Shown here: one piece after another, positions 1-64,000 of the stretch
Position numbering within the stretch: the first letter of the stretch is position 1
Layout of the letters: every line of letters starts with the position of its first letter
Sequence record: OP172790
Direction: 5' to 3' (one strand)
DNA from: Escherichia phage ECO319P1
Length of the DNA stretch: 64,000 nt
Translations under genes and position numbers: made by a program
Notes under the pieces: generated by a model
What the model was told of the DNA's origin: nothing
Databases searched by the model: none
Seen by the model: only the letters and a program-made list of their open reading frames with translations

Positions 1-301
1 AAAATCCCGCCTCTGTTACAAGGCATCCGCCACGTTGCATAAGTATTCACTTCTCCGCATAGTTGAGTATGAAATATTCCGTATGATTTAACATTCTTTT
101 GACCTTTTCTTTTCAGTGTAAGCAATTGATTTGTATGGGATAACATCTCACACGTTAATCATAGTGTTAATTCTATGTTAAATTCGTGTGGTTTATGTGG
201 GTTGATATGTTATTGAATTGTATAGAATCCTTATGAATCAATAGGTTAGCGATAGGGCAATCAAGCTCGCATCAATTAAAGTGAACGGGTATCATTATTC
301 C

Positions 302-490
302 TGTGGATAAGTTAAGGATTAATGAGAAGTTATCCACAATCTGAAGAAATCCACCTTCCCGAAATCCCTGTGGATAACTCACTAACTATCTGTTTTATAT
401 AATCTTTTATCACTGAAATAAGTTATACATTTAACGAAAAAGTTAAGCTAGACGTAGACCTGTGGATAACTAACGTTTCAATGTGGATAA
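302..490. promoter_or_regulatory. cluster of five perfect DnaA boxes with adjacent AT-rich tract; candidate origin or DnaA-binding control region
   Basis: TGTGGATAA at 302-310, 369-377, 461-469, 482-490 and TTATCCACA at 330-338; AT-rich stretch about 380-440; no ORF. Confidence 0.6.
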
Positions 491-683
491 GATGAAAGTT
501 ATACATGAGATAATGATTGACAAGTGATAGGAATGTATGTTAATCAAAGACTTATTCATATTATCAAGATAAGACAAGGTGATAAAAGTCTATATAAATC
601 AATAAGTTATAGAATGAATACACTTTATGACTAACTAAAATCCTTTATAAATCAGTGAGTTAGTAAATAGTTTAAAATACTTG

Positions 684-712
684 TTGCAATCCCTAAACGT
701 TATCCCTAATAT
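684..712 (+). promoter_or_regulatory. sigma70-like early promoter candidate
   Basis: TTGCAA (684-689), 17 bp spacer, TAATAT (707-712). Confidence 0.4.
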
Positions 713-928
713 AGCCAGCGTTGACACGGCAACGGGTTAACAAGAAAGATTAATCAGATAATGATTGACTTTCTCTGATAGGTTAGTAATACTATCAACG
801 CTCTTTAATAATCTGGCTTGTTACTGTTAAATCATTATGATTCTTTCAGTTACCTATAATGTGAGCTTAACTGTTTAAATGTACAGTGTACGGGTGAACT
901 AGGAATTGAAAAAGAATTTAAAAAGTGG

Positions 929-958
929 TTGACAGTGTGAAACAAGCTAGGTTAGAAT
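929..958 (+). promoter_or_regulatory. sigma70-like early promoter candidate
   Basis: TTGACA (929-934), 18 bp spacer, TAGAAT (953-958); upstream of the first plus-strand genes. Confidence 0.5.
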
Positions 959-1011
959 GAGCATCAAGTTAACAGAACAACGTTAACGAGTGAGAGACAA
1001 GAAATTATCTC

Positions 1012-1034
1012 TTATTATAATGTGCAATAATTAC
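1012..1034 (-). promoter_or_regulatory. phage promoter element TAATTATTGCACATTATAATAAG, inverted copy firing leftward
   Basis: reverse complement of 1012-1034 is identical to the element at 40331-40353. Confidence 0.5.
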
Positions 1035-1045
1035 GGGGTAACAGT

Positions 1046-1153
1046 ATGGTTACTTACAGCAATGAATTAACGTCTAAACAGATGTTAAAATCAGCCAACA
1101 AATTTTGGTTGATTGTAGGGTTGACAGTCGCCGCATTGATTGTTATCCTGTAA
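1046..1153 (+). CDS. small hydrophobic peptide (35 aa), hypothetical
   Basis: ATG 1046, stop 1151-1153, predicted TM segment FWLIVGLTVAALIVIL; not in ORF track (under 60 aa). Confidence 0.25.
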   Translation: MVTYSNELTSKQMLKSANKFWLIVGLTVAALIVIL

Positions 1154-1775
1154 GCACAAATTGAGGCGTAGTCACTGCCTCGCTGGTTACTAAGCTGCCA
1201 GTATAATTCGCGGGTCTTTAAACACTTGATTGTGTACCTGTGTATCTGGATTGGTGGAGTATAAAGGCAAATAGTACGCCGCAAATCATCGCGGTAAAGT
1301 CTGCTCAATAGTGTTAGCATGGCGGCTAGTATTGCGTCACTGGTGAAACTCCAGCTAGTGTTAACATATGACTATAAACAAAACAGTGCTGAGGCTGGCT
1401 GTGAGCAAATAGGGCAAAACATCGCCTAACATCCGAGCGTTTCCATTCTCACTTTGAGTTGTGAGACTGACAAGGCGTAGACCTGTCGGGGCGTTCCCAG
1501 CAATACGGGAAAATATGGGGCAAGAGTTTTACGCTTGCAGTTTAAGCGGTTCTCTTGTGTCAATGGTGAGAGGTTTTTGACTCACTAACGACAAACTAAA
1601 AACATGGCGATAAGTTAACAGGTTGATTGAGACTCCGTATACAATAAAGCTCCGCCATTGCCCTACTTGCTAGGGGTCAGAAATAACGGCAAGGATGTTT
1701 GAGTTATGCAATTAGTTAGGCGGCTGTTACATACTAACGATTGCATAGCCCGTCAAACATTAACGAGGAATAGTT

Positions 1776-2120
1776 ATGAGTAAGAAACGTGCAATCGGTC
1801 GCATGATTCATAACGGTGTACAAATTAACAAGATTGTTACGCCGAACATGGTTAAGGCAATCAAACGCCGTGAAAACCTTGTTAAAGAATTGAATACGGT
1901 TATTGACAATGTTGATAAACGTTTCACCTTTGAGCAAGTGATGCGAGCTAAAACGGCTCTGCGTAAATTGTATGCTCAAAGTCATGCGCTTGATGAAAAG
2001 CCACTGACTAACAATAAAGATAGTTGGTGTGCGAAAGGCAAGCGTTACGCAACTGGTAAACAAAAAGCTAAACGTTTACCGTCACAACCACGCGTTGAAT
2101 TTTCACGCAAATCTAAATAA
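1776..2120 (+). CDS. hypothetical basic early protein
   Basis: ORF with AGGAA RBS upstream; Lys/Arg-rich. Confidence 0.5.
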   Translation: MSKKRAIGRMIHNGVQINKIVTPNMVKAIKRRENLVKELNTVIDNVDKRFTFEQVMRAKTALRKLYAQSHALDEKPLTNNKDSWCAKGKRYATGKQKAKRLPSQPRVEFSRKSK

Positions 2121-2147
2121 CTTTTTCATACAATCGAGGATTATCAA

Positions 2148-2735
2148 ATGACTACTATCTCTACTTCTGCTCTGGTTCGCGGTCAGTCTAACATCAACAA
2201 CGCTTTTGCTGCACTGACTGGCAAACGCTCTGAAATCATCGCAGAAACTAACCTGCTGCTGGTATCTTCCATCGTTCACGCTCACGAACATGGTGATGTT
2301 ACTGTCCTGAATGCGTGGGCTACTGCTTTCCCTGCTAAATCCACAAGCAACGCGCAAGTAATGGCATTCATCAAGAAATTTGCGCCTGCAAAATGGGTGA
2401 AAGCTGATGGTGCGTTCAAGCTGGATAAAAACAACCGCGTAGCTGAGGGCTTCACTGAGTCCGAGTTAGGCCAACTGCTGCTGTCCTCCTCTTATCATGA
2501 CTTCATGAAAGAGAAGAAAGAGAAAACCGAAAAGGTTTACAACGCCGACCTGATGGCGTGGAATGCTGTTAAATCTCTGGAAGCGTCATTCGAAAAACAG
2601 GGCGTAGCTCTGAGTGCTGAGGCACTGGCACACCTGAACGCTTTCAAAGAAGCGGTTAAACGTGGTGCGGTTGACTTTACTCTGGCTGAGTCTGAGAAGG
2701 CTAACCGTGAGAAAGCTCTGAAGAAATTCGCTTAA
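2148..2735 (+). CDS. hypothetical early protein
   Basis: 195 aa ORF, GAGGA RBS, codon usage typical of expressed genes. Confidence 0.6.
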   Translation: MTTISTSALVRGQSNINNAFAALTGKRSEIIAETNLLLVSSIVHAHEHGDVTVLNAWATAFPAKSTSNAQVMAFIKKFAPAKWVKADGAFKLDKNNRVAEGFTESELGQLLLSSSYHDFMKEKKEKTEKVYNADLMAWNAVKSLEASFEKQGVALSAEALAHLNAFKEAVKRGAVDFTLAESEKANREKALKKFA

Positions 2736-2762
2736 TCTTACAGTGTAATCATCAAGCTCGTG

Positions 2763-2774
2763 ACTACGGTGACG
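2763..2774 (+). repeat. copy 1 of over-represented 12-mer ACTACGGTGACG (intergenic)
   Basis: exact match. Confidence 0.9.
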
Positions 2775-2802
2775 GGCTTTATTGGTAGCATTGGAGGATT
2801 CG

Positions 2803-3180
2803 ATGGCACGACTGACTAAGGCGCAACGTTCTGAACTGCGTCACGTTCGCAATGAAGCATTCAAACGTAACAATATCAAAGGCGCTCAATCTCGCCACCC
2901 TGATAAACCTGTCACTGAGTATAAGCGACGGGCTAATTGTGTACGTCTGGAAAGCGACAAGGCACGACGTCCAGATAAAAGTAACGTTGTCTTTGGTGAT
3001 GTTGAGCCGCCGTCTGAAAAGCCAGACACTAACATTGAATCATTCCGCAACGCTTTCAGTGATAAGCTGGCAGCATTGGGTTGGACTCGTGACGATTGGG
3101 CTTTGTGGAAGCAAGCACGTAACGATAATCCGTCTTTAACTTTGCACGACTATAGAGAATCATTAAAGGTATCAAAATGA
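2803..3180 (+). CDS. hypothetical protein
   Basis: start moved to ATG 2803 preceded by GGAGGA; track ORF began at an upstream TTG. Confidence 0.5.
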   Translation: MARLTKAQRSELRHVRNEAFKRNNIKGAQSRHPDKPVTEYKRRANCVRLESDKARRPDKSNVVFGDVEPPSEKPDTNIESFRNAFSDKLAALGWTRDDWALWKQARNDNPSLTLHDYRESLKVSK

Positions 3181-3359
3181 GTAAGGCCGCACACATTGGC
3201 ATGACTGAGAGCGCACTAGACCGCCGTGAACGTCTGCTTAACGCTTACACCAAACCTAAGCGCCCTGTGAGTGAGAACGTTCGCATCAACAACGAAAACC
3301 AATACACGACTCGTAAAGAGTACGCCACCAAAAATCAAGCGTTCGGTGCTGTATGGTAA
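3177..3359 (+). CDS. hypothetical small protein
   Basis: ATGA overlap with upstream gene. Confidence 0.4.
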   Translation: MSKAAHIGMTESALDRRERLLNAYTKPKRPVSENVRINNENQYTTRKEYATKNQAFGAVW

Positions 3360-3502
3360 ACTATAACGTTGGTCATTTTGATACAGAGAAAATGTCTCTG
3401 AAAGAATTTGTCGCCTATTGCAAGGCGCAAGACTCAATCCACACCTGCCCGACTCGTGAAGTTGCTGAGTTAGGCGCAATCATTGAGGCGTTAGGTTACT
3501 AA
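3353..3502 (+). CDS. hypothetical small protein (49 aa)
   Basis: ATG overlapping upstream stop; under 60 aa. Confidence 0.3.
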   Translation: MVNYNVGHFDTEKMSLKEFVAYCKAQDSIHTCPTREVAELGAIIEALGY

Positions 3503-3621
3503 TGGCTACTCGTAATTCAGAAGTTACTACGGTGACGGCTCGCGTGGTGTCTGGTGTGCTGTCGTTGTCTGCATTCGGTGCGTTCTTTGGTCTGCTGATT
3601 GGTGGATTCATTGGACTTTGA
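3502..3621 (+). CDS. small single-TM membrane peptide (39 aa)
   Basis: hydrophobic C-terminal half; contains 12-mer copy 2. Confidence 0.3.
   Translation: MATRNSEVTTVTARVVSGVLSLSAFGAFFGLLIGGFIGL
3526..3537 (+). repeat. copy 2 of 12-mer ACTACGGTGACG
   Basis: exact match, read as T-T-V-T. Confidence 0.9.
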
Positions 3622-3801
3622 CAAGCATATAAAGCTCGCTGATTTGATGCACGAATCGACGGGCTTTGCTCATTGTGTCGTGCAGCGTGGTGGCGAGTTG
3701 AAAGTGATTGAACATCGTCGTCATAAAAATAAACCTGTACACGGTGTTGTGTACTCGTCTAAACTTGGCAAGGAGAAGCGGGAATTTTTGAGAGGTAAAT
3801 A

Positions 3802-4062
3802 ATGGCGGCTGGTTATCTTGGTGGTGACTGTGTACAAGCGCAGATTGACGCGACTATTGACAGCGCGATTGATTTTGCACGTTCGCAGATTAGCAAAGGT
3901 GAGTCGTTAGAATTTTGTGCGGATTGTGATGAAGAAATTCCAGAGGCTAGACGTAAGATTATTACTGGCTGCCGTTACTGCGTTCTTTGTCAATCCAAAC
4001 ACGACCAAAAGGTTAGCTCTGGCTATAATCGTCGGGGTTCAAAGGATAGTCAAATAAGGTGA
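3802..4062 (+). CDS. TraR/DksA-type C4 zinc-finger protein (probable RNAP-binding regulator)
   Basis: CADC...(x17)...CRYC spacing typical of the DksA/TraR zinc finger. Confidence 0.55.
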   Translation: MAAGYLGGDCVQAQIDATIDSAIDFARSQISKGESLEFCADCDEEIPEARRKIITGCRYCVLCQSKHDQKVSSGYNRRGSKDSQIR

Positions 4063-4283
4063 ACGAAATGCGTATTCCATTACCGTATTATCTCGAAGAG
4101 AAAGAAATTACAGACATTGAGGACTTGAAAGGTACTCGTGTTCTGTACCGTTACCACCGTCAAAGCCGTAAAGTATACGGTAAAATTGACCAATTTTCTT
4201 TCAAAACGGGTAAGGCTTATGTGCTGTGGGAAGATGGTAAACAGCAATGGGTTTGTGCTGTATCTCTTGAGGTAATCGTATGA
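4059..4283 (+). CDS. hypothetical protein
   Basis: ORF overlapping upstream stop. Confidence 0.4.
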   Translation: MNEMRIPLPYYLEEKEITDIEDLKGTRVLYRYHRQSRKVYGKIDQFSFKTGKAYVLWEDGKQQWVCAVSLEVIV

Positions 4284-4687
4284 AGAAGCAATTTGTTAAG
4301 TCAATGTTAATCGCATTGACTATCGCCGGTTGTCACCCTGTACCAGCCAGTGCGTCCCCATTAAAGGGAGAGATGCGCGAGATGGCTCTTGAGTTGTGCG
4401 CTAAGTCTGTCGCTGCTAATGACCTGATGCTTGAGTGCATCGAAATGGTGAGCAGTGACTACTATGACGCCGCCATGCAGGGTGGTCAACGTGTGCTTGA
4501 CAAGCGCATTCCCTCTGACAACGAGATTGTGGCTATCACTCGCCAACATCTTGACTGTGATGTTGCTAGTCCAATCTGTCAGCAAACGCAATACAACTAC
4601 ATGACGTGGTTCAAGTATGGAGCCATGTCTATTATGGACAACGACAAAGAGTTTAAGAGCGAAGTTAAAGCTTATTACTCTGAATGA
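4280..4687 (+). CDS. putative lipoprotein (early)
   Basis: N-terminal signal with lipobox LTIAGC; Cys-rich mature part. Confidence 0.5.
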   Translation: MKKQFVKSMLIALTIAGCHPVPASASPLKGEMREMALELCAKSVAANDLMLECIEMVSSDYYDAAMQGGQRVLDKRIPSDNEIVAITRQHLDCDVASPICQQTQYNYMTWFKYGAMSIMDNDKEFKSEVKAYYSE

Positions 4688-4703
4688 TAGAAGGTAATAC
4701 AAG

Positions 4704-5138
4704 ATGAAGTTCTCGCCTGAAATGTATGAGGCTTACCAAACTATCAAACCAATGATGATGGATTTGTATCCGCTTGCTATGAAGCCGAACGACCCATTGC
4801 CATTGACGATTGAAGCTCAACAGAAAATGCAGACCGACCCATACATTCGTTTCAGTGATAACGAGTTGGCTTGGTTCTTTACTATCTGGCTGGCTCGCCG
4901 TGAGTACACTATGAACATCTGCCGCTTGCAAAAGCTGTATGATGAAAATGGTGTTGAAGTTTGTGATGTTCCTCATGAAGTTCTTGCTGACCGTGCGTAC
5001 CATCTAGCCAGATTCACCCGTACATTGGATATGTCCAATCGTACATGGAAAAGGTTAAAAGCAAAGGCACATGGCTACAGTAAACAGACAACAGGTAAAG
5101 ATGATTTCAACCCTTGGGGCAGACGAAGCGACGTGTGA
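4704..5138 (+). CDS. hypothetical protein
   Basis: 144 aa ORF. Confidence 0.45.
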   Translation: MKFSPEMYEAYQTIKPMMMDLYPLAMKPNDPLPLTIEAQQKMQTDPYIRFSDNELAWFFTIWLARREYTMNICRLQKLYDENGVEVCDVPHEVLADRAYHLARFTRTLDMSNRTWKRLKAKAHGYSKQTTGKDDFNPWGRRSDV

Positions 5139-5362
5139 CCGTTACGAACGTCTAAGCCAACGCCGCTATGAGCGTCGAATCTCTGAGAATTTGGAGAAGC
5201 GATTGCTTGAAGCGGCTAAAGATAGTGTTGATAAGTCGAAAGCCAATGTTATTAATGGGAGTCGTTGGTAATGATTGACCGTAAAGGTTTTGGTATTCGT
5301 ATGCCTGATGGTTCTATCTTCTGGTTCCACAATTCTAATCCACGAGCTAAAAAGGTGTAGTC

Positions 5363-5659
5363 ATGGATATCGTAATGCAAGAGTACGAGGACGCTCTAGT
5401 TACCATGCAGTTAGCGGTAACGGCTGAACAGATAAATGCACGTATGGACAAGCGTATGTCCAAACCTAATCGCGCATTAACAGCCTGCATTAATGAAGTG
5501 TTGAAGCGCATCACCTCTGACCAAGTTCGTCGTGTGATGATTGGTATATCTTTTCAGGGGCAGCCAGTAGCAGGTCTTACAAAGACTGTGCGTGAGTATC
5601 TGGAAGTCAAGGCTAAGATTGAACGCGATGGATATGTGATTTTAAAAATGAAGGATTAA
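5363..5659 (+). CDS. hypothetical protein
   Basis: 98 aa ORF. Confidence 0.45.
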   Translation: MDIVMQEYEDALVTMQLAVTAEQINARMDKRMSKPNRALTACINEVLKRITSDQVRRVMIGISFQGQPVAGLTKTVREYLEVKAKIERDGYVILKMKD

Positions 5660-5662
5660 CTT

Positions 5663-6163
5663 ATGTTAGCTTCTGATGTGCCATTCAACACTGTAATAAT
5701 TAAAATGGGTGAGAAGATTAAGAATGCGAACAATCGCCACCTTGTCTTTGATTTTACTGTCGCCCAATTTCAGCGTCTCTTTGTCCGTGGCACCTGTGCT
5801 TACAGTGATAAAGAGTTTCAGAGTACGTCTGATATGACTATTGAACGTCTCGACCCACTAATCGGTTACGTGCATGGTAACTGTGTACTCGTGTGTAACA
5901 GGCTGAATCAGTTACGCAAGCCAATTGATGAATTCCTCAAAGACGTTCGCGTTGACGACGAGGATAAGATTCGCATGTTAGAGCTTGCACTGAAGACTGT
6001 TAAACGTCGAGTCGTTGAAGCTGGTCGTGCTGAACAAGAAGCTATCATGGCTAAACAAATCCGAGCGTCTAACCTCGCTGCGATGGCGAATGATATGAAG
6101 CGTAAGCGCTTTACTACGGTGACGCCCGCCAATGGAGAGTCCCCAAATGAATCATCATGCTGA
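5663..6163 (+). CDS. hypothetical protein with degenerate HNH-like motif
   Basis: segment YVHGNCVLVCNRLNQLRK resembles the distal half of an HNH motif; first His not evident. Confidence 0.4.
   Translation: MLASDVPFNTVIIKMGEKIKNANNRHLVFDFTVAQFQRLFVRGTCAYSDKEFQSTSDMTIERLDPLIGYVHGNCVLVCNRLNQLRKPIDEFLKDVRVDDEDKIRMLELALKTVKRRVVEAGRAEQEAIMAKQIRASNLAAMANDMKRKRFTTVTPANGESPNESSC
6113..6124 (+). repeat. copy 3 of 12-mer ACTACGGTGACG
   Basis: exact match, read as T-T-V-T. Confidence 0.9.
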
Positions 6164-6383
6164 ACTGCATAACGCAACGCTGTATAAACATGACGGTGGT
6201 GCATGGCTTGAAGGTCGTATTTATAACGACACCCATACCCACGGCAATCATCCGTTCCGTGATGGTACTCCAGTCACCACAACTAATGTGAGTGATGAAG
6301 TTCTGGATGGTGGCAACACCTATATGATTACCCGCAACACGACTTATAAAATGGTCGGTGTGGTTCGTGAGGTGGAGTTATGA
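6132..6383 (+). CDS. hypothetical protein
   Basis: 83 aa ORF, start uncertain. Confidence 0.35.
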   Translation: MESPQMNHHAELHNATLYKHDGGAWLEGRIYNDTHTHGNHPFRDGTPVTTTNVSDEVLDGGNTYMITRNTTYKMVGVVREVEL

Positions 6384-7267
6384 TTAAGCTGCTGCTTAAC
6401 AATGTGGAAATGCACTTGAATCGTAAGCGTTTCCCTGATATGGCCACCGGTATTGAAATCGTTGGTCAAGTTCCTGCCCGTGTTGAAGTGGCAACTATTG
6501 ACGCCCGCTTTGATGGAGTTGCAAGCCCAAATGACATGCTCTTTGACATTGCGCAAGCGGTTGATGTGGTGCGCTCTATTAACAGTACTGCGGTTATTCG
6601 TCTGTTTATTCCGTATCTCCCATACGCAAGACAAGACCGCCGCATGACCAAGCATGACGCTTTCAGTTTGAAAGTGTTCGGTAACCTGTTGAATTCATTG
6701 AAGATTAACACAATCATGTGCTTCGATGCTCATTCAGATGTTGCCGCAGGTATCATTGATAACCTGACTGTGATTGGTCAAGACCGAATCATGGGCATCA
6801 GTGAAGTCAGTCACGCATTGACTGTCAACGACCCGCTGATTGTTGCGCCTGATATGGGTGCTGTGAAGAAGATTCACAAAGTCTGTGCGAGCCTTAACCG
6901 TGCTGATTCACCGATTGTCATGGACAAAGAGCGTGAGCCGTCAACTGGTAAGATTGGTAATCATAAGATTATCTTTGGTACTGAGCGTGTTGATGGTCGT
7001 AACTGCTTGATTGTAGACGACATTTGTGATGGTGGTCGTACATTCATTAGCGCAGCGACTGAGTTAAAAGCTGCTGGGGCTGCAACAGTTAGTCTGTATG
7101 TAACTCACGGCATCTTCTCTCAGGGCATTGACGCTCTGTTAGGTGGTGGTATTGATAAAGTATTCACCACTGACTCTTTAATCGACACTGGAACTCTGGC
7201 ATCTGAAAAGGTGCGTGTGTTTAAGTGTAACGATATTCTTTCTGCCTTTTCGATGGGACGTATCTAA
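6380..7267 (+). CDS. adps: PRPP-synthetase-family kinase; candidate ADP-ribose pyrophosphokinase (Adps-like)
   Basis: Prs motifs PYARQDRR, DAHS and PRPP-binding loop LIVDDICDGGRTF; GAGGTGGAG RBS. Confidence 0.75.
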   Translation: MIKLLLNNVEMHLNRKRFPDMATGIEIVGQVPARVEVATIDARFDGVASPNDMLFDIAQAVDVVRSINSTAVIRLFIPYLPYARQDRRMTKHDAFSLKVFGNLLNSLKINTIMCFDAHSDVAAGIIDNLTVIGQDRIMGISEVSHALTVNDPLIVAPDMGAVKKIHKVCASLNRADSPIVMDKEREPSTGKIGNHKIIFGTERVDGRNCLIVDDICDGGRTFISAATELKAAGAATVSLYVTHGIFSQGIDALLGGGIDKVFTTDSLIDTGTLASEKVRVFKCNDILSAFSMGRI

Positions 7268-8932
7268 ATGAAACTGAATCCTCTGTTTGCTGTTGATGGT
7301 TATAAGTTCTCTCATGGCCCGGCCTATCCGAAAGGCACTAACAAGCTGTATGATGTGTTCACACCTCGCAGCGATAAGTATTTCAACAGTCCGTTCTTTA
7401 AGAACTTGGACATTCGTAGCCCGCTGATTTGGGTTGGTATGCAAACCTTCATTCAGCATTGGTTAGTGGACGAGTTCAATGAGAGCTTCTTCAAAGCTGA
7501 TAAAGGTGCTGCTGTTGCCGAATTCAAGGAATTCCTTGATGCTTACTTCGGCGCAGATGCTGTATCTACAGATAACATCGCTGGTCTTCATGACCTTGGT
7601 TATCTGCCACTTGTAATCAAGACGATTCCTGAAGGTTGCAATGTGGATATGAAGGTTGCGACCTGCACCTTCGTCAACACCCATGACGACTTCGCATGGC
7701 TGGTTGGCTATCTCGAAACTTTGGTCAGTGCTGAACTGTGGCCTGCTGCAACTGCTGCCACTATCGCAATGAACTACAAGGCAATCGGCACCTATTGGGC
7801 TGAACTGACTTGTGAAACCAAAGACCACCTGCTGTGGCAATTCCACGACTTCAGTGCTCGTGGTGACATGGGCATGTGGGCTTGTAGCTTAGTTGGCCTC
7901 GGTCACTTAGCATCTTTCCGTGGTACTGACTCGGTGTTCGCACTGAAACGTACAATGACGCACTATGCTGTGCCTAATGTTCCTGCGACTGGCTACCTGT
8001 ACGGTGGTTCTGTTCCGGCAACTGAGCACTCAGTAATGTGCATGGGAGAAAAAGTAAGTGAACTCGAAACGTTCTCGCGGCTCATTCAAGAAGTATATCC
8101 AACGGGAATCGTCAGTATTGTCTCGGACACATGGGATTACTGGAAGGTTATCACCGAATTCCTCCCGACCCTTGCTGACACGATTAATGAACGTGACGGC
8201 AAAGTGGTCATTCGTCCAGATTCTGGTGACCCTATTGATATCATTTGTGGACGCCTATTTACTGACCTGAATGGTTGTGAACATCTGGGTCATGTACAGA
8301 CTGTGCTCATGTCAAAACCGGGTGCTGTTGGTCTGTACAAAGGAACCTATTATGAGTTCAAACGTGCAAGCGAAGAACTTGTAGTTGTGCCTGAGCATGT
8401 AGTTGCTGGCTCAATCGAAATGATGTGGCGTACCTTTGGTGGCACCATCAATAAGAAAGGCTTCAAGGTTCTGAATCCGAAGATTGGCCTGATTTATGGT
8501 GATTCAATCACTATGGAACGTGCCGAAGAAATCTTTGCTCGCCTCGCCGCGAAGGATTTCGCATCTTCAAACGTTGTGCTGGGCATCGGTTCATACACTT
8601 ATCAGTATGTGACCCGTGACACCTTCGGCTTCGCCATGAAAGCAACTTATGGTGAAGTAGACGGCGTTGGTCGTGAAATCTTTAAAGACCCTGCGACTGA
8701 CGATGGCACTAAGAAGTCCGCCAAAGGTCTGCTGAAACACGCATTCATTGATGGCGTATGGACTCAGACAGACATGGCATCTGCTCGTGAAGAACAAGAC
8801 ACTGAGCTGTTGACAGTGTTCCGCGACGGTGTTGCATATCCACATTGCGACATTGAAGTTGTTCGTCAGCGTGTAGACGCTCTGGTCGATGGTCTGGTTT
8901 ACTATCGCATGAAGAAGGAAGGACTGATTTAA
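7268..8932 (+). CDS. namat: Nampt-family phosphoribosyltransferase; candidate nicotinamide ADP-ribose transferase (Namat-like)
   Basis: N-terminus LFAVDGYKFSHG typical of nicotinamide phosphoribosyltransferases; 554 aa; immediately follows the Prs-like gene. Confidence 0.75.
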   Translation: MKLNPLFAVDGYKFSHGPAYPKGTNKLYDVFTPRSDKYFNSPFFKNLDIRSPLIWVGMQTFIQHWLVDEFNESFFKADKGAAVAEFKEFLDAYFGADAVSTDNIAGLHDLGYLPLVIKTIPEGCNVDMKVATCTFVNTHDDFAWLVGYLETLVSAELWPAATAATIAMNYKAIGTYWAELTCETKDHLLWQFHDFSARGDMGMWACSLVGLGHLASFRGTDSVFALKRTMTHYAVPNVPATGYLYGGSVPATEHSVMCMGEKVSELETFSRLIQEVYPTGIVSIVSDTWDYWKVITEFLPTLADTINERDGKVVIRPDSGDPIDIICGRLFTDLNGCEHLGHVQTVLMSKPGAVGLYKGTYYEFKRASEELVVVPEHVVAGSIEMMWRTFGGTINKKGFKVLNPKIGLIYGDSITMERAEEIFARLAAKDFASSNVVLGIGSYTYQYVTRDTFGFAMKATYGEVDGVGREIFKDPATDDGTKKSAKGLLKHAFIDGVWTQTDMASAREEQDTELLTVFRDGVAYPHCDIEVVRQRVDALVDGLVYYRMKKEGLI

Positions 8933-9126
8933 TGTTCGAAGCCTTAAAGAAATTCTTTAACTGGCTTGACACAAAGACAGCAGACCGTGTGTTTGCTGTT
9001 CTCTTTGCTGTCTTCGCTGTCCTTGACTTGAGCAAAGGTCATTATTGGTCTGCATTGTTCGATGTAGTCCTGATGTTACTGAGCATCTGGTCACTCAAAC
9101 GCAAACTCGCTAAAGGTAAAAACTAA
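8932..9126 (+). CDS. small two-TM membrane protein (holin-like topology)
   Basis: two hydrophobic segments and charged C-terminus KRKLAKGKN. Confidence 0.4.
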   Translation: MFEALKKFFNWLDTKTADRVFAVLFAVFAVLDLSKGHYWSALFDVVLMLLSIWSLKRKLAKGKN

Positions 9127-10053
9127 ATGGAACATATCGCACTGTTCGGTGTGCTCGCTGTTGTACTCGTTCTGAGTATCGGCATTGACTTCTTTGGTCA
9201 CAAAGATGGTCACGAAATGTCGTTCAAAGAGAGTGCCATGTGGTCTCTGTTCTGGATTGCAATGGGCATTGGTGTTGGCGGCTTCATCTGGTTTGACTAC
9301 GGTGACGTTGCCGCTAGTGAGTACTTCGCTGGCTACGCAATGGAAAAGGCTCTGTCAATCGACAACCTGATGGTGTTCATGGCAATCTTTACGTTCTTCG
9401 GAATTAAAGATAGCGCTCGTGAGCATAAGATTCTGTTGTGGGGTATCGCTGGTGCATTGGTATTCCGTGGCATCTTTGTTGCTGCTGGTTCTGCCTTGTT
9501 CCATCTGTGGTGGCCTATTCAGGTATTCTTCGGTCTGGTCGTAATCTGGTCGGCTCGTGGCATCCTTGGTGGTGGAGATGATGATGAAGAAGTGGACTTT
9601 AGCCAGAAATGGTTTGTACGTGCAATCAAGAAGTTCTATCCTGTTAGCACTGACAATACAACTTCTAAGTTTTTCACTCGCATCGGCGGTCGTCGCGCTG
9701 TTACTGTTATGTTCCTGTGCTTGGTCACTATTGAACTGTGTGACGTCATGTTCTCGTTCGATAGCGTACCGGCTGTTATCGGCGTAACCAAAGAGCCTGC
9801 ACTTATCTACGCAGCCATGATTATGGCAGTGCTGGGTTTACGTGCTCTGTTCTTCGTGTTAGGTTCACTGATGAAGCACCTGACCCGTCTCGACTTCTTT
9901 GTTGCGATTGTTCTGGTGTTTGTTGGTGTCAAACTTATCGCGGCTCCGTTCGGCTATGAGATGGACGCTATTAGTAGTCTGTGTGTAGTCCTCGGATTGC
10001 TGGGCGCTGGTGTGGTAACATCTCTGGCTTTCCCAAAGCGTGAAAGTTACTAA
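9127..10053 (+). CDS. terC: TerC-family integral membrane protein
   Basis: multi-TM with EKALSIDNLMVFMAIF signature; contains 12-mer copy 4. Confidence 0.7.
   Translation: MEHIALFGVLAVVLVLSIGIDFFGHKDGHEMSFKESAMWSLFWIAMGIGVGGFIWFDYGDVAASEYFAGYAMEKALSIDNLMVFMAIFTFFGIKDSAREHKILLWGIAGALVFRGIFVAAGSALFHLWWPIQVFFGLVVIWSARGILGGGDDDEEVDFSQKWFVRAIKKFYPVSTDNTTSKFFTRIGGRRAVTVMFLCLVTIELCDVMFSFDSVPAVIGVTKEPALIYAAMIMAVLGLRALFFVLGSLMKHLTRLDFFVAIVLVFVGVKLIAAPFGYEMDAISSLCVVLGLLGAGVVTSLAFPKRESY
9296..9307 (+). repeat. copy 4 of 12-mer ACTACGGTGACG
   Basis: exact match, read as D-Y-G-D. Confidence 0.9.
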
Positions 10054-10110
10054 GTAATATCTTCGGAGTCGCTCAATGAGCGGCTTCTATAGGTGTTTCT
10101 TGGAGGTCAT

Positions 10111-10317
10111 ATGAAATATATGTTATTGATTCTTATAGCTTTTAATTGTTATGGGTATCAAACTGACGAAACTGATATGCTGTTCAGTGCTGAGGATTAT
10201 GCACAAGAGCGTCATGTTCAGCGAGTTAAGCCTCACAAAGAAGACAAGAAAGTTATTGTTGTAACTCAAGAGGAACTCGACCGAGTCCTCAAATCAACCA
10301 AAGAAGGAAGTAAATAA
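10111..10317 (+). CDS. small secreted or membrane protein
   Basis: start at ATG 10111 after GGAGGT RBS; N-terminal hydrophobic segment. Confidence 0.45.
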   Translation: MKYMLLILIAFNCYGYQTDETDMLFSAEDYAQERHVQRVKPHKEDKKVIVVTQEELDRVLKSTKEGSK

Positions 10318-10892
10318 TGGCTGTTGTTCTCCGTAAAAACGCATCCCTGAACCTGTCCAAATCTGTAGCGGCTCTGACCACTTACCGTTTCGGCCTGTCT
10401 TGGGACGAAAGCGCTGACCTCGATGCTGTTGCAATGGTTGTTGATGAAAACGGTAAGCTGTTCCCGCCTGTTGAAAACAACATGGCATACTACGGCAACT
10501 GCACCGCTAACAAATTCGGCAATGCTGAAAACCCTGTTCCAGGTCTGACTCACTCCGGTGATGCTCGTGACGGCTCTGCTGCTGGCGACGACGAAACCAT
10601 CGTTATCGACACCACTAAGCTTCAGAAAGACCGCATCATCATTGCTGTAACCTCTTACAGTGAAAATGGCCCGGTTCCGTTCGCTGCTTCCGTTAATCCG
10701 GTTGCTAAACTGTACGACGACAAAGGCAATGTACTGGTCGAAGTTAAGCTGGACGAAAACGTTGCATTCAGCACCGCTGTTGAGTTCGTAGAGATTGCGA
10801 AAGTTAATGGCGACTGGACTGTAACCAACCTGACCAACCCGGCTGGTAACTCCGAAAACGGCCTGACCGACCTGCTGGCTGCACGTAGCTAA
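10317..10892 (+). CDS. terD: TerD-family protein
   Basis: GLSWDESADLDA and HSGDARDG...GDDE motifs align with E. coli TerD as recalled; length 191 aa. Confidence 0.75.
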   Translation: MAVVLRKNASLNLSKSVAALTTYRFGLSWDESADLDAVAMVVDENGKLFPPVENNMAYYGNCTANKFGNAENPVPGLTHSGDARDGSAAGDDETIVIDTTKLQKDRIIIAVTSYSENGPVPFAASVNPVAKLYDDKGNVLVEVKLDENVAFSTAVEFVEIAKVNGDWTVTNLTNPAGNSENGLTDLLAARS

Positions 10893-11154
10893 TGTGGGGC
10901 AGCGGTCGCAGGGCTAACAGCATGTCCAAAGGGCGTGTTGGGCATACTTCGATTCGCAGACCCTCAACTGGTACTGAAACCCCGTTCGGACAACTCCGGG
11001 CGGGTGACTTCTTTACCCACAACGGGCGTCTGTTCTTAAAGACCAACCTGATTGATGCTGTTGAAGTCCCTGACGGGTCTGACGCAATGATAGGGACTAA
11101 TCAGTTCTCTGAAGAGTTCTTAGTTCAGGTTGAAAATGTGGTAATCCACATCCA

Positions 11155-11180
11155 ATAATTATTGCACATTATTATAAGGA
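11155..11180 (+). promoter_or_regulatory. phage promoter element (TAATTATTGCACATTATTATAAGGAG)
   Basis: one of five copies of the conserved element; directly upstream of a gene. Confidence 0.5.
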
Positions 11181-11187
11181 GTATCTC

Positions 11188-11283
11188 ATGCAACTTCCTA
11201 CTGGATTCATAGTGCTCCTTGTTATCTTGTATACACTGAATGCACTGCAACAAGAAGGATATCTTTCATGGCTCTCATTCTGA
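11188..11283 (+). CDS. small hydrophobic leader peptide (31 aa)
   Basis: strong AAGGAG RBS straight after the promoter element; overlaps the start of the following TerD-family gene. Confidence 0.3.
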   Translation: MQLPTGFIVLLVILYTLNALQQEGYLSWLSF

Positions 11284-11927
11284 AGAAGAACCAATCCACT
11301 GACCTCGTATCTGATAAAGGTACTCCGGTTCTGAACCTCACTGTTGGTGCTAATTGGGGTATGATTAGCAAAACTGGTGATAGCAAAGCGGCTGGCTTCT
11401 TCAACCGTATGGCATCTGCTCTGGGTGCTGGAGATACAGTGAAAACCGCTGTTGACCTTGACCTGTCAATGGTCTTCGCTAACGCCAAAGGCGAACTGGT
11501 AGACATGTGCTACTACGGCAATAAGCGTCTGTTCAGTGGTGCAGTTCTGCACTCTGGTGACGACCTCGTTGGTGACGACGAGCAGAACGAAGATGATAAC
11601 GAACTGATTAAGTTCGAAGGCATGAAGGTTCCGTTCGATGTTACCACTGTGTACGTTGTACTGAACTCCTTCCGCCATCAGATGTTCGATGAAATCCCAT
11701 ACATCGGCATCTCTTTCTACGAAGGTCTGGTGAACAAGGGCTCCAAAGGTCTGCGATTCGCTGAGGCTCGTGTTGAGAAAGAGAAAGAAGCTGCTGGCAA
11801 AGAGTGCTGCATCCTCGCTAAGATTGTCCGTACTGGCAAAGGCTGGAACGTGACTCCGCTGTTCGACTACACCTCGGACACCAATCTGCGCGACCTTGCT
11901 CGCACTGCAATTCGTAAGCACGGCTAA
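11268..11927 (+). CDS. TerD-family paralog
   Basis: VDLDLS and HSGDDLVGDDE motifs. Confidence 0.65.
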   Translation: MALILKKNQSTDLVSDKGTPVLNLTVGANWGMISKTGDSKAAGFFNRMASALGAGDTVKTAVDLDLSMVFANAKGELVDMCYYGNKRLFSGAVLHSGDDLVGDDEQNEDDNELIKFEGMKVPFDVTTVYVVLNSFRHQMFDEIPYIGISFYEGLVNKGSKGLRFAEARVEKEKEAAGKECCILAKIVRTGKGWNVTPLFDYTSDTNLRDLARTAIRKHG

Positions 11928-11986
11928 TCGTGCCAAGCCCACTTTAGGATAGAGGTGGGCAACAACTATAAGGAGAGTAATCCCCG

Positions 11987-12412
11987 ATGAGTTGGTTTAT
12001 GTGCTGGTTAGCACTAACTCTTAACATTTACACGGAGGCAGGTGGAGAGGGTGAGCAAGGTATGAGGATGATTGCTGATGTAGCGGTCACTCGTACTACG
12101 CACAAAGATTACCCAGATAACATTAGCAAAGTTATTCTTCAACCGGGTCAATTTTCTTGGACTTATAACTTAAAGTCGAGGTCTGAGAAAGGATTAGTTG
12201 CTTATAATAAGCGTCTCTTAAAGTCTAAGAGAATGACTAATCCAAAAGAAAGAGAAGCATATGCCATAGCGATGAAAGTCGCGTACAGAGCTTTACAGCC
12301 GGGGTATAAACCCAAGTACAGGTATACTCACTTCTACAGTGGGACAGACAAGCCCAAGTGGGCTAAAAACAAACGTGCCGTCAAACACGGCAACCATTAC
12401 TTTATCAAATAA
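11987..12412 (+). CDS. SleB-like cell wall hydrolase
   Basis: NIYTEAGGEGEQG...VAVTRTTH...QPGQFSW pattern of the Hydrolase_2 family; no signal peptide. Confidence 0.55.
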   Translation: MSWFMCWLALTLNIYTEAGGEGEQGMRMIADVAVTRTTHKDYPDNISKVILQPGQFSWTYNLKSRSEKGLVAYNKRLLKSKRMTNPKEREAYAIAMKVAYRALQPGYKPKYRYTHFYSGTDKPKWAKNKRAVKHGNHYFIK

Positions 12413-12421
12413 GGATTCACA

Positions 12422-12634
12422 ATGTTCTCCTCCAACAAACCAACCTTCTCCTCGGCAATGAAGATGTTCACCAAAGCTCAGGAAGAACTGAAAGCTGCTG
12501 GTGAAGTGAATGCTGCCGAACTGGCAGAAGCCGAAGCCGCTGTAGCTGCTGCGAAAGAAGAACGTGATAACATCAATCGCGTTACCTCTTTCTTCGACAA
12601 CCTGCTGGGTAAAGGCCCGGAGTTGACTAAGTAA
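12422..12634 (+). CDS. hypothetical Ala-rich small protein
   Basis: 70 aa ORF. Confidence 0.4.
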   Translation: MFSSNKPTFSSAMKMFTKAQEELKAAGEVNAAELAEAEAAVAAAKEERDNINRVTSFFDNLLGKGPELTK

Positions 12635-13182
12635 TGCGTAAAGTTGCAATCATTGGAGCCTGTATCGGCTCCTTGTTCCTTCTGAGTGGTTGTGATGATA
12701 ACACTTCCAAGCTGACCGCTGACCAACAGTTCCAACTGAAACAGATGGAAATGCAGCAAGCTGAGAAGATGCGCAACCAACGTCATGAGTTGGAAATGGC
12801 TCGTGCCATGAATCCTGCTCCTGTTATTCAATCTGAGACTCGCTATGTTGAGTCAGAGCCACAGGTGATTTACCGCGATGTTCCAGCACAACCTGCACCT
12901 CAACCCCATTCTGTCAGCCCTGATAGCTATGGGTACAGTAGCAGCAATAGTGATTCTGGGAGCGGTATTGGCTCACACGTCGCAACGGCAGCCGTAGGTG
13001 CTGCTGCTGGCTATTATGCTGGCAAGTACACCTCAACGCCGAAAGGCCAGCAACAAGTACAGACGATGAAGTCTAAGACTAAATCAATGTACGACACTGG
13101 TAAGAAGAAAGCCTACACAGGCTATCGCTTTACCAAAAGCAAAACAACCTCAGCGTATCGCTCATTCAAGAAACGAAAGTAA
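12634..13182 (+). CDS. lipoprotein with Gly/Ala-zipper segment
   Basis: lipobox LLSGC; Pro-rich linker; basic C-terminus. Confidence 0.5.
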   Translation: MRKVAIIGACIGSLFLLSGCDDNTSKLTADQQFQLKQMEMQQAEKMRNQRHELEMARAMNPAPVIQSETRYVESEPQVIYRDVPAQPAPQPHSVSPDSYGYSSSNSDSGSGIGSHVATAAVGAAAGYYAGKYTSTPKGQQQVQTMKSKTKSMYDTGKKKAYTGYRFTKSKTTSAYRSFKKRK

Positions 13183-13194
13183 CGGAGATTCAAC

Positions 13195-13563
13195 ATGAAC
13201 CTGATTGAAGTACTGAAAGACCAACTGGATAAAGAAGGCGCGATTCTGGACAACGCAAAGCGTGACGATAAAAACGTTCGTGCTGCGATTCAAGTCTCGA
13301 AAGAGATTCGTAAAGTGCTGGCTGAAAACATTCGCGGCATCAAAGCGCAGATTAAAGAGTCTGACCGTGCATCGAATGGTGCTAAGTCAAGCCTGCTGCG
13401 TCGCTCTCTGGCGTTCTTCCGTGAACAGTACAACGACCTGTTCGAAGAAATCTACATGCTTCGTGCTCAGAAGGGCATGATTACTTCCTATCTGAAAACT
13501 CAGACGGAACTGGTTGTGTCGCTGGATGCCGAATGGGAGAAAGCGAAACGTGAAGCTCAGTAA
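13195..13563 (+). CDS. hypothetical coiled-coil protein
   Basis: 122 aa charged helical ORF. Confidence 0.45.
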   Translation: MNLIEVLKDQLDKEGAILDNAKRDDKNVRAAIQVSKEIRKVLAENIRGIKAQIKESDRASNGAKSSLLRRSLAFFREQYNDLFEEIYMLRAQKGMITSYLKTQTELVVSLDAEWEKAKREAQ

Positions 13564-13798
13564 GTTCAACATCTTTAAGTTGTGCTTTGTAGCTGTGTTG
13601 GCGGCCTTAATGGCTGCCTTCTTCTACTTCCGTGGCATCGACTTCAAAGACTGTCTCATGGCGAAGTATGACCTTCAGCGTGAAACAACCTTCCGCATCC
13701 TGACTGGTGCTTGCACTACGAAGGGCAAAGACGGAAGTCTGATTTATGTTAAGCAACTTCGTGGCTTCGGCGATGATGTTGTTGACGACCATCAATAA
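13526..13798 (+). CDS. small membrane protein
   Basis: TM segment LCFVAVLAALMAAFFYF; start uncertain (TTG 13514, ATG 13526 or GTG 13550). Confidence 0.3.
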   Translation: MPNGRKRNVKLSKFNIFKLCFVAVLAALMAAFFYFRGIDFKDCLMAKYDLQRETTFRILTGACTTKGKDGSLIYVKQLRGFGDDVVDDHQ

Positions 13799-13808
13799 GA
13801 GGTGACAA

Positions 13809-14681
13809 ATGGTTTGGGCAGTTATTGAAAACCACAAAGGCCAACGGGAAGATTTCCGTAAGCCGTGCTTTGGTTTCATGTCCTACATTCATCAGTGGTA
13901 CGAAACTGACGAGTGGGACGACGAAGAGGACGATTGGGAATACGAATACCTTGAAGGTTTCGAACCCGCCGAACTCAACCTCATGCACTACTTCCCTGAT
14001 TTCCGCAACCATATGCCGAGTCAGGATTTGCCTGAGTTCCGTGAGAAGTATCTGCCTGTGCTGTTGGAAGCTGTGAAGCTTCTGCCTCAGTATTACTCGA
14101 ACGTTGAGTACACTGCTCCAACTGATAGCACTCAGGAGACGTTTACGTTCGCCCTGCAAGATGCGAACATGCAAACGACAATCATCGGTGCTATGATGCT
14201 GCGTAACATTGCTCAGTATTCTGGTATGCGTCGCGTGTTCCGTCTTTGCGTTGACGCTGGCCTTGACCCTGTAACCTGCTTCGTTATGGGTAACATGTAC
14301 AGCAGCAACTACTGCTCGTTTGGTGCTGATGCTGGTAAGTATCTGGCAAACCCTGTTCACTACGGTGACGAGTCAATCTTCCCAGATGAAACTCGCGCTT
14401 GTGATATCCAGGCGTTCATTGACGGTAAGCTCGGTCACATCTACCAAGGTGTGTGGGGCGATACTGAAAATGGTTATGGTCGTTATGGTGAGTATGACGG
14501 TGATACCGCACCTCGCTTTGAACGTACCGGTAATCGTTCAACCATCACTGACACTCTGCTGTTGGCTGATGATTACGTTGACTCACCATTGCTGATGGAT
14601 ATCGAAATCGGTGTTTGTTCATCGGCTCGCTTCAGTGATGAAGAGTTGATTGTTCTTGCTGGTAAAATTACTGGTAAATAA
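13809..14681 (+). CDS. hypothetical protein with acidic N-terminal tract (part of ligase cluster)
   Basis: 290 aa ORF; contains 12-mer copy 5. Confidence 0.5.
   Translation: MVWAVIENHKGQREDFRKPCFGFMSYIHQWYETDEWDDEEDDWEYEYLEGFEPAELNLMHYFPDFRNHMPSQDLPEFREKYLPVLLEAVKLLPQYYSNVEYTAPTDSTQETFTFALQDANMQTTIIGAMMLRNIAQYSGMRRVFRLCVDAGLDPVTCFVMGNMYSSNYCSFGADAGKYLANPVHYGDESIFPDETRACDIQAFIDGKLGHIYQGVWGDTENGYGRYGEYDGDTAPRFERTGNRSTITDTLLLADDYVDSPLLMDIEIGVCSSARFSDEELIVLAGKITGK
14359..14370 (+). repeat. copy 5 of 12-mer ACTACGGTGACG
   Basis: exact match, read as H-Y-G-D. Confidence 0.9.
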
Positions 14682-14692
14682 AGGATAAAACA

Positions 14693-15637
14693 ATGTCAGT
14701 AAAATTCGACGTAGTTTACAAGGATGGATTCAAATTGAAAATGACCTCAATTTGTTTCGGTGTAATGGAGAAGGGGCGCTGGAATGAAATCAACGGGTAT
14801 CGCAATATGCCCGCTGAGAATCATCAGGATGCAGACCAGCGCTTCATTCAGTTCTACACCAACGCTTACATTCACCCGATGTGGGCGTATGAAGAAGGTA
14901 TTAAGCGCGATTGGCCTCGTGGTGAAGATAACCAAGAAGGTCGAAACAAAGCTTCGAAGAACTTCATCAATGAGATGAAAGAACTTCAGAAAGACATGCC
15001 GTTCCTGCAAGGGCTTGTCACCTTCCATCCATTGTTACACGTTGCCCGTGTGCATATCAAAAATCACACGGTTGACCAGATTATGCTGGCATTGTTTTTG
15101 GTACGTAACATGTGCCATTACAGCAACAACTGTTTCACTTACCGCTGGTTACGTGAGACATACAACATGCGTCCAATGCTGGCGGCAGTAATGTGCCATC
15201 AGTTCTCAATGGACTTAGGCTCGTTCGGGCGTCATTCGTTCTCTCCAGCATGTCTGGGTGAGTACAACTGGATTAACCCCCAGACGTTCGGTAAAGAGTC
15301 GTTGCTTCGTTTCATGACCCATACGAAAGAAACAGAATTCGAATATCGTCAGGGCATGTGGAAGGACAGTAAAGGTTATCGTCGTGACGACCACTTTGCT
15401 CGTAACGATGTTATCTTCGACAGCGAAATCGGCGGCTCGAACAAATACTGGAAGATGGTAGCACCATTCAGTATTCCGGGCGACGAAGCGATTAATGCCA
15501 ATCAATGTAAAGACCGTTATAGCGGTATGGTGATTGGTCGCAGTTGGAACCACGAACTGAGCCAAGGTGAAGTAGAGAACTACATCAGTGGTGTTCTCGA
15601 ACTTCTGGCAGAAAACAATATCCCAGCAACTCTCTAA
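14693..15637 (+). CDS. hypothetical protein (part of ligase cluster)
   Basis: 314 aa ORF with RBS; no recognisable motif. Confidence 0.5.
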   Translation: MSVKFDVVYKDGFKLKMTSICFGVMEKGRWNEINGYRNMPAENHQDADQRFIQFYTNAYIHPMWAYEEGIKRDWPRGEDNQEGRNKASKNFINEMKELQKDMPFLQGLVTFHPLLHVARVHIKNHTVDQIMLALFLVRNMCHYSNNCFTYRWLRETYNMRPMLAAVMCHQFSMDLGSFGRHSFSPACLGEYNWINPQTFGKESLLRFMTHTKETEFEYRQGMWKDSKGYRRDDHFARNDVIFDSEIGGSNKYWKMVAPFSIPGDEAINANQCKDRYSGMVIGRSWNHELSQGEVENYISGVLELLAENNIPATL

Positions 15638-15649
15638 GGTAATAAAGAC

Positions 15650-16447
15650 ATGCGTAAGATTTACTTAGGTTCAGACCCAGAGCTGTTTACTCGTGATGCA
15701 AACGGCCTCGTATCATCTGTAGCTGGTAAGCTCGGTGCTGATAAGTATCACAAACGCCATGTCACGGACGACATTCGCATTCAGGAAGATAACGTGCTGG
15801 TTGAATTTGATATCAACCCGCATGGCACATTTGCAGGGTTCAACGATAACATGATGCGTGGTATCGCTGCCTGTAATGACGCTGCGAAATCTGTCGGTCA
15901 CGAAGTTGACCTGACTATCTGCTCTCACGTTTTCAGCGATGCAGAGCTTCGTACTTTCCACAAAGACGCATTCGTGTTTGGCTGTGAGCCAGACTTCAAT
16001 GCCCTGACTGGTTCTCGTAATGCGAAACCGGCTGCTGCGGATGTAGGTCTGCGTACTGCCGGTGGTCATATTCATATCGGTTATAACGAAGACCGCAACG
16101 TTGACTCTGAATCTCAGAAGATTCTGGGTGTAATGTGTGATTACTTCCTCGGTATGCCAGCTATCCTTCTGGATGGTGACGACCGTCGTAAAGAACTGTA
16201 TGGTAAAGCTGGAGCTTGCCGCTTCAAAACCTACGGTATCGAGTATCGTGTTCTGTCCAACTTCTGGACTCTGGACGATAAGATGCGTCTGTGGGCTTGG
16301 GAACAGGCTCATAAAGCATACGACTTCACTGTTGGTGATGCAATGGTGTTGGCGTCAATTGTTGACCCGGAAGAAATTCAGCGTGTCATTAATAACAATG
16401 ACAAGGCAATGGCTGAACATTACATCAAGCTGCTGGAGATTATGTAA
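15650..16447 (+). CDS. predicted COOH-NH2 ligase (GCS2-like, phage type)
   Basis: N-terminal GSDPELF and central GGHIHIGY resemble the phage COOH-NH2 ligase type 2 family as I recall it; not verified by search. Confidence 0.5.
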   Translation: MRKIYLGSDPELFTRDANGLVSSVAGKLGADKYHKRHVTDDIRIQEDNVLVEFDINPHGTFAGFNDNMMRGIAACNDAAKSVGHEVDLTICSHVFSDAELRTFHKDAFVFGCEPDFNALTGSRNAKPAAADVGLRTAGGHIHIGYNEDRNVDSESQKILGVMCDYFLGMPAILLDGDDRRKELYGKAGACRFKTYGIEYRVLSNFWTLDDKMRLWAWEQAHKAYDFTVGDAMVLASIVDPEEIQRVINNNDKAMAEHYIKLLEIM

Positions 16448-17025
16448 TGGCTTTACACGATGATTTTGCAATGTACTATAATGGTACATATGTTGGTTAT
16501 CGTAAAGATGGGGATGTAGTCCCCTTCTACATCGAAGCGGTTGATACTGACCGCTCAATCTTTGATTACTCAGAAGCGTCTGAGTCAGAGATGTTCGGTG
16601 ACCAAGCGCTGAGTGCGTTGACCTTCTACGGAAGTATCGACGGCAACCGTGCAACGATTAACCACGACGACCCGAATCTGGTTCTTGAAATGCCAGATAG
16701 TAAGTACATCCAGTTCCGTGGACGTTACTATTGGGTTCAATGGCGAGCGAACCGTTCCACTAAGAAGGGAATGGGTCAGCGTCGTCTCTCAGGCATTCCG
16801 CAATTCAACCATGAAGTCGCTCGTGCGATGTTCTCGGAGCGGTCTGCACCAAACGTAATCGCAGGATGCTTGTTACGTCAGAATAATGAACTTCACTACA
16901 AGGGTGTGGTGGTCGGTTCAATCAATGGCAACGAAGTTGTGTTGGTTTCCGAAGCTGCTCACCTGTTACGTTTTGTATCACGGGAGATGCAGGAATGCCA
17001 AGTTTCGGTAGCACAAGCGGGCTAA
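16447..17025 (+). CDS. hypothetical protein (part of ligase cluster)
   Basis: 192 aa ORF; overlaps the next gene by 31 nt. Confidence 0.4.
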   Translation: MALHDDFAMYYNGTYVGYRKDGDVVPFYIEAVDTDRSIFDYSEASESEMFGDQALSALTFYGSIDGNRATINHDDPNLVLEMPDSKYIQFRGRYYWVQWRANRSTKKGMGQRRLSGIPQFNHEVARAMFSERSAPNVIAGCLLRQNNELHYKGVVVGSINGNEVVLVSEAAHLLRFVSREMQECQVSVAQAG

Positions 17026-18506
17026 GTGAGTCGTCATTAGCAACCCTCCGCGAAGCGGGGGTGATTGACTCAGAAGGTAACTGGTTAACTGGTAACATGC
17101 CTTCACCTTTTGGTGGAGGTTTGGTTGGTTATAACACTGCTGATGTTATTCCTGACACACCACCACCAAGACCAGCACGGACAAGACACGATGGGCGACC
17201 ATTGCGTTCAAGTTCGTATGCCGACATGTTCGGTGGTCTTCGTGCTCAGCCGGTTGCTATGGATGAAATGCCTGAGACTTCAGGTGATTATTATATTTCT
17301 GGTAATGTAGAGGCCGATTCAGAAATGCAAACTATTGCGCAAATTGTTGGGCACCGTGCAACTTATCCAACTCTTGAGAAGCATCCGCTGATTGTAGGTA
17401 CAAATTTGGCAGGTGTTGAGATTGAGTTGGAGGGCATCACTGCTCGTGCTCCACGTTTCAACTACTGGACAGCAAAAGGTGATGGCTCTCTCCGTAACCG
17501 TGGGATGGAATTTGTTTGTTCATCTCCGTGGGGTGGTCGTGACCTGTACAATGCAGCCATTGAAATTGATGGTTGGTTGTTCACTGCTCAGCCAGAAGAT
17601 ACTTGGCGTTGTTCTACTCACGTACACATTGATGTTCGTGATATGACTGTGCCGCAGTTGAAGCGAATGATTCTGGCATATGCAGTTTACGAACGTATTC
17701 TGTTCAAATGCTCAGGCTTCCATCGTTACAAGAATAACTTCTGTGTAGCGTTGGGCTTCGCTCAGGAGTTGGTAACAACTCTGTCTAATGCGTGGGCACT
17801 TCCTGATAACCAGTTCATCAGTCGTTTGACTGGAAATTGGGATAAGTATTCCAGCATCAACATGCTTCCGATTCAGCAGTTCGGCTCTGTCGAATTCCGT
17901 ATCAGTGAAGCGAAGTGGCGCAAAGGTCGTCTGATTCGTTTGGTTAACCGCTTCCTGTCTCTGAAAGAGATTGCGATGCAGCCATTCGAGGGTTCAGAGT
18001 CTGAATTCATTCAGATGCTGGTCAATACCCCGATTAGCAAAATCATTCGTAAAGGTCTGCCGAAGGTTCTTCCAGATGCAGAGATGGATATCGAGATTGG
18101 TTATAAACTGGCTCACGATATCATTAGCATGGCGGCCTTGCGTCGCCTGTCTATCCGCCCTCTGGTTCCGAATCTGTCAGATGATTCACGACAGTTTAAC
18201 GTTGAAATCTTCGAGCCGGGTTATGAGCATATTATGACTCGTATCAACCGCTCAGATAATAACGTTGAGTTGCCTCGTGAAGCCCCTGCAACTATCAACT
18301 TTAGTTGGTGGTATGAAGTTGAGAATCTGATGCTTCAGATGGGTCATACCTACGAGCGCAGTTGGTTCACAGCATCAAGCAACAACCGTCAGATTCACTC
18401 ACTGTTCGAAGAGTATTGTCGTGAACGTCGTGCTGAGCGTCGTCGTCAGGATGAAATCGTTGAACGTGAAGATGATGAAGACGATACCTCTCCAGAGTTC
18501 TGGTAA
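16995..18506 (+). CDS. predicted amidoligase (glutamine-synthetase-like)
   Basis: GVEIELEG...RNRGMEFV...STHVHIDV pattern; 503 aa. Confidence 0.6.
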   Translation: MPSFGSTSGLSESSLATLREAGVIDSEGNWLTGNMPSPFGGGLVGYNTADVIPDTPPPRPARTRHDGRPLRSSSYADMFGGLRAQPVAMDEMPETSGDYYISGNVEADSEMQTIAQIVGHRATYPTLEKHPLIVGTNLAGVEIELEGITARAPRFNYWTAKGDGSLRNRGMEFVCSSPWGGRDLYNAAIEIDGWLFTAQPEDTWRCSTHVHIDVRDMTVPQLKRMILAYAVYERILFKCSGFHRYKNNFCVALGFAQELVTTLSNAWALPDNQFISRLTGNWDKYSSINMLPIQQFGSVEFRISEAKWRKGRLIRLVNRFLSLKEIAMQPFEGSESEFIQMLVNTPISKIIRKGLPKVLPDAEMDIEIGYKLAHDIISMAALRRLSIRPLVPNLSDDSRQFNVEIFEPGYEHIMTRINRSDNNVELPREAPATINFSWWYEVENLMLQMGHTYERSWFTASSNNRQIHSLFEEYCRERRAERRRQDEIVEREDDEDDTSPEFW

Positions 18507-18565
18507 GAATAAATGTGGGGTGTAAAAGCCCCAACTTCAATGTAAATAGATGAAAGGATTTTTGT

Positions 18566-20536
18566 ATGTGTGGGATTGTTCTCGCTGGTGGTAACTTAAT
18601 CGCTCGTGATGTTGAACTGTTCGGTCGTCTACTGTATGCAGATATCGTTCGTGGTGAGCATTCAACGGGTGTGTTCGCAGGGTTTCGTCCTTTTGGTCAT
18701 GACCCAATCCTGAAACTTCGTAAAGCCGCTGTTCCGGCAGATATCTTCTTACGCCGCAAAGAGTTATGGGGTGAAGTGCGTGAACACGCAGTTCCTTCAA
18801 AGACTGTTGCAAATTCTTTCACAACTGCCTATCCGAAATTTATGGTAGGCCACAACCGTTATGCAACTCAGGGTGCAATTAACGATACGAACGCTCACCC
18901 GTTCAACCACGGTAAAATCACTCTGGTTCACAATGGTACATTGACTGACCAGTCTCTGCTCCCAGACCATAAGAACTTCGCTGTTGACAGTGAAAACGTC
19001 GCATGGTCAATCAACAAAATCGGTATTGATGAAACTATTCAGAAATTGAATGGTGCATTCACTCTGGTTTGGCATAACGCCGAAGACAGCACGGTGAACA
19101 TCATCCGTAACGAAGAACGTCCATTCCATCTGGTTGAAACAACTGGTGGTGATTGGTTCGGTGCTTCGGAAGAAGACATGCTTCTGTGGTTAATTAACCG
19201 CAAGAAGTTTGCTCCAACAATCAAACGTCACTTTGAATGTGAAGTAGGTGTTCAGTACGTCTTTGACGTATCCGAAGGCTTCAAGTTCAAGGAGGAACGG
19301 AAGCATACGCTTCCAACCTTTCGCTCATATTCCTACACTGGAAGAACTGGTGGTTATTGGTATGACCAGTGGGATGATGACTATGGGTACGGAAACGGAC
19401 GAGGAACTTCAACAACTTCTCGCAACCAATCCAATAGCCAGAGCTTTAGCTCAAGCTCTTCTAGCGTAACACCGGACAGCCGTTACAAGCAGTTCAATGA
19501 TATGCTGGAAAGCCACGGCATCAACGTCAAAATGGGTGAGCAACTCCGCTTCGAGAGCTTCCAGTTTGACCAGTATCCTAAGTCTCTGGGCAAGGGTAAA
19601 ATGACCGGGTATACTGGCACTGGCGAGTATATTGAGGTTCAGGCTCACGGCACTGATATGGGCATCTTTGTTGAAGGTGCTGAGTACGATGGTAAGATTA
19701 TCTCGTGCTATGAGCAGAATTACATTCTGACAATTATCGTTCAAGACCCAAAACCTGCTCATGTTAATCAGACACTGACCCTCGGTGATTTGGTTAACTC
19801 GGCGGCAAAGGAAACTCCAATTCCTGATACAGGGATTAGTCAGGAAGAGTTGAACGAAGAGTACTACGGTGACGAGGAAGAAGACGACGGCAACGAAGTC
19901 GAAGTAACCTTGAACGGTGAGGTGTACTCAAAAAAGGAATGGGAGGGAAACGACTCATTAAATACTTGCGCAAACTGTTCCTCTCCAATCCCCTTCGACG
20001 ACGTGATTGATACGGTTGTCGATAATGGCGCTGCATTCTGCCATGATTGCGCAAAGCATTACAACCTGTTACCCCCTGAGACGGAGGAGCCAATTGCTCC
20101 TAACCGTTTCGTCTGCCAAAGCTGTGCCAACGAATTGCCGGAAGATTTAGAATCGGCAAAGCCGGGTGTCTGCATTCCTTGTCTTTGCGCTGTAACTAAA
20201 GACAACAATACGGAAATGGCACGTCAACAGTTAATCGAAAAGTACGACCGTTGGGAATCCAATTTGATGCCAGAGGAAGTGGTCACTCCACTGCTTCCGA
20301 AACCAACTGAAGTCTCTCTCGGTGAAATTTCACTGATTCGCAAGAAGTTGAAAAACAACTTGCTGGTTACTGTTAAGCAGTGGATGAAGATGAACAACTG
20401 TGGTTGGTGTCAAAAGCCAATCCAGTGGGTTGATGCTGAAGCCACTGAATTTGTTGGTCAGCAGCCATGCTGTCCGGGATGCTCCAAGAAATTAGAGATG
20501 GGCATCCTTCCAAAACCTATCAATAAGGATAAATGA
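18566..20536 (+). CDS. class II glutamine amidotransferase (Ntn) domain fused to Ser-rich linker and three C-terminal zinc ribbons
   Basis: MCGI N-terminal nucleophile, GHNRYATQG, VHNGTL; CxxC pairs in the C-terminal 200 aa; contains 12-mer copy 6. Confidence 0.7.
   Translation: MCGIVLAGGNLIARDVELFGRLLYADIVRGEHSTGVFAGFRPFGHDPILKLRKAAVPADIFLRRKELWGEVREHAVPSKTVANSFTTAYPKFMVGHNRYATQGAINDTNAHPFNHGKITLVHNGTLTDQSLLPDHKNFAVDSENVAWSINKIGIDETIQKLNGAFTLVWHNAEDSTVNIIRNEERPFHLVETTGGDWFGASEEDMLLWLINRKKFAPTIKRHFECEVGVQYVFDVSEGFKFKEERKHTLPTFRSYSYTGRTGGYWYDQWDDDYGYGNGRGTSTTSRNQSNSQSFSSSSSSVTPDSRYKQFNDMLESHGINVKMGEQLRFESFQFDQYPKSLGKGKMTGYTGTGEYIEVQAHGTDMGIFVEGAEYDGKIISCYEQNYILTIIVQDPKPAHVNQTLTLGDLVNSAAKETPIPDTGISQEELNEEYYGDEEEDDGNEVEVTLNGEVYSKKEWEGNDSLNTCANCSSPIPFDDVIDTVVDNGAAFCHDCAKHYNLLPPETEEPIAPNRFVCQSCANELPEDLESAKPGVCIPCLCAVTKDNNTEMARQQLIEKYDRWESNLMPEEVVTPLLPKPTEVSLGEISLIRKKLKNNLLVTVKQWMKMNNCGWCQKPIQWVDAEATEFVGQQPCCPGCSKKLEMGILPKPINKDK
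19863..19874 (+). repeat. copy 6 of 12-mer ACTACGGTGACG
   Basis: exact match, read as Y-Y-G-D. Confidence 0.9.
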
Positions 20537-20537
20537 T

Positions 20538-20771
20538 ATGGATAATTCAATGAGTGAAGTGAAGGTTTTGCGTCTGGATTCACCTGTGGTGGTTCGAAAA
20601 GTTCCAATGACTGACTTCGGTAGTGATATGCTCCGAGCCATTCGTCGCTTCCAAACTGAGGCGTATGAACGTGCAAAAGGTCAGAAGGTGGAAATCCCTT
20701 ATCCTGTGTGTATTCACATGATGATGTCGGATTACTGCAAGCTGAAAGGCATCCAAGTAACCAATGGCTGA
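20538..20771 (+). CDS. hypothetical protein
   Basis: 77 aa ORF. Confidence 0.4.
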   Translation: MDNSMSEVKVLRLDSPVVVRKVPMTDFGSDMLRAIRRFQTEAYERAKGQKVEIPYPVCIHMMMSDYCKLKGIQVTNG

Positions 20772-20976
20772 TAAAGATGTCGAAAAGGCTCGCAAGGAAA
20801 GCGAGTCTTGGCACAACCGTCAGATTGGAAACTTGTTAGAAGAAGAGTGGGAGTACGCAAAACAAATGGGTACTCAGGAGGGCCAAGAGGCCATCTGGTA
20901 TCTCACTCTTTCTTATGAAACACTGGAAGCAGAAATCATGGAACACAAACGTGATATCCGTGAACTTCATCTTTGA
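20764..20976 (+). CDS. hypothetical protein
   Basis: 70 aa ORF. Confidence 0.4.
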   Translation: MADKDVEKARKESESWHNRQIGNLLEEEWEYAKQMGTQEGQEAIWYLTLSYETLEAEIMEHKRDIRELHL

Positions 20977-21046
20977 GTGAGTTATTTATAGGGTGTCGGT
21001 GAAGCGCCCTATGTGAAATTCATTCTCAACTAAAAGGTACTTATCA

Positions 21047-22246
21047 ATGGCACGTTTAGCAATCTACTCCCACGCTCCTTCTGATTCTGTTAATGCACTT
21101 AAAGCGCACTTATCAGTGGAAGGCGTTGACCTGATTAAAATCAAGCGTCAGAACAGCCGCTTCGCTGGTCGTGAAGGCGATGTAATCATTAACTATGGTT
21201 CATCCTCTTTCCCAATGGAACGTGTTGGTCGTGGTCGTCTGCTGAACAATCCGGGAGCAATCTCTCTGGCTTCTAACAAACTTCGTGCATTCGAGGTGTT
21301 CCAGAACGCTGGGGTTAAGACTGTAGAGTGGACTAATCAACACTCAATCGCTCAAGGTTGGGTAGAACAAGGTGGTATGGTTTATGCAAGAACAACGCTT
21401 CAAGGACATTCTGGTGCCGGTATCGTTATTGGCTACGGAAATCCTGCCGGAGTGGGAGATGCGGGCGACGTACAGGTTACTAGCACCCTTCCTCGCGCAC
21501 AACTGTACACCAAAGCAATCCTGCAAGAACGTCGAGAGTTCCGAATCCATGTAATGGATGGTAAGATTACTTACGTTCAGCAGAAACGTCGTCGTGATGG
21601 TTTCCGTGAGAATGAAACCTACAGCAATCTGGTTCGTAACCACCACACTGGTTGGATTTATGCAACTCAGAACGCTGATGTGTGTGACGAAGCGAAGCGC
21701 GAAGCAATCAAAGCAATCGAAGCTTTAGGTCTGGACTTCGGTGCAGTAGATGTAATCACACGCCGTGGTGAAGCATGGGTTCTCGAAGTCAACACTGCTC
21801 CGGGCATGTCTGGCACTAACCTCGAAACTTATGCAAACAACTTCACTCGCCTGATGAACGGTGAACCCGTTGAAGGTGTAGTGGTTGATATGTCTATCCC
21901 TGTGGAGACGAACAATGATAACCGCAACACCCGTAATGAACGCCAGTCTGGCAATCGCAATACACAACCTCAACCAGAACAACCTCAACCAGAACAACCG
22001 ACGCCAACCCCTGTCGCTACCCCAGCGCCAACAGCACCAGCCGAAGCGCCGGTTTCCTCAGCGACAACCCGCAACACCAATGGTACTGCATTAATTGATA
22101 ACGGTGTTTACAAACTGTTGGTTGATGGTAATGCCACTGTTGGTAAATTCGTTCAAGATTGTGCCCACTTCGAAATTCTTGGCTGGGAGGTTCCGGTCGA
22201 GCATGAAGATGCAACTATTGGGGAACTCCTGTGCACTTTGAACTAA
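21047..22246 (+). CDS. ATP-grasp ligase (RimK/glutathione-synthetase-like) with Pro/Glu-rich linker and extra C-terminal domain
   Basis: GAVDVITRRGEAWVLEVNTAPGMSG ATP-grasp core; QPQPEQPQPEQPTPTP linker. Confidence 0.65.
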   Translation: MARLAIYSHAPSDSVNALKAHLSVEGVDLIKIKRQNSRFAGREGDVIINYGSSSFPMERVGRGRLLNNPGAISLASNKLRAFEVFQNAGVKTVEWTNQHSIAQGWVEQGGMVYARTTLQGHSGAGIVIGYGNPAGVGDAGDVQVTSTLPRAQLYTKAILQERREFRIHVMDGKITYVQQKRRRDGFRENETYSNLVRNHHTGWIYATQNADVCDEAKREAIKAIEALGLDFGAVDVITRRGEAWVLEVNTAPGMSGTNLETYANNFTRLMNGEPVEGVVVDMSIPVETNNDNRNTRNERQSGNRNTQPQPEQPQPEQPTPTPVATPAPTAPAEAPVSSATTRNTNGTALIDNGVYKLLVDGNATVGKFVQDCAHFEILGWEVPVEHEDATIGELLCTLN

Positions 22247-22476
22247 GTAATGGTGACAGTGTAGAACTGCGGGGAAACTCACAGGCTGCACGTTTCATCT
22301 ACTTGGCTATGCCCTTCCAAGGACTCCAGTTTGCGGAGGGGCAAGAGAAGCCAAGAATTACAATGACCCCAGAGGTCAAGGCAATCATCCGGTTGTCTGA
22401 AAAGTTTCGTGCTCGCTTAATTGAGCGGGCTTTGAAAGTCGAGGACTTGTTCCAAGACGAAGACATTCCCTTTTAA
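22231..22476 (+). CDS. hypothetical protein
   Basis: 81 aa ORF. Confidence 0.35.
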   Translation: MHFELSNGDSVELRGNSQAARFIYLAMPFQGLQFAEGQEKPRITMTPEVKAIIRLSEKFRARLIERALKVEDLFQDEDIPF

Positions 22477-22484
22477 GGTGTGAA

Positions 22485-23018
22485 ATGGAAACTGCACATA
22501 GTTTAATTCATAATGGATTCTTAAAAGTACATTCAACAACTGTTGATGGTAAAACTTATGAGTATCTGGAAAGCAAGCCGACTGTCTCTACGCTTCTTGT
22601 GGAACAACAAGGGAACCCTCTGGATGATATCCTCACCATTGGTGTTCAACATCGTATTGGTGCATCTGCTGGGGAGTTGAAAGAAAATGCTATCTACACA
22701 CTCGCCTCTGGTTACGTTGATGGTAATGAGACCACAACTGATGCTGCGCATCGTGAAGCCGAGGAAGAATTTGGGGCACGGGGTCATGTTTTTAAATTGG
22801 GAGCAGGATATAACTCGCCTGGAATCTCAACTCAAATTACGGAAATGTTCTGGATGAATGTCCAAGAATGGCATGAGCCGATTGACCCCGGCGAAGGTGT
22901 GAAGCCTATCAAGTTAACTCTTGGTCAGGTTCTGCACATGGTTAAATCCCCGTTCACAGTGCTCAGTATGCCACTGACGAACACAATCCTGCTTTATGCT
23001 GCAATGCGTGGTGTCTAA
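22485..23018 (+). CDS. Nudix hydrolase (ADP-ribose pyrophosphatase-like)
   Basis: Nudix box GYVDGNETTTDAAHREAEEEFGA. Confidence 0.7.
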   Translation: METAHSLIHNGFLKVHSTTVDGKTYEYLESKPTVSTLLVEQQGNPLDDILTIGVQHRIGASAGELKENAIYTLASGYVDGNETTTDAAHREAEEEFGARGHVFKLGAGYNSPGISTQITEMFWMNVQEWHEPIDPGEGVKPIKLTLGQVLHMVKSPFTVLSMPLTNTILLYAAMRGV

Positions 23019-23245
23019 TGTCTGAACAATACCGCCCGAAACTGATGGTAATGGGTGTTCCACACCGTGTTACCTATACCAACTACAAAGGTGAAACTCG
23101 GGAACGAACCATAATCCCGATTAACATGTGGTTTGGTCACACTGACTTCCATAAAGAAGACCAGTGGTTACTCCGCGCACTTGACAAAGAGAAAGGTCAA
23201 GTACGTGATTTCGCCCTTAACGATATGACTCCCAACTGGAAATAA
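23018..23245 (+). CDS. hypothetical protein
   Basis: 75 aa ORF. Confidence 0.35.
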   Translation: MSEQYRPKLMVMGVPHRVTYTNYKGETRERTIIPINMWFGHTDFHKEDQWLLRALDKEKGQVRDFALNDMTPNWK

Positions 23246-23249
23246 TCAA

Positions 23250-23435
23250 ATGAAAATTCAAGTTACGCTGTGCTCTGGTATTAAACATGAAGCTGATGCT
23301 GATAATATTACTACTGACCCTTCTTGGGTTGTTCTTTCCAAGAAGATTGAAAAGCGTGATACGATTGTTGCCGTATTCCCGGCACACACTGTTGTTGAAG
23401 TTGTTAATAAAACTCATGTTAAGGAAGTGAAATAA
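23250..23435 (+). CDS. hypothetical protein
   Basis: 61 aa ORF. Confidence 0.3.
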   Translation: MKIQVTLCSGIKHEADADNITTDPSWVVLSKKIEKRDTIVAVFPAHTVVEVVNKTHVKEVK

Positions 23436-23947
23436 TGTTGAAACTGATTCCTGCTCGTGGTGGTGTTCGTCATACTTTTGCAAACGGTAGCATCATTAAA
23501 ATTAAACGTGGTGCTGCTCTGACTGGTGAAATCCGAATCGAGTCAGCGCCTCGTGGTAATCGTGCTGTCCTGTACAGCCCAACTGGCGATATCATTCGCT
23601 CTCGTGAGAACACCTTCGCTCTGACCTCTCACAACATCCGTAGCCAGTTCTGGAGCGAGACTTATGGTTGTGCTCTGCATCTGGTTGTACCGGAGCCAAC
23701 TGTTGCTCCTGCTGTCTCTCAGGAACCTGTTGATGATAAGACCAAAGTCATTGACGAGTTCGATGTTGATGGTAAATACATCGTCTGGTGTCCGGGTTCT
23801 GAACTGCCACCTCGCGTAGTTCTGGAAGGTCGTAAACAAGCGAAAGCTGTTGCGATTAGCATGGCTCAACGCCACGGAAAAGAATTCCATTGGTGTCGCC
23901 TGATGGGTTCCGCTAAACCAGTGACCACTATTACTGTAACGGAGTAA
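23435..23947 (+). CDS. hypothetical protein
   Basis: 170 aa ORF. Confidence 0.45.
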   Translation: MLKLIPARGGVRHTFANGSIIKIKRGAALTGEIRIESAPRGNRAVLYSPTGDIIRSRENTFALTSHNIRSQFWSETYGCALHLVVPEPTVAPAVSQEPVDDKTKVIDEFDVDGKYIVWCPGSELPPRVVLEGRKQAKAVAISMAQRHGKEFHWCRLMGSAKPVTTITVTE

Positions 23948-23952
23948 CAGAC

Positions 23953-24918
23953 TTGAAATTCGAGAAATTCCAATCTCTCGTAAATGAGTCTATGAAGAAC
24001 GTTGGAGGTTTCCTTCGGGATTCCTCCTTCGGGAAACGTAAGGCCATTGTTACCGAGAAAATCCACGGTGCTAACTTCTCTGTCTACTTCGGTTGTAAAG
24101 ACAATGTGGTTGGTATCAACTTCGCTTCTCGTTCTCAGATGCTGTGCCCTGAAACTAACTTCATGAATTGCCAACGCTACTTCACTGAAGAAAAGATTCA
24201 GGAATTGCTGGAACATGCTTCCACAATCATGGCTCTGGACAAATGTGAACTTCGTATCATCGGTGAAATTTACGGTGGCATGGATATCGCTGGAATCAAA
24301 CCCGTTCAGCGAGAAGTCCACTACTCCGGTGATATTGGCTTCCGTGTGTTCCATGCACAAATTGCCAACAACGAAACTGGTGAAGTCTTTGACTACAACT
24401 GGAAGAATGTGAAAGCTCTTGCCAAAGATTTTGGCTTTGAGGTCGCACCAATTGTGGCTGAAGGTCTGACCTTTGAACAGGCTTATGCACTTGACCAGAA
24501 GGTTAAGTCTGCTCTGTCTGACAAAGACCAGATTTGTGAAGGTTACTGTATCCGCGTTGATGCAGATGAAGAAGGTCAAGCACCTTTAATCTTCAAGAAG
24601 CGTAATACTGAGTTCCTTGAAACCAAGGGCACTGTGAAGGCTCCTCAGAATACTGTAGAGCAGACGCAACTCGGTATGGAAGCAATGGCACGTATTGGTG
24701 CATTCATCACACCACAGCGTGTTTCTAACGTCAATAGCCACCACGGTTTCGATAGTCCAAAAGACTTCCAGAAACTGATGGAAGCTGTACTTGATGATGT
24801 GCTCAATGAGTACAAAGCCGAGTATGACGTAGACCTTCGCAATGAGTTGGTCTGGAAAGAAATTAAGCGTTCAGTTGGAGCACAGGTAGTGCCGCTGGTA
24901 CGTGAAGTTCTGCTGTAA
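23953..24918 (+). CDS. RNA ligase-like nucleotidyltransferase (Rnl2-type)
   Basis: motif I lysine in TEKIHGANF; TTG start after GGAG RBS. Confidence 0.6.
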   Translation: MKFEKFQSLVNESMKNVGGFLRDSSFGKRKAIVTEKIHGANFSVYFGCKDNVVGINFASRSQMLCPETNFMNCQRYFTEEKIQELLEHASTIMALDKCELRIIGEIYGGMDIAGIKPVQREVHYSGDIGFRVFHAQIANNETGEVFDYNWKNVKALAKDFGFEVAPIVAEGLTFEQAYALDQKVKSALSDKDQICEGYCIRVDADEEGQAPLIFKKRNTEFLETKGTVKAPQNTVEQTQLGMEAMARIGAFITPQRVSNVNSHHGFDSPKDFQKLMEAVLDDVLNEYKAEYDVDLRNELVWKEIKRSVGAQVVPLVREVLL

Positions 24919-24944
24919 TTATTGCACATTAATATAGGTTAAGG
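24916..24944 (+). promoter_or_regulatory. phage promoter element (TAATTATTGCACATTAATATAGG)
   Basis: conserved element copy. Confidence 0.5.
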
Positions 24945-24952
24945 ATAATCTT

Positions 24953-25561
24953 ATGTTTTTACTTCTGAATGGCTCCAACATCACTGGTATTTCTTCAAAC
25001 GTTGCTGACTTGGTTGCTCATATTAAGAACCTTCATGATTCGGAAAAGTTGAAGTTTGAAACTCCGAATGCTATTCCAGCTTATACAGTGAATAGCTACA
25101 ACAACGCTACGAATTATGCAGCACAGATGATTCGTAACTTGAAGATTATGAAAGTTGTGGGTGACAACCTGTTGCCAATCAACAACAATCCATATCTCCA
25201 ACTGATGAACTGGCAAGGTCATATTCTGGTTGATGGTGTTACTGATATTACAAGTCAGTACTTCACTGTTGAGCAGACAACTTATGACGGCCCACAGAAA
25301 GTGTTTGCAACGGTTGCTAAGAAGGGCTTGAAGTCTTCAGGTATGGATGTTATTGTTGACCCTAATCAGGTCGGTCGTGGCGTTCGTACACCAGAGCAGT
25401 ATGAAGAGTTGTGTGGAACCTTTGCGAAAGTTAAGGTGTCACTGAATATCAATGCAAATGGTTGGTATGGTGCTACACTGTTCATGAGTGCTGACTCTCT
25501 GACAAACTATCGAGTTGAAACTCAGCAGGTCACTGGCTTCAAAGCAGTGTTCGCAGAGTAA
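24953..25561 (+). CDS. hypothetical protein
   Basis: 202 aa ORF bracketed by promoter element and hairpin. Confidence 0.5.
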   Translation: MFLLLNGSNITGISSNVADLVAHIKNLHDSEKLKFETPNAIPAYTVNSYNNATNYAAQMIRNLKIMKVVGDNLLPINNNPYLQLMNWQGHILVDGVTDITSQYFTVEQTTYDGPQKVFATVAKKGLKSSGMDVIVDPNQVGRGVRTPEQYEELCGTFAKVKVSLNINANGWYGATLFMSADSLTNYRVETQQVTGFKAVFAE

Positions 25562-25569
25562 TTTGCAAG

Positions 25570-25600
25570 AAGGCTTCTACGGGAGCCTTGTTTCGAATTT
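25570..25600 (+). terminator. candidate intrinsic terminator
   Basis: stem AAGGCT/AGCCTT with 8-nt loop followed by GTTTCGAATTT. Confidence 0.4.
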
Positions 25601-25616
25601 GTAAAAGGAAAACAGA

Positions 25617-25973
25617 ATGTTAGTAAAAGATGAAAGAGGTAGTATCAATTTTATCGACGAAGAAGATAACTTCGTTGGTTTCAGAAGCTACCAGTGCTGC
25701 TGTGAAAACTTCGGTTGGCATATTACTGACTCGAACGACGAGCACATAAACATTGTGGAAAATGACCCAGAGTTTCTCCGTGGATTCCTCTTCAACACTG
25801 ACAAAGAGCCGACTGAATCTGCTGACTCTGATTATGGTGATGGTGGTAGCGTTAGCTTCCAACTGATAAACAGTATGACAGGTGAAACACTTTGCCTGAC
25901 CCTGTATAACCACCACAACGGTTATTATAGTCACGGATGGCAATCATCCTTTGGTGGAAGTGGCTCCCTCTAA
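25617..25973 (+). CDS. hypothetical protein
   Basis: 118 aa ORF. Confidence 0.4.
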   Translation: MLVKDERGSINFIDEEDNFVGFRSYQCCCENFGWHITDSNDEHINIVENDPEFLRGFLFNTDKEPTESADSDYGDGGSVSFQLINSMTGETLCLTLYNHHNGYYSHGWQSSFGGSGSL

Positions 25974-25982
25974 AAATTTACT

Positions 25983-26015
25983 AAAGGGTTCTTTTTAAGA
26001 ATCCTTTGTTGAATT
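25983..26015 (+). terminator. candidate hairpin terminator
   Basis: 9-bp stem AAAGGGTTC/GAATCCTTT then TTGTTGAATT. Confidence 0.35.
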
Positions 26016-26039
26016 AACCCAAACTGAATAGGATTTAAA

Positions 26040-26474
26040 ATGAAAGAGTTTATGAACCCAAAAGCTGACCACGTATTCATTGCAACTTATGGCTCACTGC
26101 GTCGTAACATGCAGAACTTCCGAGTCAATGCAAGTGGTGGCGGTGAGTTCATCGGTATGGGTAAGACTGATGATAAATACAATCTGTATCGTTATTCAGG
26201 TTGTTATTTCCCAAGCGTCTCACTGAAACACAGCAGCAATGATAAGCAAGTTGTTGTGGATGTATTTGAAGCTCCGGTGGATGGCATGGAAGGGGCATAT
26301 GATATGCTCGAAGGTTATCCGAGCTTCTACAATCGCACTCAGATTCCGGTGACTCTGGAAGATGGTCGTAGCGTTATGGCGTGGATTTATCACATCGACA
26401 CAGAACAATCTGAACTGATTGAATCTGGTGACTGGTGTGAACATAATGTCGAAGACTACTACAAATCACTGTAA
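26040..26474 (+). CDS. gamma-glutamyl cyclotransferase-like (AIG2/GGCT fold) protein
   Basis: N-terminal YGSL motif and YDMLEGYPSFYNR segment. Confidence 0.55.
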   Translation: MKEFMNPKADHVFIATYGSLRRNMQNFRVNASGGGEFIGMGKTDDKYNLYRYSGCYFPSVSLKHSSNDKQVVVDVFEAPVDGMEGAYDMLEGYPSFYNRTQIPVTLEDGRSVMAWIYHIDTEQSELIESGDWCEHNVEDYYKSL

Positions 26475-26495
26475 GTTTTGATATAGAGGTATCCG

Positions 26496-27005
26496 ATGAA
26501 GAAGATTATTGCTGTTGATATCGAACAGGCTGAAGGTGTAGGCTTTGTTGTCTACAACGAAGGAAGTGAGGTTCCCGTGAAAGCGGGAGTCTTTAAGATT
26601 GGTGATGGTGTTAAGATTAAGAATAATGATATTCTTTCTAATACCACAGCAGGCACCCTACAGGGTTTTAGCTACAGTTCAGCGAAAAACTTACTGGCTC
26701 ATATTCATTGGCTGGCTGGTGCTCCTCCGATTAAAACCCTTTTGTCAAACATTGTCCTCGACCGACCTCAGAAGTTTTGGTTAGTTGCGGGTGATATGGA
26801 GAGTACAGGGCAGCCAGCCCATGCTCACTATACAACTGGCGGTCTTCGTGACGTCCGAGCGGGGACTCATGCTCCTCGTGTTCGCTACTGGTCTGAGCAA
26901 GAAGCCATCCAGCAAGCGACTCAAATGACTAATACCTACGGAATCAGGCACTTAGTCTTTGAGGCCACATTTGGTTGTAATTCTGACAACCACTTTGCAC
27001 TATAA
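26496..27005 (+). CDS. hypothetical protein
   Basis: 169 aa ORF. Confidence 0.45.
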   Translation: MKKIIAVDIEQAEGVGFVVYNEGSEVPVKAGVFKIGDGVKIKNNDILSNTTAGTLQGFSYSSAKNLLAHIHWLAGAPPIKTLLSNIVLDRPQKFWLVAGDMESTGQPAHAHYTTGGLRDVRAGTHAPRVRYWSEQEAIQQATQMTNTYGIRHLVFEATFGCNSDNHFAL

Positions 27006-27054
27006 TCGGATACGGTGCAACTAGGAATAATTTTCTGACACGGAATAATGGAAT

Positions 27055-28854
27055 ATGTCAAAAGTATACGGAGCTAAACGGATTATCGGTGACTCACCTT
27101 GCCCAACTTGTACAGCGGCAGGTCGTGACAGAACCGGTAATCACTTGCAACACTGGATTAACGATGATACAGGCGAAGAGTGGGTTTATTGCGGACGTGA
27201 TGGTTACTATGAAAAGGTAACTGATGCAAACCGTGCTGACCTTGAATCTGTTCGTCATGTTCATCGTGAATTAACTGATGAAGAACGTGCAGCGGTTCTC
27301 GCTGAGGTTGACGAGTTGCCAATTCAGGAACTCACATCTCGTGGTATCCGAAAGGAAATCGCTGAACGTTATGGTGTTCGTGTTGGCCTGTCCAGCACTA
27401 ACCGTGAACAAATCTCTCACTTCTATCCGAAAGAGAAAGATGGTGAGGTGGTCGCTTATAAAGTTCGTAGTCTTGAGCCGAAGTATTTCTATGCGGTTGG
27501 TTCAGGTAGCGGATGTGATTTCTTTGGCATGTCTCAGGCTCGTCTGGGTGATGTGTACAGTGGCAAACTGTTCGTATTCGAAGATGAACTGAGTGCAATG
27601 TCAGGTTTCCAAGCTCTCATTGACGCATCCAAGTCAACTTACAAACCAGCATGTGTGGCTTTGCCAGATGGTGCAGGTTCGGCAGCAAGTGCATTTGCAC
27701 GTTGTCGTCAGTTTGTTGAGTCATTCCAAGATATCGTGGTCTGTATGGATAACGATGAAGCGGGTGATGATGCAGTTAACAAGCTGAGAGCGATGTATCC
27801 AAACATCAAGATTGCTCGTATTCCGAAGGGTATCTACGGTGACGGTAAGCATATCAAAGACGCCAATGACATGATTATGGCTAAGCGTTCTTTGGAGTTA
27901 AACAACTGCTTACGCTTCAATGCTGCAAAAGAATCTCCAGCAGGTTCAACAACTGTAGCGGAATGTATTGAAGATGCGCTGAAGAAACCTGAATGGGGTC
28001 TGAGTTATCCGTGGAAAGGTCTTACTGACTTAACCTTTGGTTTACGTTATGGTGAGGTGATTGCAATTGGTGGTGGTGTAGGTGGTGGTAAAACATTACT
28101 GGCACACGAACTGAGTGCTCACTTAATCAACGTTCACAAAGAGAAAGTTGGTGCATTCATGTTGGAAGAAACTGTAGGTAATACCATCAAGAACATTGCT
28201 GGTAAATCTGCAAATATTCCATTCCATCGTCCAGATGCTGAGTTCGACCCAGAACTGCTGAAAAGCGAAGCACTGAAATACGATGGTCACTTGTTCCTGT
28301 ATCGTAACTTCGGTCAAAACGATTGGGAAGATATCAAACGTTGTATGCGTTTCTGGGTTGTTGAACATGGTGTCAAGTTCATCTTCCTCGATAACATCAC
28401 AGCATTGGTATCACACTTGACAGCAACTGAGATTAACACTGAAGTTGCGAAGATTGCTGTTGAGTTGGCAGGTATGTGTAACGAGTTGGACTTCACTTGT
28501 TTTGTATTTAGCCACTTGAACCCACCGAAAGGTGGTGCTCCTCACGAGGAAGGTGGTCAAGTACAAGAGGTGCAGTTCACGGGTTCCCGTGCTCTGATGC
28601 GTTTCTCTCAGTTAATTCTGGGCTTTGAACGCAACAAGCAGGCAGATGGTGATGCTCGTAACCTTTCTCAGATTCGTCTGTTGAAAGACCGTAACTTCGG
28701 GCAGACAGGTCTTGTACCAACATCTTATAATCCAGTGACAGGCCGCTTAACACAGCGTCGTGATGAAGATTATGACCCGAAAAATCCGTTCCGCTTACCG
28801 GGTGAGCATGAGGACGACATGCAGGAAGATAATGGAAAGGATAAACCATTTTGA
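27055..28854 (+). CDS. bifunctional primase-helicase (T7 gp4-like)
   Basis: N-terminal Zn-binding Cys cluster, Toprim acidic motifs (FEDE, MDNDEAGDD), Walker A GGGVGGGKT. Confidence 0.85.
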   Translation: MSKVYGAKRIIGDSPCPTCTAAGRDRTGNHLQHWINDDTGEEWVYCGRDGYYEKVTDANRADLESVRHVHRELTDEERAAVLAEVDELPIQELTSRGIRKEIAERYGVRVGLSSTNREQISHFYPKEKDGEVVAYKVRSLEPKYFYAVGSGSGCDFFGMSQARLGDVYSGKLFVFEDELSAMSGFQALIDASKSTYKPACVALPDGAGSAASAFARCRQFVESFQDIVVCMDNDEAGDDAVNKLRAMYPNIKIARIPKGIYGDGKHIKDANDMIMAKRSLELNNCLRFNAAKESPAGSTTVAECIEDALKKPEWGLSYPWKGLTDLTFGLRYGEVIAIGGGVGGGKTLLAHELSAHLINVHKEKVGAFMLEETVGNTIKNIAGKSANIPFHRPDAEFDPELLKSEALKYDGHLFLYRNFGQNDWEDIKRCMRFWVVEHGVKFIFLDNITALVSHLTATEINTEVAKIAVELAGMCNELDFTCFVFSHLNPPKGGAPHEEGGQVQEVQFTGSRALMRFSQLILGFERNKQADGDARNLSQIRLLKDRNFGQTGLVPTSYNPVTGRLTQRRDEDYDPKNPFRLPGEHEDDMQEDNGKDKPF

Positions 28855-29345
28855 TTAAACTTGCAGCCACGGATATTGAAACGAATGGATTGTACTTTGA
28901 TGTAAATCTATTTCACTGTGCATGGATTGTGGAGCCATTAACCGGAAAACGGTTTGGCTTCCGTCCAGACCAACTTAAAGAATACGTTGAGAAGTTAATG
29001 ACTTATGACATTCTCATTGGTCACAACGTAATCGACTATGACTTCCCAACTATTAAGAAACTTTGTCCGGGATTTGAATGTCCGGCTGTTTTTGATACGT
29101 TGGTTCTTAGTCGTATGTTGGAACCAGACAGACCACAAGGTCACTCGTTGAAATCTTGGGGTGTAGCTCTTGGTTTGCTGAAAGGTGATTATGGTGAACA
29201 GGAAGATGCGTGGGACGTATTCACAGAGGACATGTATGTTTACTGTGAACGAGACGTTGACGTAACGGTTCTGCTCTATAAACACCTGTGTGAAAAGGCC
29301 GGTTTTGACTGGCAAAATCCACCATCAAATACTTTCAAATTCTGA
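28851..29345 (+). CDS. 3'-5' exonuclease domain of T7-type DNA polymerase, encoded as a separate gene
   Basis: Exo I DIETNGL, Exo II HNVIDYDF, Exo III YCERDVD; close to my recollection of T7 gp5 N-terminus; TTG start overlapping upstream stop. Confidence 0.75.
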   Translation: MIKLAATDIETNGLYFDVNLFHCAWIVEPLTGKRFGFRPDQLKEYVEKLMTYDILIGHNVIDYDFPTIKKLCPGFECPAVFDTLVLSRMLEPDRPQGHSLKSWGVALGLLKGDYGEQEDAWDVFTEDMYVYCERDVDVTVLLYKHLCEKAGFDWQNPPSNTFKF

Positions 29346-29361
29346 GTAAGGATACTCTGCG

Positions 29362-29383
29362 TTGGGTACTATAATATGTACCC
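29362..29383 (+). promoter_or_regulatory. variant promoter-like element inside a short palindrome
   Basis: TTGGGTACTATAATAT resembles the TTGCACATTATAATA core; GGGTAC/GTACCC inverted repeat around TATAAT. Confidence 0.3.
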
Positions 29384-29488
29384 TCGCTATTTTATTATGG
29401 ATAGCCTAATGGAAATCGCTGGAATCATGTTCCAGTATGATAGCGACCTTGATATTATTTTCGTAACTGATGAAATGGAGATTCTATA

Positions 29489-30043
29489 ATGTTACTTTCT
29501 GCACCCCAACTGCATAACTTAATCGACGATGGTGTTATTGATGCGTTACATGAAAACGTTAACTCAGCAAGTATCGACGTTCGTATTGGCTCTGAAATTC
29601 TGGTGGAAGCTAAGGTCAGCGAACTCACCGCTCCCGTGGACATCGCAGCTAAGGAATCTCCTCAGTTCGACAAAGTGACAATCCCCGAAGAAGGCGTTGT
29701 TATTAAGCCGGGTCAGTGCTTCTTGGCTCACACCGTTGAGACATTTAACCTGCCCGACACTATCAGTGGTCAATTCATTGAACGTTCCACTGTTGCTCGT
29801 TGTTTCCTTGAACACATGCAGGCTGGTTGGGCTGATGCTGGTTGGCATGGCGCTCAGCTCACTCTTGAGTTCAAGAACATGAACGAACACCACTCCCTGT
29901 TAATCAAGCCGGGTATGCGTATCGGTCAGATGGTATTCTTCCAGCACGAAACTGTTGGTGAGGATTCCTATGCTGTAAAAGGCAACTACAACAACCAACG
30001 TGGTGCAACTCAAGCTTACTCAGGAGAAGGTCATAATGTATAA
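29489..30043 (+). CDS. dcd: dCTP deaminase
   Basis: dUTPase-fold Dcd-like N-terminus; 184 aa. Confidence 0.7.
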   Translation: MLLSAPQLHNLIDDGVIDALHENVNSASIDVRIGSEILVEAKVSELTAPVDIAAKESPQFDKVTIPEEGVVIKPGQCFLAHTVETFNLPDTISGQFIERSTVARCFLEHMQAGWADAGWHGAQLTLEFKNMNEHHSLLIKPGMRIGQMVFFQHETVGEDSYAVKGNYNNQRGATQAYSGEGHNV

Positions 30044-30320
30044 GATTATTAAGTTCTACAGCGACACTTGTGCGCCTTGTAAAGCAATGGCTCCAATCTT
30101 TGACGACATTGCAGAAGAACTGTCCACAGATACTGTGGTATTCGGTTCAACCAACATCGGTGAAAGTGACAACCGCGCTGTTGCTCAGTCATTCGGTGTT
30201 CGTGGTCTTCCGACTGTTGTGATTCTGAAAGATGATGAAGCAGTTGGCATCAAAACTGGTGCTCAGACTAAAGATTCACTGAAGAAATTCATTACCGACA
30301 CAATTGGGGAGGCCAGCTAA
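30036..30320 (+). CDS. thioredoxin
   Basis: CAPC active site; start at ATG 30036 after GGAGAAGG RBS. Confidence 0.7.
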   Translation: MYKIIKFYSDTCAPCKAMAPIFDDIAEELSTDTVVFGSTNIGESDNRAVAQSFGVRGLPTVVILKDDEAVGIKTGAQTKDSLKKFITDTIGEAS

Positions 30321-30589
30321 TGGCCTTACTTAATCACATCCACCGCGACATGCTTAATCGTGTTATCAAACATGAAGATATTGTCGTCTGGTCAAATGGT
30401 AAGTACAACCAAAAGATGCGCTTAGCGCGTGTGGTTGATACTACACCTCAGAAGGTTCGCATCCAGTTGATTGACTCCCAGACAACCACACTGGCTCGCC
30501 CTCGGAATTTAATCGTTATCAGTGCTCAGATTGCTGCTAATCTGGAAGGTAACGTTGGTGCTAACATGGATATGGAGGCCACCCGATGA
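30320..30589 (+). CDS. hypothetical protein
   Basis: 89 aa ORF. Confidence 0.4.
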   Translation: MALLNHIHRDMLNRVIKHEDIVVWSNGKYNQKMRLARVVDTTPQKVRIQLIDSQTTTLARPRNLIVISAQIAANLEGNVGANMDMEATR

Positions 30590-31038
30590 TTCCTACGAAA
30601 CCTAAATCTTCAAGCAAGTCAAGTACAGACACTCTGCAAAGTTTGACTGGCAACCTGACTCTGCTTTACATCAAAGCAAAGAACTATCACTGGAATACAA
30701 CCGGCCCGAACTTCTACGGAGACCATCACACCTTTGATGGGATTCAGGATGGAGCATTGGACTGGATTGATACAGTTGGTGAACGTATTCGTGCACTGCA
30801 ACAGGGCATCTGTGCTTGTGCTGCTGCGTATCTTGAAGATGCGTGGTTCCCAGAAGGTGACTTTGAGTTAGACGCCGAGGGAATGAAAGCGGATATGGTT
30901 AAAACTCTTGACTGTATCAGTGCTCATATCATGGACATGATTAAGAGCGGCGAATTCGATGAAGTAACCTCTAACATCCTTCAGGATTTATGTGCATTCA
31001 TTGATAAGCAGAATTACTTTGTACGTAGTTCTCTGTAA
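30586..31038 (+). CDS. Dps-like ferritin-fold protein
   Basis: LYIKAKNYHWNTTGPNFYGDHHTFDGIQDG...VGERIRAL pattern of Dps. Confidence 0.55.
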   Translation: MIPTKPKSSSKSSTDTLQSLTGNLTLLYIKAKNYHWNTTGPNFYGDHHTFDGIQDGALDWIDTVGERIRALQQGICACAAAYLEDAWFPEGDFELDAEGMKADMVKTLDCISAHIMDMIKSGEFDEVTSNILQDLCAFIDKQNYFVRSSL

Positions 31039-31044
31039 GTAATA

Positions 31045-31070
31045 GGCTGGCGGATGCTGGCCTTTTCTGT
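31045..31070 (+). terminator. intrinsic terminator
   Basis: 7-bp stem (two G-U pairs), GGAT loop, TTTT tail. Confidence 0.5.
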
Positions 31071-31088
31071 CTATACAAGGAGTGTATA

Positions 31089-33212
31089 ATGGTTCGTGTA
31101 ACTAAACGTGATGGTAAGAACGTCGAGTTTGATATTAACCGTGTGATTAATGCCATTATGGCTGCTCAAAGCAATTTGGGTAAATCAAACTTTGATGAAG
31201 CACTGTCGATTGCAATGGCTGTGCAAGACCGATACATCAACGAAGAAAGTGTAACGATTGCTGATATTCAGAGTATGGTTGAAGACCTGCTGATGGTGAA
31301 AGACCCAGAGGTGGCTCGTAAGTATATCGAATATCGTGCAAAGCGTGACCGTGCTCGTGAGGAACAGTCCCCATTGGCGGTTGCCATTCGTGGATTAGTG
31401 GAGCAGACGGATGAATCAATCCTCAAAGAAAACGCTAACAAGGACGCAAAAGTCTTCCCTGTACAGCGAGATTTACTGGCAGGCGTGGTGTCTAAGCACT
31501 TCGCTCGCAATTACCTTCTTCCTCGTGATATTGTTGATGCTCACGAGAGAGGCGAAATTCATTACCACGATTTGGACTACTCTCCATTCCTACCTATGAC
31601 CAACTGTTGTTTGGTTGACCTCAAGGGTATGTTGAAGAATGGTTTCAAGTTAGGTAACGCTCAGATTGAGTCACCGAAATCTATTGGTGTGGCATGTGCA
31701 GTAATGGCTCAGATTACCGCTCAAGTTGCTTCTCACCAGTACGGTGGGACGACGTTCGCTAATATTGACCAAGTACTCGCACCGTATGCAGAGACAACCT
31801 TTAATAAGCACATGCAACGTGGTTATGATTGGGGGGTTTCAGATACGGAAGCCTATGCCAAAGAACTCACTGTTAAAGAAATTTATGATGGGATTCAAGC
31901 ATATGAATACGAAATTAATACCCTCTTCACCACAAATGGACAGCAACCATTCGTTACTGTTACATTCGGTATGGGAACTAGCTGGTTCGAACGAGAAATC
32001 CAGAAAGCAATCCTCAAGGTTCGTATTAAGGGTCTCGGCGCGGAAGGTCTCACTGCGGTTTTCCCGAAACTCGTAATGTTCATGGACGAGGGTATCAACC
32101 TTAAACCGGAAGACCCGAATTATGATATTAAGCAGCTTGCACTTGAATGCTCCTCCAAGCGTCTGTATCCAGATATTATCAGCGCGAAAGCTAACAGAGC
32201 TATCACTGGCTCAAACGTACCTGTTAGTCCTATGGGGTGTCGTTCTTTCCTCAGTGTGTGGAAGGACGGAGATGGAAATGAGGTGCTCGACGGACGCAAC
32301 AACCTCGGCGTTGTTAGTCTCAACCTTCCTCGTATTGCCATCGAATCAGGGAAGGATTTCAACAAATTCCTCACTATCCTTGACGAACGCCTTACACTTG
32401 CTAAAAGAGCACTTGATACCCGCATTGAACGCTTACGTGGTGTTAAAGCTGCTGTTGCCCCAATTCTCTACACCGAGGGAGCGTTTGGAGTTCGTCTCCA
32501 ACCCGATGATGATATCATCAATATCTTCAAGCACGGTCGAAGCTCTATTAGCTTGGGATACATCGGACTCCATGAAGTCGGACTTCTGATGTGGGATAAG
32601 TCCCCTTCGGATGATGAAGAAGTTGCACGTTCTTGTCGAGCAATTATTCGTCATTTAGCTAATGCTACTGAGAGGTGGAAGGAAGAGTCTGAAGAGGGCT
32701 GGGGTTATAGCTTATACGCTACACCTTCAGAGTCTCTGTGTGACCGATTCTGTCGTTTGGATAAAGAACAATTTGGGGAGATTGCTGGTGTCACTGACAA
32801 AGATTATTACACTAATAGTTTCCATCAGGATGTTTATAAGCATTCTAACCCTTTCGACAAGATTGACCATGAAGCGCCTTATCACTTTATTTCAAGTGCG
32901 GGTCATATTAGCTATGCTGAGTTTCCGAATGTTCGTAACAACCTCCAAGGTTTGGAAACAGTTTGGGACTACGCAATGAGCCATCTGGACTACTTCGGGA
33001 CAAACACTCCGAGCGATAAATGCTTGAAGTGCCACTTCGAAGGTGAGTTCAAGATTAACAGTGAAGGTTTCCACTGTCCGAATTGCGGCAATCATGACAG
33101 CAAATCAATGTCAGTGATTCGTCGTGTATGTGGGTATTTGGGTTCTCCAAATGCTCGTGGATTTAACCACGGAAAGAACGAGGAGGTCATTCGTCGTGTC
33201 AAACATGTCTGA
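31089..33212 (+). CDS. nrdD: anaerobic ribonucleoside-triphosphate reductase
   Basis: ATP-cone N-terminus, C-terminal glycyl-radical motif RRVCGYLGS and Zn ribbon CLKC...CPNC. Confidence 0.9.
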   Translation: MVRVTKRDGKNVEFDINRVINAIMAAQSNLGKSNFDEALSIAMAVQDRYINEESVTIADIQSMVEDLLMVKDPEVARKYIEYRAKRDRAREEQSPLAVAIRGLVEQTDESILKENANKDAKVFPVQRDLLAGVVSKHFARNYLLPRDIVDAHERGEIHYHDLDYSPFLPMTNCCLVDLKGMLKNGFKLGNAQIESPKSIGVACAVMAQITAQVASHQYGGTTFANIDQVLAPYAETTFNKHMQRGYDWGVSDTEAYAKELTVKEIYDGIQAYEYEINTLFTTNGQQPFVTVTFGMGTSWFEREIQKAILKVRIKGLGAEGLTAVFPKLVMFMDEGINLKPEDPNYDIKQLALECSSKRLYPDIISAKANRAITGSNVPVSPMGCRSFLSVWKDGDGNEVLDGRNNLGVVSLNLPRIAIESGKDFNKFLTILDERLTLAKRALDTRIERLRGVKAAVAPILYTEGAFGVRLQPDDDIINIFKHGRSSISLGYIGLHEVGLLMWDKSPSDDEEVARSCRAIIRHLANATERWKEESEEGWGYSLYATPSESLCDRFCRLDKEQFGEIAGVTDKDYYTNSFHQDVYKHSNPFDKIDHEAPYHFISSAGHISYAEFPNVRNNLQGLETVWDYAMSHLDYFGTNTPSDKCLKCHFEGEFKINSEGFHCPNCGNHDSKSMSVIRRVCGYLGSPNARGFNHGKNEEVIRRVKHV

Positions 33213-33237
33213 TGAACATCCGGATTTTTAGTATCGA

Positions 33238-33266
33238 GGGGCTCCTGCGGGAGCCTTTTCTTTTTG
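33238..33266 (+). terminator. intrinsic terminator after nrdD
   Basis: GGCTCC-TGCG-GGAGCC hairpin followed by TTTTCTTTTT. Confidence 0.7.
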
Positions 33267-33276
33267 GAGGTTTAAA

Positions 33277-33429
33277 TGATTGTTCGTAACCGATTGACTG
33301 GTCAATTCGAAAATGCCACTTTCAAAGATGGCTGTTGGGGTTTCCATGAAACTGACGTACAAGAAGGGCTGCCTGATTGCAGCACTGAAGAACAAAGAAG
33401 TGGAAGCGATAGCTCACCAAGCTAATTGC
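33277..33429 (+). CDS. small upstream ORF (50 aa) overlapping the macro gene start
   Basis: strong GGAGG RBS 5 nt upstream of ATG 33277; different frame from macro gene. Confidence 0.3.
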
Positions 33430-33816
33430 TTTTGCACCATGAAGTCTGGCATAGCACCACAGATTGCTAATGCTTGGCCTCAAGTCCGTGAAGTCGATAA
33501 GTTGACTAACTACGGTGACAAGGATAAGATGGGTTCATACTCACTTGCCACTGTTCCCGAAGGTTTTGTGTTCAACATCTATGGTCAATACCATTGGAAT
33601 CGGAGAAACGCTGGTTATGGCACTTCTTATGAGCATCTTGGGATGGGGCTGTCTAGCGTCGCTGACTTTATGGTTAATCATAAGGTTCAAACTTTGGGTC
33701 TGCCTCGAATTGGTTGTGGACTTGCTGGAGGCGATTGGGGGATTGTAGAACACCTAATCAAACACCACTTTGCACACACCGACATTGAAGTAATTGTCTA
33801 CGAACTGGAGAAGTAA
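33346..33816 (+). CDS. macro domain protein
   Basis: KLTYKKGCLIAALKNKEVEAIAHQAN aligns with the macro N-terminal G...AN motif; start placed at ATG 33346. Confidence 0.65.
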   Translation: MKLTYKKGCLIAALKNKEVEAIAHQANCFCTMKSGIAPQIANAWPQVREVDKLTNYGDKDKMGSYSLATVPEGFVFNIYGQYHWNRRNAGYGTSYEHLGMGLSSVADFMVNHKVQTLGLPRIGCGLAGGDWGIVEHLIKHHFAHTDIEVIVYELEK

Positions 33817-34943
33817 TGTTAAAGTTAAAAGTACTGGAAGAACTCGGTAAGCCATACAAAATCTTCACAGACCATGTGGAGAGCAGTGCTATTGAGCAGT
33901 TTGTTGCAGTGATGCAGCAGCCTGATGTGAAACAAGGTGCATTAATGCCTGATGTTCATGCAGGTTATGTTCTGCCAATTGGTGGTGTAGTTGCTACTGA
34001 GTGGACAATCTACCCATCGTTTGTCGGTTACGACATTGGTTGTGGTGTCTGCACCATGCCAACGGATATCAGTGCTCTCGACTTACTGGAAAACCCAGCT
34101 AAGTATAAAGCAGCAGTTGAAAAGGTTGTACCTGTGGGCTTCACTGTCCATCAGCAACCATTCGACTTAGCTGAACTGGAACGCCACATTGGTCGTGCTC
34201 CAGAAAGTATTCGTGACATTGCTGAGAGCCATCTGACTCAGGTTGGTACTCTTGGTGGTGGTAATCACTTTGTTGAAATCGGTATCGCTGAGAAAGATGG
34301 TCGTGTTCACATCAGCATTCACTCAGGCTCTCGTGGCATGGGTGCTCGTGTTGCTGAGAAATACATGCAGCTTTCAGGTGGTGAAGGTATCAACCCAATT
34401 GACACTCGTGAACCACTTGGTCGTGAGTATCTGGCTGCTATGAATTACTGCTTACGTTGGGCATTGTTCAACCGTAAGATGATGGTTAAGAATATTATGG
34501 AAGAGTTAGGTCTGGAGTTTAACACCTATCGTACACCTGATATCTTCATCAACCGTAATCATAACCACGCAGAATTCAAGGATGGTTTGTGGATTCATCG
34601 TAAGGGAGCTACACATGCTGAAGATGGAATGTTCGGCGTTATCCCAGCTAACATGCGTGATGGAGTTTACATTGTACGTGGGCGCGGTAACCCTGACTCT
34701 CTTTGCTCTTCTTCTCACGGCGCTGGTCGTGTCATGTCTCGGTCAAAAGCCAAAAAGACTTTCTCTCTGGAAGACTTCCAGTATCAGATGGGTAATGTCG
34801 ATGCTGATGGGTTTACTATTGATGAAAAGCGTATTGACGAAGCACCGGGTGCATATAAAGACATTCACGAAGTGATGAAAAATCAGACTGACTTGATTGA
34901 CATCATTGACCATGTTAAACCAGTTGTAAACGTTAAGGGTTAA
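33816..34943 (+). CDS. rtcB: RtcB-type RNA ligase
   Basis: GGNHF, HNHAEF and SSSHGAGR motifs. Confidence 0.8.
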   Translation: MLKLKVLEELGKPYKIFTDHVESSAIEQFVAVMQQPDVKQGALMPDVHAGYVLPIGGVVATEWTIYPSFVGYDIGCGVCTMPTDISALDLLENPAKYKAAVEKVVPVGFTVHQQPFDLAELERHIGRAPESIRDIAESHLTQVGTLGGGNHFVEIGIAEKDGRVHISIHSGSRGMGARVAEKYMQLSGGEGINPIDTREPLGREYLAAMNYCLRWALFNRKMMVKNIMEELGLEFNTYRTPDIFINRNHNHAEFKDGLWIHRKGATHAEDGMFGVIPANMRDGVYIVRGRGNPDSLCSSSHGAGRVMSRSKAKKTFSLEDFQYQMGNVDADGFTIDEKRIDEAPGAYKDIHEVMKNQTDLIDIIDHVKPVVNVKG

Positions 34944-34945
34944 TT

Positions 34946-35194
34946 ATGAGCTTCACAACAATGCCAACTTGTCCACGCTGTAGCTTCAAGATGCACATCA
35001 GTGCTCGCGGTCAGTATAGTTGTTCCAATTGTGGACACCGTAAGGATATTCCGGGAAGTTCTTCTAACAGTGGAACTCCGGCATATGACCCTTGGGTTAT
35101 GAGTCAGTACGACTCTACTCCGAGCTATGACCCAACACCATCTTACTCAAGTGACTGCTCAAGCTCTGACTTTGGCAGTTGCTCTTTCGACTAA
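34946..35194 (+). CDS. small zinc-ribbon protein with Ser/Pro-rich tail
   Basis: CPRC...CSNC. Confidence 0.4.
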   Translation: MSFTTMPTCPRCSFKMHISARGQYSCSNCGHRKDIPGSSSNSGTPAYDPWVMSQYDSTPSYDPTPSYSSDCSSSDFGSCSFD

Positions 35195-35203
35195 GGCGGA
35201 ATA

Positions 35204-35704
35204 ATGAATTACCATCAATATTACCCAACGGATATGCTAAATGGGCCGGGAATCAGGAACGTACTCTTCGTCAGTGGTTGCACACACGGATGCAAAGGTT
35301 GTTACAATGAGTCTACTTGGAATCCAAAATCGGGTATGGCCTTCACAAAAGAGTTGGAAGACCAGATTATCCGAGACCTCCAAGATACGCGAATCAAGCG
35401 TGATGGACTCACCCTCTCCGGAGGTGACCCGCTTCATGAAAGAAATATTCTACCCCTCATTCAGTTAGTACAGCGAGTGAGAAAAGAGTGCCCCGATAAG
35501 ACAATCTGGATGTGGACTGGATATACGCTTCCTGAACTGGAGGCTATGCGTGACCACACTCAGGTTCACAGTGACCGGTATTATCTGGCAACACTTGTTG
35601 ATGTTCTTGTTGATGGTAAGTTTGTTCAAGAGTTGCATGACCCTACGCTGAAGTTTGTTGGGTCGTCCAATCAAAACATTATCGAAATTAAAAATGTATC
35701 GTAA
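35204..35704 (+). CDS. nrdG: anaerobic RNR activating enzyme (radical SAM)
   Basis: C-x3-C-x2-C cluster in GCTHGCKGC near N-terminus; 166 aa. Confidence 0.75.
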   Translation: MNYHQYYPTDMLNGPGIRNVLFVSGCTHGCKGCYNESTWNPKSGMAFTKELEDQIIRDLQDTRIKRDGLTLSGGDPLHERNILPLIQLVQRVRKECPDKTIWMWTGYTLPELEAMRDHTQVHSDRYYLATLVDVLVDGKFVQELHDPTLKFVGSSNQNIIEIKNVS

Positions 35705-35867
35705 CCTGCAACGTCGAAATCCAGAATGTGACTGGTGTTTTTGTCTCTTACAAGTTGTAAGGGGTGAAGATTATAATGACTATTATAAATGTCCGCAATG
35801 TGGTGAGACTACTCCAATGCCTCAACCCAACTTCGACGATTACGACGATTTAGATTACTTAAATTAA
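35694..35867 (+). CDS. small zinc-ribbon protein
   Basis: CDWCFC...CPQC; start uncertain. Confidence 0.3.
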   Translation: MYRNLQRRNPECDWCFCLLQVVRGEDYNDYYKCPQCGETTPMPQPNFDDYDDLDYLN

Positions 35868-35881
35868 GGGAGAAGAGATTC

Positions 35882-36027
35882 ATGGAAGATAAACAATCAA
35901 TTGCGGAATGGTGCTATACTCAGCGTGACTTGGCTTTTGCAGAAGGTCGTGTTGATGATGGCAATAATTATCAACGCCTCGGCGCAATGTGGCAAGAGCG
36001 CGAGGAGAAGAAAGCTAAGGAGGCATA
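35882..36027 (+). CDS. hypothetical small protein (48 aa)
   Basis: GGGAGAAGAG RBS; under 60 aa. Confidence 0.3.
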
Positions 36028-36369
36028 ATGCCTAGCTCTCCGGGATACGTCCGCAATTATAAACAAGAACGCTTGACAGCCATTAAACGCGGTGAAACAA
36101 GCGTAGGTGCCAAGTCTAAGGATGCAATGCGACACAAAGCTCGTCGTCTTGTTGAGAAACGACTTGGTAAGAAGTTGCCAACATCAGTTCAGGTTGACCA
36201 TAAGAAAACACTGAAATCTGGTGGTGGTAATACGAGTTCAAACTTACGAGTCCGTGATGCACATAGCAATATGTCGGCGGGTGGTAAGTCAGGTTCTCGT
36301 GCTGGTAAGGCTGCTGGTGGTCGCAAAGGTGCTAGCAAACGTTTACCGGTAAAGAAACCTAGCAAATAA
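36028..36369 (+). CDS. basic protein with HNH-like segment
   Basis: VDHKKTLKSGGGNTSSNLRVRDAHSN; Lys/Arg-rich. Confidence 0.4.
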   Translation: MPSSPGYVRNYKQERLTAIKRGETSVGAKSKDAMRHKARRLVEKRLGKKLPTSVQVDHKKTLKSGGGNTSSNLRVRDAHSNMSAGGKSGSRAGKAAGGRKGASKRLPVKKPSK

Positions 36370-36372
36370 GGA

Positions 36373-36397
36373 AGCTGCCTTCGGGCGGCTTTTGTTG
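36373..36397 (+). terminator. intrinsic terminator (UUCG tetraloop)
   Basis: AGCTGCC-TTCG-GGCGGCT then TTTTGTTG. Confidence 0.65.
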
Positions 36398-36539
36398 TCT
36401 ATGAGATTCAAGTTCTGTAAATGTTGTAACAAGTGGCTTATGCCATTTGATTTTAAACTCTCTGAGAATTCGGATGATGGACGCTTTCCGATTTGCAAAG
36501 AGTGTGTTGAAGATTTATACTTAACTCAGGTAGAAAACT

Positions 36540-36815
36540 ATGAAAGATATTATGCGTGATATGGAAATCCGTACTTACTCCACTAAAGGTCATTTTGTTG
36601 AAGCGGAAGCTCTGACAATTCTGTACCCGAGTGAAGTTGACCTGTTCGTTGAGGCATTTGTTGATGCCACTGAAAGTGAGTTAAGCTTTGCAGCTAAGCT
36701 GTATCGCTCGCAAGGTAAGCTGGACACCAACGACCATGTAGCACGTACACTCCGCACTAACATCGCAATCCGTGACCCTAAGACTGGTCGCTTTCTGCCG
36801 TGGAGCAAGAAATAA
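36540..36815 (+). CDS. hypothetical protein
   Basis: 91 aa ORF. Confidence 0.35.
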   Translation: MKDIMRDMEIRTYSTKGHFVEAEALTILYPSEVDLFVEAFVDATESELSFAAKLYRSQGKLDTNDHVARTLRTNIAIRDPKTGRFLPWSKK

Positions 36816-37123
36816 TGATTGGCGAAATCATCACTACAGCACGAGTAATGAATCAGAGCCGCGACACAAGAAGTGTTGCGCTCAAAGTTGCTGAAGAAAC
36901 TGGTGAGTTGGCTCAAGCAGTCAACAAGAATCAGGGATATGATGAAATCGTTAGTGAAGTTGCTGACGTTATCATCGCAGTGACAGATGTGGGCTGGCAA
37001 GCTTTCCTCGATAAGTGGGGTAAATATGCACTTGACAATGATGTTAAAGAAAAATACGAAGCCGACTTAATGACCGCTATTGGTGAGAAACTGAACAAAT
37101 GGGTTCAGGTGTACGGCGAGTAA
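36815..37123 (+). CDS. MazG-like nucleotide pyrophosphohydrolase
   Basis: EETGELAQAV...VSEVADVIIAV helix pair; ATG overlaps upstream stop. Confidence 0.55.
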   Translation: MIGEIITTARVMNQSRDTRSVALKVAEETGELAQAVNKNQGYDEIVSEVADVIIAVTDVGWQAFLDKWGKYALDNDVKEKYEADLMTAIGEKLNKWVQVYGE

Positions 37124-37137
37124 ACTAAGGAGAAGAT

Positions 37138-38973
37138 ATGGAAATCACATCAAGCTGGGACAAACCGTTCCAACTCGAACAGAAAGTGGCTCACATTATT
37201 AGCCAACAAGCAAAGCATGGATGCGACTTCAATAGTCGTAATGCTCATTGGTATGTTCATCTGTTAACTGAACGTATCATCAACATTGATTTGCAGTTGG
37301 TTCCAACTCTGCCACCTATGATGCACAAAGGCACTGAATACAAGGCTCCGTTCAAGATGAATGGTAAGCCGAAGGTGTTTGTCCAGAAGTATATGGACGC
37401 TCAAGGTCTGACAGAGGATATGGTAGGTGGCCCGTTTACAGCGGTGTGGTTTACCCCGTTCGACCCAAGTAAAACTTCACGTCTAAAAGATGTGATGTTG
37501 GACATGGGGTGGATGCCTACTGAATGGAACCAGAAGAAGATGCCGTTTCAACTTTGGACGTATAAAAAGCGTCTGGAGAAGACGACCTTCCGCAAGTTCA
37601 TGGAAGAGCAGACAAGTACCGACGAACGTGAACTATTTCTTCCCTTAGTTAATGGTTTTGTTGCTCAACATTTTGTTGGGAAATCAAAAGGTTACATGAA
37701 AGCAATCCTCAGTGCTCTGGGGTTTGATTTAAAGCGTGTACCGAATTTTGACCAGATTAAGAAGCGTCTTTTGTTGAGTCAGTTCTGGCCGACTTCTCCA
37801 AAAATCACTGAAGATTCATTTGAGTCAGTAAGTGAGGAAGAAGGTCATTCACTGAAACTCCTGAAAGAGCGTATGGTGTGGTCGCACCGTCGTTCACTGA
37901 TTCAGGGTTTGATTGAACTGACTCGTCAGGATGGTAAAATCTCTGGTGAAGCTAACCCATGTGCAACTCCGACAGCACGTATGAGACACAAGGGTATTGT
38001 AAACATTCCAGCCGCAGGTGCTCCTTTCGGTGAAGAGTGTCGCTCATTGTTCCGTGGTAATAAACGTACTGGAACAAAAGCAAAGATTATTCATAAACTT
38101 ACTGCACAGATGGTTGAATCTGGTAAGTTTCGTCGTAAACCGTTCACTAATATCATGCAGGTTTCAAATGGTAAAGGTGGATGGGAAGACGAAGGTCATG
38201 TATCATTCCTGATTCCAGCGGGGCAAGATGCTTTCGTTGGTGGTGATGGTGCAGGTCTTGAACTTCGAATGTTGACTCACTACCTGATTGCAGTATCCAA
38301 AATGCTTCTGAAAGACGCTGAGGAAGCGGGTAATGATAAGTTAATCCGTTACTACGGTGCCGCTTTACAGTCAGCATATGAGTATCGTGAGGTTCTTCTG
38401 AATGGTGATATTCACAGTCACAACCAGAAGCTCGCAGGTCTGCCAACTCGTAAGTCAGCTAAGACGTTTATCTACGCATTCTTATATGGTGCTGGTGATG
38501 CGAACTTGGGTGGTCAACTTGGTGCAGGCCGTGAAGAGGGTGCAGCTTTACGTGCTCGATTCTTGAAAGAATGTCCTTGTATTCCAGTTCTGATTGAGTG
38601 GGTTCAGGATTTTGCCAAGAAGAATGGTTGGGTTCCGGCAATTGATGGTCGTAAACTTATCATGCGTCGTGACCCTTTCAGTGGCGAAGTTATGGCTCAC
38701 AAAGCACTGAATACAATGTTACAAGCAGCAGGTTCAATCGTGATGAAATATGCAGGTTGTTATCTGACTTCTTGGAATGCTCGTGATTGCTTAGATGCAC
38801 ATCAGGTTATCATGATGCACGATGAATATCAGTTCACTTGCAAATGGGAAGATGTTGAAGCTTTACGTCGTAACATTGACTCGTGTGTTAAGAAAGCTGG
38901 TGAATATTTGAAAATGGAATGTCCATTAGCGTCTGACTCAATGTTAGGTGCAAACTGGCTTCATACCCACTAA
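37138..38973 (+). CDS. family A DNA polymerase, polymerase domain only (T7 gp5-like)
   Basis: motif A DGAGLELRM, motif B KTFIYAFLYGAG, motif C HDEYQF. Confidence 0.85.
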   Translation: MEITSSWDKPFQLEQKVAHIISQQAKHGCDFNSRNAHWYVHLLTERIINIDLQLVPTLPPMMHKGTEYKAPFKMNGKPKVFVQKYMDAQGLTEDMVGGPFTAVWFTPFDPSKTSRLKDVMLDMGWMPTEWNQKKMPFQLWTYKKRLEKTTFRKFMEEQTSTDERELFLPLVNGFVAQHFVGKSKGYMKAILSALGFDLKRVPNFDQIKKRLLLSQFWPTSPKITEDSFESVSEEEGHSLKLLKERMVWSHRRSLIQGLIELTRQDGKISGEANPCATPTARMRHKGIVNIPAAGAPFGEECRSLFRGNKRTGTKAKIIHKLTAQMVESGKFRRKPFTNIMQVSNGKGGWEDEGHVSFLIPAGQDAFVGGDGAGLELRMLTHYLIAVSKMLLKDAEEAGNDKLIRYYGAALQSAYEYREVLLNGDIHSHNQKLAGLPTRKSAKTFIYAFLYGAGDANLGGQLGAGREEGAALRARFLKECPCIPVLIEWVQDFAKKNGWVPAIDGRKLIMRRDPFSGEVMAHKALNTMLQAAGSIVMKYAGCYLTSWNARDCLDAHQVIMMHDEYQFTCKWEDVEALRRNIDSCVKKAGEYLKMECPLASDSMLGANWLHTH

Positions 38974-38982
38974 GGTGATAAC

Positions 38983-39156
38983 ATGCACGGATATGGTGAC
39001 AACAGAAAGGTAGACTGGATGTGGTGCTCTTGTAAGAAGTGCATGAAGTCCAGTAGCTACAAACTTTCAAACGACTACAAGGCTGAGAAGAAGCTCGGTC
39101 GTAGTAAAGCTCGTCAAATTGCTAAACAAGAATGTCAGGAGTTAAGTTATGAGTAA
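38983..39156 (+). CDS. small Cys-rich protein (57 aa)
   Basis: CSCKKC motif; under 60 aa. Confidence 0.3.
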   Translation: MHGYGDNRKVDWMWCSCKKCMKSSSYKLSNDYKAEKKLGRSKARQIAKQECQELSYE

Positions 39157-39391
39157 GACACTCACTAAAACCACTTGGGAAGTCGTCACAACGTTTTCTT
39201 GGGGTAACCAAGTCAAATCCTCATACCCAACAAGAAGTCAAGCCAGAAGTGGTCTGAAGAGCGCTAAAGCTACTTATGTGAATGGTAAACCACCTTCATA
39301 TATTGAATCAGTTGATTTATTCCGAGTTAAGACTCTCACTGATGTTGTTGGTACTGGCGAAGCAGTTGCATTTTATAAGAAGGCGCGTTAA
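39149..39391 (+). CDS. hypothetical protein
   Basis: 80 aa ORF. Confidence 0.35.
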   Translation: MSKTLTKTTWEVVTTFSWGNQVKSSYPTRSQARSGLKSAKATYVNGKPPSYIESVDLFRVKTLTDVVGTGEAVAFYKKAR

Positions 39392-39541
39392 TATGGAAAA
39401 GAAATTTTATTGGTTACACAGTTTCCTCGTTTCCTCTGGCAAAGAGCGTAAGCTGATTCAAAAGATTTACGACGATGAAAAGGTTGCTAATGAAAACCTA
39501 GTGCTGATGGGTGGCGCTTTAAATAAACTTGTGGAGGTATA

Positions 39542-39751
39542 ATGCAGTACATTGATAAATATAGTGGTGAGAAGGGTGAAGAAACCCTGTTTATCTTTAA
39601 AACAGATTGTCTGGAGCAAGGTCAGTTGATTAACTTCACTGAACTGGCTAACCTGAAAGAAGAGATTGACCGCTTGTATGGTGATGAACAGTCTCGTATC
39701 CTGAACGAATCACTTCTTGGTGATTACACTTGTGATGGTTGCACAATATGA
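39542..39751 (+). CDS. hypothetical protein
   Basis: 69 aa ORF. Confidence 0.3.
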   Translation: MQYIDKYSGEKGEETLFIFKTDCLEQGQLINFTELANLKEEIDRLYGDEQSRILNESLLGDYTCDGCTI

Positions 39752-39951
39752 GTCTTGCAAAAGAGTTCATGGACTTTATCGTTGACAATGAAATACCACT
39801 ATCAGACAGGGCTGCTGCCCTGATTGGTAAGCTTGGTGTTGCTGACGAAGAACTTGAGTGGCTTTCCTGTCTCAATGCTGCTGGTGTTGATAATTGGGAA
39901 GGCTGTGACTATGCTGCTGACTTGCTGAGGGAGAGAACAGATGAATGTTAA
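39739..39951 (+). CDS. hypothetical protein
   Basis: 70 aa ORF. Confidence 0.3.
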   Translation: MHNMSLAKEFMDFIVDNEIPLSDRAAALIGKLGVADEELEWLSCLNAAGVDNWEGCDYAADLLRERTDEC

Positions 39952-40333
39952 ACTAAGTAAGAAAGGTCAGGCTCTTCTGGCTACTCGTAAACAGGCACTT
40001 CAAGATGTGATTAATAAGTCCTTTGAGAAGATGCCGTTCGATATCACAATTCTCGCAAGTACAGTGCGTACTGAAGAGGAGCAACGAGCTAACATAGCCA
40101 AAGGTGTGTCTTGGACAATGAAGTCTAAGCACCTCACTGGAGAGGCCGTGGACATGGCTCCTTATCCGGTTGACTGGAACAACCTTGAACGGTTTGTACA
40201 GATGGCTGAAGTGGTTCTGACTACTGCCAAAGAAATGGGTATTCCCATTGTCTGGGGTGGTACTTGGAAAGAAACCACTGAAGGTTGGAAACAGAATAAA
40301 CGGTTCGATGGGCCTCATTTCGAACTGAAATAA
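39941..40333 (+). CDS. peptidase M15 (VanY-like) endolysin
   Basis: SKHLTGEAVD and DGPHFE zinc-binding motifs. Confidence 0.7.
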   Translation: MNVKLSKKGQALLATRKQALQDVINKSFEKMPFDITILASTVRTEEEQRANIAKGVSWTMKSKHLTGEAVDMAPYPVDWNNLERFVQMAEVVLTTAKEMGIPIVWGGTWKETTEGWKQNKRFDGPHFELK

Positions 40334-40355
40334 TTATTGCACATTATAATAAGAG
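40331..40355 (+). promoter_or_regulatory. phage promoter element (TAATTATTGCACATTATAATAAGAG)
   Basis: conserved element copy. Confidence 0.55.
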
Positions 40356-40360
40356 TCACT

Positions 40361-40816
40361 ATGGCAAGAAAACCCACTGTAATTGATAACTCATTCCTTG
40401 TTGATATGTTCAATTCTATTGACGGTATCGGAGATTTGGGAAGTTGGATGCAAGATGTAATTTATGGAAGTGCTCGTCTTGGTCATTCTAACCCATCAGC
40501 AGCAGTGGCAATTTTCAAGGCTTTAGCGACTCTTCCAGTTATTAGCTTTGACACTGTAAAGCACTTCGTAAACAACAGGTCAGAGGTAATTGACCAACGT
40601 ACATTCAGTGACAGACATGTTTATGCCTTCATGAACAGAGTCTTATCAGCACGGAAAGGTATTGAGTTTTACTATGAACGTAAGACTGGTCAGAAATTTC
40701 ATAGCATTGAACCAGTGGAAGATGTTGATTCTACTGATTTTGTCTATGCTGATGGTGTAAAAGCCAGTGAATTAGTTTACGAAAATGTTGTAAGAAATCA
40801 TGGAACCGAACACTAA
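40361..40816 (+). CDS. hypothetical protein
   Basis: start at ATG 40361 downstream of promoter element. Confidence 0.5.
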   Translation: MARKPTVIDNSFLVDMFNSIDGIGDLGSWMQDVIYGSARLGHSNPSAAVAIFKALATLPVISFDTVKHFVNNRSEVIDQRTFSDRHVYAFMNRVLSARKGIEFYYERKTGQKFHSIEPVEDVDSTDFVYADGVKASELVYENVVRNHGTEH

Positions 40817-40891
40817 TGTATAGTGTCTAATGAGCGAAGGACGTTTTAACTGAGCCTTCACAATTGAGTTTTATATAAGGAAATATATCAT

Positions 40892-41659
40892 ATGTCTACT
40901 GCAATCCCTTCTACCTCCTCTTCTAAAAAATCTCGCACTGTTTATGATGCAATTGAAAACGATGTTTACGACGCACGTATCGTCCGCTTCATTGGTCTGG
41001 GTGTTCAGGAACAACCTGAATGGCAGGGTGAGAAGAAATCTCCAGCCTTTAAATGCTCCATCTCTTTTGAACTGATTGATATCGACGCAACTGGTCGCAC
41101 TTTCGAAGGTGATGAAGATAAAGTCGGTAAGCCGATTGACCCTCGTCCTTCTTGCATGTTCAAAGATTACTACCTGTTCCCAGGCGCTAAACGTGGCGGT
41201 GTGTTCGACCTGTGTAAAGCAATCGACCCATCAATCACTGAAGTTCCTCGTAATCTGGAATGGTTCATGGATAAGCTGGGTGAAGTTGTGAGTGTTGGTG
41301 TTGGTTCTTATACTACCAAAGCTGGTGTAACTCGTAACAAAGTTACTTCTGTTGGTGCTGTAAGTTCTCGTAACAAGCCTAAAGTTGGTGAAGCACGTTC
41401 TGAACTGGTTGGTTTCAACCCGTATGTAGATTCTCCGGAAATGGTTCAGGCCTACGGTAAAGTTTACAAATTCCAGCGTGACATGCTGACTGAAGCACAC
41501 GATAAAGCGAATATCCCGTTTGCTGGTAAAGAGCCAGTTAACGACAGCGGTGATGGTGAGCGTCCAAGCAACACTGAAACTCGTGAAGAGCAGAAGTACT
41601 CCAAGACTTCTAATCAAACTCCTAACGATGTTCCTTTCGACGACGATATCCCGTTCTAA
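40892..41659 (+). CDS. ssb: single-stranded DNA-binding protein with host-type acidic tail
   Basis: C-terminus ends DDDIPF as in E. coli SSB; followed by terminator. Confidence 0.6.
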   Translation: MSTAIPSTSSSKKSRTVYDAIENDVYDARIVRFIGLGVQEQPEWQGEKKSPAFKCSISFELIDIDATGRTFEGDEDKVGKPIDPRPSCMFKDYYLFPGAKRGGVFDLCKAIDPSITEVPRNLEWFMDKLGEVVSVGVGSYTTKAGVTRNKVTSVGAVSSRNKPKVGEARSELVGFNPYVDSPEMVQAYGKVYKFQRDMLTEAHDKANIPFAGKEPVNDSGDGERPSNTETREEQKYSKTSNQTPNDVPFDDDIPF

Positions 41660-41684
41660 TTTAACGCGTTGCACCGTTAAGACT

Positions 41685-41707
41685 GAGGCCTTCGGGCCTC
41701 TTTATTT
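41685..41707 (+). terminator. intrinsic terminator (UUCG tetraloop)
   Basis: GAGGCC-TTCG-GGCCTC then TTTATTT. Confidence 0.7.
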
Positions 41708-41731
41708 GGATTGTAATAACAAGGATGTGTT

Positions 41732-42289
41732 ATGGCAAAGCGACTAAGTGCTCCAGTTCCAAAGAAGGAACATTATAAAGACTTCGATGAATTATATCGT
41801 GAGTATTGGGCACCACTTCAGAAACAATTCTTCTACATGGAAAAGGATTATCAGCTTGCTGAGGATTTAGCTCAGGAAACGATGCTCCGAGTGTGGCAGT
41901 ATTGGGACAGAATCCAGTGGGATAAACTTGGTGGTGTGATTGGTACAATTGCCAACAACGTCCGGTACGGTTATGTTCGAAAAGAATTTGACCGAGTTGA
42001 TACAGAGATGTACGACAACATTCTGGATTTTGAATGTCATGATGATGGCTTAACTGACCCAATTCGTGATGTATTAAATAATGAGGCAAGCACTTTTGTT
42101 CAGTATGCTTTTGAGAAGCTTAAACCACAGGAACGTGAGTTGTTCTCGGATGTTTATCTGAAGAACCTGAAAACAAAAGATGTTGCAAAGAAACATGGTA
42201 TGACTACTGGCCATATCTATGTTCAATTGTTCCGTATTCGAACTCAACTGGTTACTAACCTTGAGCGTCACGATATTGGAACAAACTAA
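41732..42289 (+). CDS. phage sigma factor (sigma70 family, ECF-like size)
   Basis: region 2-like AEDLAQETMLRVWQYW and region 4 HTH-like LKTKDVAKKHGMTTGHIYVQLFRIR. Confidence 0.6.
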   Translation: MAKRLSAPVPKKEHYKDFDELYREYWAPLQKQFFYMEKDYQLAEDLAQETMLRVWQYWDRIQWDKLGGVIGTIANNVRYGYVRKEFDRVDTEMYDNILDFECHDDGLTDPIRDVLNNEASTFVQYAFEKLKPQERELFSDVYLKNLKTKDVAKKHGMTTGHIYVQLFRIRTQLVTNLERHDIGTN

Positions 42290-42301
42290 GGAGAATATAA
42301 C

Positions 42302-42502
42302 ATGGAAGTTGTATACCAGAACGGCATGTATGAAGTAAAAGTTAATCGGTACGATAATGAGTACCTAGTTGTTAACGTGAAGACTGATGTGGTTGAGGCT
42401 CGTGAATCGGCATTGCCCACAGCAGAATACAAAGCTGATGCTCTTCGTGAAGTTACGCTGAAACGTAATGAAGTTAAGGGTAAAGCGGAGGCAGCACAAT
42501 AA
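42302..42502 (+). CDS. hypothetical protein
   Basis: 66 aa ORF. Confidence 0.35.
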   Translation: MEVVYQNGMYEVKVNRYDNEYLVVNVKTDVVEARESALPTAEYKADALREVTLKRNEVKGKAEAAQ

Positions 42503-43398
42503 TGCGAGTCCTCCTTGATTGCGACATTCTAAGATATCAAATCGGTTCAGTGAAAGCTGCTCACCCATTCTTAAAGGGAGAGTTTGTTCCTGCTCCTGAG
42601 TCGGAGATTTGTCGGTTGGTCGAGGATTTGATTCAGCATGTGATTAAGATTAATAAGGCAGACAGTTATGTCTGTCCTTTATCCGGTAAAGGTAATTTCC
42701 GATTGGACATTGCCAAACAGGAACCCTATAAGGGTAATCGAGACCCAAACGTAACACGACCTTTTCACTATGACACTGTTGGTGACTACATCATTAAGAA
42801 CCACCCTCACGTAATTGTTGATGGGATGGAAGCAGATGATTGGCTAGGCATCGAGCAGCGTAAAGACCCAGAGAATACTTGTATTGCGTCAAGGGATAAA
42901 GACCTTGGAACCGTATTTGGTTATCACTACCGTTGGGCTTGTGGCGAATATCAGCCAGAAAGAACAATTCACTGGATAACTCCATACGAAGCAACTGAGT
43001 TCTTCTTCCACCAAATGCTCACAGGCGACAACACAGATAATATTCTTGGGTGTGGTAAGCGTGAGATGGTTAAGTGGGGAGGCAAAATGATGCTTCGCCG
43101 CAAGGGTGTTGGTAAGGGTGCTGCTGATAAGATTTTAGCAACTTGCTCAACCGTACAAGAAATGTATGATGCTGTTAAGGCTGAATACGAAAAAATTTTT
43201 AGTGACGAGCACGAGGATGTGATGCTCGAAAATGCCAGATTGCTCTACATTGGGCAAACACCAGACAAACTGTTTGAGTGGGACTGGCTTGACTACCAAC
43301 TAAGTAAGGATACTAACGATGAACTTTTACCAACTGAACAGCCTGAATGCACCGGACACCCTACTGATGGTGAATCTGAGCCTTATCACGAAGATTGA
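42502..43398 (+). CDS. 5'-3' exonuclease / flap endonuclease
   Basis: N-terminal VLLDCDILRY and SRDKDLGTV motifs. Confidence 0.65.
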   Translation: MRVLLDCDILRYQIGSVKAAHPFLKGEFVPAPESEICRLVEDLIQHVIKINKADSYVCPLSGKGNFRLDIAKQEPYKGNRDPNVTRPFHYDTVGDYIIKNHPHVIVDGMEADDWLGIEQRKDPENTCIASRDKDLGTVFGYHYRWACGEYQPERTIHWITPYEATEFFFHQMLTGDNTDNILGCGKREMVKWGGKMMLRRKGVGKGAADKILATCSTVQEMYDAVKAEYEKIFSDEHEDVMLENARLLYIGQTPDKLFEWDWLDYQLSKDTNDELLPTEQPECTGHPTDGESEPYHED

Positions 43399-43738
43399 AG
43401 AGTTTGATGAATTCTTCCGAATCTATCTGGTAAGCGGTGATGTGGAAGAGATTGAGCATGATTCATTTATGAGTGCATTGAATGCTTCCGAGACTGGCTA
43501 CTTCAAGTATCAGGTTCAAGCAAAAGAAGTAAACACAGCGATGATGGGCGTCTCCGATGATGATATTGAAGACATGACCAATCTGAGTACTGTAGAAGTT
43601 GTTCCAGAGAGTGCTCTTTCTGATGGTAACACAGGTAATGCATATGCAGAAGGTAGTAGCGCAGTAGATGTTCGTGATGTGATTAATAACATGTCCAAAG
43701 ATGAACTTATTGCACTTCTGTCCAAATTGCAGAAGTAA
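43319..43738 (+). CDS. hypothetical acidic protein
   Basis: 139 aa ORF, overlaps upstream gene by 80 nt. Confidence 0.4.
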   Translation: MNFYQLNSLNAPDTLLMVNLSLITKIEEFDEFFRIYLVSGDVEEIEHDSFMSALNASETGYFKYQVQAKEVNTAMMGVSDDDIEDMTNLSTVEVVPESALSDGNTGNAYAEGSSAVDVRDVINNMSKDELIALLSKLQK

Positions 43739-43746
43739 TCAAATAA

Positions 43747-43772
43747 GGCTGTCTTCGGACGGCCTTTCTTTT
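43747..43772 (+). terminator. intrinsic terminator (UUCG tetraloop)
   Basis: GGCTGTC-TTCG-GACGGCC then TTTCTTTT. Confidence 0.7.
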
Positions 43773-43792
43773 ACCCAAAATTTGAGTGTATT

Positions 43793-44881
43793 ATGAAAAA
43801 AGAGCTATTTGCTGTTGATAAGAACGACAACATTAAACATTGGACTGTCGAAACTAATGGTGCTGAGATTATTGTCTGTCATGGACGATACCAAGGCAAG
43901 ATGCAGAAGAAAGTGACAGTCTGTAAAGCTAAGAATATTGGGAGGGCGAATGAAACAACACCCGAAGACCAAGCGATTCTGGAAGCAGAAGCTAAGTACA
44001 CCAAGCAAATCGACAAGTGCTATCGGGCGACTATTGAAGAGGCAAGACGAGTCGGTCAAGTCCTTCCTATGCTCGCTCATAATTTCCTTGACCACGGGCA
44101 TCGTATTAGCTTTCCTTGCTATGTCAGTGCTAAGCTGGATGGTGTACGATGCGTTGCAACTGTGGAAGATGGTGCTGTCACACTAACAAGTCGTGGTGGT
44201 AAGGAATATCCTTGCCCAGAGGCAATTCATGATGAACTGGTTCACCTTAGTTATCTCACTGGAATTACTAAGTTTGATGGCGAGCTTTATATTCATGGTA
44301 CGAAGCTTCAACACATTGTGTCGGCTGTTAAAAAACCTAACGACTTGACTCCGAAGTTGAAGTATTGTATCTTTGACTTACCGAACACTGATAAGTGGGA
44401 AGACCGTTGGTTAAAGCTCAAAGACATTAAGAATAAATATCGTCTTGACCACATGGAAATCGTTGATTGTATCAAAGTTGAGAACAAACTCTCAGCGGAA
44501 ATGATGCTTCACAAATACATGGGTCAAGGTTACGAGGGTCTGATGCTTCGTAATCTGGATGGGAAGTATGAATACAACCATCGTTCAGCAGATTTACAGA
44601 AGTGGAAAATCATGCAAGACCTCGAAGCCAAGGTAATTAGTGTTGCAGAAGATAAGAATGGTGAGGGTGTCCTGACTTGCCATATAGCGGGTGAACCCGA
44701 TAAAATCTTCGATGTTAAAATGCGTGGGACACATGAGGAACGTCTGGTTGACAATCAGAAGAAGTTGATTGGCAAGTGGATTGTTGTTATTTATCAGGCA
44801 TTTACAGAAGCAGGGTTGCCTCAGTTCCCGGTAGGCAGCCATGTCCGTGAATGTGATGAAGAGGGGAACCCAATTGAATAA
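43793..44881 (+). CDS. ATP-dependent DNA ligase
   Basis: motif I KLDGVR; 362 aa. Confidence 0.8.
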   Translation: MKKELFAVDKNDNIKHWTVETNGAEIIVCHGRYQGKMQKKVTVCKAKNIGRANETTPEDQAILEAEAKYTKQIDKCYRATIEEARRVGQVLPMLAHNFLDHGHRISFPCYVSAKLDGVRCVATVEDGAVTLTSRGGKEYPCPEAIHDELVHLSYLTGITKFDGELYIHGTKLQHIVSAVKKPNDLTPKLKYCIFDLPNTDKWEDRWLKLKDIKNKYRLDHMEIVDCIKVENKLSAEMMLHKYMGQGYEGLMLRNLDGKYEYNHRSADLQKWKIMQDLEAKVISVAEDKNGEGVLTCHIAGEPDKIFDVKMRGTHEERLVDNQKKLIGKWIVVIYQAFTEAGLPQFPVGSHVRECDEEGNPIE

Positions 44882-45197
44882 TGTAGCCGAAGGTGTTCTG
44901 AGAGAATTAGAACGTGCTGTAGCAATCGCAGAAGTTGATGGTGTTCATGAGAAAGTTGCTCTGATTACACTGTTAACTTCAGTGAAACGTGTTGTTCGTG
45001 AAATGCGGACTCACTCTACAACGTGTCCTTCCTGTGGTCAACCTAATATGGGTGCTCACTATTGTGTCGGTTCAATGCAAACTGCAAAGACTGGACTGAG
45101 GGATTTGCTCGGTAAAGAAGGTTATTATCGAGACAGTTCTGAGATACTCAAGGACGTTTGGCCCGGTTGTGATACGAGTAAGATTGGAGCTTGGTAA
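44841..45197 (+). CDS. hypothetical Cys-containing protein
   Basis: 118 aa ORF; start uncertain. Confidence 0.35.
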   Translation: MSVNVMKRGTQLNNVAEGVLRELERAVAIAEVDGVHEKVALITLLTSVKRVVREMRTHSTTCPSCGQPNMGAHYCVGSMQTAKTGLRDLLGKEGYYRDSSEILKDVWPGCDTSKIGAW

Positions 45198-45409
45198 TGG
45201 CTCGAAAACCACGTAAACCAAAAGTTAAACCGATTATCAATGTTTGGGACATGGATGAAGAAACGATTCAGAAGGTTATTACGCATCTGGAGAAGGATTT
45301 CCCGCTCTCAGGAATGTTAATCCGTTACAAAGCAGAGATTGGTCGTCGTAATGACGGCCTTTCCGTTGAAGATTTCTATAAAGTTAAGGAAGACGATGAA
45401 GATTTATAA
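45191..45409 (+). CDS. hypothetical protein
   Basis: 72 aa ORF. Confidence 0.35.
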   Translation: MVMARKPRKPKVKPIINVWDMDEETIQKVITHLEKDFPLSGMLIRYKAEIGRRNDGLSVEDFYKVKEDDEDL

Positions 45410-45953
45410 TGCCGGTCATATGCTTACCCGTGGTGCTCAGTTCCAACGTCAAGTTGAAAAAGATGAACTGAATAGTGTTGCTGATGATTTACAGTGGTAC
45501 GACCCGAAGGAAAATAAAGAAATCAACGATAAGGCTAATCTGGATAATAACGATGGACTCGCTGAGAAGATTGTTCGCCAAGACACAAATGCTCTGTTTT
45601 GGGCTGATACTGTGGTCATTGAGCCCCTACCTGAAGCTCTTGGAACTCATGTCGAACTCGGACAGCTCAAAGGCATGCGGGATATGGCGATTGCGATTGT
45701 TAATCTTATCAATAACGCTACCTCCGTCGATGATGCTTTTATGCAAATCGGTGCTCTCTGTGACAAACAAATAACTCGTTCTGTATACCCACACTATGAG
45801 GATATCCGCAGATTCAAAGGGGCGAATGAGTCCGAAGACCGTCGTTCTTGGGGTATCAATCAATATGTGTATGGTGTATGCCTTGACTTAACAGACGGTA
45901 AGGGTTTATACGACTGGAGCGAGGTTCTGAGGGAACTTAGCAATGAAGATTGA
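45396..45953 (+). CDS. nucleoside 2-deoxyribosyltransferase-like protein
   Basis: N-terminus MKIYNAGHM resembles the NDT-family start; AAGGA RBS 6 nt upstream of ATG 45396. Confidence 0.45.
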   Translation: MKIYNAGHMLTRGAQFQRQVEKDELNSVADDLQWYDPKENKEINDKANLDNNDGLAEKIVRQDTNALFWADTVVIEPLPEALGTHVELGQLKGMRDMAIAIVNLINNATSVDDAFMQIGALCDKQITRSVYPHYEDIRRFKGANESEDRRSWGINQYVYGVCLDLTDGKGLYDWSEVLRELSNED

Positions 45954-46347
45954 TATCTACCGCAAGAGAGAGGGGGAAAACGTCGTAGGCTTTCCTATGG
46001 CGTTTGCCAGAAAGGTTTATGAGGGTTGCCCCATTTTCCAACACCGGGATTTCTCCGAGTTTTTCTTTTCAACATCAATGACAATTCGTAATACCCTTCG
46101 TTGGGAGTACGTTGTTACAGATGATGATGGCAATGTGACGGCCTCTATGGCTGTCTACAAAGACTTTGATATGCATGTAGGCGAATGCCTTAGTGTATTG
46201 GTAGCGTTCAGCACAGACGACCACAGCTTGTTTAAAGCGTACCGTTGGTTGATGAAGCTGGCAAAAGAAGAGATGTGCCCTTTCGTAGCTTATACACGGA
46301 AGACTGGTGATTTTACAATGGATTTAGTTTACAGGAAGGTTTCATGA
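45943..46347 (+). CDS. hypothetical protein
   Basis: 134 aa ORF. Confidence 0.4.
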   Translation: MKIDIYRKREGENVVGFPMAFARKVYEGCPIFQHRDFSEFFFSTSMTIRNTLRWEYVVTDDDGNVTASMAVYKDFDMHVGECLSVLVAFSTDDHSLFKAYRWLMKLAKEEMCPFVAYTRKTGDFTMDLVYRKVS

Positions 46348-46613
46348 GCGCATTAGATACTATGGTAGGTGGTTCACATTATCAAGCTGAAGGTGGTATT
46401 CAGCCAATTCAGTTCTATCATGCAAATCCACAGCTTGACTTTCAACAGTGTAATATGATTAAATACGCATATCGACACAAAGATAAGAACGGTTTGCAGG
46501 ACTTACTGAAGGTTATTCACTATGCGCTGCTCGAAGCTGAGTTTGACTACGGTGACGACAAAGATAAGTTCGAAGCGTTTAAGGAGCAAGTACGTGGCCT
46601 CGTCAAAATCTAA
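46344..46613 (+). CDS. hypothetical phage protein
   Basis: 89 aa ORF; contains 12-mer copy 7. Confidence 0.4.
   Translation: MSALDTMVGGSHYQAEGGIQPIQFYHANPQLDFQQCNMIKYAYRHKDKNGLQDLLKVIHYALLEAEFDYGDDKDKFEAFKEQVRGLVKI
46546..46557 (+). repeat. copy 7 of 12-mer ACTACGGTGACG
   Basis: exact match, read as D-Y-G-D. Confidence 0.9.
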
Positions 46614-46706
46614 AAAGAAAGAAAAGAAAGAGGAGGCTCCGAAGGAGTTCTCCCCTGAAGTGATAGAAGCTGTACGAAAAGAACTCGAATCGCTTCCATT
46701 TTAATC

Positions 46707-46732
46707 AAATAATTATTGCACATTATAATAGA
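46707..46732 (+). promoter_or_regulatory. phage promoter element (AATAATTATTGCACATTATAATAGAG)
   Basis: conserved element copy. Confidence 0.55.
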
Positions 46733-46772
46733 GTTCTTTCTTAACACAATTCAAAAGGATTTGTCAATACTT

Positions 46773-47393
46773 ATGTTAAAATTTATTTGGTCTATTATAG
46801 CCACTGTAGGTGTACTTGCTTCCTGTTACATATCTGATGCTTCTCCTATCATCACAACAGCTTCTGTCATTGGTGTCTTATTTGTTCTTGGTGTAGCTTT
46901 CAAGAATGCTTGGACAAACCTGTTAGGTGCTGCATTAACGCTGATATATGGATACCTTTCTTACAGTGCAGGTTATTATGCTAACGCACTGATAAATGTG
47001 ACAGTGCTATTCCCACTACAGTTAATAGCTTTCTGGTTCTGGAAGAAGACAGAAGGTAAGACGTTTACATTAACTGAAGATTGGAAGAAAGCAATCATAG
47101 TGTTATCTGGTATAGGTATCCTCATTTCCTGCACACTGACTAAATCCTATGGTTCACATCTTTGGCTTCATGATGGAATCTCAGCGGTATTAGTTATTGT
47201 TGCTACTTTCCTCCTGATGTTAAAAGTGAAAGAACAGTGGTATGCTTGGATTCCTTATAATGCACTTGAAGTGTTTATGTGGTTCATGGCTGCTTCTTTA
47301 AATCCTGATATGTTGGCTATCTTTGTGATGCGTAGCATCTTCTTTGCTAACTCTCTGATTGGTGCTTACGAGTGGTTCGGTAAGAAATCTTAA
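46773..47393 (+). CDS. pnuC: PnuC-like nicotinamide riboside transporter candidate
   Basis: multi-TM protein of about 206 aa with W...N..G and LINVT segments; start at ATG 46773, not the TTG inside the promoter element. Confidence 0.5.
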   Translation: MLKFIWSIIATVGVLASCYISDASPIITTASVIGVLFVLGVAFKNAWTNLLGAALTLIYGYLSYSAGYYANALINVTVLFPLQLIAFWFWKKTEGKTFTLTEDWKKAIIVLSGIGILISCTLTKSYGSHLWLHDGISAVLVIVATFLLMLKVKEQWYAWIPYNALEVFMWFMAASLNPDMLAIFVMRSIFFANSLIGAYEWFGKKS

Positions 47394-47450
47394 TAACATT
47401 CACTATTATATAATGTCATGGTTTTAATCCTCATATGTAATGGTGAATTT

Positions 47451-47579
47451 ATGAAAGTCAAAGATTATAATGAAGAACGTTGGGAACGCAACTCTGAATC
47501 AAACAAAGAGCGTAAGATTGCTAAGAAACGTTTTAAAGAGAAACATAATCCTTGGGCTAGTTTGAGTAATAAAAAATAA
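47451..47579 (+). CDS. small basic protein (42 aa)
   Basis: ORF followed directly by a terminator. Confidence 0.3.
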   Translation: MKVKDYNEERWERNSESNKERKIAKKRFKEKHNPWASLSNKK

Positions 47580-47583
47580 GTTA

Positions 47584-47609
47584 GGGCTGCCTTCGGGCGG
47601 CCTTTTTTC
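47584..47609 (+). terminator. intrinsic terminator (UUCG tetraloop)
   Basis: GGCTGCC-TTCG-GGCGGCC then TTTTTT. Confidence 0.75.
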
Positions 47610-47626
47610 GTTTATGGAGGCCAAGG

Positions 47627-48064
47627 ATGGCAAGAAAGTTTAAGAAGCGCTATGCACCAAAGAAGCAGAATCTAATCAAGGGAACACCTTATGATTCACT
47701 GTTCGAGAAGGAAATTCACGAGAGGCTCCTTCAAGACGCACGTTTTCACGATAAATCGGATAGAGTTGACTATAAAGTTCCCCATTATTACGAACCCGAC
47801 TTCGTGCTTGAAAAGGACGGTAAGACCTTTTATATTGAGACGAAAGGGAGATTTCGTGATTCGAGCGAGGCTAGGAAATATCTATTTGTTCGGGAGAATT
47901 TGCCGGAAGATGCAGAGCTAGTCTTCATTTGGGAGAAAGCCAACACTGTATTCCCGTTCGCTAAGAAGCGCAAAGACGGAACTAAGGCGACTCACGGAGA
48001 GTGGGCAGACAAGAATGGTTTTCGTAATTGGGTACAGACGGAGTTTACAGTGGAGAAATTATGA
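47627..48064 (+). CDS. endonuclease I-like Holliday junction resolvase (T7 gp3-like)
   Basis: YYEPDFVLEKDGKTFYIETKG PD-(D/E)xK core. Confidence 0.65.
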   Translation: MARKFKKRYAPKKQNLIKGTPYDSLFEKEIHERLLQDARFHDKSDRVDYKVPHYYEPDFVLEKDGKTFYIETKGRFRDSSEARKYLFVRENLPEDAELVFIWEKANTVFPFAKKRKDGTKATHGEWADKNGFRNWVQTEFTVEKL

Positions 48065-48504
48065 TTAAATATATTGTCGCTGTTCTTGCAATAGTGGCAT
48101 CATACACAGGGACATTCTATCTGGGAGTAAGTCACGGTGTGATTGAAACTCAGAATGGGATGTTAAAGAAGAATACTGAACAGTTAGAAGATTTGATTTC
48201 TAATGTTCAAACAGTTGACACGAAACTGAATAACAATGCTATGGTTCAAGAAGAAATCAAAGCGAAGCTCAGTTTGAGACAGAATGAAGTAACGAAGGAG
48301 GTTATTAAATATGCTCAAAGGCCTGATGCTAACGATGTTGTGCTTGATGATGATTGGGTGCGGGTCTACAACGATTCCAACGCCTCAGCAGGAACCGGAG
48401 ATACCAGTTCCAGCCAAGTACAAGGTCAAACCGGAAGAGCCAGTAGCGATGCCTCTAAGCCCCTCAAAATTGAAGTCTCTGGAAGTAGTAAAGGACAACA
48501 ATGA
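48061..48504 (+). CDS. i-spanin (Rz-like)
   Basis: N-terminal TM anchor, coiled-coil periplasmic region; embedded o-spanin ORF. Confidence 0.55.
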   Translation: MIKYIVAVLAIVASYTGTFYLGVSHGVIETQNGMLKKNTEQLEDLISNVQTVDTKLNNNAMVQEEIKAKLSLRQNEVTKEVIKYAQRPDANDVVLDDDWVRVYNDSNASAGTGDTSSSQVQGQTGRASSDASKPLKIEVSGSSKGQQ

Positions 48505-48580
48505 TGCTTGGGCACGGCTGAGACAGCGATATCTTGATTTGCTCGAATGGACTGAATCTGTTAAGCATACCAGAAAATAA
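48311..48580 (+). CDS. o-spanin (Rz1-like lipoprotein), overlapping the i-spanin
   Basis: signal with MMIGC lipobox-like site, Pro-rich mature region. Confidence 0.5.
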   Translation: MLKGLMLTMLCLMMIGCGSTTIPTPQQEPEIPVPAKYKVKPEEPVAMPLSPSKLKSLEVVKDNNDAWARLRQRYLDLLEWTESVKHTRK

Positions 48581-48583
48581 GAA

Positions 48584-48608
48584 AGGGGCGCAATGCCCCT
48601 ATTCTTTT
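48584..48608. terminator. bidirectional intrinsic terminator between convergent gene blocks
   Basis: AGGGGC-GCAAT-GCCCCT hairpin with U-rich tract on both strands. Confidence 0.7.
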
Positions 48609-51600
48609 ATTTAATGTCTGGTGCATCAATACCAAACTCACCAATTGCCCCTTCCCCAATCGTAGCGGCTTTCTGACGTTTACGCTCCTCAGCCATCAAT
48701 TCTTTCAACTTCTTAGTTGTGTGAACAACCATATCAGAAGTATTACTCGAACCAAACACTGCAAGACGAGCACGAACACCCAAATCACCCATATACGTTG
48801 AAGTCTGGTCAGGACGACGTTTCAATGCATCATTAACTGCTCGCATATCAGACTGAGACAACCACAGGTCTGGATTGTTAGGGAACTCTTCTTTACGTTT
48901 TAGTGCATCACGAATCGCATCACGGGTCAGGCGAATTGCTTTCGCATCATCACGAAGACCTACACGGTTCAGACTACCTGCCAACGTATTAACAGAGGTA
49001 TCAAACATCTGATAACCAATGTCAGAAGTAGAACTCAGGTTTTCAGGAATATTGTTAACCAGAGCCTCAGAGATAGCACCCACTTCATCTGGATTCTTAC
49101 CCTTCATCTCAGCTTCAATAGCTTTCTTCATACTCTCTTCCACATTCCCACCTTTCACCTCAGCCTTGTCGATAGCTTCATTGAGTTTAGCTTCATCAGC
49201 TTTCTTCTTCGCAGCTTCCATACGTTCAGCTTTGGCTTTAGCTTTTTCCTGAGCAAGTTCAACACGACGAGTCTGAGCATCATTTGCTTTCTTAACATTA
49301 TCACGGAACAACTCAAGGTTATTCACCTGACGACGCCAGTTAGCAACTTCAGTAGGCTGTGCCGTATTTGGCTTAGCAAGAGCAGCTTGTAAGGCTTCCA
49401 GTTCATTATCAATGTAGCTGTGCATTTTATTCATGACACTCTTCATGCCAGAATCACTCAGGCCTACACCTTTGTTACCACGATTACGAGTACGTGTAGC
49501 TTTCTCGATTTCCTGACGGATTTCACGAGGAATTGAAACATTACCTTCACCATCTACAAACAGGTCACGAGCATATTCATTCAACTCATTGTAACTGTCT
49601 TGAGCAGTTGGTTTTGGTTTAGCCTCTGGCTTAGCAGCTTTTGACTTAGTTTCAGTCTTAGCTGGAGCTTCCTCAGCGAGCAAACGCTTAACAAAGTTAC
49701 CAACCTGACGAGCAGTATACATCTGACCTTCTGGTGCATTATCCTCAGCCATACGTACAGCACGGGAGAACAATTCATCAGTAACCATGTCAGAAGCAGA
49801 ACGCATATCAGTTTTAAGCTGTGCTACAGCCTCATCACGCTGTTTAATTGTCTTGGCCTGAGTAGACTCTTCAACATTATCAACAACACGTTGAGCGGCT
49901 GCTTTCGCATCTTCTGCCAGCTTAACCTTATACTCAGCAACAACAGAAGGCAGAGCCTCTTTAACACTGGAGTAACCACGCTCTTCCATTGTACGAGTCA
50001 GAGCATCCATACCACCGTGATAGTCGATAGCAGCATAAATACCTTGTTCAGAGATACCTGAGTTTGGCTGTGCAGCATAACGTTTGATGTTCTGCTCAGT
50101 GCTTTCACGGAACTCTTTAGCTTTACGCCATTCTGGAGTACGTGGCATTGCAGAAGAAACATCTTTGTTACGAACTTTTGAGAACTCAGCTTCACGTTGT
50201 TTCAGTGGTAGCATTACCTTCTCTTTATAGTCCACAGGTTCGCTAGGAGCCTCTGTACGGGCTTCTGGAGCTTCGGTAGTAGAAGTGCCTTCTGTAGCGG
50301 CTGGAGCTTCTTGTGGAGCCTCTGGTGCAGTCTCAACAGGTTCTTCTGCTGGAGCACGACGCTGAGAATCAACACGAGCATCCTGAGCCATCTGTTCTTG
50401 ACGAGCAGCACGTTCAGCAGCTACCACTTCTGGGTCAACTACAGGCTCATTCACAGGCGCTTCACGGCTTGGAGTACGTGCCATAGTATCATCCATAGGT
50501 GCACGAGGTGTTGGCTCTACAGGAGCTTCTACAGGCGTTTCTACAGGTGCTACAGGTTCTACTGGAGCAGTTTCCATTGGAGCAGTCGTATCTGCTGGGT
50601 TGATACCCATATCACGCAGGTTATTAGCTGCTTCATCAGCGGCTGCTGCTGTGTTACCTTGTTCCAAATGTTCCTGCATACGTGCTTGAGAAGTATTCTG
50701 TGCATTTTCGATGAATTCATCAGCCTCAGAACGTGCTTGGTCAAACGCCTTACGATTACGCATAGGGCGGAGTGCACCACGAGCCAGACGGGTTACTGTA
50801 CGTACTGGAGGAAGGCCAAACTTCATCAGGAGAGCATCAGAAGCTAAATCACCAGCAACAGCACCTTTACTATTCTCTTTACCTTCCTGTTTCAGAGTAT
50901 TTGGATTATACTCATGAATACTTGGATTCTGCGCATGGAATACATCAGAGTAAGTATAAGCTGCTTTTGCAGTCTTAACAGGGTTGAATGCAGTACCATC
51001 AAAGTTTTTCAGGTCTTTCAGCATACCAACTTCATTCAAAGCTCGCATTAGGGTGATAGAGTTGTTACGAAGTGAACCATCATCTAGTTTATGCAAAGAT
51101 TTACCAGAAGAGTATTTACTAATACCATCATCCAAGGCTTTAGCAGCATTCAGTGCAACGTTATAGTTAGGGTCAATACGACCATCAGAATATAGAGAAC
51201 TGTTTTTATCCTGAATTAAGTTAGTCAGGTTGTTACGAAGAGAACGAATAGGAGACAGAATCTCAGCATAACCTTCATCGAAAGAGTTACGGAGGTTTTT
51301 CATCTGAATTTCAGAGTTATAACCTTGTTCTTTAGCTTTCTCTTTACCGAACATCAATGGAGACATATCAGCGTACAGAGTACCACCTGCCTGTTCCAAT
51401 TCACGCTCTGATTTACCCATAATATCACGGGCTAAGTTACGACCACCAACTTCCACATCCATTGCTTTAGCAGTTAATGGAGCACCTTTACGCTGAGCAA
51501 GAGCCAAAGCTGAGAGGGCTGCATCATCTGCACCTGCCGCACTCATAGACACATCAACCATATCATTGATTTTTGCACTAGAGTCTGCTGTGATTGGCAT

Positions 51601-52521
51601 ATCCATCAATTCATTGAACTGGTTACCATATTCGTTAGCATGCTCTGCTGCGTTGTTACCAAAGTCTGAATGAACACCACCAGTTTCCTGATTGATTACA
51701 TTCACATCACTCTGAACACGACGACCATCATCATTGATTGGTCGCTGGAAACGCTGAGCAAAACCACCCATATTACGGGCTGCCATATTAGCACCATGTA
51801 AACCAGCACCTGCAACAGCACCAATACCAAATGCTTCACCTACGTTTTCGTCCCAAGGACGACCCATAGCGATGTTCTGATAAGCTGTCATAGCTGCGTT
51901 ACTTGAACCAGCCTGTGCTGCCTGAGCACCTAATTCACCTGCCACACGAGCAGTAGGACGGGTCAGACCACGAGCAATATTAACACCTTTACTTGCCAGA
52001 CCTGCTGTAGCATAGTCTGTAACACCAGATGCAATACCAGTCGTTAATGCGTTACCCATGTCGTAATTCTGACCAGCTTCCTGCTGTTGAGCAAGAGTAT
52101 CTGCTGTTGCCAGACCACCAAGAGCCACAGCACCTGCTTCTGGAGCCGCAATACCCGCTGCAACTACTGGAGCATAAGTACCAACATCAGCCGCAAAACC
52201 TGAAATAGTACCTAATTTACTACGCTCTTGCTGGTACTCTTTACTTGCAATTTTAGCTTTAGCCAGTTCATAGTCAGACGCATCTTGGTCTGTTACAGTG
52301 GCTGCTAGTACGTTACGACCCATACGTGACCAACCAGACGTCATAGTGTCCCAGATGGAACCATCATCTGCTGGCTGTGCTTGAGGAGCTTCTTGAGGGG
52401 CTTGCTGAGGGGCTGGAGTATCACTATAACCGTTTTGGTTGTTAATGTACTCAATCATCTGGTCTTGAGACGTTCCTTCCGGGAAGTTGTAAGTCTGACC
52501 ATTAAAAGTAGCACTAGGCAT
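48607..52521 (-). CDS. large virion protein (1304 aa), internal/ejection-protein-like
   Basis: GGAG RBS; long Gly/Ala-rich and coiled-coil regions; last gene of minus-strand block. Confidence 0.55.
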   Translation of the reverse strand: MPSATFNGQTYNFPEGTSQDQMIEYINNQNGYSDTPAPQQAPQEAPQAQPADDGSIWDTMTSGWSRMGRNVLAATVTDQDASDYELAKAKIASKEYQQERSKLGTISGFAADVGTYAPVVAAGIAAPEAGAVALGGLATADTLAQQQEAGQNYDMGNALTTGIASGVTDYATAGLASKGVNIARGLTRPTARVAGELGAQAAQAGSSNAAMTAYQNIAMGRPWDENVGEAFGIGAVAGAGLHGANMAARNMGGFAQRFQRPINDDGRRVQSDVNVINQETGGVHSDFGNNAAEHANEYGNQFNELMDMPITADSSAKINDMVDVSMSAAGADDAALSALALAQRKGAPLTAKAMDVEVGGRNLARDIMGKSERELEQAGGTLYADMSPLMFGKEKAKEQGYNSEIQMKNLRNSFDEGYAEILSPIRSLRNNLTNLIQDKNSSLYSDGRIDPNYNVALNAAKALDDGISKYSSGKSLHKLDDGSLRNNSITLMRALNEVGMLKDLKNFDGTAFNPVKTAKAAYTYSDVFHAQNPSIHEYNPNTLKQEGKENSKGAVAGDLASDALLMKFGLPPVRTVTRLARGALRPMRNRKAFDQARSEADEFIENAQNTSQARMQEHLEQGNTAAAADEAANNLRDMGINPADTTAPMETAPVEPVAPVETPVEAPVEPTPRAPMDDTMARTPSREAPVNEPVVDPEVVAAERAARQEQMAQDARVDSQRRAPAEEPVETAPEAPQEAPAATEGTSTTEAPEARTEAPSEPVDYKEKVMLPLKQREAEFSKVRNKDVSSAMPRTPEWRKAKEFRESTEQNIKRYAAQPNSGISEQGIYAAIDYHGGMDALTRTMEERGYSSVKEALPSVVAEYKVKLAEDAKAAAQRVVDNVEESTQAKTIKQRDEAVAQLKTDMRSASDMVTDELFSRAVRMAEDNAPEGQMYTARQVGNFVKRLLAEEAPAKTETKSKAAKPEAKPKPTAQDSYNELNEYARDLFVDGEGNVSIPREIRQEIEKATRTRNRGNKGVGLSDSGMKSVMNKMHSYIDNELEALQAALAKPNTAQPTEVANWRRQVNNLELFRDNVKKANDAQTRRVELAQEKAKAKAERMEAAKKKADEAKLNEAIDKAEVKGGNVEESMKKAIEAEMKGKNPDEVGAISEALVNNIPENLSSTSDIGYQMFDTSVNTLAGSLNRVGLRDDAKAIRLTRDAIRDALKRKEEFPNNPDLWLSQSDMRAVNDALKRRPDQTSTYMGDLGVRARLAVFGSSNTSDMVVHTTKKLKELMAEERKRQKAATIGEGAIGEFGIDAPDIK

Positions 52522-52567
52522 GTTAATCTCCTTTGGAAGGGGCTGTTACACCCCTTTAGATTTTAGA

Positions 52568-54217
52568 TTAATGAAACGTCACGTTGTTACGAGACGCTTT
52601 TGGTTCCCAATTCCCGATACCAGAGCCATTAGCTTGGAACTTAACTGCTGCACGAGCACGGTCGGCACCAATCTTAGGAATAAGGTTTTCGTACATTGAC
52701 TGAAGGTTGTCAACAACAACTTGGTGTTCAGTGTTGATACCACGGTTAGAAGATGCAATAGCACGTTCAATCTCACCAGAGGTAGGAGCACCACGTACAC
52801 CACGAACAACTGCGTTAGAAGCCTGACCCCACCAAGTACGTGGGCCTGCAATATCAGACGCATCATGACGGTCGATTTTACCCAAACCACCCTGCATTGC
52901 TTTACCATATGATTCCTCATACTGGTCATAAGCTGCTGCTGCACCTGCGGTATCACCTGCTTCAAGTAACTGTTTCGCTTTCTGGGCTGCTTCTTGAGCA
53001 ACTGCCATACGAGAACGTTTAAGGTTACTATCATCGGTAAATTTCTTACCTTGCTGGAGAACCATACGTGCTTCTGGGTTTGTAATACCCCACTCTGGGT
53101 CTTCACCTGCTGCTGCCTGTTTAGCTGCATACTTCGATTTCTCAAAGTTGAGACGCTCACGAGACAGACCAAGCTGAGCATTAGAGTTCGCAATTGAGTT
53201 ACGAATCTGCGCTTCAGTGAGAGCATCTTTACGCTGTTCACGACCAAGCTGATACTGACGCATTTCAGGAGAACCTTCGTACAGTGCATTATCAAGCTGC
53301 TGCATCTGGAGTCTCTGCTGAATCATCTTCATCTGTTTCTCTTGTGGAGAAGTCAGAACTTTAGAATCACCAGTACGTTTCCACTCTTCGATTTCAACAG
53401 GGTCATAGCCTTGCTTAGCCAAATCTTCAGCCCAATAGCTTCGACGTTCTTCACCATACATCTGGTTGAACGCTTCACCTGCTGCACCAAAAGATGTTGC
53501 CAAATCATTACCGCTTAACAGGTTCAGACCAAAAGAGATAAGACCCATGTTAAAAGAGTTAGATTTGTACCAAGCAGGAATCTTGTTCTGGTCAAAAGCA
53601 GCCTGTTTACCTTGAGCATTCAAATTCATATCCTGAACTTGAGTCTGAGTAGGAGGAGTTGGTAATGGTGTATTTACATTACCTGAGAAGCCACCAACAC
53701 CTTTTGATTTATTTTCATTCAGTGCTGAGATGTGACCAACGGGGTCTTGACCTGCATCTGGGACTTGTTTATATCCCTGAGCCTGTAAATCAGCCTGTTT
53801 CTGCTGACTCTCTTGGATACCCGCTTGAATCTCATTCTGCTTATCCTGTGCCTGAGTTGCTGGAGTACTTAAAGCACCTTGCATATCCTTTGCTTTATAG
53901 CTTTTATAAGCTGCAAGCTCCTCTGGAGAGGCTGGATACTGACCACCATGTTCTGCTGCATAATCACGTTCAGCCATAGAATCTGATACATAGTTTGCTG
54001 TTGGGCCGACTACATAATCAGACAATGGTTGAGCAACATACCTGTTTGTCAAATCATTTGCATATAAATACGCATCTTTAGGTACATTAAGAACAGCCTT
54101 ACCAGCATCAATCAAGCTGTTAAGTGTAGACTTACTATTAGAAGTCTGAGGGTTATAGTTACCAGAAATGGTATCAATCATACCACTTGCGGAAACACCA
54201 TCATACATGCCAGCCAT
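52568..54217 (-). CDS. virion protein (549 aa)
   Basis: AAGGAGG RBS; Gln-rich coiled-coil. Confidence 0.5.
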   Translation of the reverse strand: MAGMYDGVSASGMIDTISGNYNPQTSNSKSTLNSLIDAGKAVLNVPKDAYLYANDLTNRYVAQPLSDYVVGPTANYVSDSMAERDYAAEHGGQYPASPEELAAYKSYKAKDMQGALSTPATQAQDKQNEIQAGIQESQQKQADLQAQGYKQVPDAGQDPVGHISALNENKSKGVGGFSGNVNTPLPTPPTQTQVQDMNLNAQGKQAAFDQNKIPAWYKSNSFNMGLISFGLNLLSGNDLATSFGAAGEAFNQMYGEERRSYWAEDLAKQGYDPVEIEEWKRTGDSKVLTSPQEKQMKMIQQRLQMQQLDNALYEGSPEMRQYQLGREQRKDALTEAQIRNSIANSNAQLGLSRERLNFEKSKYAAKQAAAGEDPEWGITNPEARMVLQQGKKFTDDSNLKRSRMAVAQEAAQKAKQLLEAGDTAGAAAAYDQYEESYGKAMQGGLGKIDRHDASDIAGPRTWWGQASNAVVRGVRGAPTSGEIERAIASSNRGINTEHQVVVDNLQSMYENLIPKIGADRARAAVKFQANGSGIGNWEPKASRNNVTFH

Positions 54218-54750
54218 TACTGACCTCCTTGCATCTGAGCAGCCTGTTCAGGGGTAACACCCTCTGGAGGAACACCTTGAGGCTCCTGCTGCTGAGGTTG
54301 CTGACCTGAGAATTGGTTGATAATACCCATAATCTGCTGCTGTTCTTGTTCTGCTTTTGCTTTTTCCATGAGAGGTTTCTCATTACGCTGGAAATGGGCA
54401 GCAGAGTCTTGTACAAACTGACGAAGACGTTGTTCAGCGATTGGCTGTGGCATATAACCCTGTTTAACCTGTTCACGAAGACCAGTGGCAAGCTGTGTTA
54501 ATTCATCCATGACACCACCAAAATACGGGTCATTCTGTTTGAAGTGGTCAAAGTTTTGATAGAAAGTAGATTCTTTATAGGAATTATCTTCTTCTGGCTT
54601 TGGTGACTGTCCCGTAGGAACACCACTTGGGGGTTGATTGGTTTGGGGACGATTGATAGGAAGGCCAGAAGCCTGAGCAATTTCGTCAGCACGTTGACGA
54701 CGCTGAGCCTCTAGTTCTCCCATTCGTTCCAAATAAGCATTAGTGGCCAT
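54217..54750 (-). CDS. Gln-rich structural or assembly protein
   Basis: 177 aa ORF. Confidence 0.45.
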   Translation of the reverse strand: MATNAYLERMGELEAQRRQRADEIAQASGLPINRPQTNQPPSGVPTGQSPKPEEDNSYKESTFYQNFDHFKQNDPYFGGVMDELTQLATGLREQVKQGYMPQPIAEQRLRQFVQDSAAHFQRNEKPLMEKAKAEQEQQQIMGIINQFSGQQPQQQEPQGVPPEGVTPEQAAQMQGGQ

Positions 54751-54760
54751 CTAATTCTCC

Positions 54761-55609
54761 TTATTTGATTCTTAACGGGGAATACATTGGTTGACTATAA
54801 ATATCATTCATAGTTCTAGTTAGTAGCTGATTTTCCATTTTATTACCACGGAAGTTGGCCCTGTACGCTGGAGCAAGTTGTGGGGCACTAACACGCTGCT
54901 GTTCTTGCTCATTTGGTTTCACACTATTAATAACACGAGAAACCTGACTCCAAGTATTTGGGTCACTTAGTGCAGAACCACTAGAAGCACCAGTTGATGT
55001 AGGAACAGTGCCAAGAGCGCTTGCGGATGCTGGAGCACTTGCTGCACCATAAGTACCACCTGATGCTGCTGCACCTTGAGTTGTTAACATAGCAGGCGTG
55101 AAAGAAGATGCACCAGCAGTAGAACCAGCAGCACCGACACCAGCATGACCCATGCTAAGCAAAGACGAGGTTGCTGGCGCTGAGCTTGCCAATGCACCAC
55201 CTGTGGTAGAAACACCACCGGCTGCTGTAGGAGCCATATAAGCACCTGCACCCACACCGCCAACTGCACTAGCACCTGTACCTGCTGCTCCAGCACCACC
55301 CGCCCCTGCTGCACCTGCCGTACCAGCAGCACCCGCACCATAAGCACCAGCCGCAGCCCAACCACCAAAGATTGTACCAACAACTGCTGCTGCTGTTTCT
55401 TGTGGGTGTTTACCTACCCAACCACCAATCCCACCCTTACCAAGCATCTGACTATCATTTCGCTCGTTCTGACCCGGAATCTTCTTCAGCGTATCAAAAC
55501 CATGCTTTGGGTCTTTGATAATATCACGAGTTACTTGAAAAGGTTGTTCAATAAGTTCACCTGCACGATGAATACCACCTTTAAACAGACCACCTAAATC
55601 GAATCCCAT
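54761..55609 (-). CDS. Gly/Ala-rich virion protein
   Basis: start at ATG 55609 after GGAGG; track start was a TTG inside the RBS. Confidence 0.5.
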   Translation of the reverse strand: MGFDLGGLFKGGIHRAGELIEQPFQVTRDIIKDPKHGFDTLKKIPGQNERNDSQMLGKGGIGGWVGKHPQETAAAVVGTIFGGWAAAGAYGAGAAGTAGAAGAGGAGAAGTGASAVGGVGAGAYMAPTAAGGVSTTGGALASSAPATSSLLSMGHAGVGAAGSTAGASSFTPAMLTTQGAAASGGTYGAASAPASASALGTVPTSTGASSGSALSDPNTWSQVSRVINSVKPNEQEQQRVSAPQLAPAYRANFRGNKMENQLLTRTMNDIYSQPMYSPLRIK

Positions 55610-55621
55610 TATAACCTCCAA

Positions 55622-55645
55622 AAGAGGGCCGAAGCCCCCTTATTA
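55622..55645 (-). terminator. intergenic hairpin (UUCG loop), partial terminator or processing site
   Basis: GGGGGC-TTCG-GCCCTC then TTTTGG on the minus strand. Confidence 0.45.
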
Positions 55646-56881
55646 TTTGCGTTTACGTTTACTGTTCTTAGGTTTGACACCGACTTTATCGTAGTCAACT
55701 GCGAGAGCACCAGTTTTCTTGTCTTTAACAACAGCTTCAGGTTTGTCCTTCATGACCTGCTGAGCAAGTACGCCAGAACCCTTACCTTTCATGCCTTGTT
55801 TCTTACCAGATTCGTTCCACTCCCAATCATACGTTGAAGTACCATCAGCAGTTTCACCAGTTTTCTTCACATTCTTCTTCATAGAAGCATCTGACCACCA
55901 ACCAGCTTGAGCACCAGCACCGATAACACCAGCACCAGTAGAAGCAGCGCCAAGAATGTTACCAAACATACCACCACCGCCACCAGAAGCTGTAGTCTTA
56001 CCAGTGGAGTTGGAAGTACCACCCATCCCACCAATAGAACCAACCATATTCAGGTAGTTCTGTAGGTTCTGCCAACCAGCCTGAGATTGACCGTACTGGT
56101 TGAAGTAATCATTCAGTGCCTTGTTCTGCTCTTGAGTCTGACCAATGTTAGCTGCACCAAACTGGTTTTCAAGCATCTGTTGATAGATACTCTGGCTCCC
56201 CGCTGCAAGTTGGCCCTGATTCATACCTAACTGACCAAGAGAGTTGGCAGCATTCAAATTAGTCTGCTGATTACCCTGCAAAGTGCCAAGAGCTTGGTTA
56301 TAAGCATTAGTACGAGCAGTATTCTGAATATCAGCAGTACCTTTCGCTAATGCCTCGTTAGCTTTACCAGACATTACACCCTGAGCAACACCGGCACGAG
56401 AAGAACCCATATTACCAGATGCTGTAGCCTGCTGGTTGAGCTGATTAACCTGACCCTCGTATGCCTGATTTACATCTTGAGCAAGTTGTGCAGTCTGTGA
56501 TTTTACAGTGTCACTGTCATACAACTGACCTGCAAGTTCATTAACCTGCTGACCTGTAATACCACCTGAAGTCATACCACCAAGTGCATTTGATGCATTA
56601 TTGACGTTAGAAGCACCACTAGAAGTGATATTATTAATCTGGTTTGCAACATTCTGCAAGTTACCAGAGCTAGCCATATTCTGTAGGGCACTTTTCATAT
56701 CGTCTGTCAAATCTGGATAGTTTTTATCAATCCAGTTACCATCAAGACCACCAGTTTTCTCATACTCTTTTTGAGCTTCTGAAAGAATATCTTTTAGCTG
56801 GTCTTGGGCAGGTGCCCACGGATTATTCTCGGTCTTGGACTCGGTTTTCTGAGTCTGGGATTTTTTCTTACCCATTTTCAA
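55643..56881 (-). CDS. Gly/Asn/Gln-rich virion protein
   Basis: 412 aa ORF. Confidence 0.5.
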   Translation of the reverse strand: MKMGKKKSQTQKTESKTENNPWAPAQDQLKDILSEAQKEYEKTGGLDGNWIDKNYPDLTDDMKSALQNMASSGNLQNVANQINNITSSGASNVNNASNALGGMTSGGITGQQVNELAGQLYDSDTVKSQTAQLAQDVNQAYEGQVNQLNQQATASGNMGSSRAGVAQGVMSGKANEALAKGTADIQNTARTNAYNQALGTLQGNQQTNLNAANSLGQLGMNQGQLAAGSQSIYQQMLENQFGAANIGQTQEQNKALNDYFNQYGQSQAGWQNLQNYLNMVGSIGGMGGTSNSTGKTTASGGGGGMFGNILGAASTGAGVIGAGAQAGWWSDASMKKNVKKTGETADGTSTYDWEWNESGKKQGMKGKGSGVLAQQVMKDKPEAVVKDKKTGALAVDYDKVGVKPKNSKRKRK

Positions 56882-56887
56882 TTCTCC

Positions 56888-57154
56888 TTATTTCTGGTCT
56901 GGATATGGAAGTACAATCGGTGGCTTACCAGATGCAACCAGAAGTACGTTAACGTTATCCACGATGATATTAATCGAGTTAGTAACCCAAATGAGAGCCT
57001 GAGAAATACTCTCAAACTCCCTGTCAAGGTCACGTTTAAAATGATTTTCATCAAGGAACAGTGGTTTATAGATACGATAGGGTTGCTTTGTACGGTCAAC
57101 CGCTGTAGTATCTGCATAGGCATATAAAGCTGCCCTTGAGTTTGTAGGTGTCAT
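56888..57154 (-). CDS. hypothetical structural protein
   Basis: 88 aa ORF. Confidence 0.35.
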   Translation of the reverse strand: MTPTNSRAALYAYADTTAVDRTKQPYRIYKPLFLDENHFKRDLDREFESISQALIWVTNSINIIVDNVNVLLVASGKPPIVLPYPDQK

Positions 57155-58890
57155 TAACGATTCCCCTCTCTGAAGTAATCCACATCATAACCAATCATAT
57201 TCCACTCACCTTCCGCTGTATCAAGAATACGGATTGCAGGGTAACGATAGTTGCTGAAGCAGTCTACCTTGTGGTCAGTTTCAATGTCGAAGTCCTGCCA
57301 AGAATCCCATACAGGTGAACCATTCGGGCTATTAGAACCACCAATGAAGAATCGTACAGTACCTTTACCACCCATCTGGGGGTAAATCGTTCTCCACCAT
57401 TTGTGGTACGAGATATCTGGCTCTTGTTCATCGAAATCCAGTGCATCACGTCGTACTTCACAATAAACAGGTCGAGAAGTTACTGTAGTCTTAGCAGGGT
57501 CTAATGGGTTCCAACCCGGCCCACCAATCTTGGTGTAATCATAATAATCTTGCTTATAACCTGTATCAAGCATGTAGAAACATCTGTCCATCGAAGCACC
57601 AAACATCTGGTGTCGGGTAAATGTTTGTGCATACTGGTTCCAAACATCCTCTTTGATATCTTCTGAGTTCCATGCATAGTCATTAACACCGGAAGGGTCA
57701 TAATGCTCCCATGTACGGGAATCAGTCTCTGGACTAATACCAAGTGCGATATCATAGATGTTAGGTAGGTCTGCAAAAGTCCAAGTGTTATACTCCCAAG
57801 ACCAGATGGCTGCTTTGTCACAAGCATATTTATCTTCTGGAGCACTACCTGCTACTGCTGCTGGAGCATTCGTGGATACATAGGTAATCCAAATCTCTTT
57901 TCGAGTAGGGTAGGAATAAACACGAGTTGCATTAAAGTTCGTACTTGAAATCTGATTCATGAGGTAGTCTTTAATACGACCGGTTGCAACAGATTGACGA
58001 GTAGAACCGTTGTGTACGAAAATATCCTCTTCACTGATAACGAAGTGTTGACCTTCAAATTCTACACAACAGTTAGCTGCCAGAATACCAGAGTCAGAGA
58101 AGATTTTACGGAAGTTGAATACCATTGTACCACCTACATAGTCCATGATAAATGTATCACGGTTAGTGTAGATAACGAAGGAGTCACGAAGTGGACGTCC
58201 ATCAATGATGTGAGATTGTGAGTCAGTCAGGTCGTTAAAGCCGCCATCCTTGGTTTCATCATCTTCAATCCAGTCTGGTGGTAAAGTACCAACATATGCT
58301 GTATTCGACCAACGAACACGCTGAGGATAATTAACACCAGCTTCAGTGATGCCCATGCAAAGCAAGTAGGTTTTATAAGCACGAATACGATTTGTCTTCC
58401 AGTCAATTTTTGCCCCACCAGCTTTCTTAGGTTGTCCCCAACCCGGTAGGTCATGAAAGTTCTTTTCGCTTGGTGCAATACCCTGTGGGTCACTTTTGTT
58501 AGTGTTGAAGATAACTGTGTTGGACAGAGTTGTATACTCCCAAGGCTCACCCGGTTCAACTTCATAACGAACTGGATTATTATCTGAACCTAATTTGGAG
58601 ATATTCTTATGTGATACACCCTCTGCACGGTAAATAGAACCTTTGTTATCCGCAGGATTCCAAGTACCGTAAACAAGAGACTCCGTAATTGGCTGTTGTA
58701 CAACCCCTAGAGGAATCTCTTGTGGCATATCACGAAGAAGAGCAGCTTTAGCGCCTCCGATTTTCTGAACTCGATTAGCTTCAAACCGGACGTTATTAGC
58801 CCAAGACCAATCTGAAGGTGTCAAGTCATATGGTGGGATATCAGTTGTTACACCAGTTTTCCCAACATTACGTAAGCGCATAATTGTCAT
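57154..58890 (-). CDS. tail or baseplate protein
   Basis: 578 aa ORF in structural block. Confidence 0.5.
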   Translation of the reverse strand: MTIMRLRNVGKTGVTTDIPPYDLTPSDWSWANNVRFEANRVQKIGGAKAALLRDMPQEIPLGVVQQPITESLVYGTWNPADNKGSIYRAEGVSHKNISKLGSDNNPVRYEVEPGEPWEYTTLSNTVIFNTNKSDPQGIAPSEKNFHDLPGWGQPKKAGGAKIDWKTNRIRAYKTYLLCMGITEAGVNYPQRVRWSNTAYVGTLPPDWIEDDETKDGGFNDLTDSQSHIIDGRPLRDSFVIYTNRDTFIMDYVGGTMVFNFRKIFSDSGILAANCCVEFEGQHFVISEEDIFVHNGSTRQSVATGRIKDYLMNQISSTNFNATRVYSYPTRKEIWITYVSTNAPAAVAGSAPEDKYACDKAAIWSWEYNTWTFADLPNIYDIALGISPETDSRTWEHYDPSGVNDYAWNSEDIKEDVWNQYAQTFTRHQMFGASMDRCFYMLDTGYKQDYYDYTKIGGPGWNPLDPAKTTVTSRPVYCEVRRDALDFDEQEPDISYHKWWRTIYPQMGGKGTVRFFIGGSNSPNGSPVWDSWQDFDIETDHKVDCFSNYRYPAIRILDTAEGEWNMIGYDVDYFREGNR

Positions 58891-58900
58891 TCTTTACTCC

Positions 58901-59779
58901 TTATGCAGTACGACGGAACATGTAAACCACAATATATGGTTGGATGTTGTTGTGTTTTTGGTTACCACCCGTGGTCTGTACACCACCAGTAATCTGGAGT
59001 GAGTGTTCATGAGCACCATCAGTTGTAGTACGATAAATACCACCATTACCACCGTGAGAACGAGCATCATAGTTAATGTAACGTTCTTTATAGTTAAATG
59101 CTTCCAAACCATCATCACCCATGAACAAGTGATAGTGAGCACCGTTAGAAAGTGCACGACCACCAATATCATGTGGGTGTGAGTGAGCAGGCATTTCACC
59201 AGTAGTTAGTGTGTGATAATATTTACCACCTTGTGCCAGAACAGTGTTGTAGTTAATAGAATCAGTACCATCGTTACCAACACCATAACCAACAAGAACA
59301 CGACCCGGAGCAAACTGCTGCCAAGTACCGAAACCAAACAGGTCGGCTGGGTTTGTTGCAGTCGCTGAAATGTAGATAGAACCTACAGGCCATGATGCCA
59401 CCATACCACCATTACGTTCCAGATAACGACGAGATACCGCATCATCAAGACCAGCATCACCAGCACGAGGCAGTGGGACACCAGTTACAACGTTTTTATT
59501 GGTATTGATACCATCTTTGTTGAAGTTAATGGTCTTAGAAGTACCAGTCATTAAGAAAGTTTTGTTACAGCTAACGGAGTCAGCATCGAACTTCAAGTTT
59601 GCGTCTAACAAGTTCATAGTATCAGAACTGATAGTAAGCTTCTTATTAAAGCTTGAGAAAGTGTTAGTCAGAGTGGTTTTGATAAGACGAATGTGGTCGT
59701 CACCCTCTTTGATTAAGTCACCGCTCAGAGGCCAAGAAGTATTAAGTTCGCTGACAAATCCAGCCTTCTCTACCGTCAT
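58901..59779 (-). CDS. tail fiber protein
   Basis: Gly-rich; HSHPH motif near C-terminus. Confidence 0.5.
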   Translation of the reverse strand: MTVEKAGFVSELNTSWPLSGDLIKEGDDHIRLIKTTLTNTFSSFNKKLTISSDTMNLLDANLKFDADSVSCNKTFLMTGTSKTINFNKDGINTNKNVVTGVPLPRAGDAGLDDAVSRRYLERNGGMVASWPVGSIYISATATNPADLFGFGTWQQFAPGRVLVGYGVGNDGTDSINYNTVLAQGGKYYHTLTTGEMPAHSHPHDIGGRALSNGAHYHLFMGDDGLEAFNYKERYINYDARSHGGNGGIYRTTTDGAHEHSLQITGGVQTTGGNQKHNNIQPYIVVYMFRRTA

Positions 59780-60027
59780 TTATGTTTCTCCCGTTGGTTC
59801 AAATTATTTACTAAATCAGAGAGTGTTTTAATAGTTTCTGATTGAACTGCCTGAGTCTTATCAATCCTATTCAGAATCTCCCTCGTTGTGTTAACGATGC
59901 TCCCCTGTTCAGCCTGTGTGCTTTTGAGAATCTGTACATCCACATATGTGTTTATACCGACACCAATCGAAGCGACAGATAACGAGGTGGCTACACCGAT
60001 AAGAATATTTCTTAGTGCGTCTTCCAT
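59776..60027 (-). CDS. small single-TM protein
   Basis: TM segment ILIGVATSLSVASIGVGI. Confidence 0.4.
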   Translation of the reverse strand: MEDALRNILIGVATSLSVASIGVGINTYVDVQILKSTQAEQGSIVNTTREILNRIDKTQAVQSETIKTLSDLVNNLNQREKHK

Positions 60028-60088
60028 TTCATTTTTTCCTTAATTAACCGCCAATAACATTTCTATTAGTGACGGTTAAGGGAAAAGA

Positions 60089-60565
60089 TTACTTATTACT
60101 CTCTGGGTCAGGGTCTTCTGGGAATTCAGAACGTTTCCACTCTGCATACTTATCAATGAAGTCTTTATACTTAATTAAGAAGTCTGCATACTTAACACCA
60201 AAATCTGTATACTGAGTTGTGAACCCATCAATCATCTTCTGAGTGTTGGTAATCATACCGCTCAATGTGGTAATCTGAGTGTTAGTTTCAGTGACCTGTT
60301 TATCAATCACAGCAACCTGAGCCTGAATGTATTTCAGAGATTCAGCAGCAAAGTCTGCCTGTTCTTGTGCAGATTCAGCAGCCTCCTGAGCCTCTGATAC
60401 CCAAACAGCCAAATCTTTTACACCAGAAAGGTCACGAGAAGTCCAACCAAATTGACCTGCGTTTGGAAGAGAAGCTTCTGTAATCATGACTGCTGAGTTT
60501 GGGTCAGTTGCCATTGGGTTAACACGGAGTACACGACGTACCCCGTTAGAACTATACAAAGCCAT
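60089..60565 (-). CDS. structural protein
   Basis: 158 aa ORF. Confidence 0.45.
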   Translation of the reverse strand: MALYSSNGVRRVLRVNPMATDPNSAVMITEASLPNAGQFGWTSRDLSGVKDLAVWVSEAQEAAESAQEQADFAAESLKYIQAQVAVIDKQVTETNTQITTLSGMITNTQKMIDGFTTQYTDFGVKYADFLIKYKDFIDKYAEWKRSEFPEDPDPESNK

Positions 60566-63483
60566 TATAAGCCTCCTTGTTCGTACATATCATCTCCCGG
60601 TTTGAGATGCTTGTACATCATATATAAGCTAAGTCCGCGGTAAATCTCACCAGACCAGAAACCAAAGAACATGCCATTGTTTTCAGGGCCATTACCAGTG
60701 TTCAAGCGCAAACCCGGACTCCAAGAGCCATTCATTACATGGTTTGGAATACCAGTAATGTGATAGTTTGAAGTCAGTTCATTAACCAACATCTCAATCA
60801 ACCTATCATCGTGTTCAACTTTAGAACCAGCTAAGTGGGCAATACAAGCGCCAGCTAACCACAAACCACACATATGTCCAGTAAAGTCAGTTGGGTCACA
60901 AACAACCTTACCATCTGTAGTGAAATCTGTTGGAGAGACGCCACCATTGGCTTTCATTGTTTTGTACAGGAACTTAGTCCAGTTCTCAACATATGTAACC
61001 AGTTTTGGTGGTACAGGATACTTCTTGATTACCAATTCATACCAAGCACGAGCAGCACTGAAATAAGCACGAGGTTGATAACCAGCCCAAGCATGACCAT
61101 CACCCCAATGGTACATAGTCCAAGTGTTTGGAGTACCATATTTGTAGTTATCCCATCTATCCCAAATATATGCTGATGCACCCGGCCCAAGTTGACCATA
61201 TTTGTTATAGAACCACTGTTGTGATTGATATAAGAACTCAACCATGTTATTCAATTTACGACCATCAACATCACCCGGATTGTCAATCCAAATCATTGGG
61301 TGTTGGTAACCCGGATAAGGCATACCATGCCAACCATCAAACTGACCAGATGCTGATTCATTGTTGTAAATGTTTGAGAATGGAATTGTACCCGGAGTAC
61401 AGAACAGACCACCATCCACAGCGTTAGTAACACGACAATCACCAAGTTTGAAAGTGAAAGCATCACTACCCGCAACAGTTAGGGTGTACATCATGAGAAC
61501 ACGAGTGTTTCCATAGTTGTAAGTGCCCGGTAAGCTGTTTACACAATACCAAGTGGCATAAGCGAGTGGTGCATTATCAAGTTTCTTAGACAAGTTCATC
61601 TGAGTAACTTTCTCCTCACCATTCCACTTTGTAGGTCGAGTAGGCGGAACCCAAGGCTGACCCGGATGTTCAATATCCCAATTAGGTGGCTTCTGCTCAT
61701 TTTCCTGATAATTATTCAAAGTAATCTTTGTCCAATCAAGAGGCGCCTGAGTCCACTGTTCATTAGTGTTTGCAATATCCCAACCCCAAGTCCAATTCTG
61801 AGAATCAGTTACAGAAACTCGCATCGGAGAGTTACACTTGATTGCAATGCTTTCAGGTTTAATCTTCTCCTCTTCAGTCAGCCAGAAGCCAATAACAGTA
61901 CCATCATTGTCAGTTGGCATATTACAGTGGGATACGATAGAGCTACGACCATCCACGACACCAGTTTCATATTGCAGAATTGATTGAGCGTCACCGTAGT
62001 CAACAATGATTCGCTTGTCAGCCATGATGAAGTCTTTACCATTGGCATCAACCAGTTGGTAGAAGTCAGTCATTTTGGTTTCGATTGATACGGGAACAAA
62101 GCCCGGAGAGTACGGAAGTTTTGCCTGCCATGTTTCCCACTGAGATTCTGGGGTTTGGCGAGAGTTTGCAACTTTGATTTTAACAGAAGCTTCAAGGTAA
62201 GTACCAGTTCTGTCTTGACCAGACATTGTGGTTAGTACACTTGATTTATTGTTAACATCAAACCAAACCGATTGCTGTTCAAGGGTGTGTTGTGCAGCCC
62301 TGTCAGCAGCAACATCAATGTAACCTTGAGAATCTCGACCATAAGTAATGTTCACACCATCCGGATAAGTATAATCGTAAGAGATACCGTCAGTGTAAGG
62401 TGAGAGTGCACCAACTTCTTTACGGAAGAAATAGTCATTACTATCAATTCGAGAATACTCGTCAACAGTAACCATTGCACATTTCCAAACCATCTCATAC
62501 TTAGATTTATCTGGGTCACTATCATCAGCAATCTTCCACATCACATACGCAGCATCAAGGAACCACTGTTCTGCATCCGAAGCATTACCAAAGTTCAAAG
62601 TACCTTCAACTGGAACGTTCATTGGGCGGTTATGCCAAGGTTTGTTACGACCCATCAAATAGCCACCATGTTCAACAGGTTGACGGTTACACCAGTTAGC
62701 TTTGTGCTGACCGTTAACAGAAGTGTTCTTCAGTTTGACTGTACCAATCTCCGACAGTGGGTGACCCTCTGAAAGAACATTACCATCCCAATCAATCTTC
62801 TGACCAGTATAAGCAATTACCCAATCAACGTCATATTGAACACCCTTCTTGTTCCAGTCAGTTGTTACACCATCATCTTTCAAACCATAAACAGTAGCAA
62901 CAATTGATTTCCAACCTAAAGCACCATCAAATGCAAAGGTAAACTTATCAAGGTATTCACCCCAAAGAGGAGCACCATGAGGAATCTTAGTCTGTCCATT
63001 TGTCCAGTTAAGCATCTCACCTTGGAAGCCACCATGAGTTGGGTATCCATCTTCAGCCAGAGGCCAGTTAGCCAGAACAGGCTCTTTACCGTTTATAATC
63101 CAGTTACAGATATAACGTTTAGGAGTGTCAGGAATAGGGTTATCACCTGCACTGTTATAGAAATGGTCAATATACGCATCAAAACACTCCTTAGCTGCTG
63201 TACGATACTCCTCTAAGCCTGTGGCCATGTAAGCATACGCAAAACCAAGAATCTGTAGGGATTGACCTTCAGTAGTTGCGTCACCATTAGGTTGAGCTTC
63301 CATCTGAGCACGGGCAATGAAGTGTCGGTTATTGGAGAGGATTTTCTCCGGGTTGAAAACATAATGCTCTTTACTTGCATCATTAGTGAGGCCAGTATTA
63401 ACATCAAGGAATTTTTTGTGCCCACGCATCATCGAGAGCACATCACTCTGCTCAAAATTGCTATTGAAAAAGCTATTAAGCAT
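60565..63483 (-). CDS. tailspike / receptor-binding protein (972 aa)
   Basis: start at ATG 63483 after GGAGG, two nt past upstream stop; Trp/Tyr/Asn-rich. Confidence 0.55.
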   Translation of the reverse strand: MLNSFFNSNFEQSDVLSMMRGHKKFLDVNTGLTNDASKEHYVFNPEKILSNNRHFIARAQMEAQPNGDATTEGQSLQILGFAYAYMATGLEEYRTAAKECFDAYIDHFYNSAGDNPIPDTPKRYICNWIINGKEPVLANWPLAEDGYPTHGGFQGEMLNWTNGQTKIPHGAPLWGEYLDKFTFAFDGALGWKSIVATVYGLKDDGVTTDWNKKGVQYDVDWVIAYTGQKIDWDGNVLSEGHPLSEIGTVKLKNTSVNGQHKANWCNRQPVEHGGYLMGRNKPWHNRPMNVPVEGTLNFGNASDAEQWFLDAAYVMWKIADDSDPDKSKYEMVWKCAMVTVDEYSRIDSNDYFFRKEVGALSPYTDGISYDYTYPDGVNITYGRDSQGYIDVAADRAAQHTLEQQSVWFDVNNKSSVLTTMSGQDRTGTYLEASVKIKVANSRQTPESQWETWQAKLPYSPGFVPVSIETKMTDFYQLVDANGKDFIMADKRIIVDYGDAQSILQYETGVVDGRSSIVSHCNMPTDNDGTVIGFWLTEEEKIKPESIAIKCNSPMRVSVTDSQNWTWGWDIANTNEQWTQAPLDWTKITLNNYQENEQKPPNWDIEHPGQPWVPPTRPTKWNGEEKVTQMNLSKKLDNAPLAYATWYCVNSLPGTYNYGNTRVLMMYTLTVAGSDAFTFKLGDCRVTNAVDGGLFCTPGTIPFSNIYNNESASGQFDGWHGMPYPGYQHPMIWIDNPGDVDGRKLNNMVEFLYQSQQWFYNKYGQLGPGASAYIWDRWDNYKYGTPNTWTMYHWGDGHAWAGYQPRAYFSAARAWYELVIKKYPVPPKLVTYVENWTKFLYKTMKANGGVSPTDFTTDGKVVCDPTDFTGHMCGLWLAGACIAHLAGSKVEHDDRLIEMLVNELTSNYHITGIPNHVMNGSWSPGLRLNTGNGPENNGMFFGFWSGEIYRGLSLYMMYKHLKPGDDMYEQGGL

Positions 63484-64000
63484 CGAACCAACCTCCATTA
63501 TAGAAGCCGAACCACTTAGCACCAGAATCTTTCGTTAACAGTGTGATAACATCAATCTTGCCATTATCATATGACAGGACAGGTTCACGACCATTGTTCC
63601 AGCGAACTGTGGTAGGCCATTTAATTTTGTTAGCACCAGTACCCTGTTGAACCATGAGTGTAATCTGACGACACAGGTCAGGTTCATTGGTTGGTGAGTC
63701 AATTGTCAAAGTCGTAGTTGAAGCTGTCAGTTTCAGAAGTTGTACTGTAGCATCTGTTACGTGAACAGTATGTGATGTACCTTCTGCTTTATCTTCATAA
63801 TACTTATACACTGAAAGCATCTGATATTTCATAATCTCTGCTCGCCAAGCATCAATCTGATTATACTGATTGTTTACTGCAACTTGGATATTTCTTGCTT
63901 CATCAACATACTTATGAATTTCGTTAACATCAACGTTGATTGTGTCAGCGAGTTTCTTCATATCTTCGTACTGTTGGTCAATCTTAACAACAATAGCTTC
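63476..64000 (-). CDS. tail fiber/adaptor protein, 5' end probably beyond window
   Basis: ORF open to the window edge. Confidence 0.4.
   Translation of the reverse strand, partial: EAIVVKIDQQYEDMKKLADTINVDVNEIHKYVDEARNIQVAVNNQYNQIDAWRAEIMKYQMLSVYKYYEDKAEGTSHTVHVTDATVQLLKLTASTTTLTIDSPTNEPDLCRQITLMVQQGTGANKIKWPTTVRWNNGREPVLSYDNGKIDVITLLTKDSGAKWFGFYNGGWFDA

Follow-up and report, generated by a model that had tools for sequence, protein, structure and literature searches.

A small gene of Escherichia phage ECO319P1, at 26040..26474 on the + strand of the 64,000-nucleotide stretch of record OP172790 analyzed here (the window), lies downstream of a cluster of putative ligases, and a first-pass annotation suggested that its product resembles gamma-glutamyl cyclotransferases (GGCTs) and could edit what the ligases make. 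Is this protein indeed of the cyclotransferase type, and does it belong with the ligases or merely sit near them? The gene itself is well defined. It starts with ATG and encodes 144 aa (the coordinates include the stop codon), and a Shine-Dalgarno-like box, AGGA, can be read in the sequence at 26030-26033 on the + strand, 6 nt before the ATG. Translation of the ORF gives the N-terminus MKEFMNPKADHVFIATYGSLRR, and no hydrophobic N-terminal signal sequence is apparent on reading the translated protein (MKEFMNPKADHVF...). Relative to its ortholog in Cronobacter phage A24, 21 codons differ synonymously and 3 non-synonymously, and the resulting dN/dS of 0.03 shows that this is a real gene under strong purifying selection. 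The YGSL motif that first drew attention to the protein is intact at aa 17-20, and the central acidic motif is present as well, reading YDMLEGYP at residues 87-94 (Y87-D88-M-L90-E91-G92) and including Glu91. The original observation, that is, the ORF, its motifs and the ligase genes upstream, is thus confirmed.

The Pfam family GGACT (PF06094) matches the protein with E=2e-17 and 64.3 bits, against a gathering cut-off of 22.8, and the alignment spans residues 16-133 of the protein and positions 3-119 of the 120 in the profile. PHROG phrog_2520 ('gamma-glutamyl cyclotransferase') matches with E=1e-45, and no NCBIfam model matches the protein. A search of 5.8 billion proteins found 156 relatives, and among the matches listed PF06094 was present in 120 of 120. 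Pfam AH_C was matched as well, weakly and below threshold, with 18.7 bits where 27 are required (E=0.0018). Searching the PDB with a profile from a 27-homolog alignment retrieved mouse and human GGACT. An AlphaFold2 model (pLDDT 96.3, pTM 0.90) gave as its best Foldseek matches in the PDB PH0828, human and mouse GGACT, c4763, YkqA, human GGCT and ChaC2; the matches include 3juc, a complex of GGACT with 5-oxoproline, and the top 22 (E<=1e-3) are GGCT-fold proteins throughout, with TM scores up to 0.72. The GGCT fold is a beta-barrel whose flanking helices form a cavity, with the YGSL motif in the loop between beta1 and beta2. A match to this fold had been named beforehand as a test of the first-pass annotation; it was obtained with the Pfam and PHROG HMMs, with the PDB profile search and with the AlphaFold2 model.

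The YGSL motif and a catalytic glutamate are described as the defining active-site features of the GGCT superfamily in a structural paper (bioRxiv 10.1101/2025.01.15.633182). Y17-G18-S19-L20 (codons 26088-26099, + strand), the substrate-binding motif of the fold, is found in 27/27 homologs and aligns with the YGTL of human and mouse GGACT. Invariant across the 27-sequence alignment are Y17, G18, S19, L20, R21, N26, Y87, D88, L90, E91 and G92, and further Y97, R99, Y117, H118, I119, G130, D131 and W132. In the PDB profile search the column of E91 holds E in wild-type 3jub and Q in 3jud, the E82Q mutant of human GGACT. Since it shares this column with GGACT E82, we take E91 (codon 26310-26312, + strand), which is invariant in the family alignment, to be the catalytic glutamate, the predicted general acid/base. 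Among 113 GGCT ORFs at viral loci, both motifs (YGSL and the catalytic Glu) are kept in about 90%. Some marine contigs have a second GGCT-like paralog, in which the YGSL motif is degenerate.

Among enzymes of known structure, human and mouse GGACT (PDB 3JUB, 3JUC, 3JUD, 1VKB) are the best PDB sequence relatives (E~1e-6 to 1e-4; 24-25% identity), and they share the fold of the phage protein with a Foldseek probability of 1.0 and TM scores of 0.65-0.72. Like the phage protein they have a YG(S/T)L loop, a catalytic Glu (E82, corresponding to E91) and a Y-x-R motif, whereas R21, Y117-H118-I119 and G130-D131-W132 are invariant motifs peculiar to the phage subfamily. Enzymes of the mammalian GGACT type are specific for epsilon-(gamma-glutamyl)-lysine. 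E. coli YtfP (PDB 1XHS) belongs to the same Pfam family and is a weak match in the PDB profile search (E=0.002). It is reported to have Arg at the position of the catalytic Glu and is probably inactive (bioRxiv 10.1101/2025.01.15.633182); the phage protein, in contrast, keeps Glu91. YtfP is also the name given to the GGCT gene in older phiEco32 annotations. Those features of the superfamily that can be tested in silico (Pfam score, fold, YGSL and catalytic Glu) are all found in the phage protein, and on sequence and model the gene is predicted to encode a cyclotransferase-type enzyme of the GGACT/AIG2/BtrG-like branch.

What, then, are the neighbors? All genes from 13809 through the primase/helicase gene of 27055-28854 are on the + strand. 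After two unknowns (13809-15637) comes a cassette whose four core genes lie together on this strand between 15650 and 22246. The first core gene (15650..16447) encodes a phiEco32-like COOH-NH2 ligase type 2 (Pfam PF14395, phrog_3815). It is followed by a conserved 192-aa protein of unknown function (16447..17025; phrog_4877), which stands between the two ligases and is found in 59/79 loci anchored on the COOH-NH2 ligase. The second core gene (16995..18506) specifies Amidoligase_2, a glutamine-synthetase-like amidoligase (Pfam PF12224, phrog_38711/7469), and the third (18566..20536) a 656-aa class-II (Ntn) glutamine amidotransferase-domain protein (Pfam GATase_6/7, phrog_4736). A small conserved DUF7195 protein (20538..20771; Pfam PF23825, E=7e-37, with LUZ24 gp20 in the alignment) and a small ORF (20764-20976) precede the last core gene (21047..22246), which encodes a RimK-family ATP-grasp ligase (Pfam RimK/Dala_Dala_lig_C, phrog_2599) and in other phages is usually the gene right next to GGCT. 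Next come a NUDIX gene, small ORFs, an Rnl2 RNA ligase gene and two unknowns (22485..25973), identified from Pfam and PHROG matches; this block is a lineage-specific insertion and does not belong to the module. The GGCT gene is followed by a 169-aa unknown (26496-27005) and then by the DNA primase/helicase gene (27055..28854), recognized from HMM matches and the annotation of its A24 ortholog and a conserved downstream neighbor in this lineage. The GGCT gene begins 3.8 kb downstream of the end of the ATP-grasp gene (22246) and on the same strand, close to the 4 kb first estimated, and Pfam and PHROG both recognize the ligase genes from which that distance was reckoned.

The Pfam names put the COOH-NH2 ligase and Amidoligase_2 in the GS/GCS (carboxylate-amine ligase) superfamily, and a PDB sequence search found no match for either. 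The best PDB relatives of the ATP-grasp ligase are RimK structures (5zct/4iwx); its scores against the NCBIfam models rimK_fam and MptN are below cut-off. In the GATase-domain protein, matches to known domains occur only at residues ~90-207; its only PDB sequence match proved spurious, and its weak NCBIfam match to EgtC (E=0.0056) falls far short of the cut-off and serves as no more than a lead. The protein of 20538-20771 was considered as a LysW- or ACP-like carrier or as a peptide substrate and rejected in that role: it is a DUF7195 protein, with neither a Zn-ribbon nor an acidic C-terminus. No ACP-type Pfam match was found among the module proteins scanned, and no Peptidase_C26 gene within the 64-kb window. 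Scans for promoter and terminator consensus sequences over 13000-29500 found sites no more numerous than in shuffled sequence. The text of the LUZ24 ONT-cappable-seq paper is silent on gp16-gp22.

The window is related to Cronobacter phages vB_CsaP_GAP52 and A24 (Grimontviridae, Crifsvirus), with 86-87% nucleotide identity over 92-96% of a 16-kb stretch. A24 has the same cassette gene order, and A24 gp046 (RefSeq 'gamma-glutamyl cyclotransferase') and its GAP52 counterpart are orthologs with 98% identity to the GGCT protein of the window. More distant are the phiEco32 'YtfP/UPF0131 protein' (~55%) and the LUZ24-like proteins (gp22, ~30%). In LUZ24 the order is COOH-NH2 ligase (gp16), gp17, amidoligase (gp18), GATase (gp19), gp20, ATP-grasp (gp21) and GGCT (gp22), followed by gp23 and then the primase/helicase (gp24); the GGCT gene begins where gp21 ends, at its stop codon. 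The order in UFV-P2 is as in LUZ24 (PMC3890496). In A24, phiEco32 and LUZ24 the GGCT gene has the same module position as in the window, upstream of the primase/helicase. The sole difference is in spacing: the GGCT and ATP-grasp genes are 3.8 kb apart in the window and ~0.5-0.9 kb apart in phiEco32-like phages, and in LUZ24 the GGCT gene overlaps the ATP-grasp stop codon. Since LUZ24 and UFV-P2 share this order, the window has the same module with an insertion between the ATP-grasp and GGCT genes. The stretch 22485..25973 is absent at the corresponding site in LUZ24 and phiEco32-type loci, and on this sequence comparison the 3.8-kb gap is evidently that insertion.

If GGCT is a partner of the ligases, the two should occur together well beyond this lineage, and co-conservation across phages was the second check proposed at first pass. 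In a tblastn survey of 50,697 phage records, GGCT was found in 189 isolate records, ATP-grasp in 312 and the COOH-NH2 ligase in 310. The three genes give equal record counts among phages of Escherichia (93), Proteus (8), Salmonella (7), Cronobacter (6) and Shigella (3). That GGCT falls short among isolates mostly reflects search sensitivity: querying with LUZ24 gp22 recovers 105 Pseudomonas records and 2 under Bruynoghevirus. A similar effect was seen at the level of loci: a search with the single GGCT sequence found 1 locus and an alignment-based scan 56 viral loci (23-61% identity), and distant module genes that plain tblastn under-detects were recovered with iterated HMMs. With the latter, at least one core module gene lies within 10 kb of GGCT in 47/56 GGCT-anchored viral loci, and three or four core genes do so in 36. 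The other 9 are of two kinds: in 8 the contig ends within ~1.3 kb of GGCT, and in the ninth (L009) one has to go 22 kb upstream along the contig to reach the cluster (L069).

This linkage is kept in at least four gene orders. One is the arrangement of the window, phiEco32 and LUZ24. In a second the order is GATase, COOH-NH2 ligase, amidoligase, ATP-grasp, with GGCT on either side; in a third, from marine contigs of 90-100 kb, it is GGCT, ATP-grasp, C26, COOH-NH2 ligase, GATase, amidoligase; the fourth is minimal, with only amidoligase and GGCT, and is found in Bacillus phage 031MP004. GGCT abuts the ATP-grasp ORF in 47 of the 98 ORFs that have ATP-grasp at the locus (some contigs are counted twice): 36 are no more than 14 nt downstream of ATP-grasp and 11 no more than 68 nt upstream. 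The GGCT subfamily is nearly absent from 185,579 cellular species genomes, in which only 5 tiny contigs matched, and they offer no cellular operon for comparison. The co-occurrence foreseen at first pass is therefore borne out by the 47/56 loci, by the variety of gene orders and by the equal per-genus counts among isolates, and this sequence linkage supports the view that GGCT is a probable partner of the ligase cluster.

Is GGCT then a fixed part of the module? The 79 loci anchored on the COOH-NH2 ligase have Amidoligase_2 in 77 cases, GATase in 77, ATP-grasp in 71 and, within 10 kb, GGCT in only 44, which makes GGCT a frequent accessory and not a core gene. Nor would it need tight co-transcription with the ligases, since its distance from ATP-grasp ranges from 0 to 22 kb; in the lineage of the window it stays by the primase/helicase. 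Being less than universal in the module, it could not be an indispensable step unless another enzyme, Peptidase_C26, truly substitutes for it.

The GGCT and Peptidase_C26 families both act on gamma-glutamyl amide bonds. Phage PA11 has the module without a GGCT match anywhere in its genome, and in it a gene of the Peptidase_C26 (gamma-glutamyl hydrolase) family heads the cluster. Nine further C26 ORFs were checked against Pfam, and in all of them the Peptidase_C26 score exceeded that of class-I GATase. In the 77 ligase-anchored loci with at least three core genes, 38 have GGCT only, 26 have C26 only, 6 have both and 7 have neither; of these last, 4 have GGCT farther along the contig, 2 are truncated and 1 is atypical. 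No assessable module lacking both enzymes was found among the ligase-anchored loci. C26 is present in 59 isolate records (including 16 from Pseudomonas and 15 from Vibrio), and Escherichia, Proteus, Salmonella and Cronobacter phages are not among the genera listed with C26 in those records. For Pseudomonas phages the counts sum exactly: 121 with the ligase, against 105 with GGCT plus 16 with C26. In a neighbor-joining tree of the ligase the GGCT/C26 pattern falls largely into three clades (both, C26 only, GGCT only), so it reflects few independent evolutionary events. Modules without GGCT almost always carry Peptidase_C26, which suggests that a gamma-glutamyl group has to be removed in the pathway. 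We regard it as possible, though rather doubtful, that the module obligatorily holds a gamma-glutamyl-removing enzyme (GGCT, Peptidase_C26 or both) and, by implication, puts an amine substrate through a transient 'attach, modify, detach' cycle.

Two known systems offer precedents. In butirosin biosynthesis the ATP-grasp ligase BtrJ reportedly installs a gamma-glutamyl group, a finding credited to Llewellyn et al. in 2007. BtrG strips this protecting group (bioRxiv 10.1101/2025.01.15.633182) later in the pathway, removing it as 5-oxoproline. As in the phage module, a GGCT-fold enzyme is here encoded together with an ATP-grasp ligase, and in LUZ24 and many other loci the two phage genes are adjacent. 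The butirosin pathway also has a carrier protein, whereas the phage module showed neither an ACP nor any other homolog of that pathway, its small protein being of the DUF7195 family. The PuuA/PuuD pathway combines a GS-like gamma-glutamyl-amine synthetase with a Peptidase_C26 hydrolase. The phage module resembles it in having GS/GCS-superfamily ligases alongside a gamma-glutamyl-removing enzyme, which is C26 in the GGCT-less versions. The window differs in having a cyclotransferase and not a hydrolase, and no solved relatives of the phage ligases could be detected.

By a small margin over even chances, we consider that the product of the gene is a gamma-glutamyl(amine) cyclotransferase capable of catalysis, a frequent accessory of the ligase module that acts as a de-glutamylation step. 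The ligases would spend ATP to build at least one gamma-glutamyl amide bond on an amine or peptide acceptor. The YGSL loop of the GGCT-fold enzyme would bind the gamma-glutamyl unit with its free alpha-amino group, and Glu91 would activate the alpha-amine for attack on the gamma-amide. 5-Oxoproline and the free amine would be released, and GGCT would thus be the deprotection or turnover step of the pathway. We infer both the reaction and the origin of the substrate in the module, as a product or as an intermediate. The earlier suggestion that GGCT trims or recycles the ligase product is of the same kind, and its chemistry and gene context make such a role plausible. One point counts against the mechanism: the ATP-grasp ligase resembles alpha-L-glutamate ligases, and products of that type would not be cleavable by GGCT.

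A different substrate is the first alternative to weigh. GGCT could have host gamma-glutamyl compounds such as glutathione, gamma-glutamyl-polyamines or gamma-glutamyl peptides as substrates, in a step that precedes the ligases or runs parallel to them, and the released amine or 5-oxoproline could feed the module, or the host pool could be depleted. We think this unlikely, in either form, but to be taken seriously. The fold and the catalytic residues would be identical, and ChaC and GGCT are enzymes that degrade cellular gamma-glutamyl peptides (bioRxiv 10.1101/2025.01.15.633182). Moreover, GGCT can be as far as 22 kb from the ligases, and in Bacillus phage 031MP004 just the amidoligase and GGCT are retained. 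Genomic distribution speaks the other way: in about half of cases GGCT abuts ATP-grasp, on either side, and the subfamily is essentially confined to module-bearing phages, whereas a stand-alone degrader would be expected in many ligase-less phages.

The literature has another reading, which we judge to be distinctly improbable: that the cassette modifies the peptide side chains of peptidoglycan, for example to block superinfection, with GGCT and GATase serving in peptidoglycan breakdown or recycling (PMC5498523, citing Hardies 2013 and Iyer et al.; PMC11945000; PMC10580990). A gamma-glutamyl linkage does occur in peptidoglycan, but the proposal is purely bioinformatic, the GGCT protein lacks a signal sequence and the module is located among genes for replication. 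The chemistry is also awkward. GGCT chemistry requires the alpha-amino group of an L-gamma-glutamyl unit to be free, whereas iso-Glu in the stem peptide is D and is N-acylated by L-Ala, and so should not suit it.

Could GGCT instead be tied functionally to the primase/helicase replication module, its linkage to the ligases being merely inherited synteny? In the window, A24, and phiEco32-like, 7-11-like, Proteus-phage and LUZ24-like genomes GGCT is always ~0.4-1 kb upstream of the primase/helicase, and insertions collect between ATP-grasp and GGCT. In the 90-100 kb marine contigs and several other architectures, however, there is no primase/helicase within 10 kb of GGCT, which there adjoins ATP-grasp, Peptidase_C26 and the COOH-NH2 ligase; the ligase module is the common denominator, and we hold a replication role to be very improbable. 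Just as improbable is that the protein has the GGCT fold but is not catalytic and serves for binding or as a scaffold, in the manner of the C-terminal domain of allophanate hydrolase or of YtfP, which both lack the catalytic Glu: the weak AH_C match, the marine paralogs with a degenerate YGSL and the Arg reported in E. coli YtfP (bioRxiv 10.1101/2025.01.15.633182) would fit this, but the 27-sequence alignment shows no variation in YGSL or Glu91, and most of the viral ORFs keep both motifs.

De-glutamylation by GGCT, the reading we prefer, concerns a gene whose annotation and tie to the ligase cluster are already known as a prediction, and the observation itself adds nothing beyond that annotation and the literature. 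LUZ24 gp22 and many others are already named gamma-glutamyl cyclotransferase. Duhaime et al. 2017 (PMC5498523), citing Hardies et al. 2013, list GGCT as one of seven genes in a conserved 'peptidoglycan modification cassette' of RIO-1, phiEco32, 7-11, PA11, tf, LUZ24, PaP3 and CW02, and a 2025 paper on a LUZ24-like phage repeats this listing (PMC11945000). Our literature search, which covered the two original bioinformatic studies through later papers that cite them, turned up no experiments on this phage GGCT family or on the module, and the searchable literature since the first prediction reports no product or phenotype of the module.

The finding is thus an ordinary, correct annotation of one component of a widespread phage enzyme module. 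That module comprises at least five enzymes and is present in ~310 of 50,697 isolate phage genomes and in at least 594 IMG/VR contigs, its range covering phages of Enterobacteria, Pseudomonas, Vibrio, Aeromonas and Rhizobia as well as marine phages. The near-constant presence of a gamma-glutamyl-cleaving companion narrows the chemistry of the module to gamma-glutamyl amides. A gamma-glutamyl cycle, if true, would follow a Puu- or Btr-like logic, its substrate being, say, a polyamine or some precursor that contains an amino group, and would be unlike the stable decoration of peptides or peptidoglycan assumed in the literature. A GGCT knockout should accumulate a pathway intermediate, which would give a direct experimental handle on the chemistry of the module.

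The ATP-grasp protein of the ligase module is very variable in length, having 294 residues in LUZ24, 399 in the window and about 620 in Proteus phages (genes compared: window 21047-22246; related loci L003, 896-2752, and L058, 11793-12674). The RimK-like domain match is confined to the first ~270 residues, and the C-terminal extensions lie outside it. In the 656-residue 'GATase' (window 18566-20536) a known domain is matched only at residues ~90-207; the C-terminal ~400 residues match nothing in Pfam, NCBIfam or the PDB sequences. A match of this protein to the gamma-glutamyl amidohydrolase EgtC is far below threshold and is a mere lead. Between the GATase and ATP-grasp genes, enterobacterial phages keep a gene for a small DUF7195 protein (window 20538-20771; Pfam E=7e-37), with which LUZ24 gp20 can be aligned. 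A carrier of the LysW/ACP type was considered for this protein and rejected, as there is no resemblance.

Between the ATP-grasp and GGCT genes (window 22485-25973) lies a site of variable insertions, occupied in the window by a NUDIX hydrolase gene (22485-23018), an Rnl2-type RNA ligase gene (23953-24918) and otherwise by ORFs of unknown function; in relatives the distance separating the two genes ranges from 0 (LUZ24) to ~22 kb (IMG/VR contig 3300033688_000039). Further downstream, after the primase/helicase, comes a short DNA polymerase/exonuclease fragment gene (28851-29345); the LUZ24 polymerase is likewise split into parts. The best two terminator-like hairpins of the scanned region (13600-13618 and 29364-29383) stand on either side of the whole stretch that begins with the first module gene and ends with this fragment, an arrangement compatible with one long transcription unit between them, in a scan whose number of sites did not exceed that in shuffled sequence.

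In 7-11-like phages the GGCT ORF encodes 219-224 residues, with an N-terminal extension of ~70 (L007, Salmonella phage 7-11 type, 9806-10465; proteins P0032, P0033, P0037 and P0049). In some marine contigs the canonical copy has a second GGCT-like paralog directly upstream of it (L023, 9349-9966; L033, 9363-9983; L044/L046, 9145-9978; L027, 17517-18101; L133, 5906-6739). This paralog may be a non-catalytic copy because its YGSL motif is degenerate (e.g. YDSYR, YANLR) and its N-terminal extension is rich in lysine and arginine. In the siphovirus Bacillus phage 031MP004 (L138) the module is a minimal pair of amidoligase (10006-10872) and GGCT (11974-12414), no other core gene being present; a poly-gamma-glutamate hydrolase gene (18979-19617) lies 6.5 kb downstream of the pair.

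Is GGCT the only companion of the ligases? A Peptidase_C26 (gamma-glutamyl hydrolase family) gene, absent from the 64-kb window, is the second frequent accessory of the module and occurs at many loci, among them L139 (Pseudomonas phage PA11, 432-1049), L079 (8663-9307) and L025 (12530-13929). Among ligase-anchored loci, 38 have GGCT only, 26 have C26 only and six have both, and no assessable module lacks both. In Pseudomonas phages, the 105 with GGCT and the 16 with C26 add up to the 121 that have the ligase. Across module loci, then, the distributions of C26 and GGCT are almost complementary.

Follow-up and report, generated by a model that had tools for sequence, protein, structure and literature searches.

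Separate exonuclease and polymerase genes for a T7-type DNA polymerase in Escherichia phage ECO319P1, a layout shared with related phages

DNA polymerases of the T7 type that are divided over two genes have been described before. In the LUZ24-like phages the products are called DNA polymerase part I and part II and the split is explicitly described (PMC3890496), and a 2023 paper on kuraviruses states that exonuclease (exo) and polymerase (pol) are separate in phage 7-11 and its relatives (PMC9965538). The split is also already annotated in phages GAP52, A24, 7-11 and BUCT695. Exo/pol fission is further known from other T7-like phages, e.g. an S-SBP1-like cyanophage (Czernecki et al. 2023, NAR; PMC10201439), and in AlphaFold2 the split S-SBP1 exo and pol form a complex that can be superposed on an unsplit relative (PMC10201439). 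The phage studied here is a Crifsvirus-like member of the Grimontviridae, and the window, i.e. the whole stretch of 64,000 nt from record OP172790 that was analysed, is about 89% identical to the Cronobacter phages GAP52 and A24. Its split polymerase is real, ordinary for the clade and already known.

A sequence-only reading of the window had placed a gp5-like exo with motifs Exo I–III in a 164-aa gene tied to the primase-helicase gene, and motifs A, B and C in a separate 611-aa gene 7.8 kb downstream, with genes for Dcd, thioredoxin, a Dps-like protein, nrdD, a macro-domain protein, rtcB and nrdG in between, the thioredoxin being the phage's own. All of this is borne out (Table 1); each of the intervening genes is confirmed by Pfam or PDB matches, and 7,792 nt separate the end of exo from the start of pol on the same strand.

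Table 1. Features of the exo-pol region, with positions in the window
Feature	Position	Strand	Evidence or remark
T7 gp4-type primase-helicase, 599 aa	27055..28854	+	Pfam DnaB_C, Helic-prim_T7_N, Toprim_2
3'-5' proofreading exonuclease subunit, stand-alone, 164 aa (predicted)	28851..29345	+	corresponds to T7 gp5 residues 1 to about 201
Hairpin GGGTAC-TATAATAT-GTACCC followed by a T-rich tail	29364..29383	+	just 3' of exo; may be a weak terminator or part of a promoter
dCTP deaminase	29489..30043	+	Pfam DCD, E 1e-38
Phage thioredoxin, 94 aa from ATG, CAPC active site	30036..30320	+	Pfam Thioredoxin, E 2e-18
Dps-like ferritin-fold protein	30586..31038	+	Pfam Ferritin; PDB Dps, E 5e-13
NrdD, anaerobic ribonucleotide reductase	31089..33212	+	Pfam NRDD, E 9e-177; ATP-cone; Gly_radical
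Macro-domain protein	33313..33816	+	PDB macrodomain and OARD1, E 1e-13 to 1e-10; PHROG 'phosphatase'
RtcB RNA ligase	33816..34943	+	Pfam RtcB, E 7.5e-80
NrdG activase	35204..35704	+	Pfam Fer4_12, E 2.6e-51; Radical_SAM
MazG-like nucleotide pyrophosphohydrolase	36800..37123	+	Pfam MazG; PHROG, E 4e-24; directly 5' of pol
Polymerase subunit, 611 aa, ATG start (predicted)	37138..38973	+	thumb, palm, fingers, motifs A/B/C; corresponds to T7 gp5 residues ~202–704
Ordered 55-aa insertion at the thumb tip, pol codons 58–112	37309..37473	+	in the place of the T7 thioredoxin-binding domain

The exo CDS opens with a TTG, preceded by an AAGGA Shine-Dalgarno sequence 9 nt upstream. Its product matches Pfam DNA_pol_A_exo1 (E 8e-6), and by sequence T7 DNA polymerase is the sole match in PDB, with residues 6–139 aligned to T7 residues 3–172 (E 2.5e-8). 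The AlphaFold model (pLDDT 94.7) superposes with the T7 exo domain (TM 0.82, E 5.5e-12), and in the fold search the top 27 matches are T7 polymerase without exception (27/27). Among 26 homologues the set D8 and E10 (Exo I), N59 and D64 (Exo II) and D135 (Exo III) is invariant, and both Y131 and the C-terminal tail AGFDxxNPP, a candidate docking element, are nearly so. The residues of a DEDDy 3'-5' exonuclease, D8, E10, D64, D135 and Y131, are located on a polypeptide separate from pol. The 164-aa product is the whole proofreading domain, with its catalytic residues intact.

The pol product matches Pfam DNA_pol_A (E 1e-23) and is closer to T7 gp5 (E 2.9e-38) than to Klenow or Bst (about 1e-9) by sequence, and also by Foldseek (1.5e-25 for T7 against about 1e-16 for Bst). 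In 36 homologues D370/E375 of motif A, R438/K442/Y446/Y450 of motif B and H561-D562-E563 of motif C are invariant, and these motifs align to T7 D475/E480, R518/K522/Y526 and HDE, with a Tyr at position 3 of motif B (Y446, the equivalent of T7 Y526). The protein belongs with the T7-like family A DNA polymerases (CDD cd08643; cluster #5 of Czernecki et al. 2023) and constitutes the whole polymerase domain. A second exo domain at its N-terminus is absent; Pfam detects none, the structure model opens with thumb helices, and in a profile-profile comparison the exo and pol alignments match with a probability of 0.1%. The N-terminal segment, which in the 36 homologues has an invariant E14 and the consensus residues W7, P10, F11 and L13, is a candidate docking element as well. 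Relative to T7 there are two extra ordered insertions, at about aa 137–235 and 308–365, seen both in the alignment and in the model, and the architecture of an exo-pol complex could therefore differ from that of gp5. For each half T7 gp5 is the nearest solved structure, in sequence and in fold alike, and both halves are under strong purifying selection (dN/dS 0.046 for exo, measured against GAP52, and 0.075 for pol).

When the two products are joined they give a colinear global alignment with T7 gp5 residues 1–704, which sets the domain boundaries at T7 residues 1 to about 201 for exo and from about 202 for pol. The junction falls in the exo-thumb linker and nothing is lost there; in the PHROG profile phrog_17 exo covers positions 670–827 and pol 834–1233. 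Most probably a T7 gp5-type family A gene was anciently split at the exo/thumb linker and the two polypeptides reassemble into a gp5-like holoenzyme. They would rejoin non-covalently, with proofreader and polymerase as separate subunits, and might act in a T7-style replisome alongside the gp4-like helicase, the acidic C-terminal tail of which has Phe as its last residue (...EHEDDMQEDNGKDKPF) and could dock onto the basic thumb insertion of pol. A published biochemical test of such an enzyme in the Grimontviridae, kuravirus-like and LUZ24-like clade was not found in the literature.

At the helicase-exo junction the TGA stop of the helicase (28852–28854) shares bases with the TTG start of exo (28851–28853), a 4-nt overlap reading TTGA. 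There is an in-frame stop two codons upstream of this TTG, which is therefore the sole usable start ahead of the Exo I motif. The start is weak and overlaps the stop, and exo is likely to be translated by coupling, in dependence on ribosomes that finish the helicase at this stop. The hairpin just downstream of exo is identical in GAP52, and a looser second copy of it is located at 42348–42365.

Ten genomes were compared, namely this phage, GAP52, BUCT695, ECBP2, U47 and L090–L094, covering Grimontviridae, kuravirus-like, LUZ24-like and metagenomic sequences. In all ten the helicase stop and the exo start overlap (by 1–17 nt in the nine relatives), followed by 1.9–9.3 kb of variable cargo and then pol. 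Our locus has the features of the 'DNA polymerase part I/II' clade, an exo of about 160–180 aa at the helicase stop and a pol of about 545–615 aa downstream on the same strand. The best 120 pol homologues are all at most 618 aa long and the 85 exo homologues found by word search at most 187 aa. Of the top 20 representatives in an exhaustive search, 18 stand alone, with fused forms (at least 500 aa) only further out, and no unsplit close relative is found among the nearest exo and pol homologues. A neighbour-joining tree of the pol domain has the split clade as monophyletic, and the fused genes of T7, Vibrio N4, CVT22, 409E50-1 and Epa26 fall outside it. Variable nucleotide-metabolism and RNA-repair cargo has come to fill the space that separates exo from pol; the macro domain is weak in Pfam (best PDB E 1.2e-13), and the adjacency of mazG and pol is annotated in BUCT695 too, the remaining relatives (L090–L093) having a small CDS of similar size in the same place. 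The group I intron of BUCT695 sits at motif B, not at the exo/pol break.

The reading of the split as a sequencing or assembly artefact, or of the exo CDS as a decaying remnant, can practically be dismissed: the layout recurs across independent genomes, both separately sequenced isolates and metagenomic contigs, so that the split is no artefact, and the low dN/dS and invariant catalytic residues of exo speak against decay. Hardly any probability is likewise left for the two CDSs being joined as one polypeptide or mRNA through a split intein, trans-splicing, a giant intron or recoding. Introns and homing endonucleases are known in this gene family, as the motif B intron of BUCT695 and the homing endonuclease genes nearby in GAP52 illustrate, but with exo ending at T7 residue ~201 and pol beginning at ~202 there are no residues to spare for intein halves, the stretch between the CDSs contains several terminators and at least 15 conserved genes, each translated on its own, and pol starts at a separate ATG behind an AAGGAG Shine-Dalgarno sequence. 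An Rfam search of the window matched no family, group I and II introns included, and an intein- or intron-interrupted pol gene is rejected. Clearly less remote, though still improbable, is that the 164-aa exo is not a stable pol subunit but a helicase-associated or free, exchangeable nuclease, either an epsilon-like proofreader in trans or a nuclease acting at the replication fork or on host DNA, its level being set by helicase translation. This would agree with the exo start overlapping the helicase stop in all ten genomes while pol lies 1.9–9.3 kb away, with at least three strong terminator-like hairpins between the genes (31044–31063, 33236–33259 and 36370–36393), owing to which expression of exo and pol need not be stoichiometric, and with pol insertions without T7 counterpart that could replace the exo contacts. 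However, the exo is specifically gp5-like and not DnaQ- or TREX-like, as its 27 top fold matches indicate, the linker is cut cleanly with nothing missing, the terminal segments on either side of the cut are conserved, and the parts of a T7-like PolA that was split independently are predicted to come together again (PMC10201439).

The role of the phage thioredoxin is more evenly balanced. Compared with E. coli TrxA it is missing the first ~20 residues (PDB match to TrxA residues 24–104, E 9e-15), and it may, by analogy with T7, be a processivity factor that binds the shortened thumb insertion, an idea published in 2021 (PMC7881722). The insertion is lysine-rich and 22 aa shorter than the 77-aa thioredoxin-binding domain of T7, clear homology to T7 residues 319–335 is seen in its C-terminal half, and the thumb-loop residues P56, P59, P71, F72, G76, F100 and F108 are invariant in 36 pol homologues. 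The chances are about even that the thioredoxin has nothing to do with pol and serves as a redox cofactor for ribonucleotide reductases or in general thiol redox, in which case the partner of the insertion, if it has one, would be host thioredoxin or acidic tails. Its gene lies among dcd and nrdD here and adjoins class I ribonucleotide reductase genes in BUCT695, and the thioredoxin type (94–99 aa or 87 aa) does not follow the thumb loop, no co-variation of the two being seen across the relatives; L090 combines a thioredoxin of the type found here with a GAP52-type loop (93% identical), and L094 carries the loop with no thioredoxin in the exo-pol interval. Pseudomonas phages are absent from the organism groups listed for the thioredoxin search, and no thioredoxin is present in the annotated stretch of U47, but LUZ24-like pols too have the invariant loop residues. 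Against a redox role stand the conservation of the thioredoxin among kuravirus-like phages and the position of the ordered, partly homologous insertion exactly at the site of the T7 thioredoxin-binding domain. The class III reductases of E. coli and T4, moreover, use formate and not thioredoxin. On another split PolA, AlphaFold2 did not dock host thioredoxin (PMC10201439), which favours the redox role, and in the T7-like PolA cluster only about 29% have a thioredoxin-binding domain of at least 50 aa (PMC10201439), so that this domain is not a strict criterion for a T7-like PolA.

The nearest described locus is that of GAP52 (vB_CsaP_GAP52), where gp067 and gp051 are the orthologues with 95% (exo) and 93% (pol) amino acid identity. 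Gene order and the TTGA overlap are the same and both CDSs are annotated 'DNA polymerase', as in A24, but our phage has neither the homing endonuclease that follows nrdD nor the extra CDS GAP52_055A, carries a different thioredoxin allele, and has an exo-pol gap of 7.8 kb compared to 8.5 kb. Other Grimontviridae with this system are A24, Salmonella phage 7-11 and Aeromonas phage BUCT695. The LUZ24-like (Bruynoghevirus) and kuravirus-like phages (phiEco32, ECBP2, YF01) share the fission point and the helicase-exo overlap and belong to one pol clade, with pols that are 42–47% identical to ours; the gap is 1.9 kb of small CDSs in LUZ24-like phages, which have shorter pols (~546 aa) and in which a thioredoxin was not found, and 9 kb in ECBP2. 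The S-SBP1-like PolA is likewise a T7-like family A enzyme cut between its domains, with a shortened thioredoxin-binding domain, but its genes are adjacent and overlapping through a recent +1 frameshift and unsplit close relatives exist. The fission described here is older, common to several families, with the genes kilobases apart and exo coupled to the helicase gene; a frameshift fission of the S-SBP1 type is rejected for our phage, given 7.8 kb with at least 15 CDSs in between and nearest homologues that are all split, and the helicase-coupled fission is evidently independent of that in S-SBP1. Polymerase and proofreader are separate polypeptides of one enzyme also in E. coli Pol III (alpha and epsilon), of the unrelated family C, and the separate N- and C-terminal parts of the PhiKZ polymerase, of the unrelated family B, form one enzyme, a stable 1:1 complex being possible (PMC13648687); both are analogies only. 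The closest solved structure is the T7 gene 5 polymerase with E. coli thioredoxin (PDB 1T7P, 6N7W), with the same motifs and a thumb insertion, and the acidic helicase tail ending in Phe is also shared with T7 gp4, but T7 gp5 is one chain of 704 aa with host thioredoxin and a 77-aa binding domain, whereas our phage has two chains and a 55-aa insertion.

The plus strand of the window carries between 27 and 39 kb a densely packed module of replication and nucleotide-metabolism genes, in which a T7-type DNA polymerase is divided over an exonuclease gene (exo, 164 aa) and a polymerase gene (pol, 611 aa), with 7,792 nt from the exo stop to the pol start. The sequence-only reading had described these ORFs, their spacing and the intervening genes, and the description is accurate throughout, as seen from the Pfam, PHROG and PDB matches and the length of the gap.

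Genes of the replication module in their order along the window
Feature	Coordinates	Strand	Remarks
T7 gp4-type primase-helicase	27055-28854	+	Pfam DnaB_C, Helic-prim_T7_N and Toprim_2
Exonuclease gene (exo)	28851-29345	+	directly after the helicase gene
dCTP deaminase	29489-30043	+	first of the genes after exo
Thioredoxin, then a conserved 89-aa ORF		+	after dCTP deaminase
Dps-like protein, NrdD, macro-domain protein, RtcB, NrdG		+	in that order after the 89-aa ORF
Several small ORFs, then a MazG-like gene	36800-37123 (MazG-like gene)	+	between NrdG and pol
Polymerase gene (pol)	37138-38973	+	own ATG, AAGGAG ribosome-binding site

The inferred product of exo matches the Pfam family DNA_pol_A_exo1, and among solved structures it matches T7 DNA polymerase only (aa 6–139 against T7 residues 3–172, E 2.5e-8). 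Its AlphaFold model (pLDDT 94.7) superposes on the T7 exonuclease domain with a TM score of 0.82, and the 27 best fold matches of the model are all T7 polymerase entries. Residues D8, E10, N59, D64 and D135 are invariant in 26 homologues, in which Y131 and the C-terminal tail AGFDxxNPP are nearly invariant, and the dN/dS of 0.046 against Cronobacter phage GAP52 indicates strong purifying selection. The gene can thus be taken as a gp5-like exonuclease domain with its Exo motifs, as had been proposed. The product of pol matches Pfam DNA_pol_A, and its sequence match to T7 gp5 (E 2.9e-38) is far better than those to Klenow or Bst (~1e-9); the model (pLDDT 86.5) starts directly at the thumb helices and is closest in fold to T7 polymerase (E 1.5e-25 vs 1e-16 for Bst). 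Motifs A, B and C do not vary among 36 homologues, and motif B has the T7-type Tyr at B3 (Y446). The dN/dS against GAP52 is 0.075, again showing strong purifying selection, and the family test places the protein with the T7-like family A polymerases, in agreement with its earlier assignment as the polymerase domain. A second exonuclease domain within the 611-aa protein, named in the sequence-only reading as evidence against a split, is rejected, as it is found neither in the Pfam scan nor in the AlphaFold model, and in a profile-profile comparison (hhalign) the probability of a match between exo and pol is 0.1%. Two ordered, confidently modelled insertions in pol are without T7 counterpart, namely a ~100-aa helical segment after the thumb (aa ~137–235, 37546–37842), and a segment of ~55 aa, rich in beta structure, immediately preceding motif A (aa ~308–365, 38059–38232) that is variable across the clade.

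When concatenated, exo and pol align colinearly with residues 1–704 of T7 gp5 and the domain boundary falls in the linker between exonuclease and thumb, where the end of exo, NPPSNTFKF, is aligned with T7 FPPEIDFTD and the start of pol, MEITSSW, with T7 VGYTTFW. In the PHROG profile phrog_17 the two products occupy positions 670–827 and 834–1233 respectively. Judged from these alignments the break is a clean cut with no residues missing or spare, which excludes split inteins; since also no Rfam family, introns included, was detected in the window, joining of the halves by an intein, an intron or recoding is rejected. The proposed check for intein or homing-endonuclease remnants found none at either boundary of the split, and a homing-endonuclease remnant there is likewise rejected. 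The ORF at 36028–36369, ~770 nt upstream of pol, has a marginal HNH match (PHROG E 7e-4).

A sequencing or assembly artefact is rejected by the conservation of the layout. The window shows ~89% nucleotide identity to the Cronobacter phages A24 and GAP52 (Grimontviridae, Crifsvirus), and the relatives examined for layout were GAP52, Aeromonas phage BUCT695 (also Grimontviridae), the kuravirus-like ECBP2, the LUZ24-like U47 and the metagenomic contigs L090–L094. The same split was found in nine of the nine; in each of them the end of the helicase gene and the beginning of exo share 1–17 nt at the stop and start codons (TGATG, TAATG or TTGA), and other genes, spanning 1.9–9.3 kb, lie between exo and pol. 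In the database searches the best 120 listed homologues of pol are all at most 618 aa, and all 85 homologues of exo found by a word-indexed search are at most 187 aa. An exhaustive search of 1.84 billion representatives gave stand-alone exonucleases for 18 of the 20 best matches and none of 500 aa or more, and further out fused forms with an N-terminal exonuclease make up about half of the matches. A scan of IMG/VR returned mostly distant (~30%) T7-like polymerases, with three loci only from the clade of the window. A neighbour-joining tree of the polymerase domain unites the split lineages in one clade, apart from the fused ones (T7, Vibrio phage N4, CVT22 and 409E50-1 of the Zobellviridae, and Epa26); the tree of the short exonuclease is less resolved. 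The simplest history would be that Grimontviridae, kuravirus-like and LUZ24-like phages share one ancient fission from their ancestor, with cargo inserted between the halves afterwards. In the window the gap contains NrdD/NrdG, RtcB and the macro-domain protein; L092 and L093 have PhoH, ThyX and a lone ATP-cone there, and U47 has small ORFs only. Because of this variation the gap behaves as a cargo locus.

Smaller differences between these genomes were also seen. The window is without the homing endonuclease GAP52_060 after nrdD (window 33205–33275 vs GAP52 7180–7645) and without the extra ORF GAP52_055A (36015–36039 vs 10380–10767), and directly after its pol is a 57-aa ORF (38983–39156), absent in GAP52 and present in L090 and L091. 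The lone ATP-cone of the 7-11-like contigs L092 (5665–5937) and L093 (7426–7716) is a stand-alone ORF of ~90 aa at the nrdD position, without a reductase body, and adjoins ThyX and PhoH. The "three-part" polymerase of BUCT695 is an interrupted gene with an insert of 613 nt (13605–14217 of the BUCT695 locus); the coding sequence breaks off behind ...PTRKSAKTF (aa 444) and is taken up again in motif B from IYAFLYGAGD (aa 445), in the same frame but with no start codon. The insert has an endonuclease ORF and a group I intron match in Rfam that is full-length but below threshold (E 0.0026). Of the listed database homologues of pol, about a quarter (~445–463 aa) have their end here too, and this type of intron therefore appears to be widespread; there is none in the window pol.

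In the window the TGA stop of the helicase (28852–28854) overlaps a TTG start of exo, with AAGGA 9 nt before the TTG and an in-frame stop two codons upstream, which agrees with the translational coupling described earlier; an overlap of the two ORFs is seen in every genome examined. Given the weak TTG, the TTGA overlap and an upstream frame that is closed, exo is likely produced by termination-reinitiation on the helicase message, and its translation is therefore likely coupled to that of the helicase. Exo and pol complement each other, each being complete and conserved, and we infer that the polypeptides would reassemble non-covalently into a gp5-like holoenzyme, with the AGFDxxNPP tail of exo and the partly conserved N-terminus of pol (E14 invariant; W7, P10, F11 and L13 consensus residues) as a candidate docking surface. 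The helicase C-terminus (28801–28851) is an acidic tail whose last residue is Phe, ...EDDMQEDNGKDKPF, and the Grimontviridae relatives share its final K/R-P-F; this tail resembles the C-terminal one of T7 gp4, which docks on gp5/thioredoxin (PDB 6P7E, listed among the pol fold matches), and the replisome would be T7-like in this respect. For the split T7-like PolA of cyanophage S-SBP1, AlphaFold2 predicts reassembly exactly like an unsplit relative (PMC10201439), and the parts of a split phage polymerase of family B associate in a stable 1:1 complex (PMC13648687). With three hairpins between the genes and two extra insertions in pol, the stoichiometry and exact architecture of the holoenzyme are putative.

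The phage encodes its own thioredoxin, as was noted earlier, with a CAPC active site and a relationship to E. coli TrxA (E 9e-15), of which it lacks the first ~20 residues; homologues were found throughout the Grimontviridae and kuravirus-like phages. Exactly at the position of the 77-aa thioredoxin-binding domain of T7, pol has an ordered, lysine-rich insertion of 55 aa between the thumb helices (aa 58–112), and its C-terminal half is clearly homologous, GGPFTAVWFTPFDPSK being aligned with T7 GAPYTPVEHVVFNPSS. One hypothesis is that the phage thioredoxin is the processivity factor of pol, a role already proposed (PMC7881722); a link to the polymerase is no likelier than a redox function in nucleotide metabolism. 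Differences of pol from GAP52 are enriched ~3-fold in aa 58–118, and the thioredoxin body (30097–30310) has ~48% aa identity to GAP52 and is almost unalignable after CAPC, between flanks (dcd, the 89-aa ORF and the Dps-like gene) of ~97–99% nucleotide identity. Co-variation of thioredoxin and thumb loop is not supported, since the signal was gone when L090–L094 (loci from contig look-ups, not from the IMG/VR scan) and BUCT695 were added: in L090 the thioredoxin is of the window type and the loop (93% identical) of the GAP52 type. In L094 the loop is present with no thioredoxin in the interval. Two thioredoxin types, of 94–99 aa and 87 aa, are patchily distributed among close relatives, which together with the island of divergence between near-identical flanks suggests allelic replacement by recombination. 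A bolder reading, which might follow from production of exo by reinitiation on the helicase message, would make exo an exchangeable trans-proofreader tethered to the helicase instead of a fixed subunit of pol, and the truncated thioredoxin a dedicated clamp on the shortened thumb insertion. We consider it improbable; if true, exo dosage would be set independently of pol, giving tunable fidelity, and the T7-type replisome core would have four parts (helicase, exo, pol and phage thioredoxin) and an assembly logic unlike T7.

A scan for σ70 promoters and terminators gave total counts not above chance, and alone noteworthy were three strong terminator-like, long-stem intergenic hairpins between exo and pol. 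Directly 3' of exo is the hairpin GGGTAC-TATAATAT-GTACCC with a T-rich tail (29364–29383), identical in GAP52, and a looser copy with 3 mismatches is located 3' of the sigma-factor gene (42348–42365); the palindrome could act either as a terminator or as an element of a phage promoter. The MazG-like pyrophosphohydrolase gene is immediately 5' of pol, and BUCT695 has a MazG-like gene annotated at the same place. The dCTP deaminase yields dUTP, and as no dUTPase or ThyX family gave an above-threshold match among the ORFs scanned between 27 and 47 kb, the MazG-like protein might clear dUTP. The wider module is also T7-like, with a 5'-3' exonuclease and an ATP-dependent ligase (listed coordinates 42502–43398, 43793–44881), and an ECF-type sigma factor is encoded at 41732–42289. 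Relatives have an ORF of the T7 gp5.9 family just 5' of the endolysin gene, the equivalent position being that of the ORF at 39739–39951 in the window, and L090, L091 and L094 have a T7 endonuclease I homologue.

The split is hence confirmed as an observation, and its interpretation as a conserved, functional-looking two-gene T7-type polymerase is supported. It is already known through annotation and comparative genomics, papers on this group of phages state it, and the general fission of exonuclease and polymerase in T7-like PolAs and the idea of thioredoxin processivity are likewise published, so that it adds little as a discovery. Its modest value is that of a natural experiment: a family A replicase that was split long ago and stably at the exonuclease-thumb linker, its proofreader gene tied to that of the helicase, could serve to examine the communication between unlinked proofreading and polymerisation domains, the effect of subunit dosage on fidelity, and the ability of a phage to provide a thioredoxin clamp of its own. 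The variable gap of 2–9 kb also illustrates clearly how cargo builds up where a gene has been split. Orthologous exo and pol genes in GAP52, A24, 7-11 and BUCT695, both annotated there as DNA polymerase, are the closest known cases. LUZ24-like phages have for years carried the annotations "DNA polymerase part I / part II" (PMC3890496), and families named "DNA polymerase exonuclease subunit" exist in PHROGs. A fission between exonuclease and polymerase is also described in S-SBP1-like T7-like phages (Czernecki et al. 2023, PMC10201439). The window pol is of the helicase-coupled split type and lacks the defining feature of the S-SBP1 type; unlike the split described here, that of S-SBP1 concerns adjacent genes, arose by a recent frameshift and has unsplit close relatives, and from this comparison the two fissions were evidently independent.

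Follow-up and report, generated by a model that had tools for sequence, protein, structure and literature searches.

A Dps-family mini-ferritin in the replication block of Escherichia phage ECO319P1 and its C3-morphotype relatives

The 150-amino-acid (aa) open reading frame (ORF) described here, carried by Escherichia phage ECO319P1 (sequence record OP172790; "the window" means the whole 64,000-nucleotide stretch analyzed), encodes a genuine Dps-family protein, a statement on family identity alone that we make with very high confidence. Within the C3-morphotype podophages (Grimontviridae, Gordonclarkvirinae, and Lahexavirus), the gene belongs to the core set and has been inherited vertically. 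We consider it rather probable that the protein acts as a classical Dps, guarding the replicating phage DNA and the nucleotide and redox machinery of the infected cell from iron-catalyzed oxidation, and such a protective role would be independent of the anaerobic ribonucleotide reductase proteins NrdD and NrdG. For annotation, the gene should be recorded as a real Dps with its catalytic site intact, and not as an accessory of ribonucleotide reductase (RNR), an integrase, or a proven DNA-binding protein. The features of the region are collected in Table 1.

TABLE 1 Coordinates in the window of the Dps gene, its neighbors, and the features discussed in the text
Feature	Position	Strand	Basis
Thioredoxin	30036..30320	+	Pfam PF00085, E = 2e-18
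89-aa ORF, phi32_68 family, phrog_10984	30320..30589	+	PHROG match; 31% identity to phi32_68, E = 2e-15
Shine-Dalgarno GGAGG, 7 nt 5' of the Dps ATG	30574..30578	+	Direct sequence reading
Dps-family mini-ferritin CDS, 150 aa	30586..31038	+	ORF map; Pfam, PHROG, and PDB matches; AF2/Foldseek; dN/dS
N-terminal tail, residues 1-16, MIPTKPKSSSKSSTDT; K5, K7, K11; predicted disordered	30586..30633	+	pLDDT; homologue tail comparison
Span of ferroxidase ligand codons	30688..30783	+	Alignment with E. coli and Listeria Dps; codons read from sequence
H35 codon	30688..30690	+	Ferroxidase center
W36 codon	30691..30693	+	Adjacent Trp
H47 codon	30724..30726	+	Ferroxidase center
D51 codon	30736..30738	+	Ferroxidase center
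D62 codon	30769..30771	+	Ferroxidase center
E66 codon	30781..30783	+	Ferroxidase center
Terminator-like hairpin, 8-bp stem, GGAU loop, followed by TTTTCTGTCT	31044..31063	+	Scan, fold, comparison with A24 and GAP52
NrdD, class III RNR large subunit; N-terminal ATP-cone at about 31089-31373	31089..33212	+	Pfam NRDD, Gly_radical, ATP-cone
NrdG activase	35204..35704	+	Pfam Fer4_12, Radical_SAM

Family identity and predicted fold

The ATG of the Dps gene shares the tetranucleotide ATGA with the TGA stop of the preceding ORF, as read directly from the sequence. The 150-aa product matched the Pfam Ferritin profile PF00210 with an E value of 4.6e-10 over residues 16 to 147, so that the whole domain characteristic of the family (PF00210, IPR002177) is covered, and the score of 40 bits exceeds the gathering score of 24.5 bits. 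The protein also matched PHROG 3636 (E = 1e-43). When all PDB sequences were searched with phmmer, 54 matches were obtained, every one of them a Dps-family protein. The best was the Dps of B. brevis (5e-13), other top matches included B. anthracis Dlp-2, B. subtilis MrgA, and S. aureus Dps, and E. coli Dps was matched at 1.5e-8. Dps models were likewise the sole models matched in an NCBIfam scan. Among these, the enterobacterial Dps equivalog NF006975 gave only 42.2 bits against a cutoff of 114, a score so far below the cutoff that the phage protein is to be regarded as a member of the family and not as an orthologue of the host Dps. Compared with the gene of Cronobacter phage vB_CsaP_GAP52 (GAP52), the window gene shows 26.5 synonymous and 9.5 nonsynonymous differences (dS 0.37, dN 0.027), and the dN/dS of 0.07 (0.074) indicates that it is under strong purifying selection.

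A monomer model was built with AF2 from an alignment of the 150-aa protein with 14 database homologues, and it reached a mean pLDDT of 88.3 and a pTM of 0.83. Its helices, at residues 17 to 37, 43 to 70, 79 to 84, 97 to 121, and 126 to 148, form the four-helix bundle of Dps proteins with the short BC helix (79 to 84) in the long crossover loop. In a Foldseek search of the PDB, the first 50 matches were all Dps proteins, with TM scores of 0.80 to 0.84 and root mean square deviations, over compact alignments, of about 1.4 to 1.8 Å. The first-pass annotation, made from the letters of the sequence, had read the ORF as a Dps-like ferritin-fold protein, had asked for confirmation by HMM, and had said that the reading should fall if HMM or structure did not support a ferritin fold; the Pfam match, the AF2 model, and the uniformly Dps hits of Foldseek all bear it out.

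The bacterial Dps dodecamers used for comparison were those of B. brevis (1n1q), B. anthracis (Dlp-1 and Dlp-2), S. aureus (2d5k), B. subtilis (MrgA, 2chp), E. coli (1dps and 1f30), and Listeria (1qgh). The phage protein resembles them in predicted fold, in length, and in helix layout, including the short BC helix, whereas its amino acid sequence is only 20 to 28% identical to theirs. It also differs in being expressed from a lytic genome, where bacterial Dps proteins are under the control of OxyR, sigma-S, or PerR. The close match to dodecameric structures predicts that the phage protein would likewise form a hollow shell of 12 subunits with 23 symmetry.

Distribution and origin of the gene

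Over 96% of its length, the region from 29400 to 35800 of the window matches the DNA of the Cronobacter phages GAP52 and A24, both of which are Grimontviridae, Crifsvirus, at about 90% identity. Searching 50,697 phage records with tblastn recovered Dps in 140. The amino acid identity was 95% for GAP52 and A24, about 59% for Salmonella phages 7-11 and SE131 and Aeromonas phage BUCT695, 42 to 44% for the Proteus Privateer group together with Cronobacter CsaP_009, 44% for the Aeromonas LAh phages, and about 41% for the phiEco32-like Kuraviruses, with 92 Escherichia records. Matches of about 27% came from a few phages of Clostridium and Staphylococcus. The remark in the first-pass annotation that phage-encoded Dps is uncommon is thus correct for phages at large, but it does not hold for this lineage, in which Dps is a known core gene (PMC4281155).

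Both the gene and its family assignment were in fact known before, from the phiEco32 annotation and from the papers on phages SU10 and Privateer. The phiEco32 record has described gp67 as a "DNA-binding protein, member of the Dps family" since the genome was deposited. In SU10, thioredoxin (CDS65), the DPS-domain protein CDS67, and CDS68 were listed in a 2014 paper as part of the small number of middle genes shared by all C3 phages sequenced at that time (PMC4281155). It is therefore already established that Dps is a core gene of the prolate podophages (C3 morphotype) of the phiEco32/7-11/GAP52 group, and our comparison agrees, with syntenic Dps genes in genomes of the GAP52, 7-11, Privateer, LAh, and Kuravirus types and in metagenomic relatives. 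In every lineage of the synteny table, Dps lies within a replication block of dCTP deaminase (DCD), thioredoxin (Trx), ThyX, and PhoH genes. The orthologues of phiEco32 gp67 include GAP52_062, A24 QQG33681, 7-11 gp073, Privateer gp068, and SU10 CDS67, and the window gene shares with them the same position in the replication module, usually after the same phi32_68-family ORF. The phiEco32 protein differs in being longer (187 aa), with an acidic N-terminal extension, and its gene has no NrdD or ATP-cone neighbor, unlike the window, GAP52, and A24, in which the downstream gene encodes a full NrdD. In the searchable literature, phage Dps proteins appear in annotation-level mentions, and no experimental biochemical or genetic work on any of them was found. 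Many Kuravirus records in GenBank name the Dps orthologue "integrase"; phiEco32 gp67 matches the Ferritin family only.

Close relatives of the protein were found in phages and not in cellular genomes. E. coli Dps is only 20% identical to it, and in GTDB, taken as one genome per species, the best full-length matches were at about 35% identity or less, with the exception of one 568-bp scaffold in a Herbiconiux assembly. That scaffold is probably phage contamination, since the 89-aa phage ORF also has a homologue in that assembly. A pattern-limited scan of IMG/VR yielded 27 loci, and those with more than 40% identity over the whole protein were all C3-type phages. Recent capture from a host was considered and rejected, given the distance to E. 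coli Dps and the fact that the sole close "bacterial" match is the probable contaminant; with no close cellular relative, the gene belongs to an old, vertically inherited phage lineage. Ferritin-fold Dps homologues also occur in Clostridium phage phiCT9441A, in Staphylococcus phage SA 1306 Kay, and in phrog_858, a set drawn from phages and prophages. These are about 27% identical, lie in unrelated contexts from which all of the partner genes are missing, and were probably acquired independently. It is a modest question why a strictly lytic phage lineage has retained a mini-ferritin of its own over so long a time.

Position relative to the anaerobic ribonucleotide reductase genes

The gene order in the window is primase-helicase, DNA polymerase exonuclease subunit, dCTP deaminase, thioredoxin, the 89-aa ORF, Dps, NrdD, Macro, RtcB, an 82-aa ORF with CxxC pairs, and NrdG, so that three genes occupy the interval from nrdD to nrdG. 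Dps had been placed by the first-pass annotation between thioredoxin and nrdD and described as embedded in an anaerobic RNR operon. It does lie upstream of nrdD, but thioredoxin is not its immediate neighbor, as the 89-aa ORF intervenes, and the description as embedded has to be withdrawn, Dps being 5' of nrdD and outside any nrdD-nrdG unit.

A terminator-like hairpin sits in the 50-nt gap that separates the stop codon of Dps from the start of nrdD, with a fold energy of -15.8 kcal/mol (z = -1.65). It is identical in A24. In GAP52, the 5' arm is changed from GG to TC and the 3' arm from CT to GA, a double substitution that is compensatory and preserves the stem. This comparison, with one compensated event among three genomes, argues, if thinly, that transcription is at least partly punctuated between Dps and nrdD. 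Read-through past the hairpin is likely, as the search for a promoter 5' of nrdD was negative: a scan for sigma-70 promoters gave 15 against 11.1 expected, which is no enrichment, and none at that place was convincing. The phage promoter of the phiEco32 type, TAATGTATA, was also considered and rejected for the window, which contains 10 matches with at most one mismatch where 14 would arise by chance. The copy without mismatches, at 30034, overlaps the start codon of thioredoxin and is for that reason unusable as evidence. In phiEco32 itself, a copy of TAATGTATA with one mismatch lies upstream of phi32_68 and fits the published middle-gene boundary. Another terminator-like hairpin is found 3' of nrdD, at 33236 to 33259. 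It is not conserved in A24, and nrdD is therefore not generally a hairpin-bracketed cassette.

The genes around Dps were annotated in 37 related loci by phmmer with the window proteins as queries, together with record annotations and Pfam scans. Dps lies directly 5' of nrdD in the window, in GAP52, A24, and the GAP52-like genomes generally, and also in the distant metagenomic locus L015, in which Dps is 43% identical and NrdD is in three pieces; in loci L008 and L009, the two genes are separated by one 76-aa ORF. Such adjacency favors the idea of the first-pass annotation that Dps could protect the glycyl-radical RNR or manage iron for NrdG. As an accessory of the class III RNR, Dps would scavenge oxidants that destroy the glycyl radical of NrdD, or hold and deliver iron for the [4Fe-4S] cluster of NrdG. 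The same reading gains from the gene that follows Dps in phages of the 7-11, PKM, Privateer, and LAh types, which is an ATP-cone ORF. The ATP-cone of the window NrdD is 42 to 52% identical to these free-standing ORFs and only 35 to 42% identical to the ATP-cones of NrdD from LAh_8, the T4-like leN, and E. coli, and this closer relationship suggests that a Dps-NrdD neighborhood was ancestral.

However, the association does not extend to the lineage as a whole, and we regard the accessory role as improbable. No NrdD adjoins Dps in phages of the 7-11, PKM.Lu.22.1, and Privateer types. In LAh-type phages, represented by LAh_8, nrdD and nrdG lie upstream, with other genes between them and Dps. In the sampled Kuravirus loci, that of phiEco32 included, the surroundings of Dps contain neither NrdD, NrdG, nor an ATP-cone, and the Kuravirus phages are reported to be without an RNR homologue (PMC7881722). 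The complete 89.9-kb genome of Salmonella phage 7-11 carries Dps (59% identical), the 89-aa ORF, thioredoxin, dCTP deaminase, the Macro protein, and an ATP-cone ORF, but neither an NrdD core nor NrdG was found in it by tblastn with the window NrdD core and NrdG or in its annotation. A further point against the accessory role is that Fe-S cluster assembly runs on the ISC and SUF systems and not on Dps. With the Kuravirus loci, phage 7-11, and the conserved hairpin that separates Dps from nrdD, co-occurrence or co-transcription with nrdD and nrdG is not obligatory, and the proposal that Dps protects the glycyl-radical enzyme or manages iron for NrdG finds no support. Since Dps is kept under purifying selection where NrdD and NrdG are missing, guarding or supplying that enzyme is not its main job.

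Conserved ferroxidase ligands, variable tail, and likely role

To locate the ligand residues, we aligned the window protein with the Dps proteins of E. coli and Listeria innocua, both checked by residue numbering, and with six annotated orthologues from phages and three homologues from metagenomes. H35, W36, H47, D62, and E66 were the same in all phage sequences and in E. coli and Listeria Dps, and D51 was nearly invariant, with a Glu in PKM.Lu.22.1. These six residues align with H51, W52, H63, D67, D78, and E82 of E. coli Dps, and the five ligands align with H31, H43, D47, D58, and E62 of Listeria Dps, residues that form the inter-subunit ferroxidase center. The five ligands of the ferroxidase site and the Trp beside it are thus common to the phage and bacterial proteins. 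Within the phage clade, 35 alignment columns are invariant, and the clade-specific invariant residues include W87 and E90, which set it apart from bacterial Dps. The pore differs as well. The Listeria pore aspartates D121, D126, and D130 correspond to S121, E126, and N130 in phage Dps, with one of the three positions still acidic and N130 invariant within the close-clade alignment, and because the pore-lining Asp residues are partly replaced, iron entry may differ.

The N-terminal tail shows no such constancy. Residues 1 to 13 are disordered in the AF2 model (pLDDT below 50 for residues 1 to 4 and 6 to 13), and the tail is mildly basic, with K5, K7, and K11 against one Asp. The E. coli Dps binds DNA through a basic N-terminal tail. 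Among the homologues, the tail is basic in Privateer, neutral or acidic in LAh_8 (4 basic and 4 acidic residues), L015, and phiEco32 (4 basic and 7 acidic residues), and the pI of the whole protein is 4.6 to 5.4. The label "DNA-binding protein" is therefore unsupported by any conserved determinant. With the ligands invariant and the tail charge variable, iron chemistry is the conserved feature.

This contrast bears on the alternative that Dps mainly coats or compacts phage or host DNA or is associated with the virion, in nuclease protection, nucleoid remodeling, or prolate-head packaging, with iron chemistry secondary. The "DNA-binding protein" annotation runs throughout the phage group, and K5, K7, and K11 of the window protein recall K5, K8, and K10 of E. 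coli Dps. The protein is also made in relatives: it was detected by mass spectrometry (MS) in CsCl-purified virions of Privateer, whose authors call its function unverified (PMC7881722), and in SU10 with 35.8% coverage (PMC4281155). However, the SU10 sample was a PEG preparation, in which non-structural proteins were possible according to its authors (PMC4281155), and the main text of the SU10 cryo-EM/MS study makes no mention of Dps or gp67, naming gp20 to gp24 as the ejection proteins. An iron-loaded dodecamer of about 9 nm could, moreover, copurify with virions. Together with the unconserved tail charge, the acidic pI, and the invariance of the ferroxidase ligands, these points lead us to consider a mainly DNA-coating or virion role unlikely.

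A classical protective Dps, the reading we prefer, could work as follows. The protein is made with the co-directional replication and nucleotide-metabolism block of the lytic phage, at a stage when the host, given the takeover factors of these phages, would probably be unable to induce its own Dps/OxyR response, which may be why such protection matters. By analogy with all solved members of the family, the subunits would assemble into the 12-subunit hollow shell, with ferroxidase sites at the two-fold interfaces formed by H35, H47, and D51 of one subunit and D62 and E66 of its partner. The shell would oxidize Fe2+, preferably with H2O2, and store the Fe3+ inside. Consumption of Fe2+ and H2O2 would remove both Fenton reagents and so keep Fenton chemistry off the replicating DNA.

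The neighbors of Dps raise one more possibility. The 89-aa ORF is its most constant upstream neighbor, and the product has a dN of 0 compared with GAP52. It gave no Pfam or NCBIfam match. In its AF2 model (pLDDT 75), a five-strand SH3/Tudor-like barrel is flanked by one helix at the N terminus and another at the C terminus, and the Foldseek matches were generic Tudor, PWWP, and SH3 barrels at weak scores (E of about 3e-3, TM of about 0.5); an assignment of function from these fold matches was dropped, the barrels being both generic and weak. Downstream, in every C3 lineage sampled apart from Kuravirus, Dps is followed by a gene that starts with an ATP-cone, either as the N-terminal domain of NrdD or as a free-standing ORF of 89 to 99 aa.

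Dps, the 89-aa phi32_68-family protein, and, outside Kuravirus, the downstream ATP-cone might then form a module with a non-classical activity, such as nucleotide-sensed control of iron, redox state, or replication. The gp68-like gene adjoins Dps in five lineages (GAP52-like, Privateer-like, LAh, Kuravirus, and L015), and this, with the lack of any nonsynonymous change in its product and the recurrent ATP-cone, is what speaks for such a module. We think it very doubtful. Several ORFs and ThyX part the gp68-like gene from Dps in 7-11, L007, and PKM, the Kuraviruses have no ATP-cone, and a conserved order is expected in a vertically inherited block even without functional coupling. A long shot, to our minds, is the pair of ideas that a nucleotide-sensing ATP-cone protein and the 89-aa SH3/Tudor-like protein regulate or target the ferroxidase shell as a conserved module, or that the Dps shell truly belongs to the virion or is ejected from it, at which the Privateer MS result hints. 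If a module did exist, the stand-alone ATP-cones would be functional regulators that have outlived the RNR catalytic core.

The history of these ATP-cones can be read in part from the window NrdD. Its catalytic core is 70% identical to that of LAh_8, 68% to that of the T4-like leN, and 62% to that of E. coli, and the order Dps-NrdD-Macro in the window corresponds to Dps-ATPcone-Macro in 7-11. The simplest account of these sequences would be that the NrdD core was lost and an intact ATP-cone ORF was kept; the reverse route, fusion of an NrdD core to a resident ATP-cone, is possible. Intact stand-alone ATP-cone ORFs beside Dps in RNR-less genomes may interest those who work on RNR allostery.

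The ATP-cone and the 89-amino-acid ORF beside Dps

In every sampled lineage outside the Kuravirus group, the next gene after Dps begins with an ATP-cone, with one small ORF intervening between Dps and the ATP-cone/NrdD in the metagenomic relatives L008 and L009. The full NrdD carries a fused ATP-cone in the window, in the Cronobacter phages GAP52 and A24, and in the metagenomic locus L015. Phages of the 7-11, PKM, Privateer, and LAh types encode the ATP-cone as a separate ORF of 89 to 99 amino acids. The ATP-cone of the window NrdD is 42 to 52% identical to these stand-alone ORFs and 35 to 42% identical to the ATP-cones of other NrdDs; the core of the window NrdD shares 62 to 70% identity with other NrdDs. 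In Salmonella phage 7-11, the gene order is Dps-ATPcone-Macro, and neither the annotation nor tblastn with the window NrdD core and NrdG revealed a ribonucleotide reductase anywhere in the genome. Together with the pattern of ATP-cone identities, this arrangement suggests that the NrdD core was lost and an intact ATP-cone ORF remained, which may possibly still be functional.

On the other side of Dps, the end of an 89-amino-acid ORF overlaps the Dps start (ATGA). Its family adjoins Dps in five phage lineages, and dN is 0 in comparison with GAP52. An AlphaFold2 model (pLDDT of 75) places a five-strand SH3/Tudor/PWWP-like barrel between one helix at the N-terminus and another at the C-terminus; fold matches to the model were weak (E value of about 3e-3).

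Features around Dps, nrdD, and nrdG and in related loci
Feature	Location	Strand	Remark
89-aa ORF	window 30320-30589	+	phi32_68/phrog_10984 family
Terminator-like hairpin and T-run	window 31044-31063	+	between Dps and nrdD
ATP-cone of NrdD	window 31089-31373		N-terminal part of nrdD
Second hairpin	window 33236-33259		3' of nrdD
Macro-domain protein and RtcB RNA ligase	window 33313-34943	+	between nrdD and nrdG
Two small ORFs, paired CxxC motifs	window 34946-35194, 35655-35867	+	either side of nrdG
Stand-alone ATP-cone ORFs	L003:5417-5716, L006:5408-5677, L004:5464-5760, L005:5408-5680, L007:5461-5733
Homing-endonuclease gene	L001 (GAP52):8570-9058, L008:7754-8236
NrdD frame, three pieces	L015:8503-9360, 10187-10423, 11154-12143
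L042	Herbiconiux daphne scaffold643		568 bp

Hairpins, insertions, and neighboring genes

The hairpin between Dps and nrdD is conserved in A24, and GAP52 keeps its stem through a compensatory GG>TC/CT>GA change. The hairpin following nrdD is stronger, and A24 has none matching it. A homing-endonuclease gene overlaps the 3' end of nrdD in GAP52 and L008 (HNH_3 type in the latter) and is missing from the window (region 33213-33312), A24, and L009. The three-piece frame in L015 suggests that intervening elements split its NrdD.

The Macro (a weak Pfam call, E = 5e-4) and RtcB proteins, along with an RnlB RNA ligase 2 additionally encoded upstream in GAP52, look like an RNA-repair set inside the nucleotide-metabolism block. 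Judging from their sequences, both CxxC ORFs flanking nrdG are putatively zinc-ribbon-like; the upstream one has a low-complexity tail rich in Ser, Pro, Tyr, and Asp, and its sole family match is a very weak TFS-type one (E = 0.007).

Database labels and bacterial matches

Many Kuravirus GenBank records (H21-H30, H44, H50, H54, H55, and H58-H60) name the Dps orthologue "integrase." This looks like a propagated misannotation, because Ferritin is the only Pfam domain matched by phiEco32 gp67. For the phage Dps and the 89-amino-acid ORF, the only close "bacterial" matches (L042, P0033, and P0034) lie on tiny scaffolds of Actinobacteria assemblies. These assemblies are from Herbiconiux daphne and Kocuria sp., and the Kocuria sp. 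match is flagged UNVERIFIED_CONTAM. The scaffolds from both organisms most likely represent enterobacterial-phage contamination of the assemblies.
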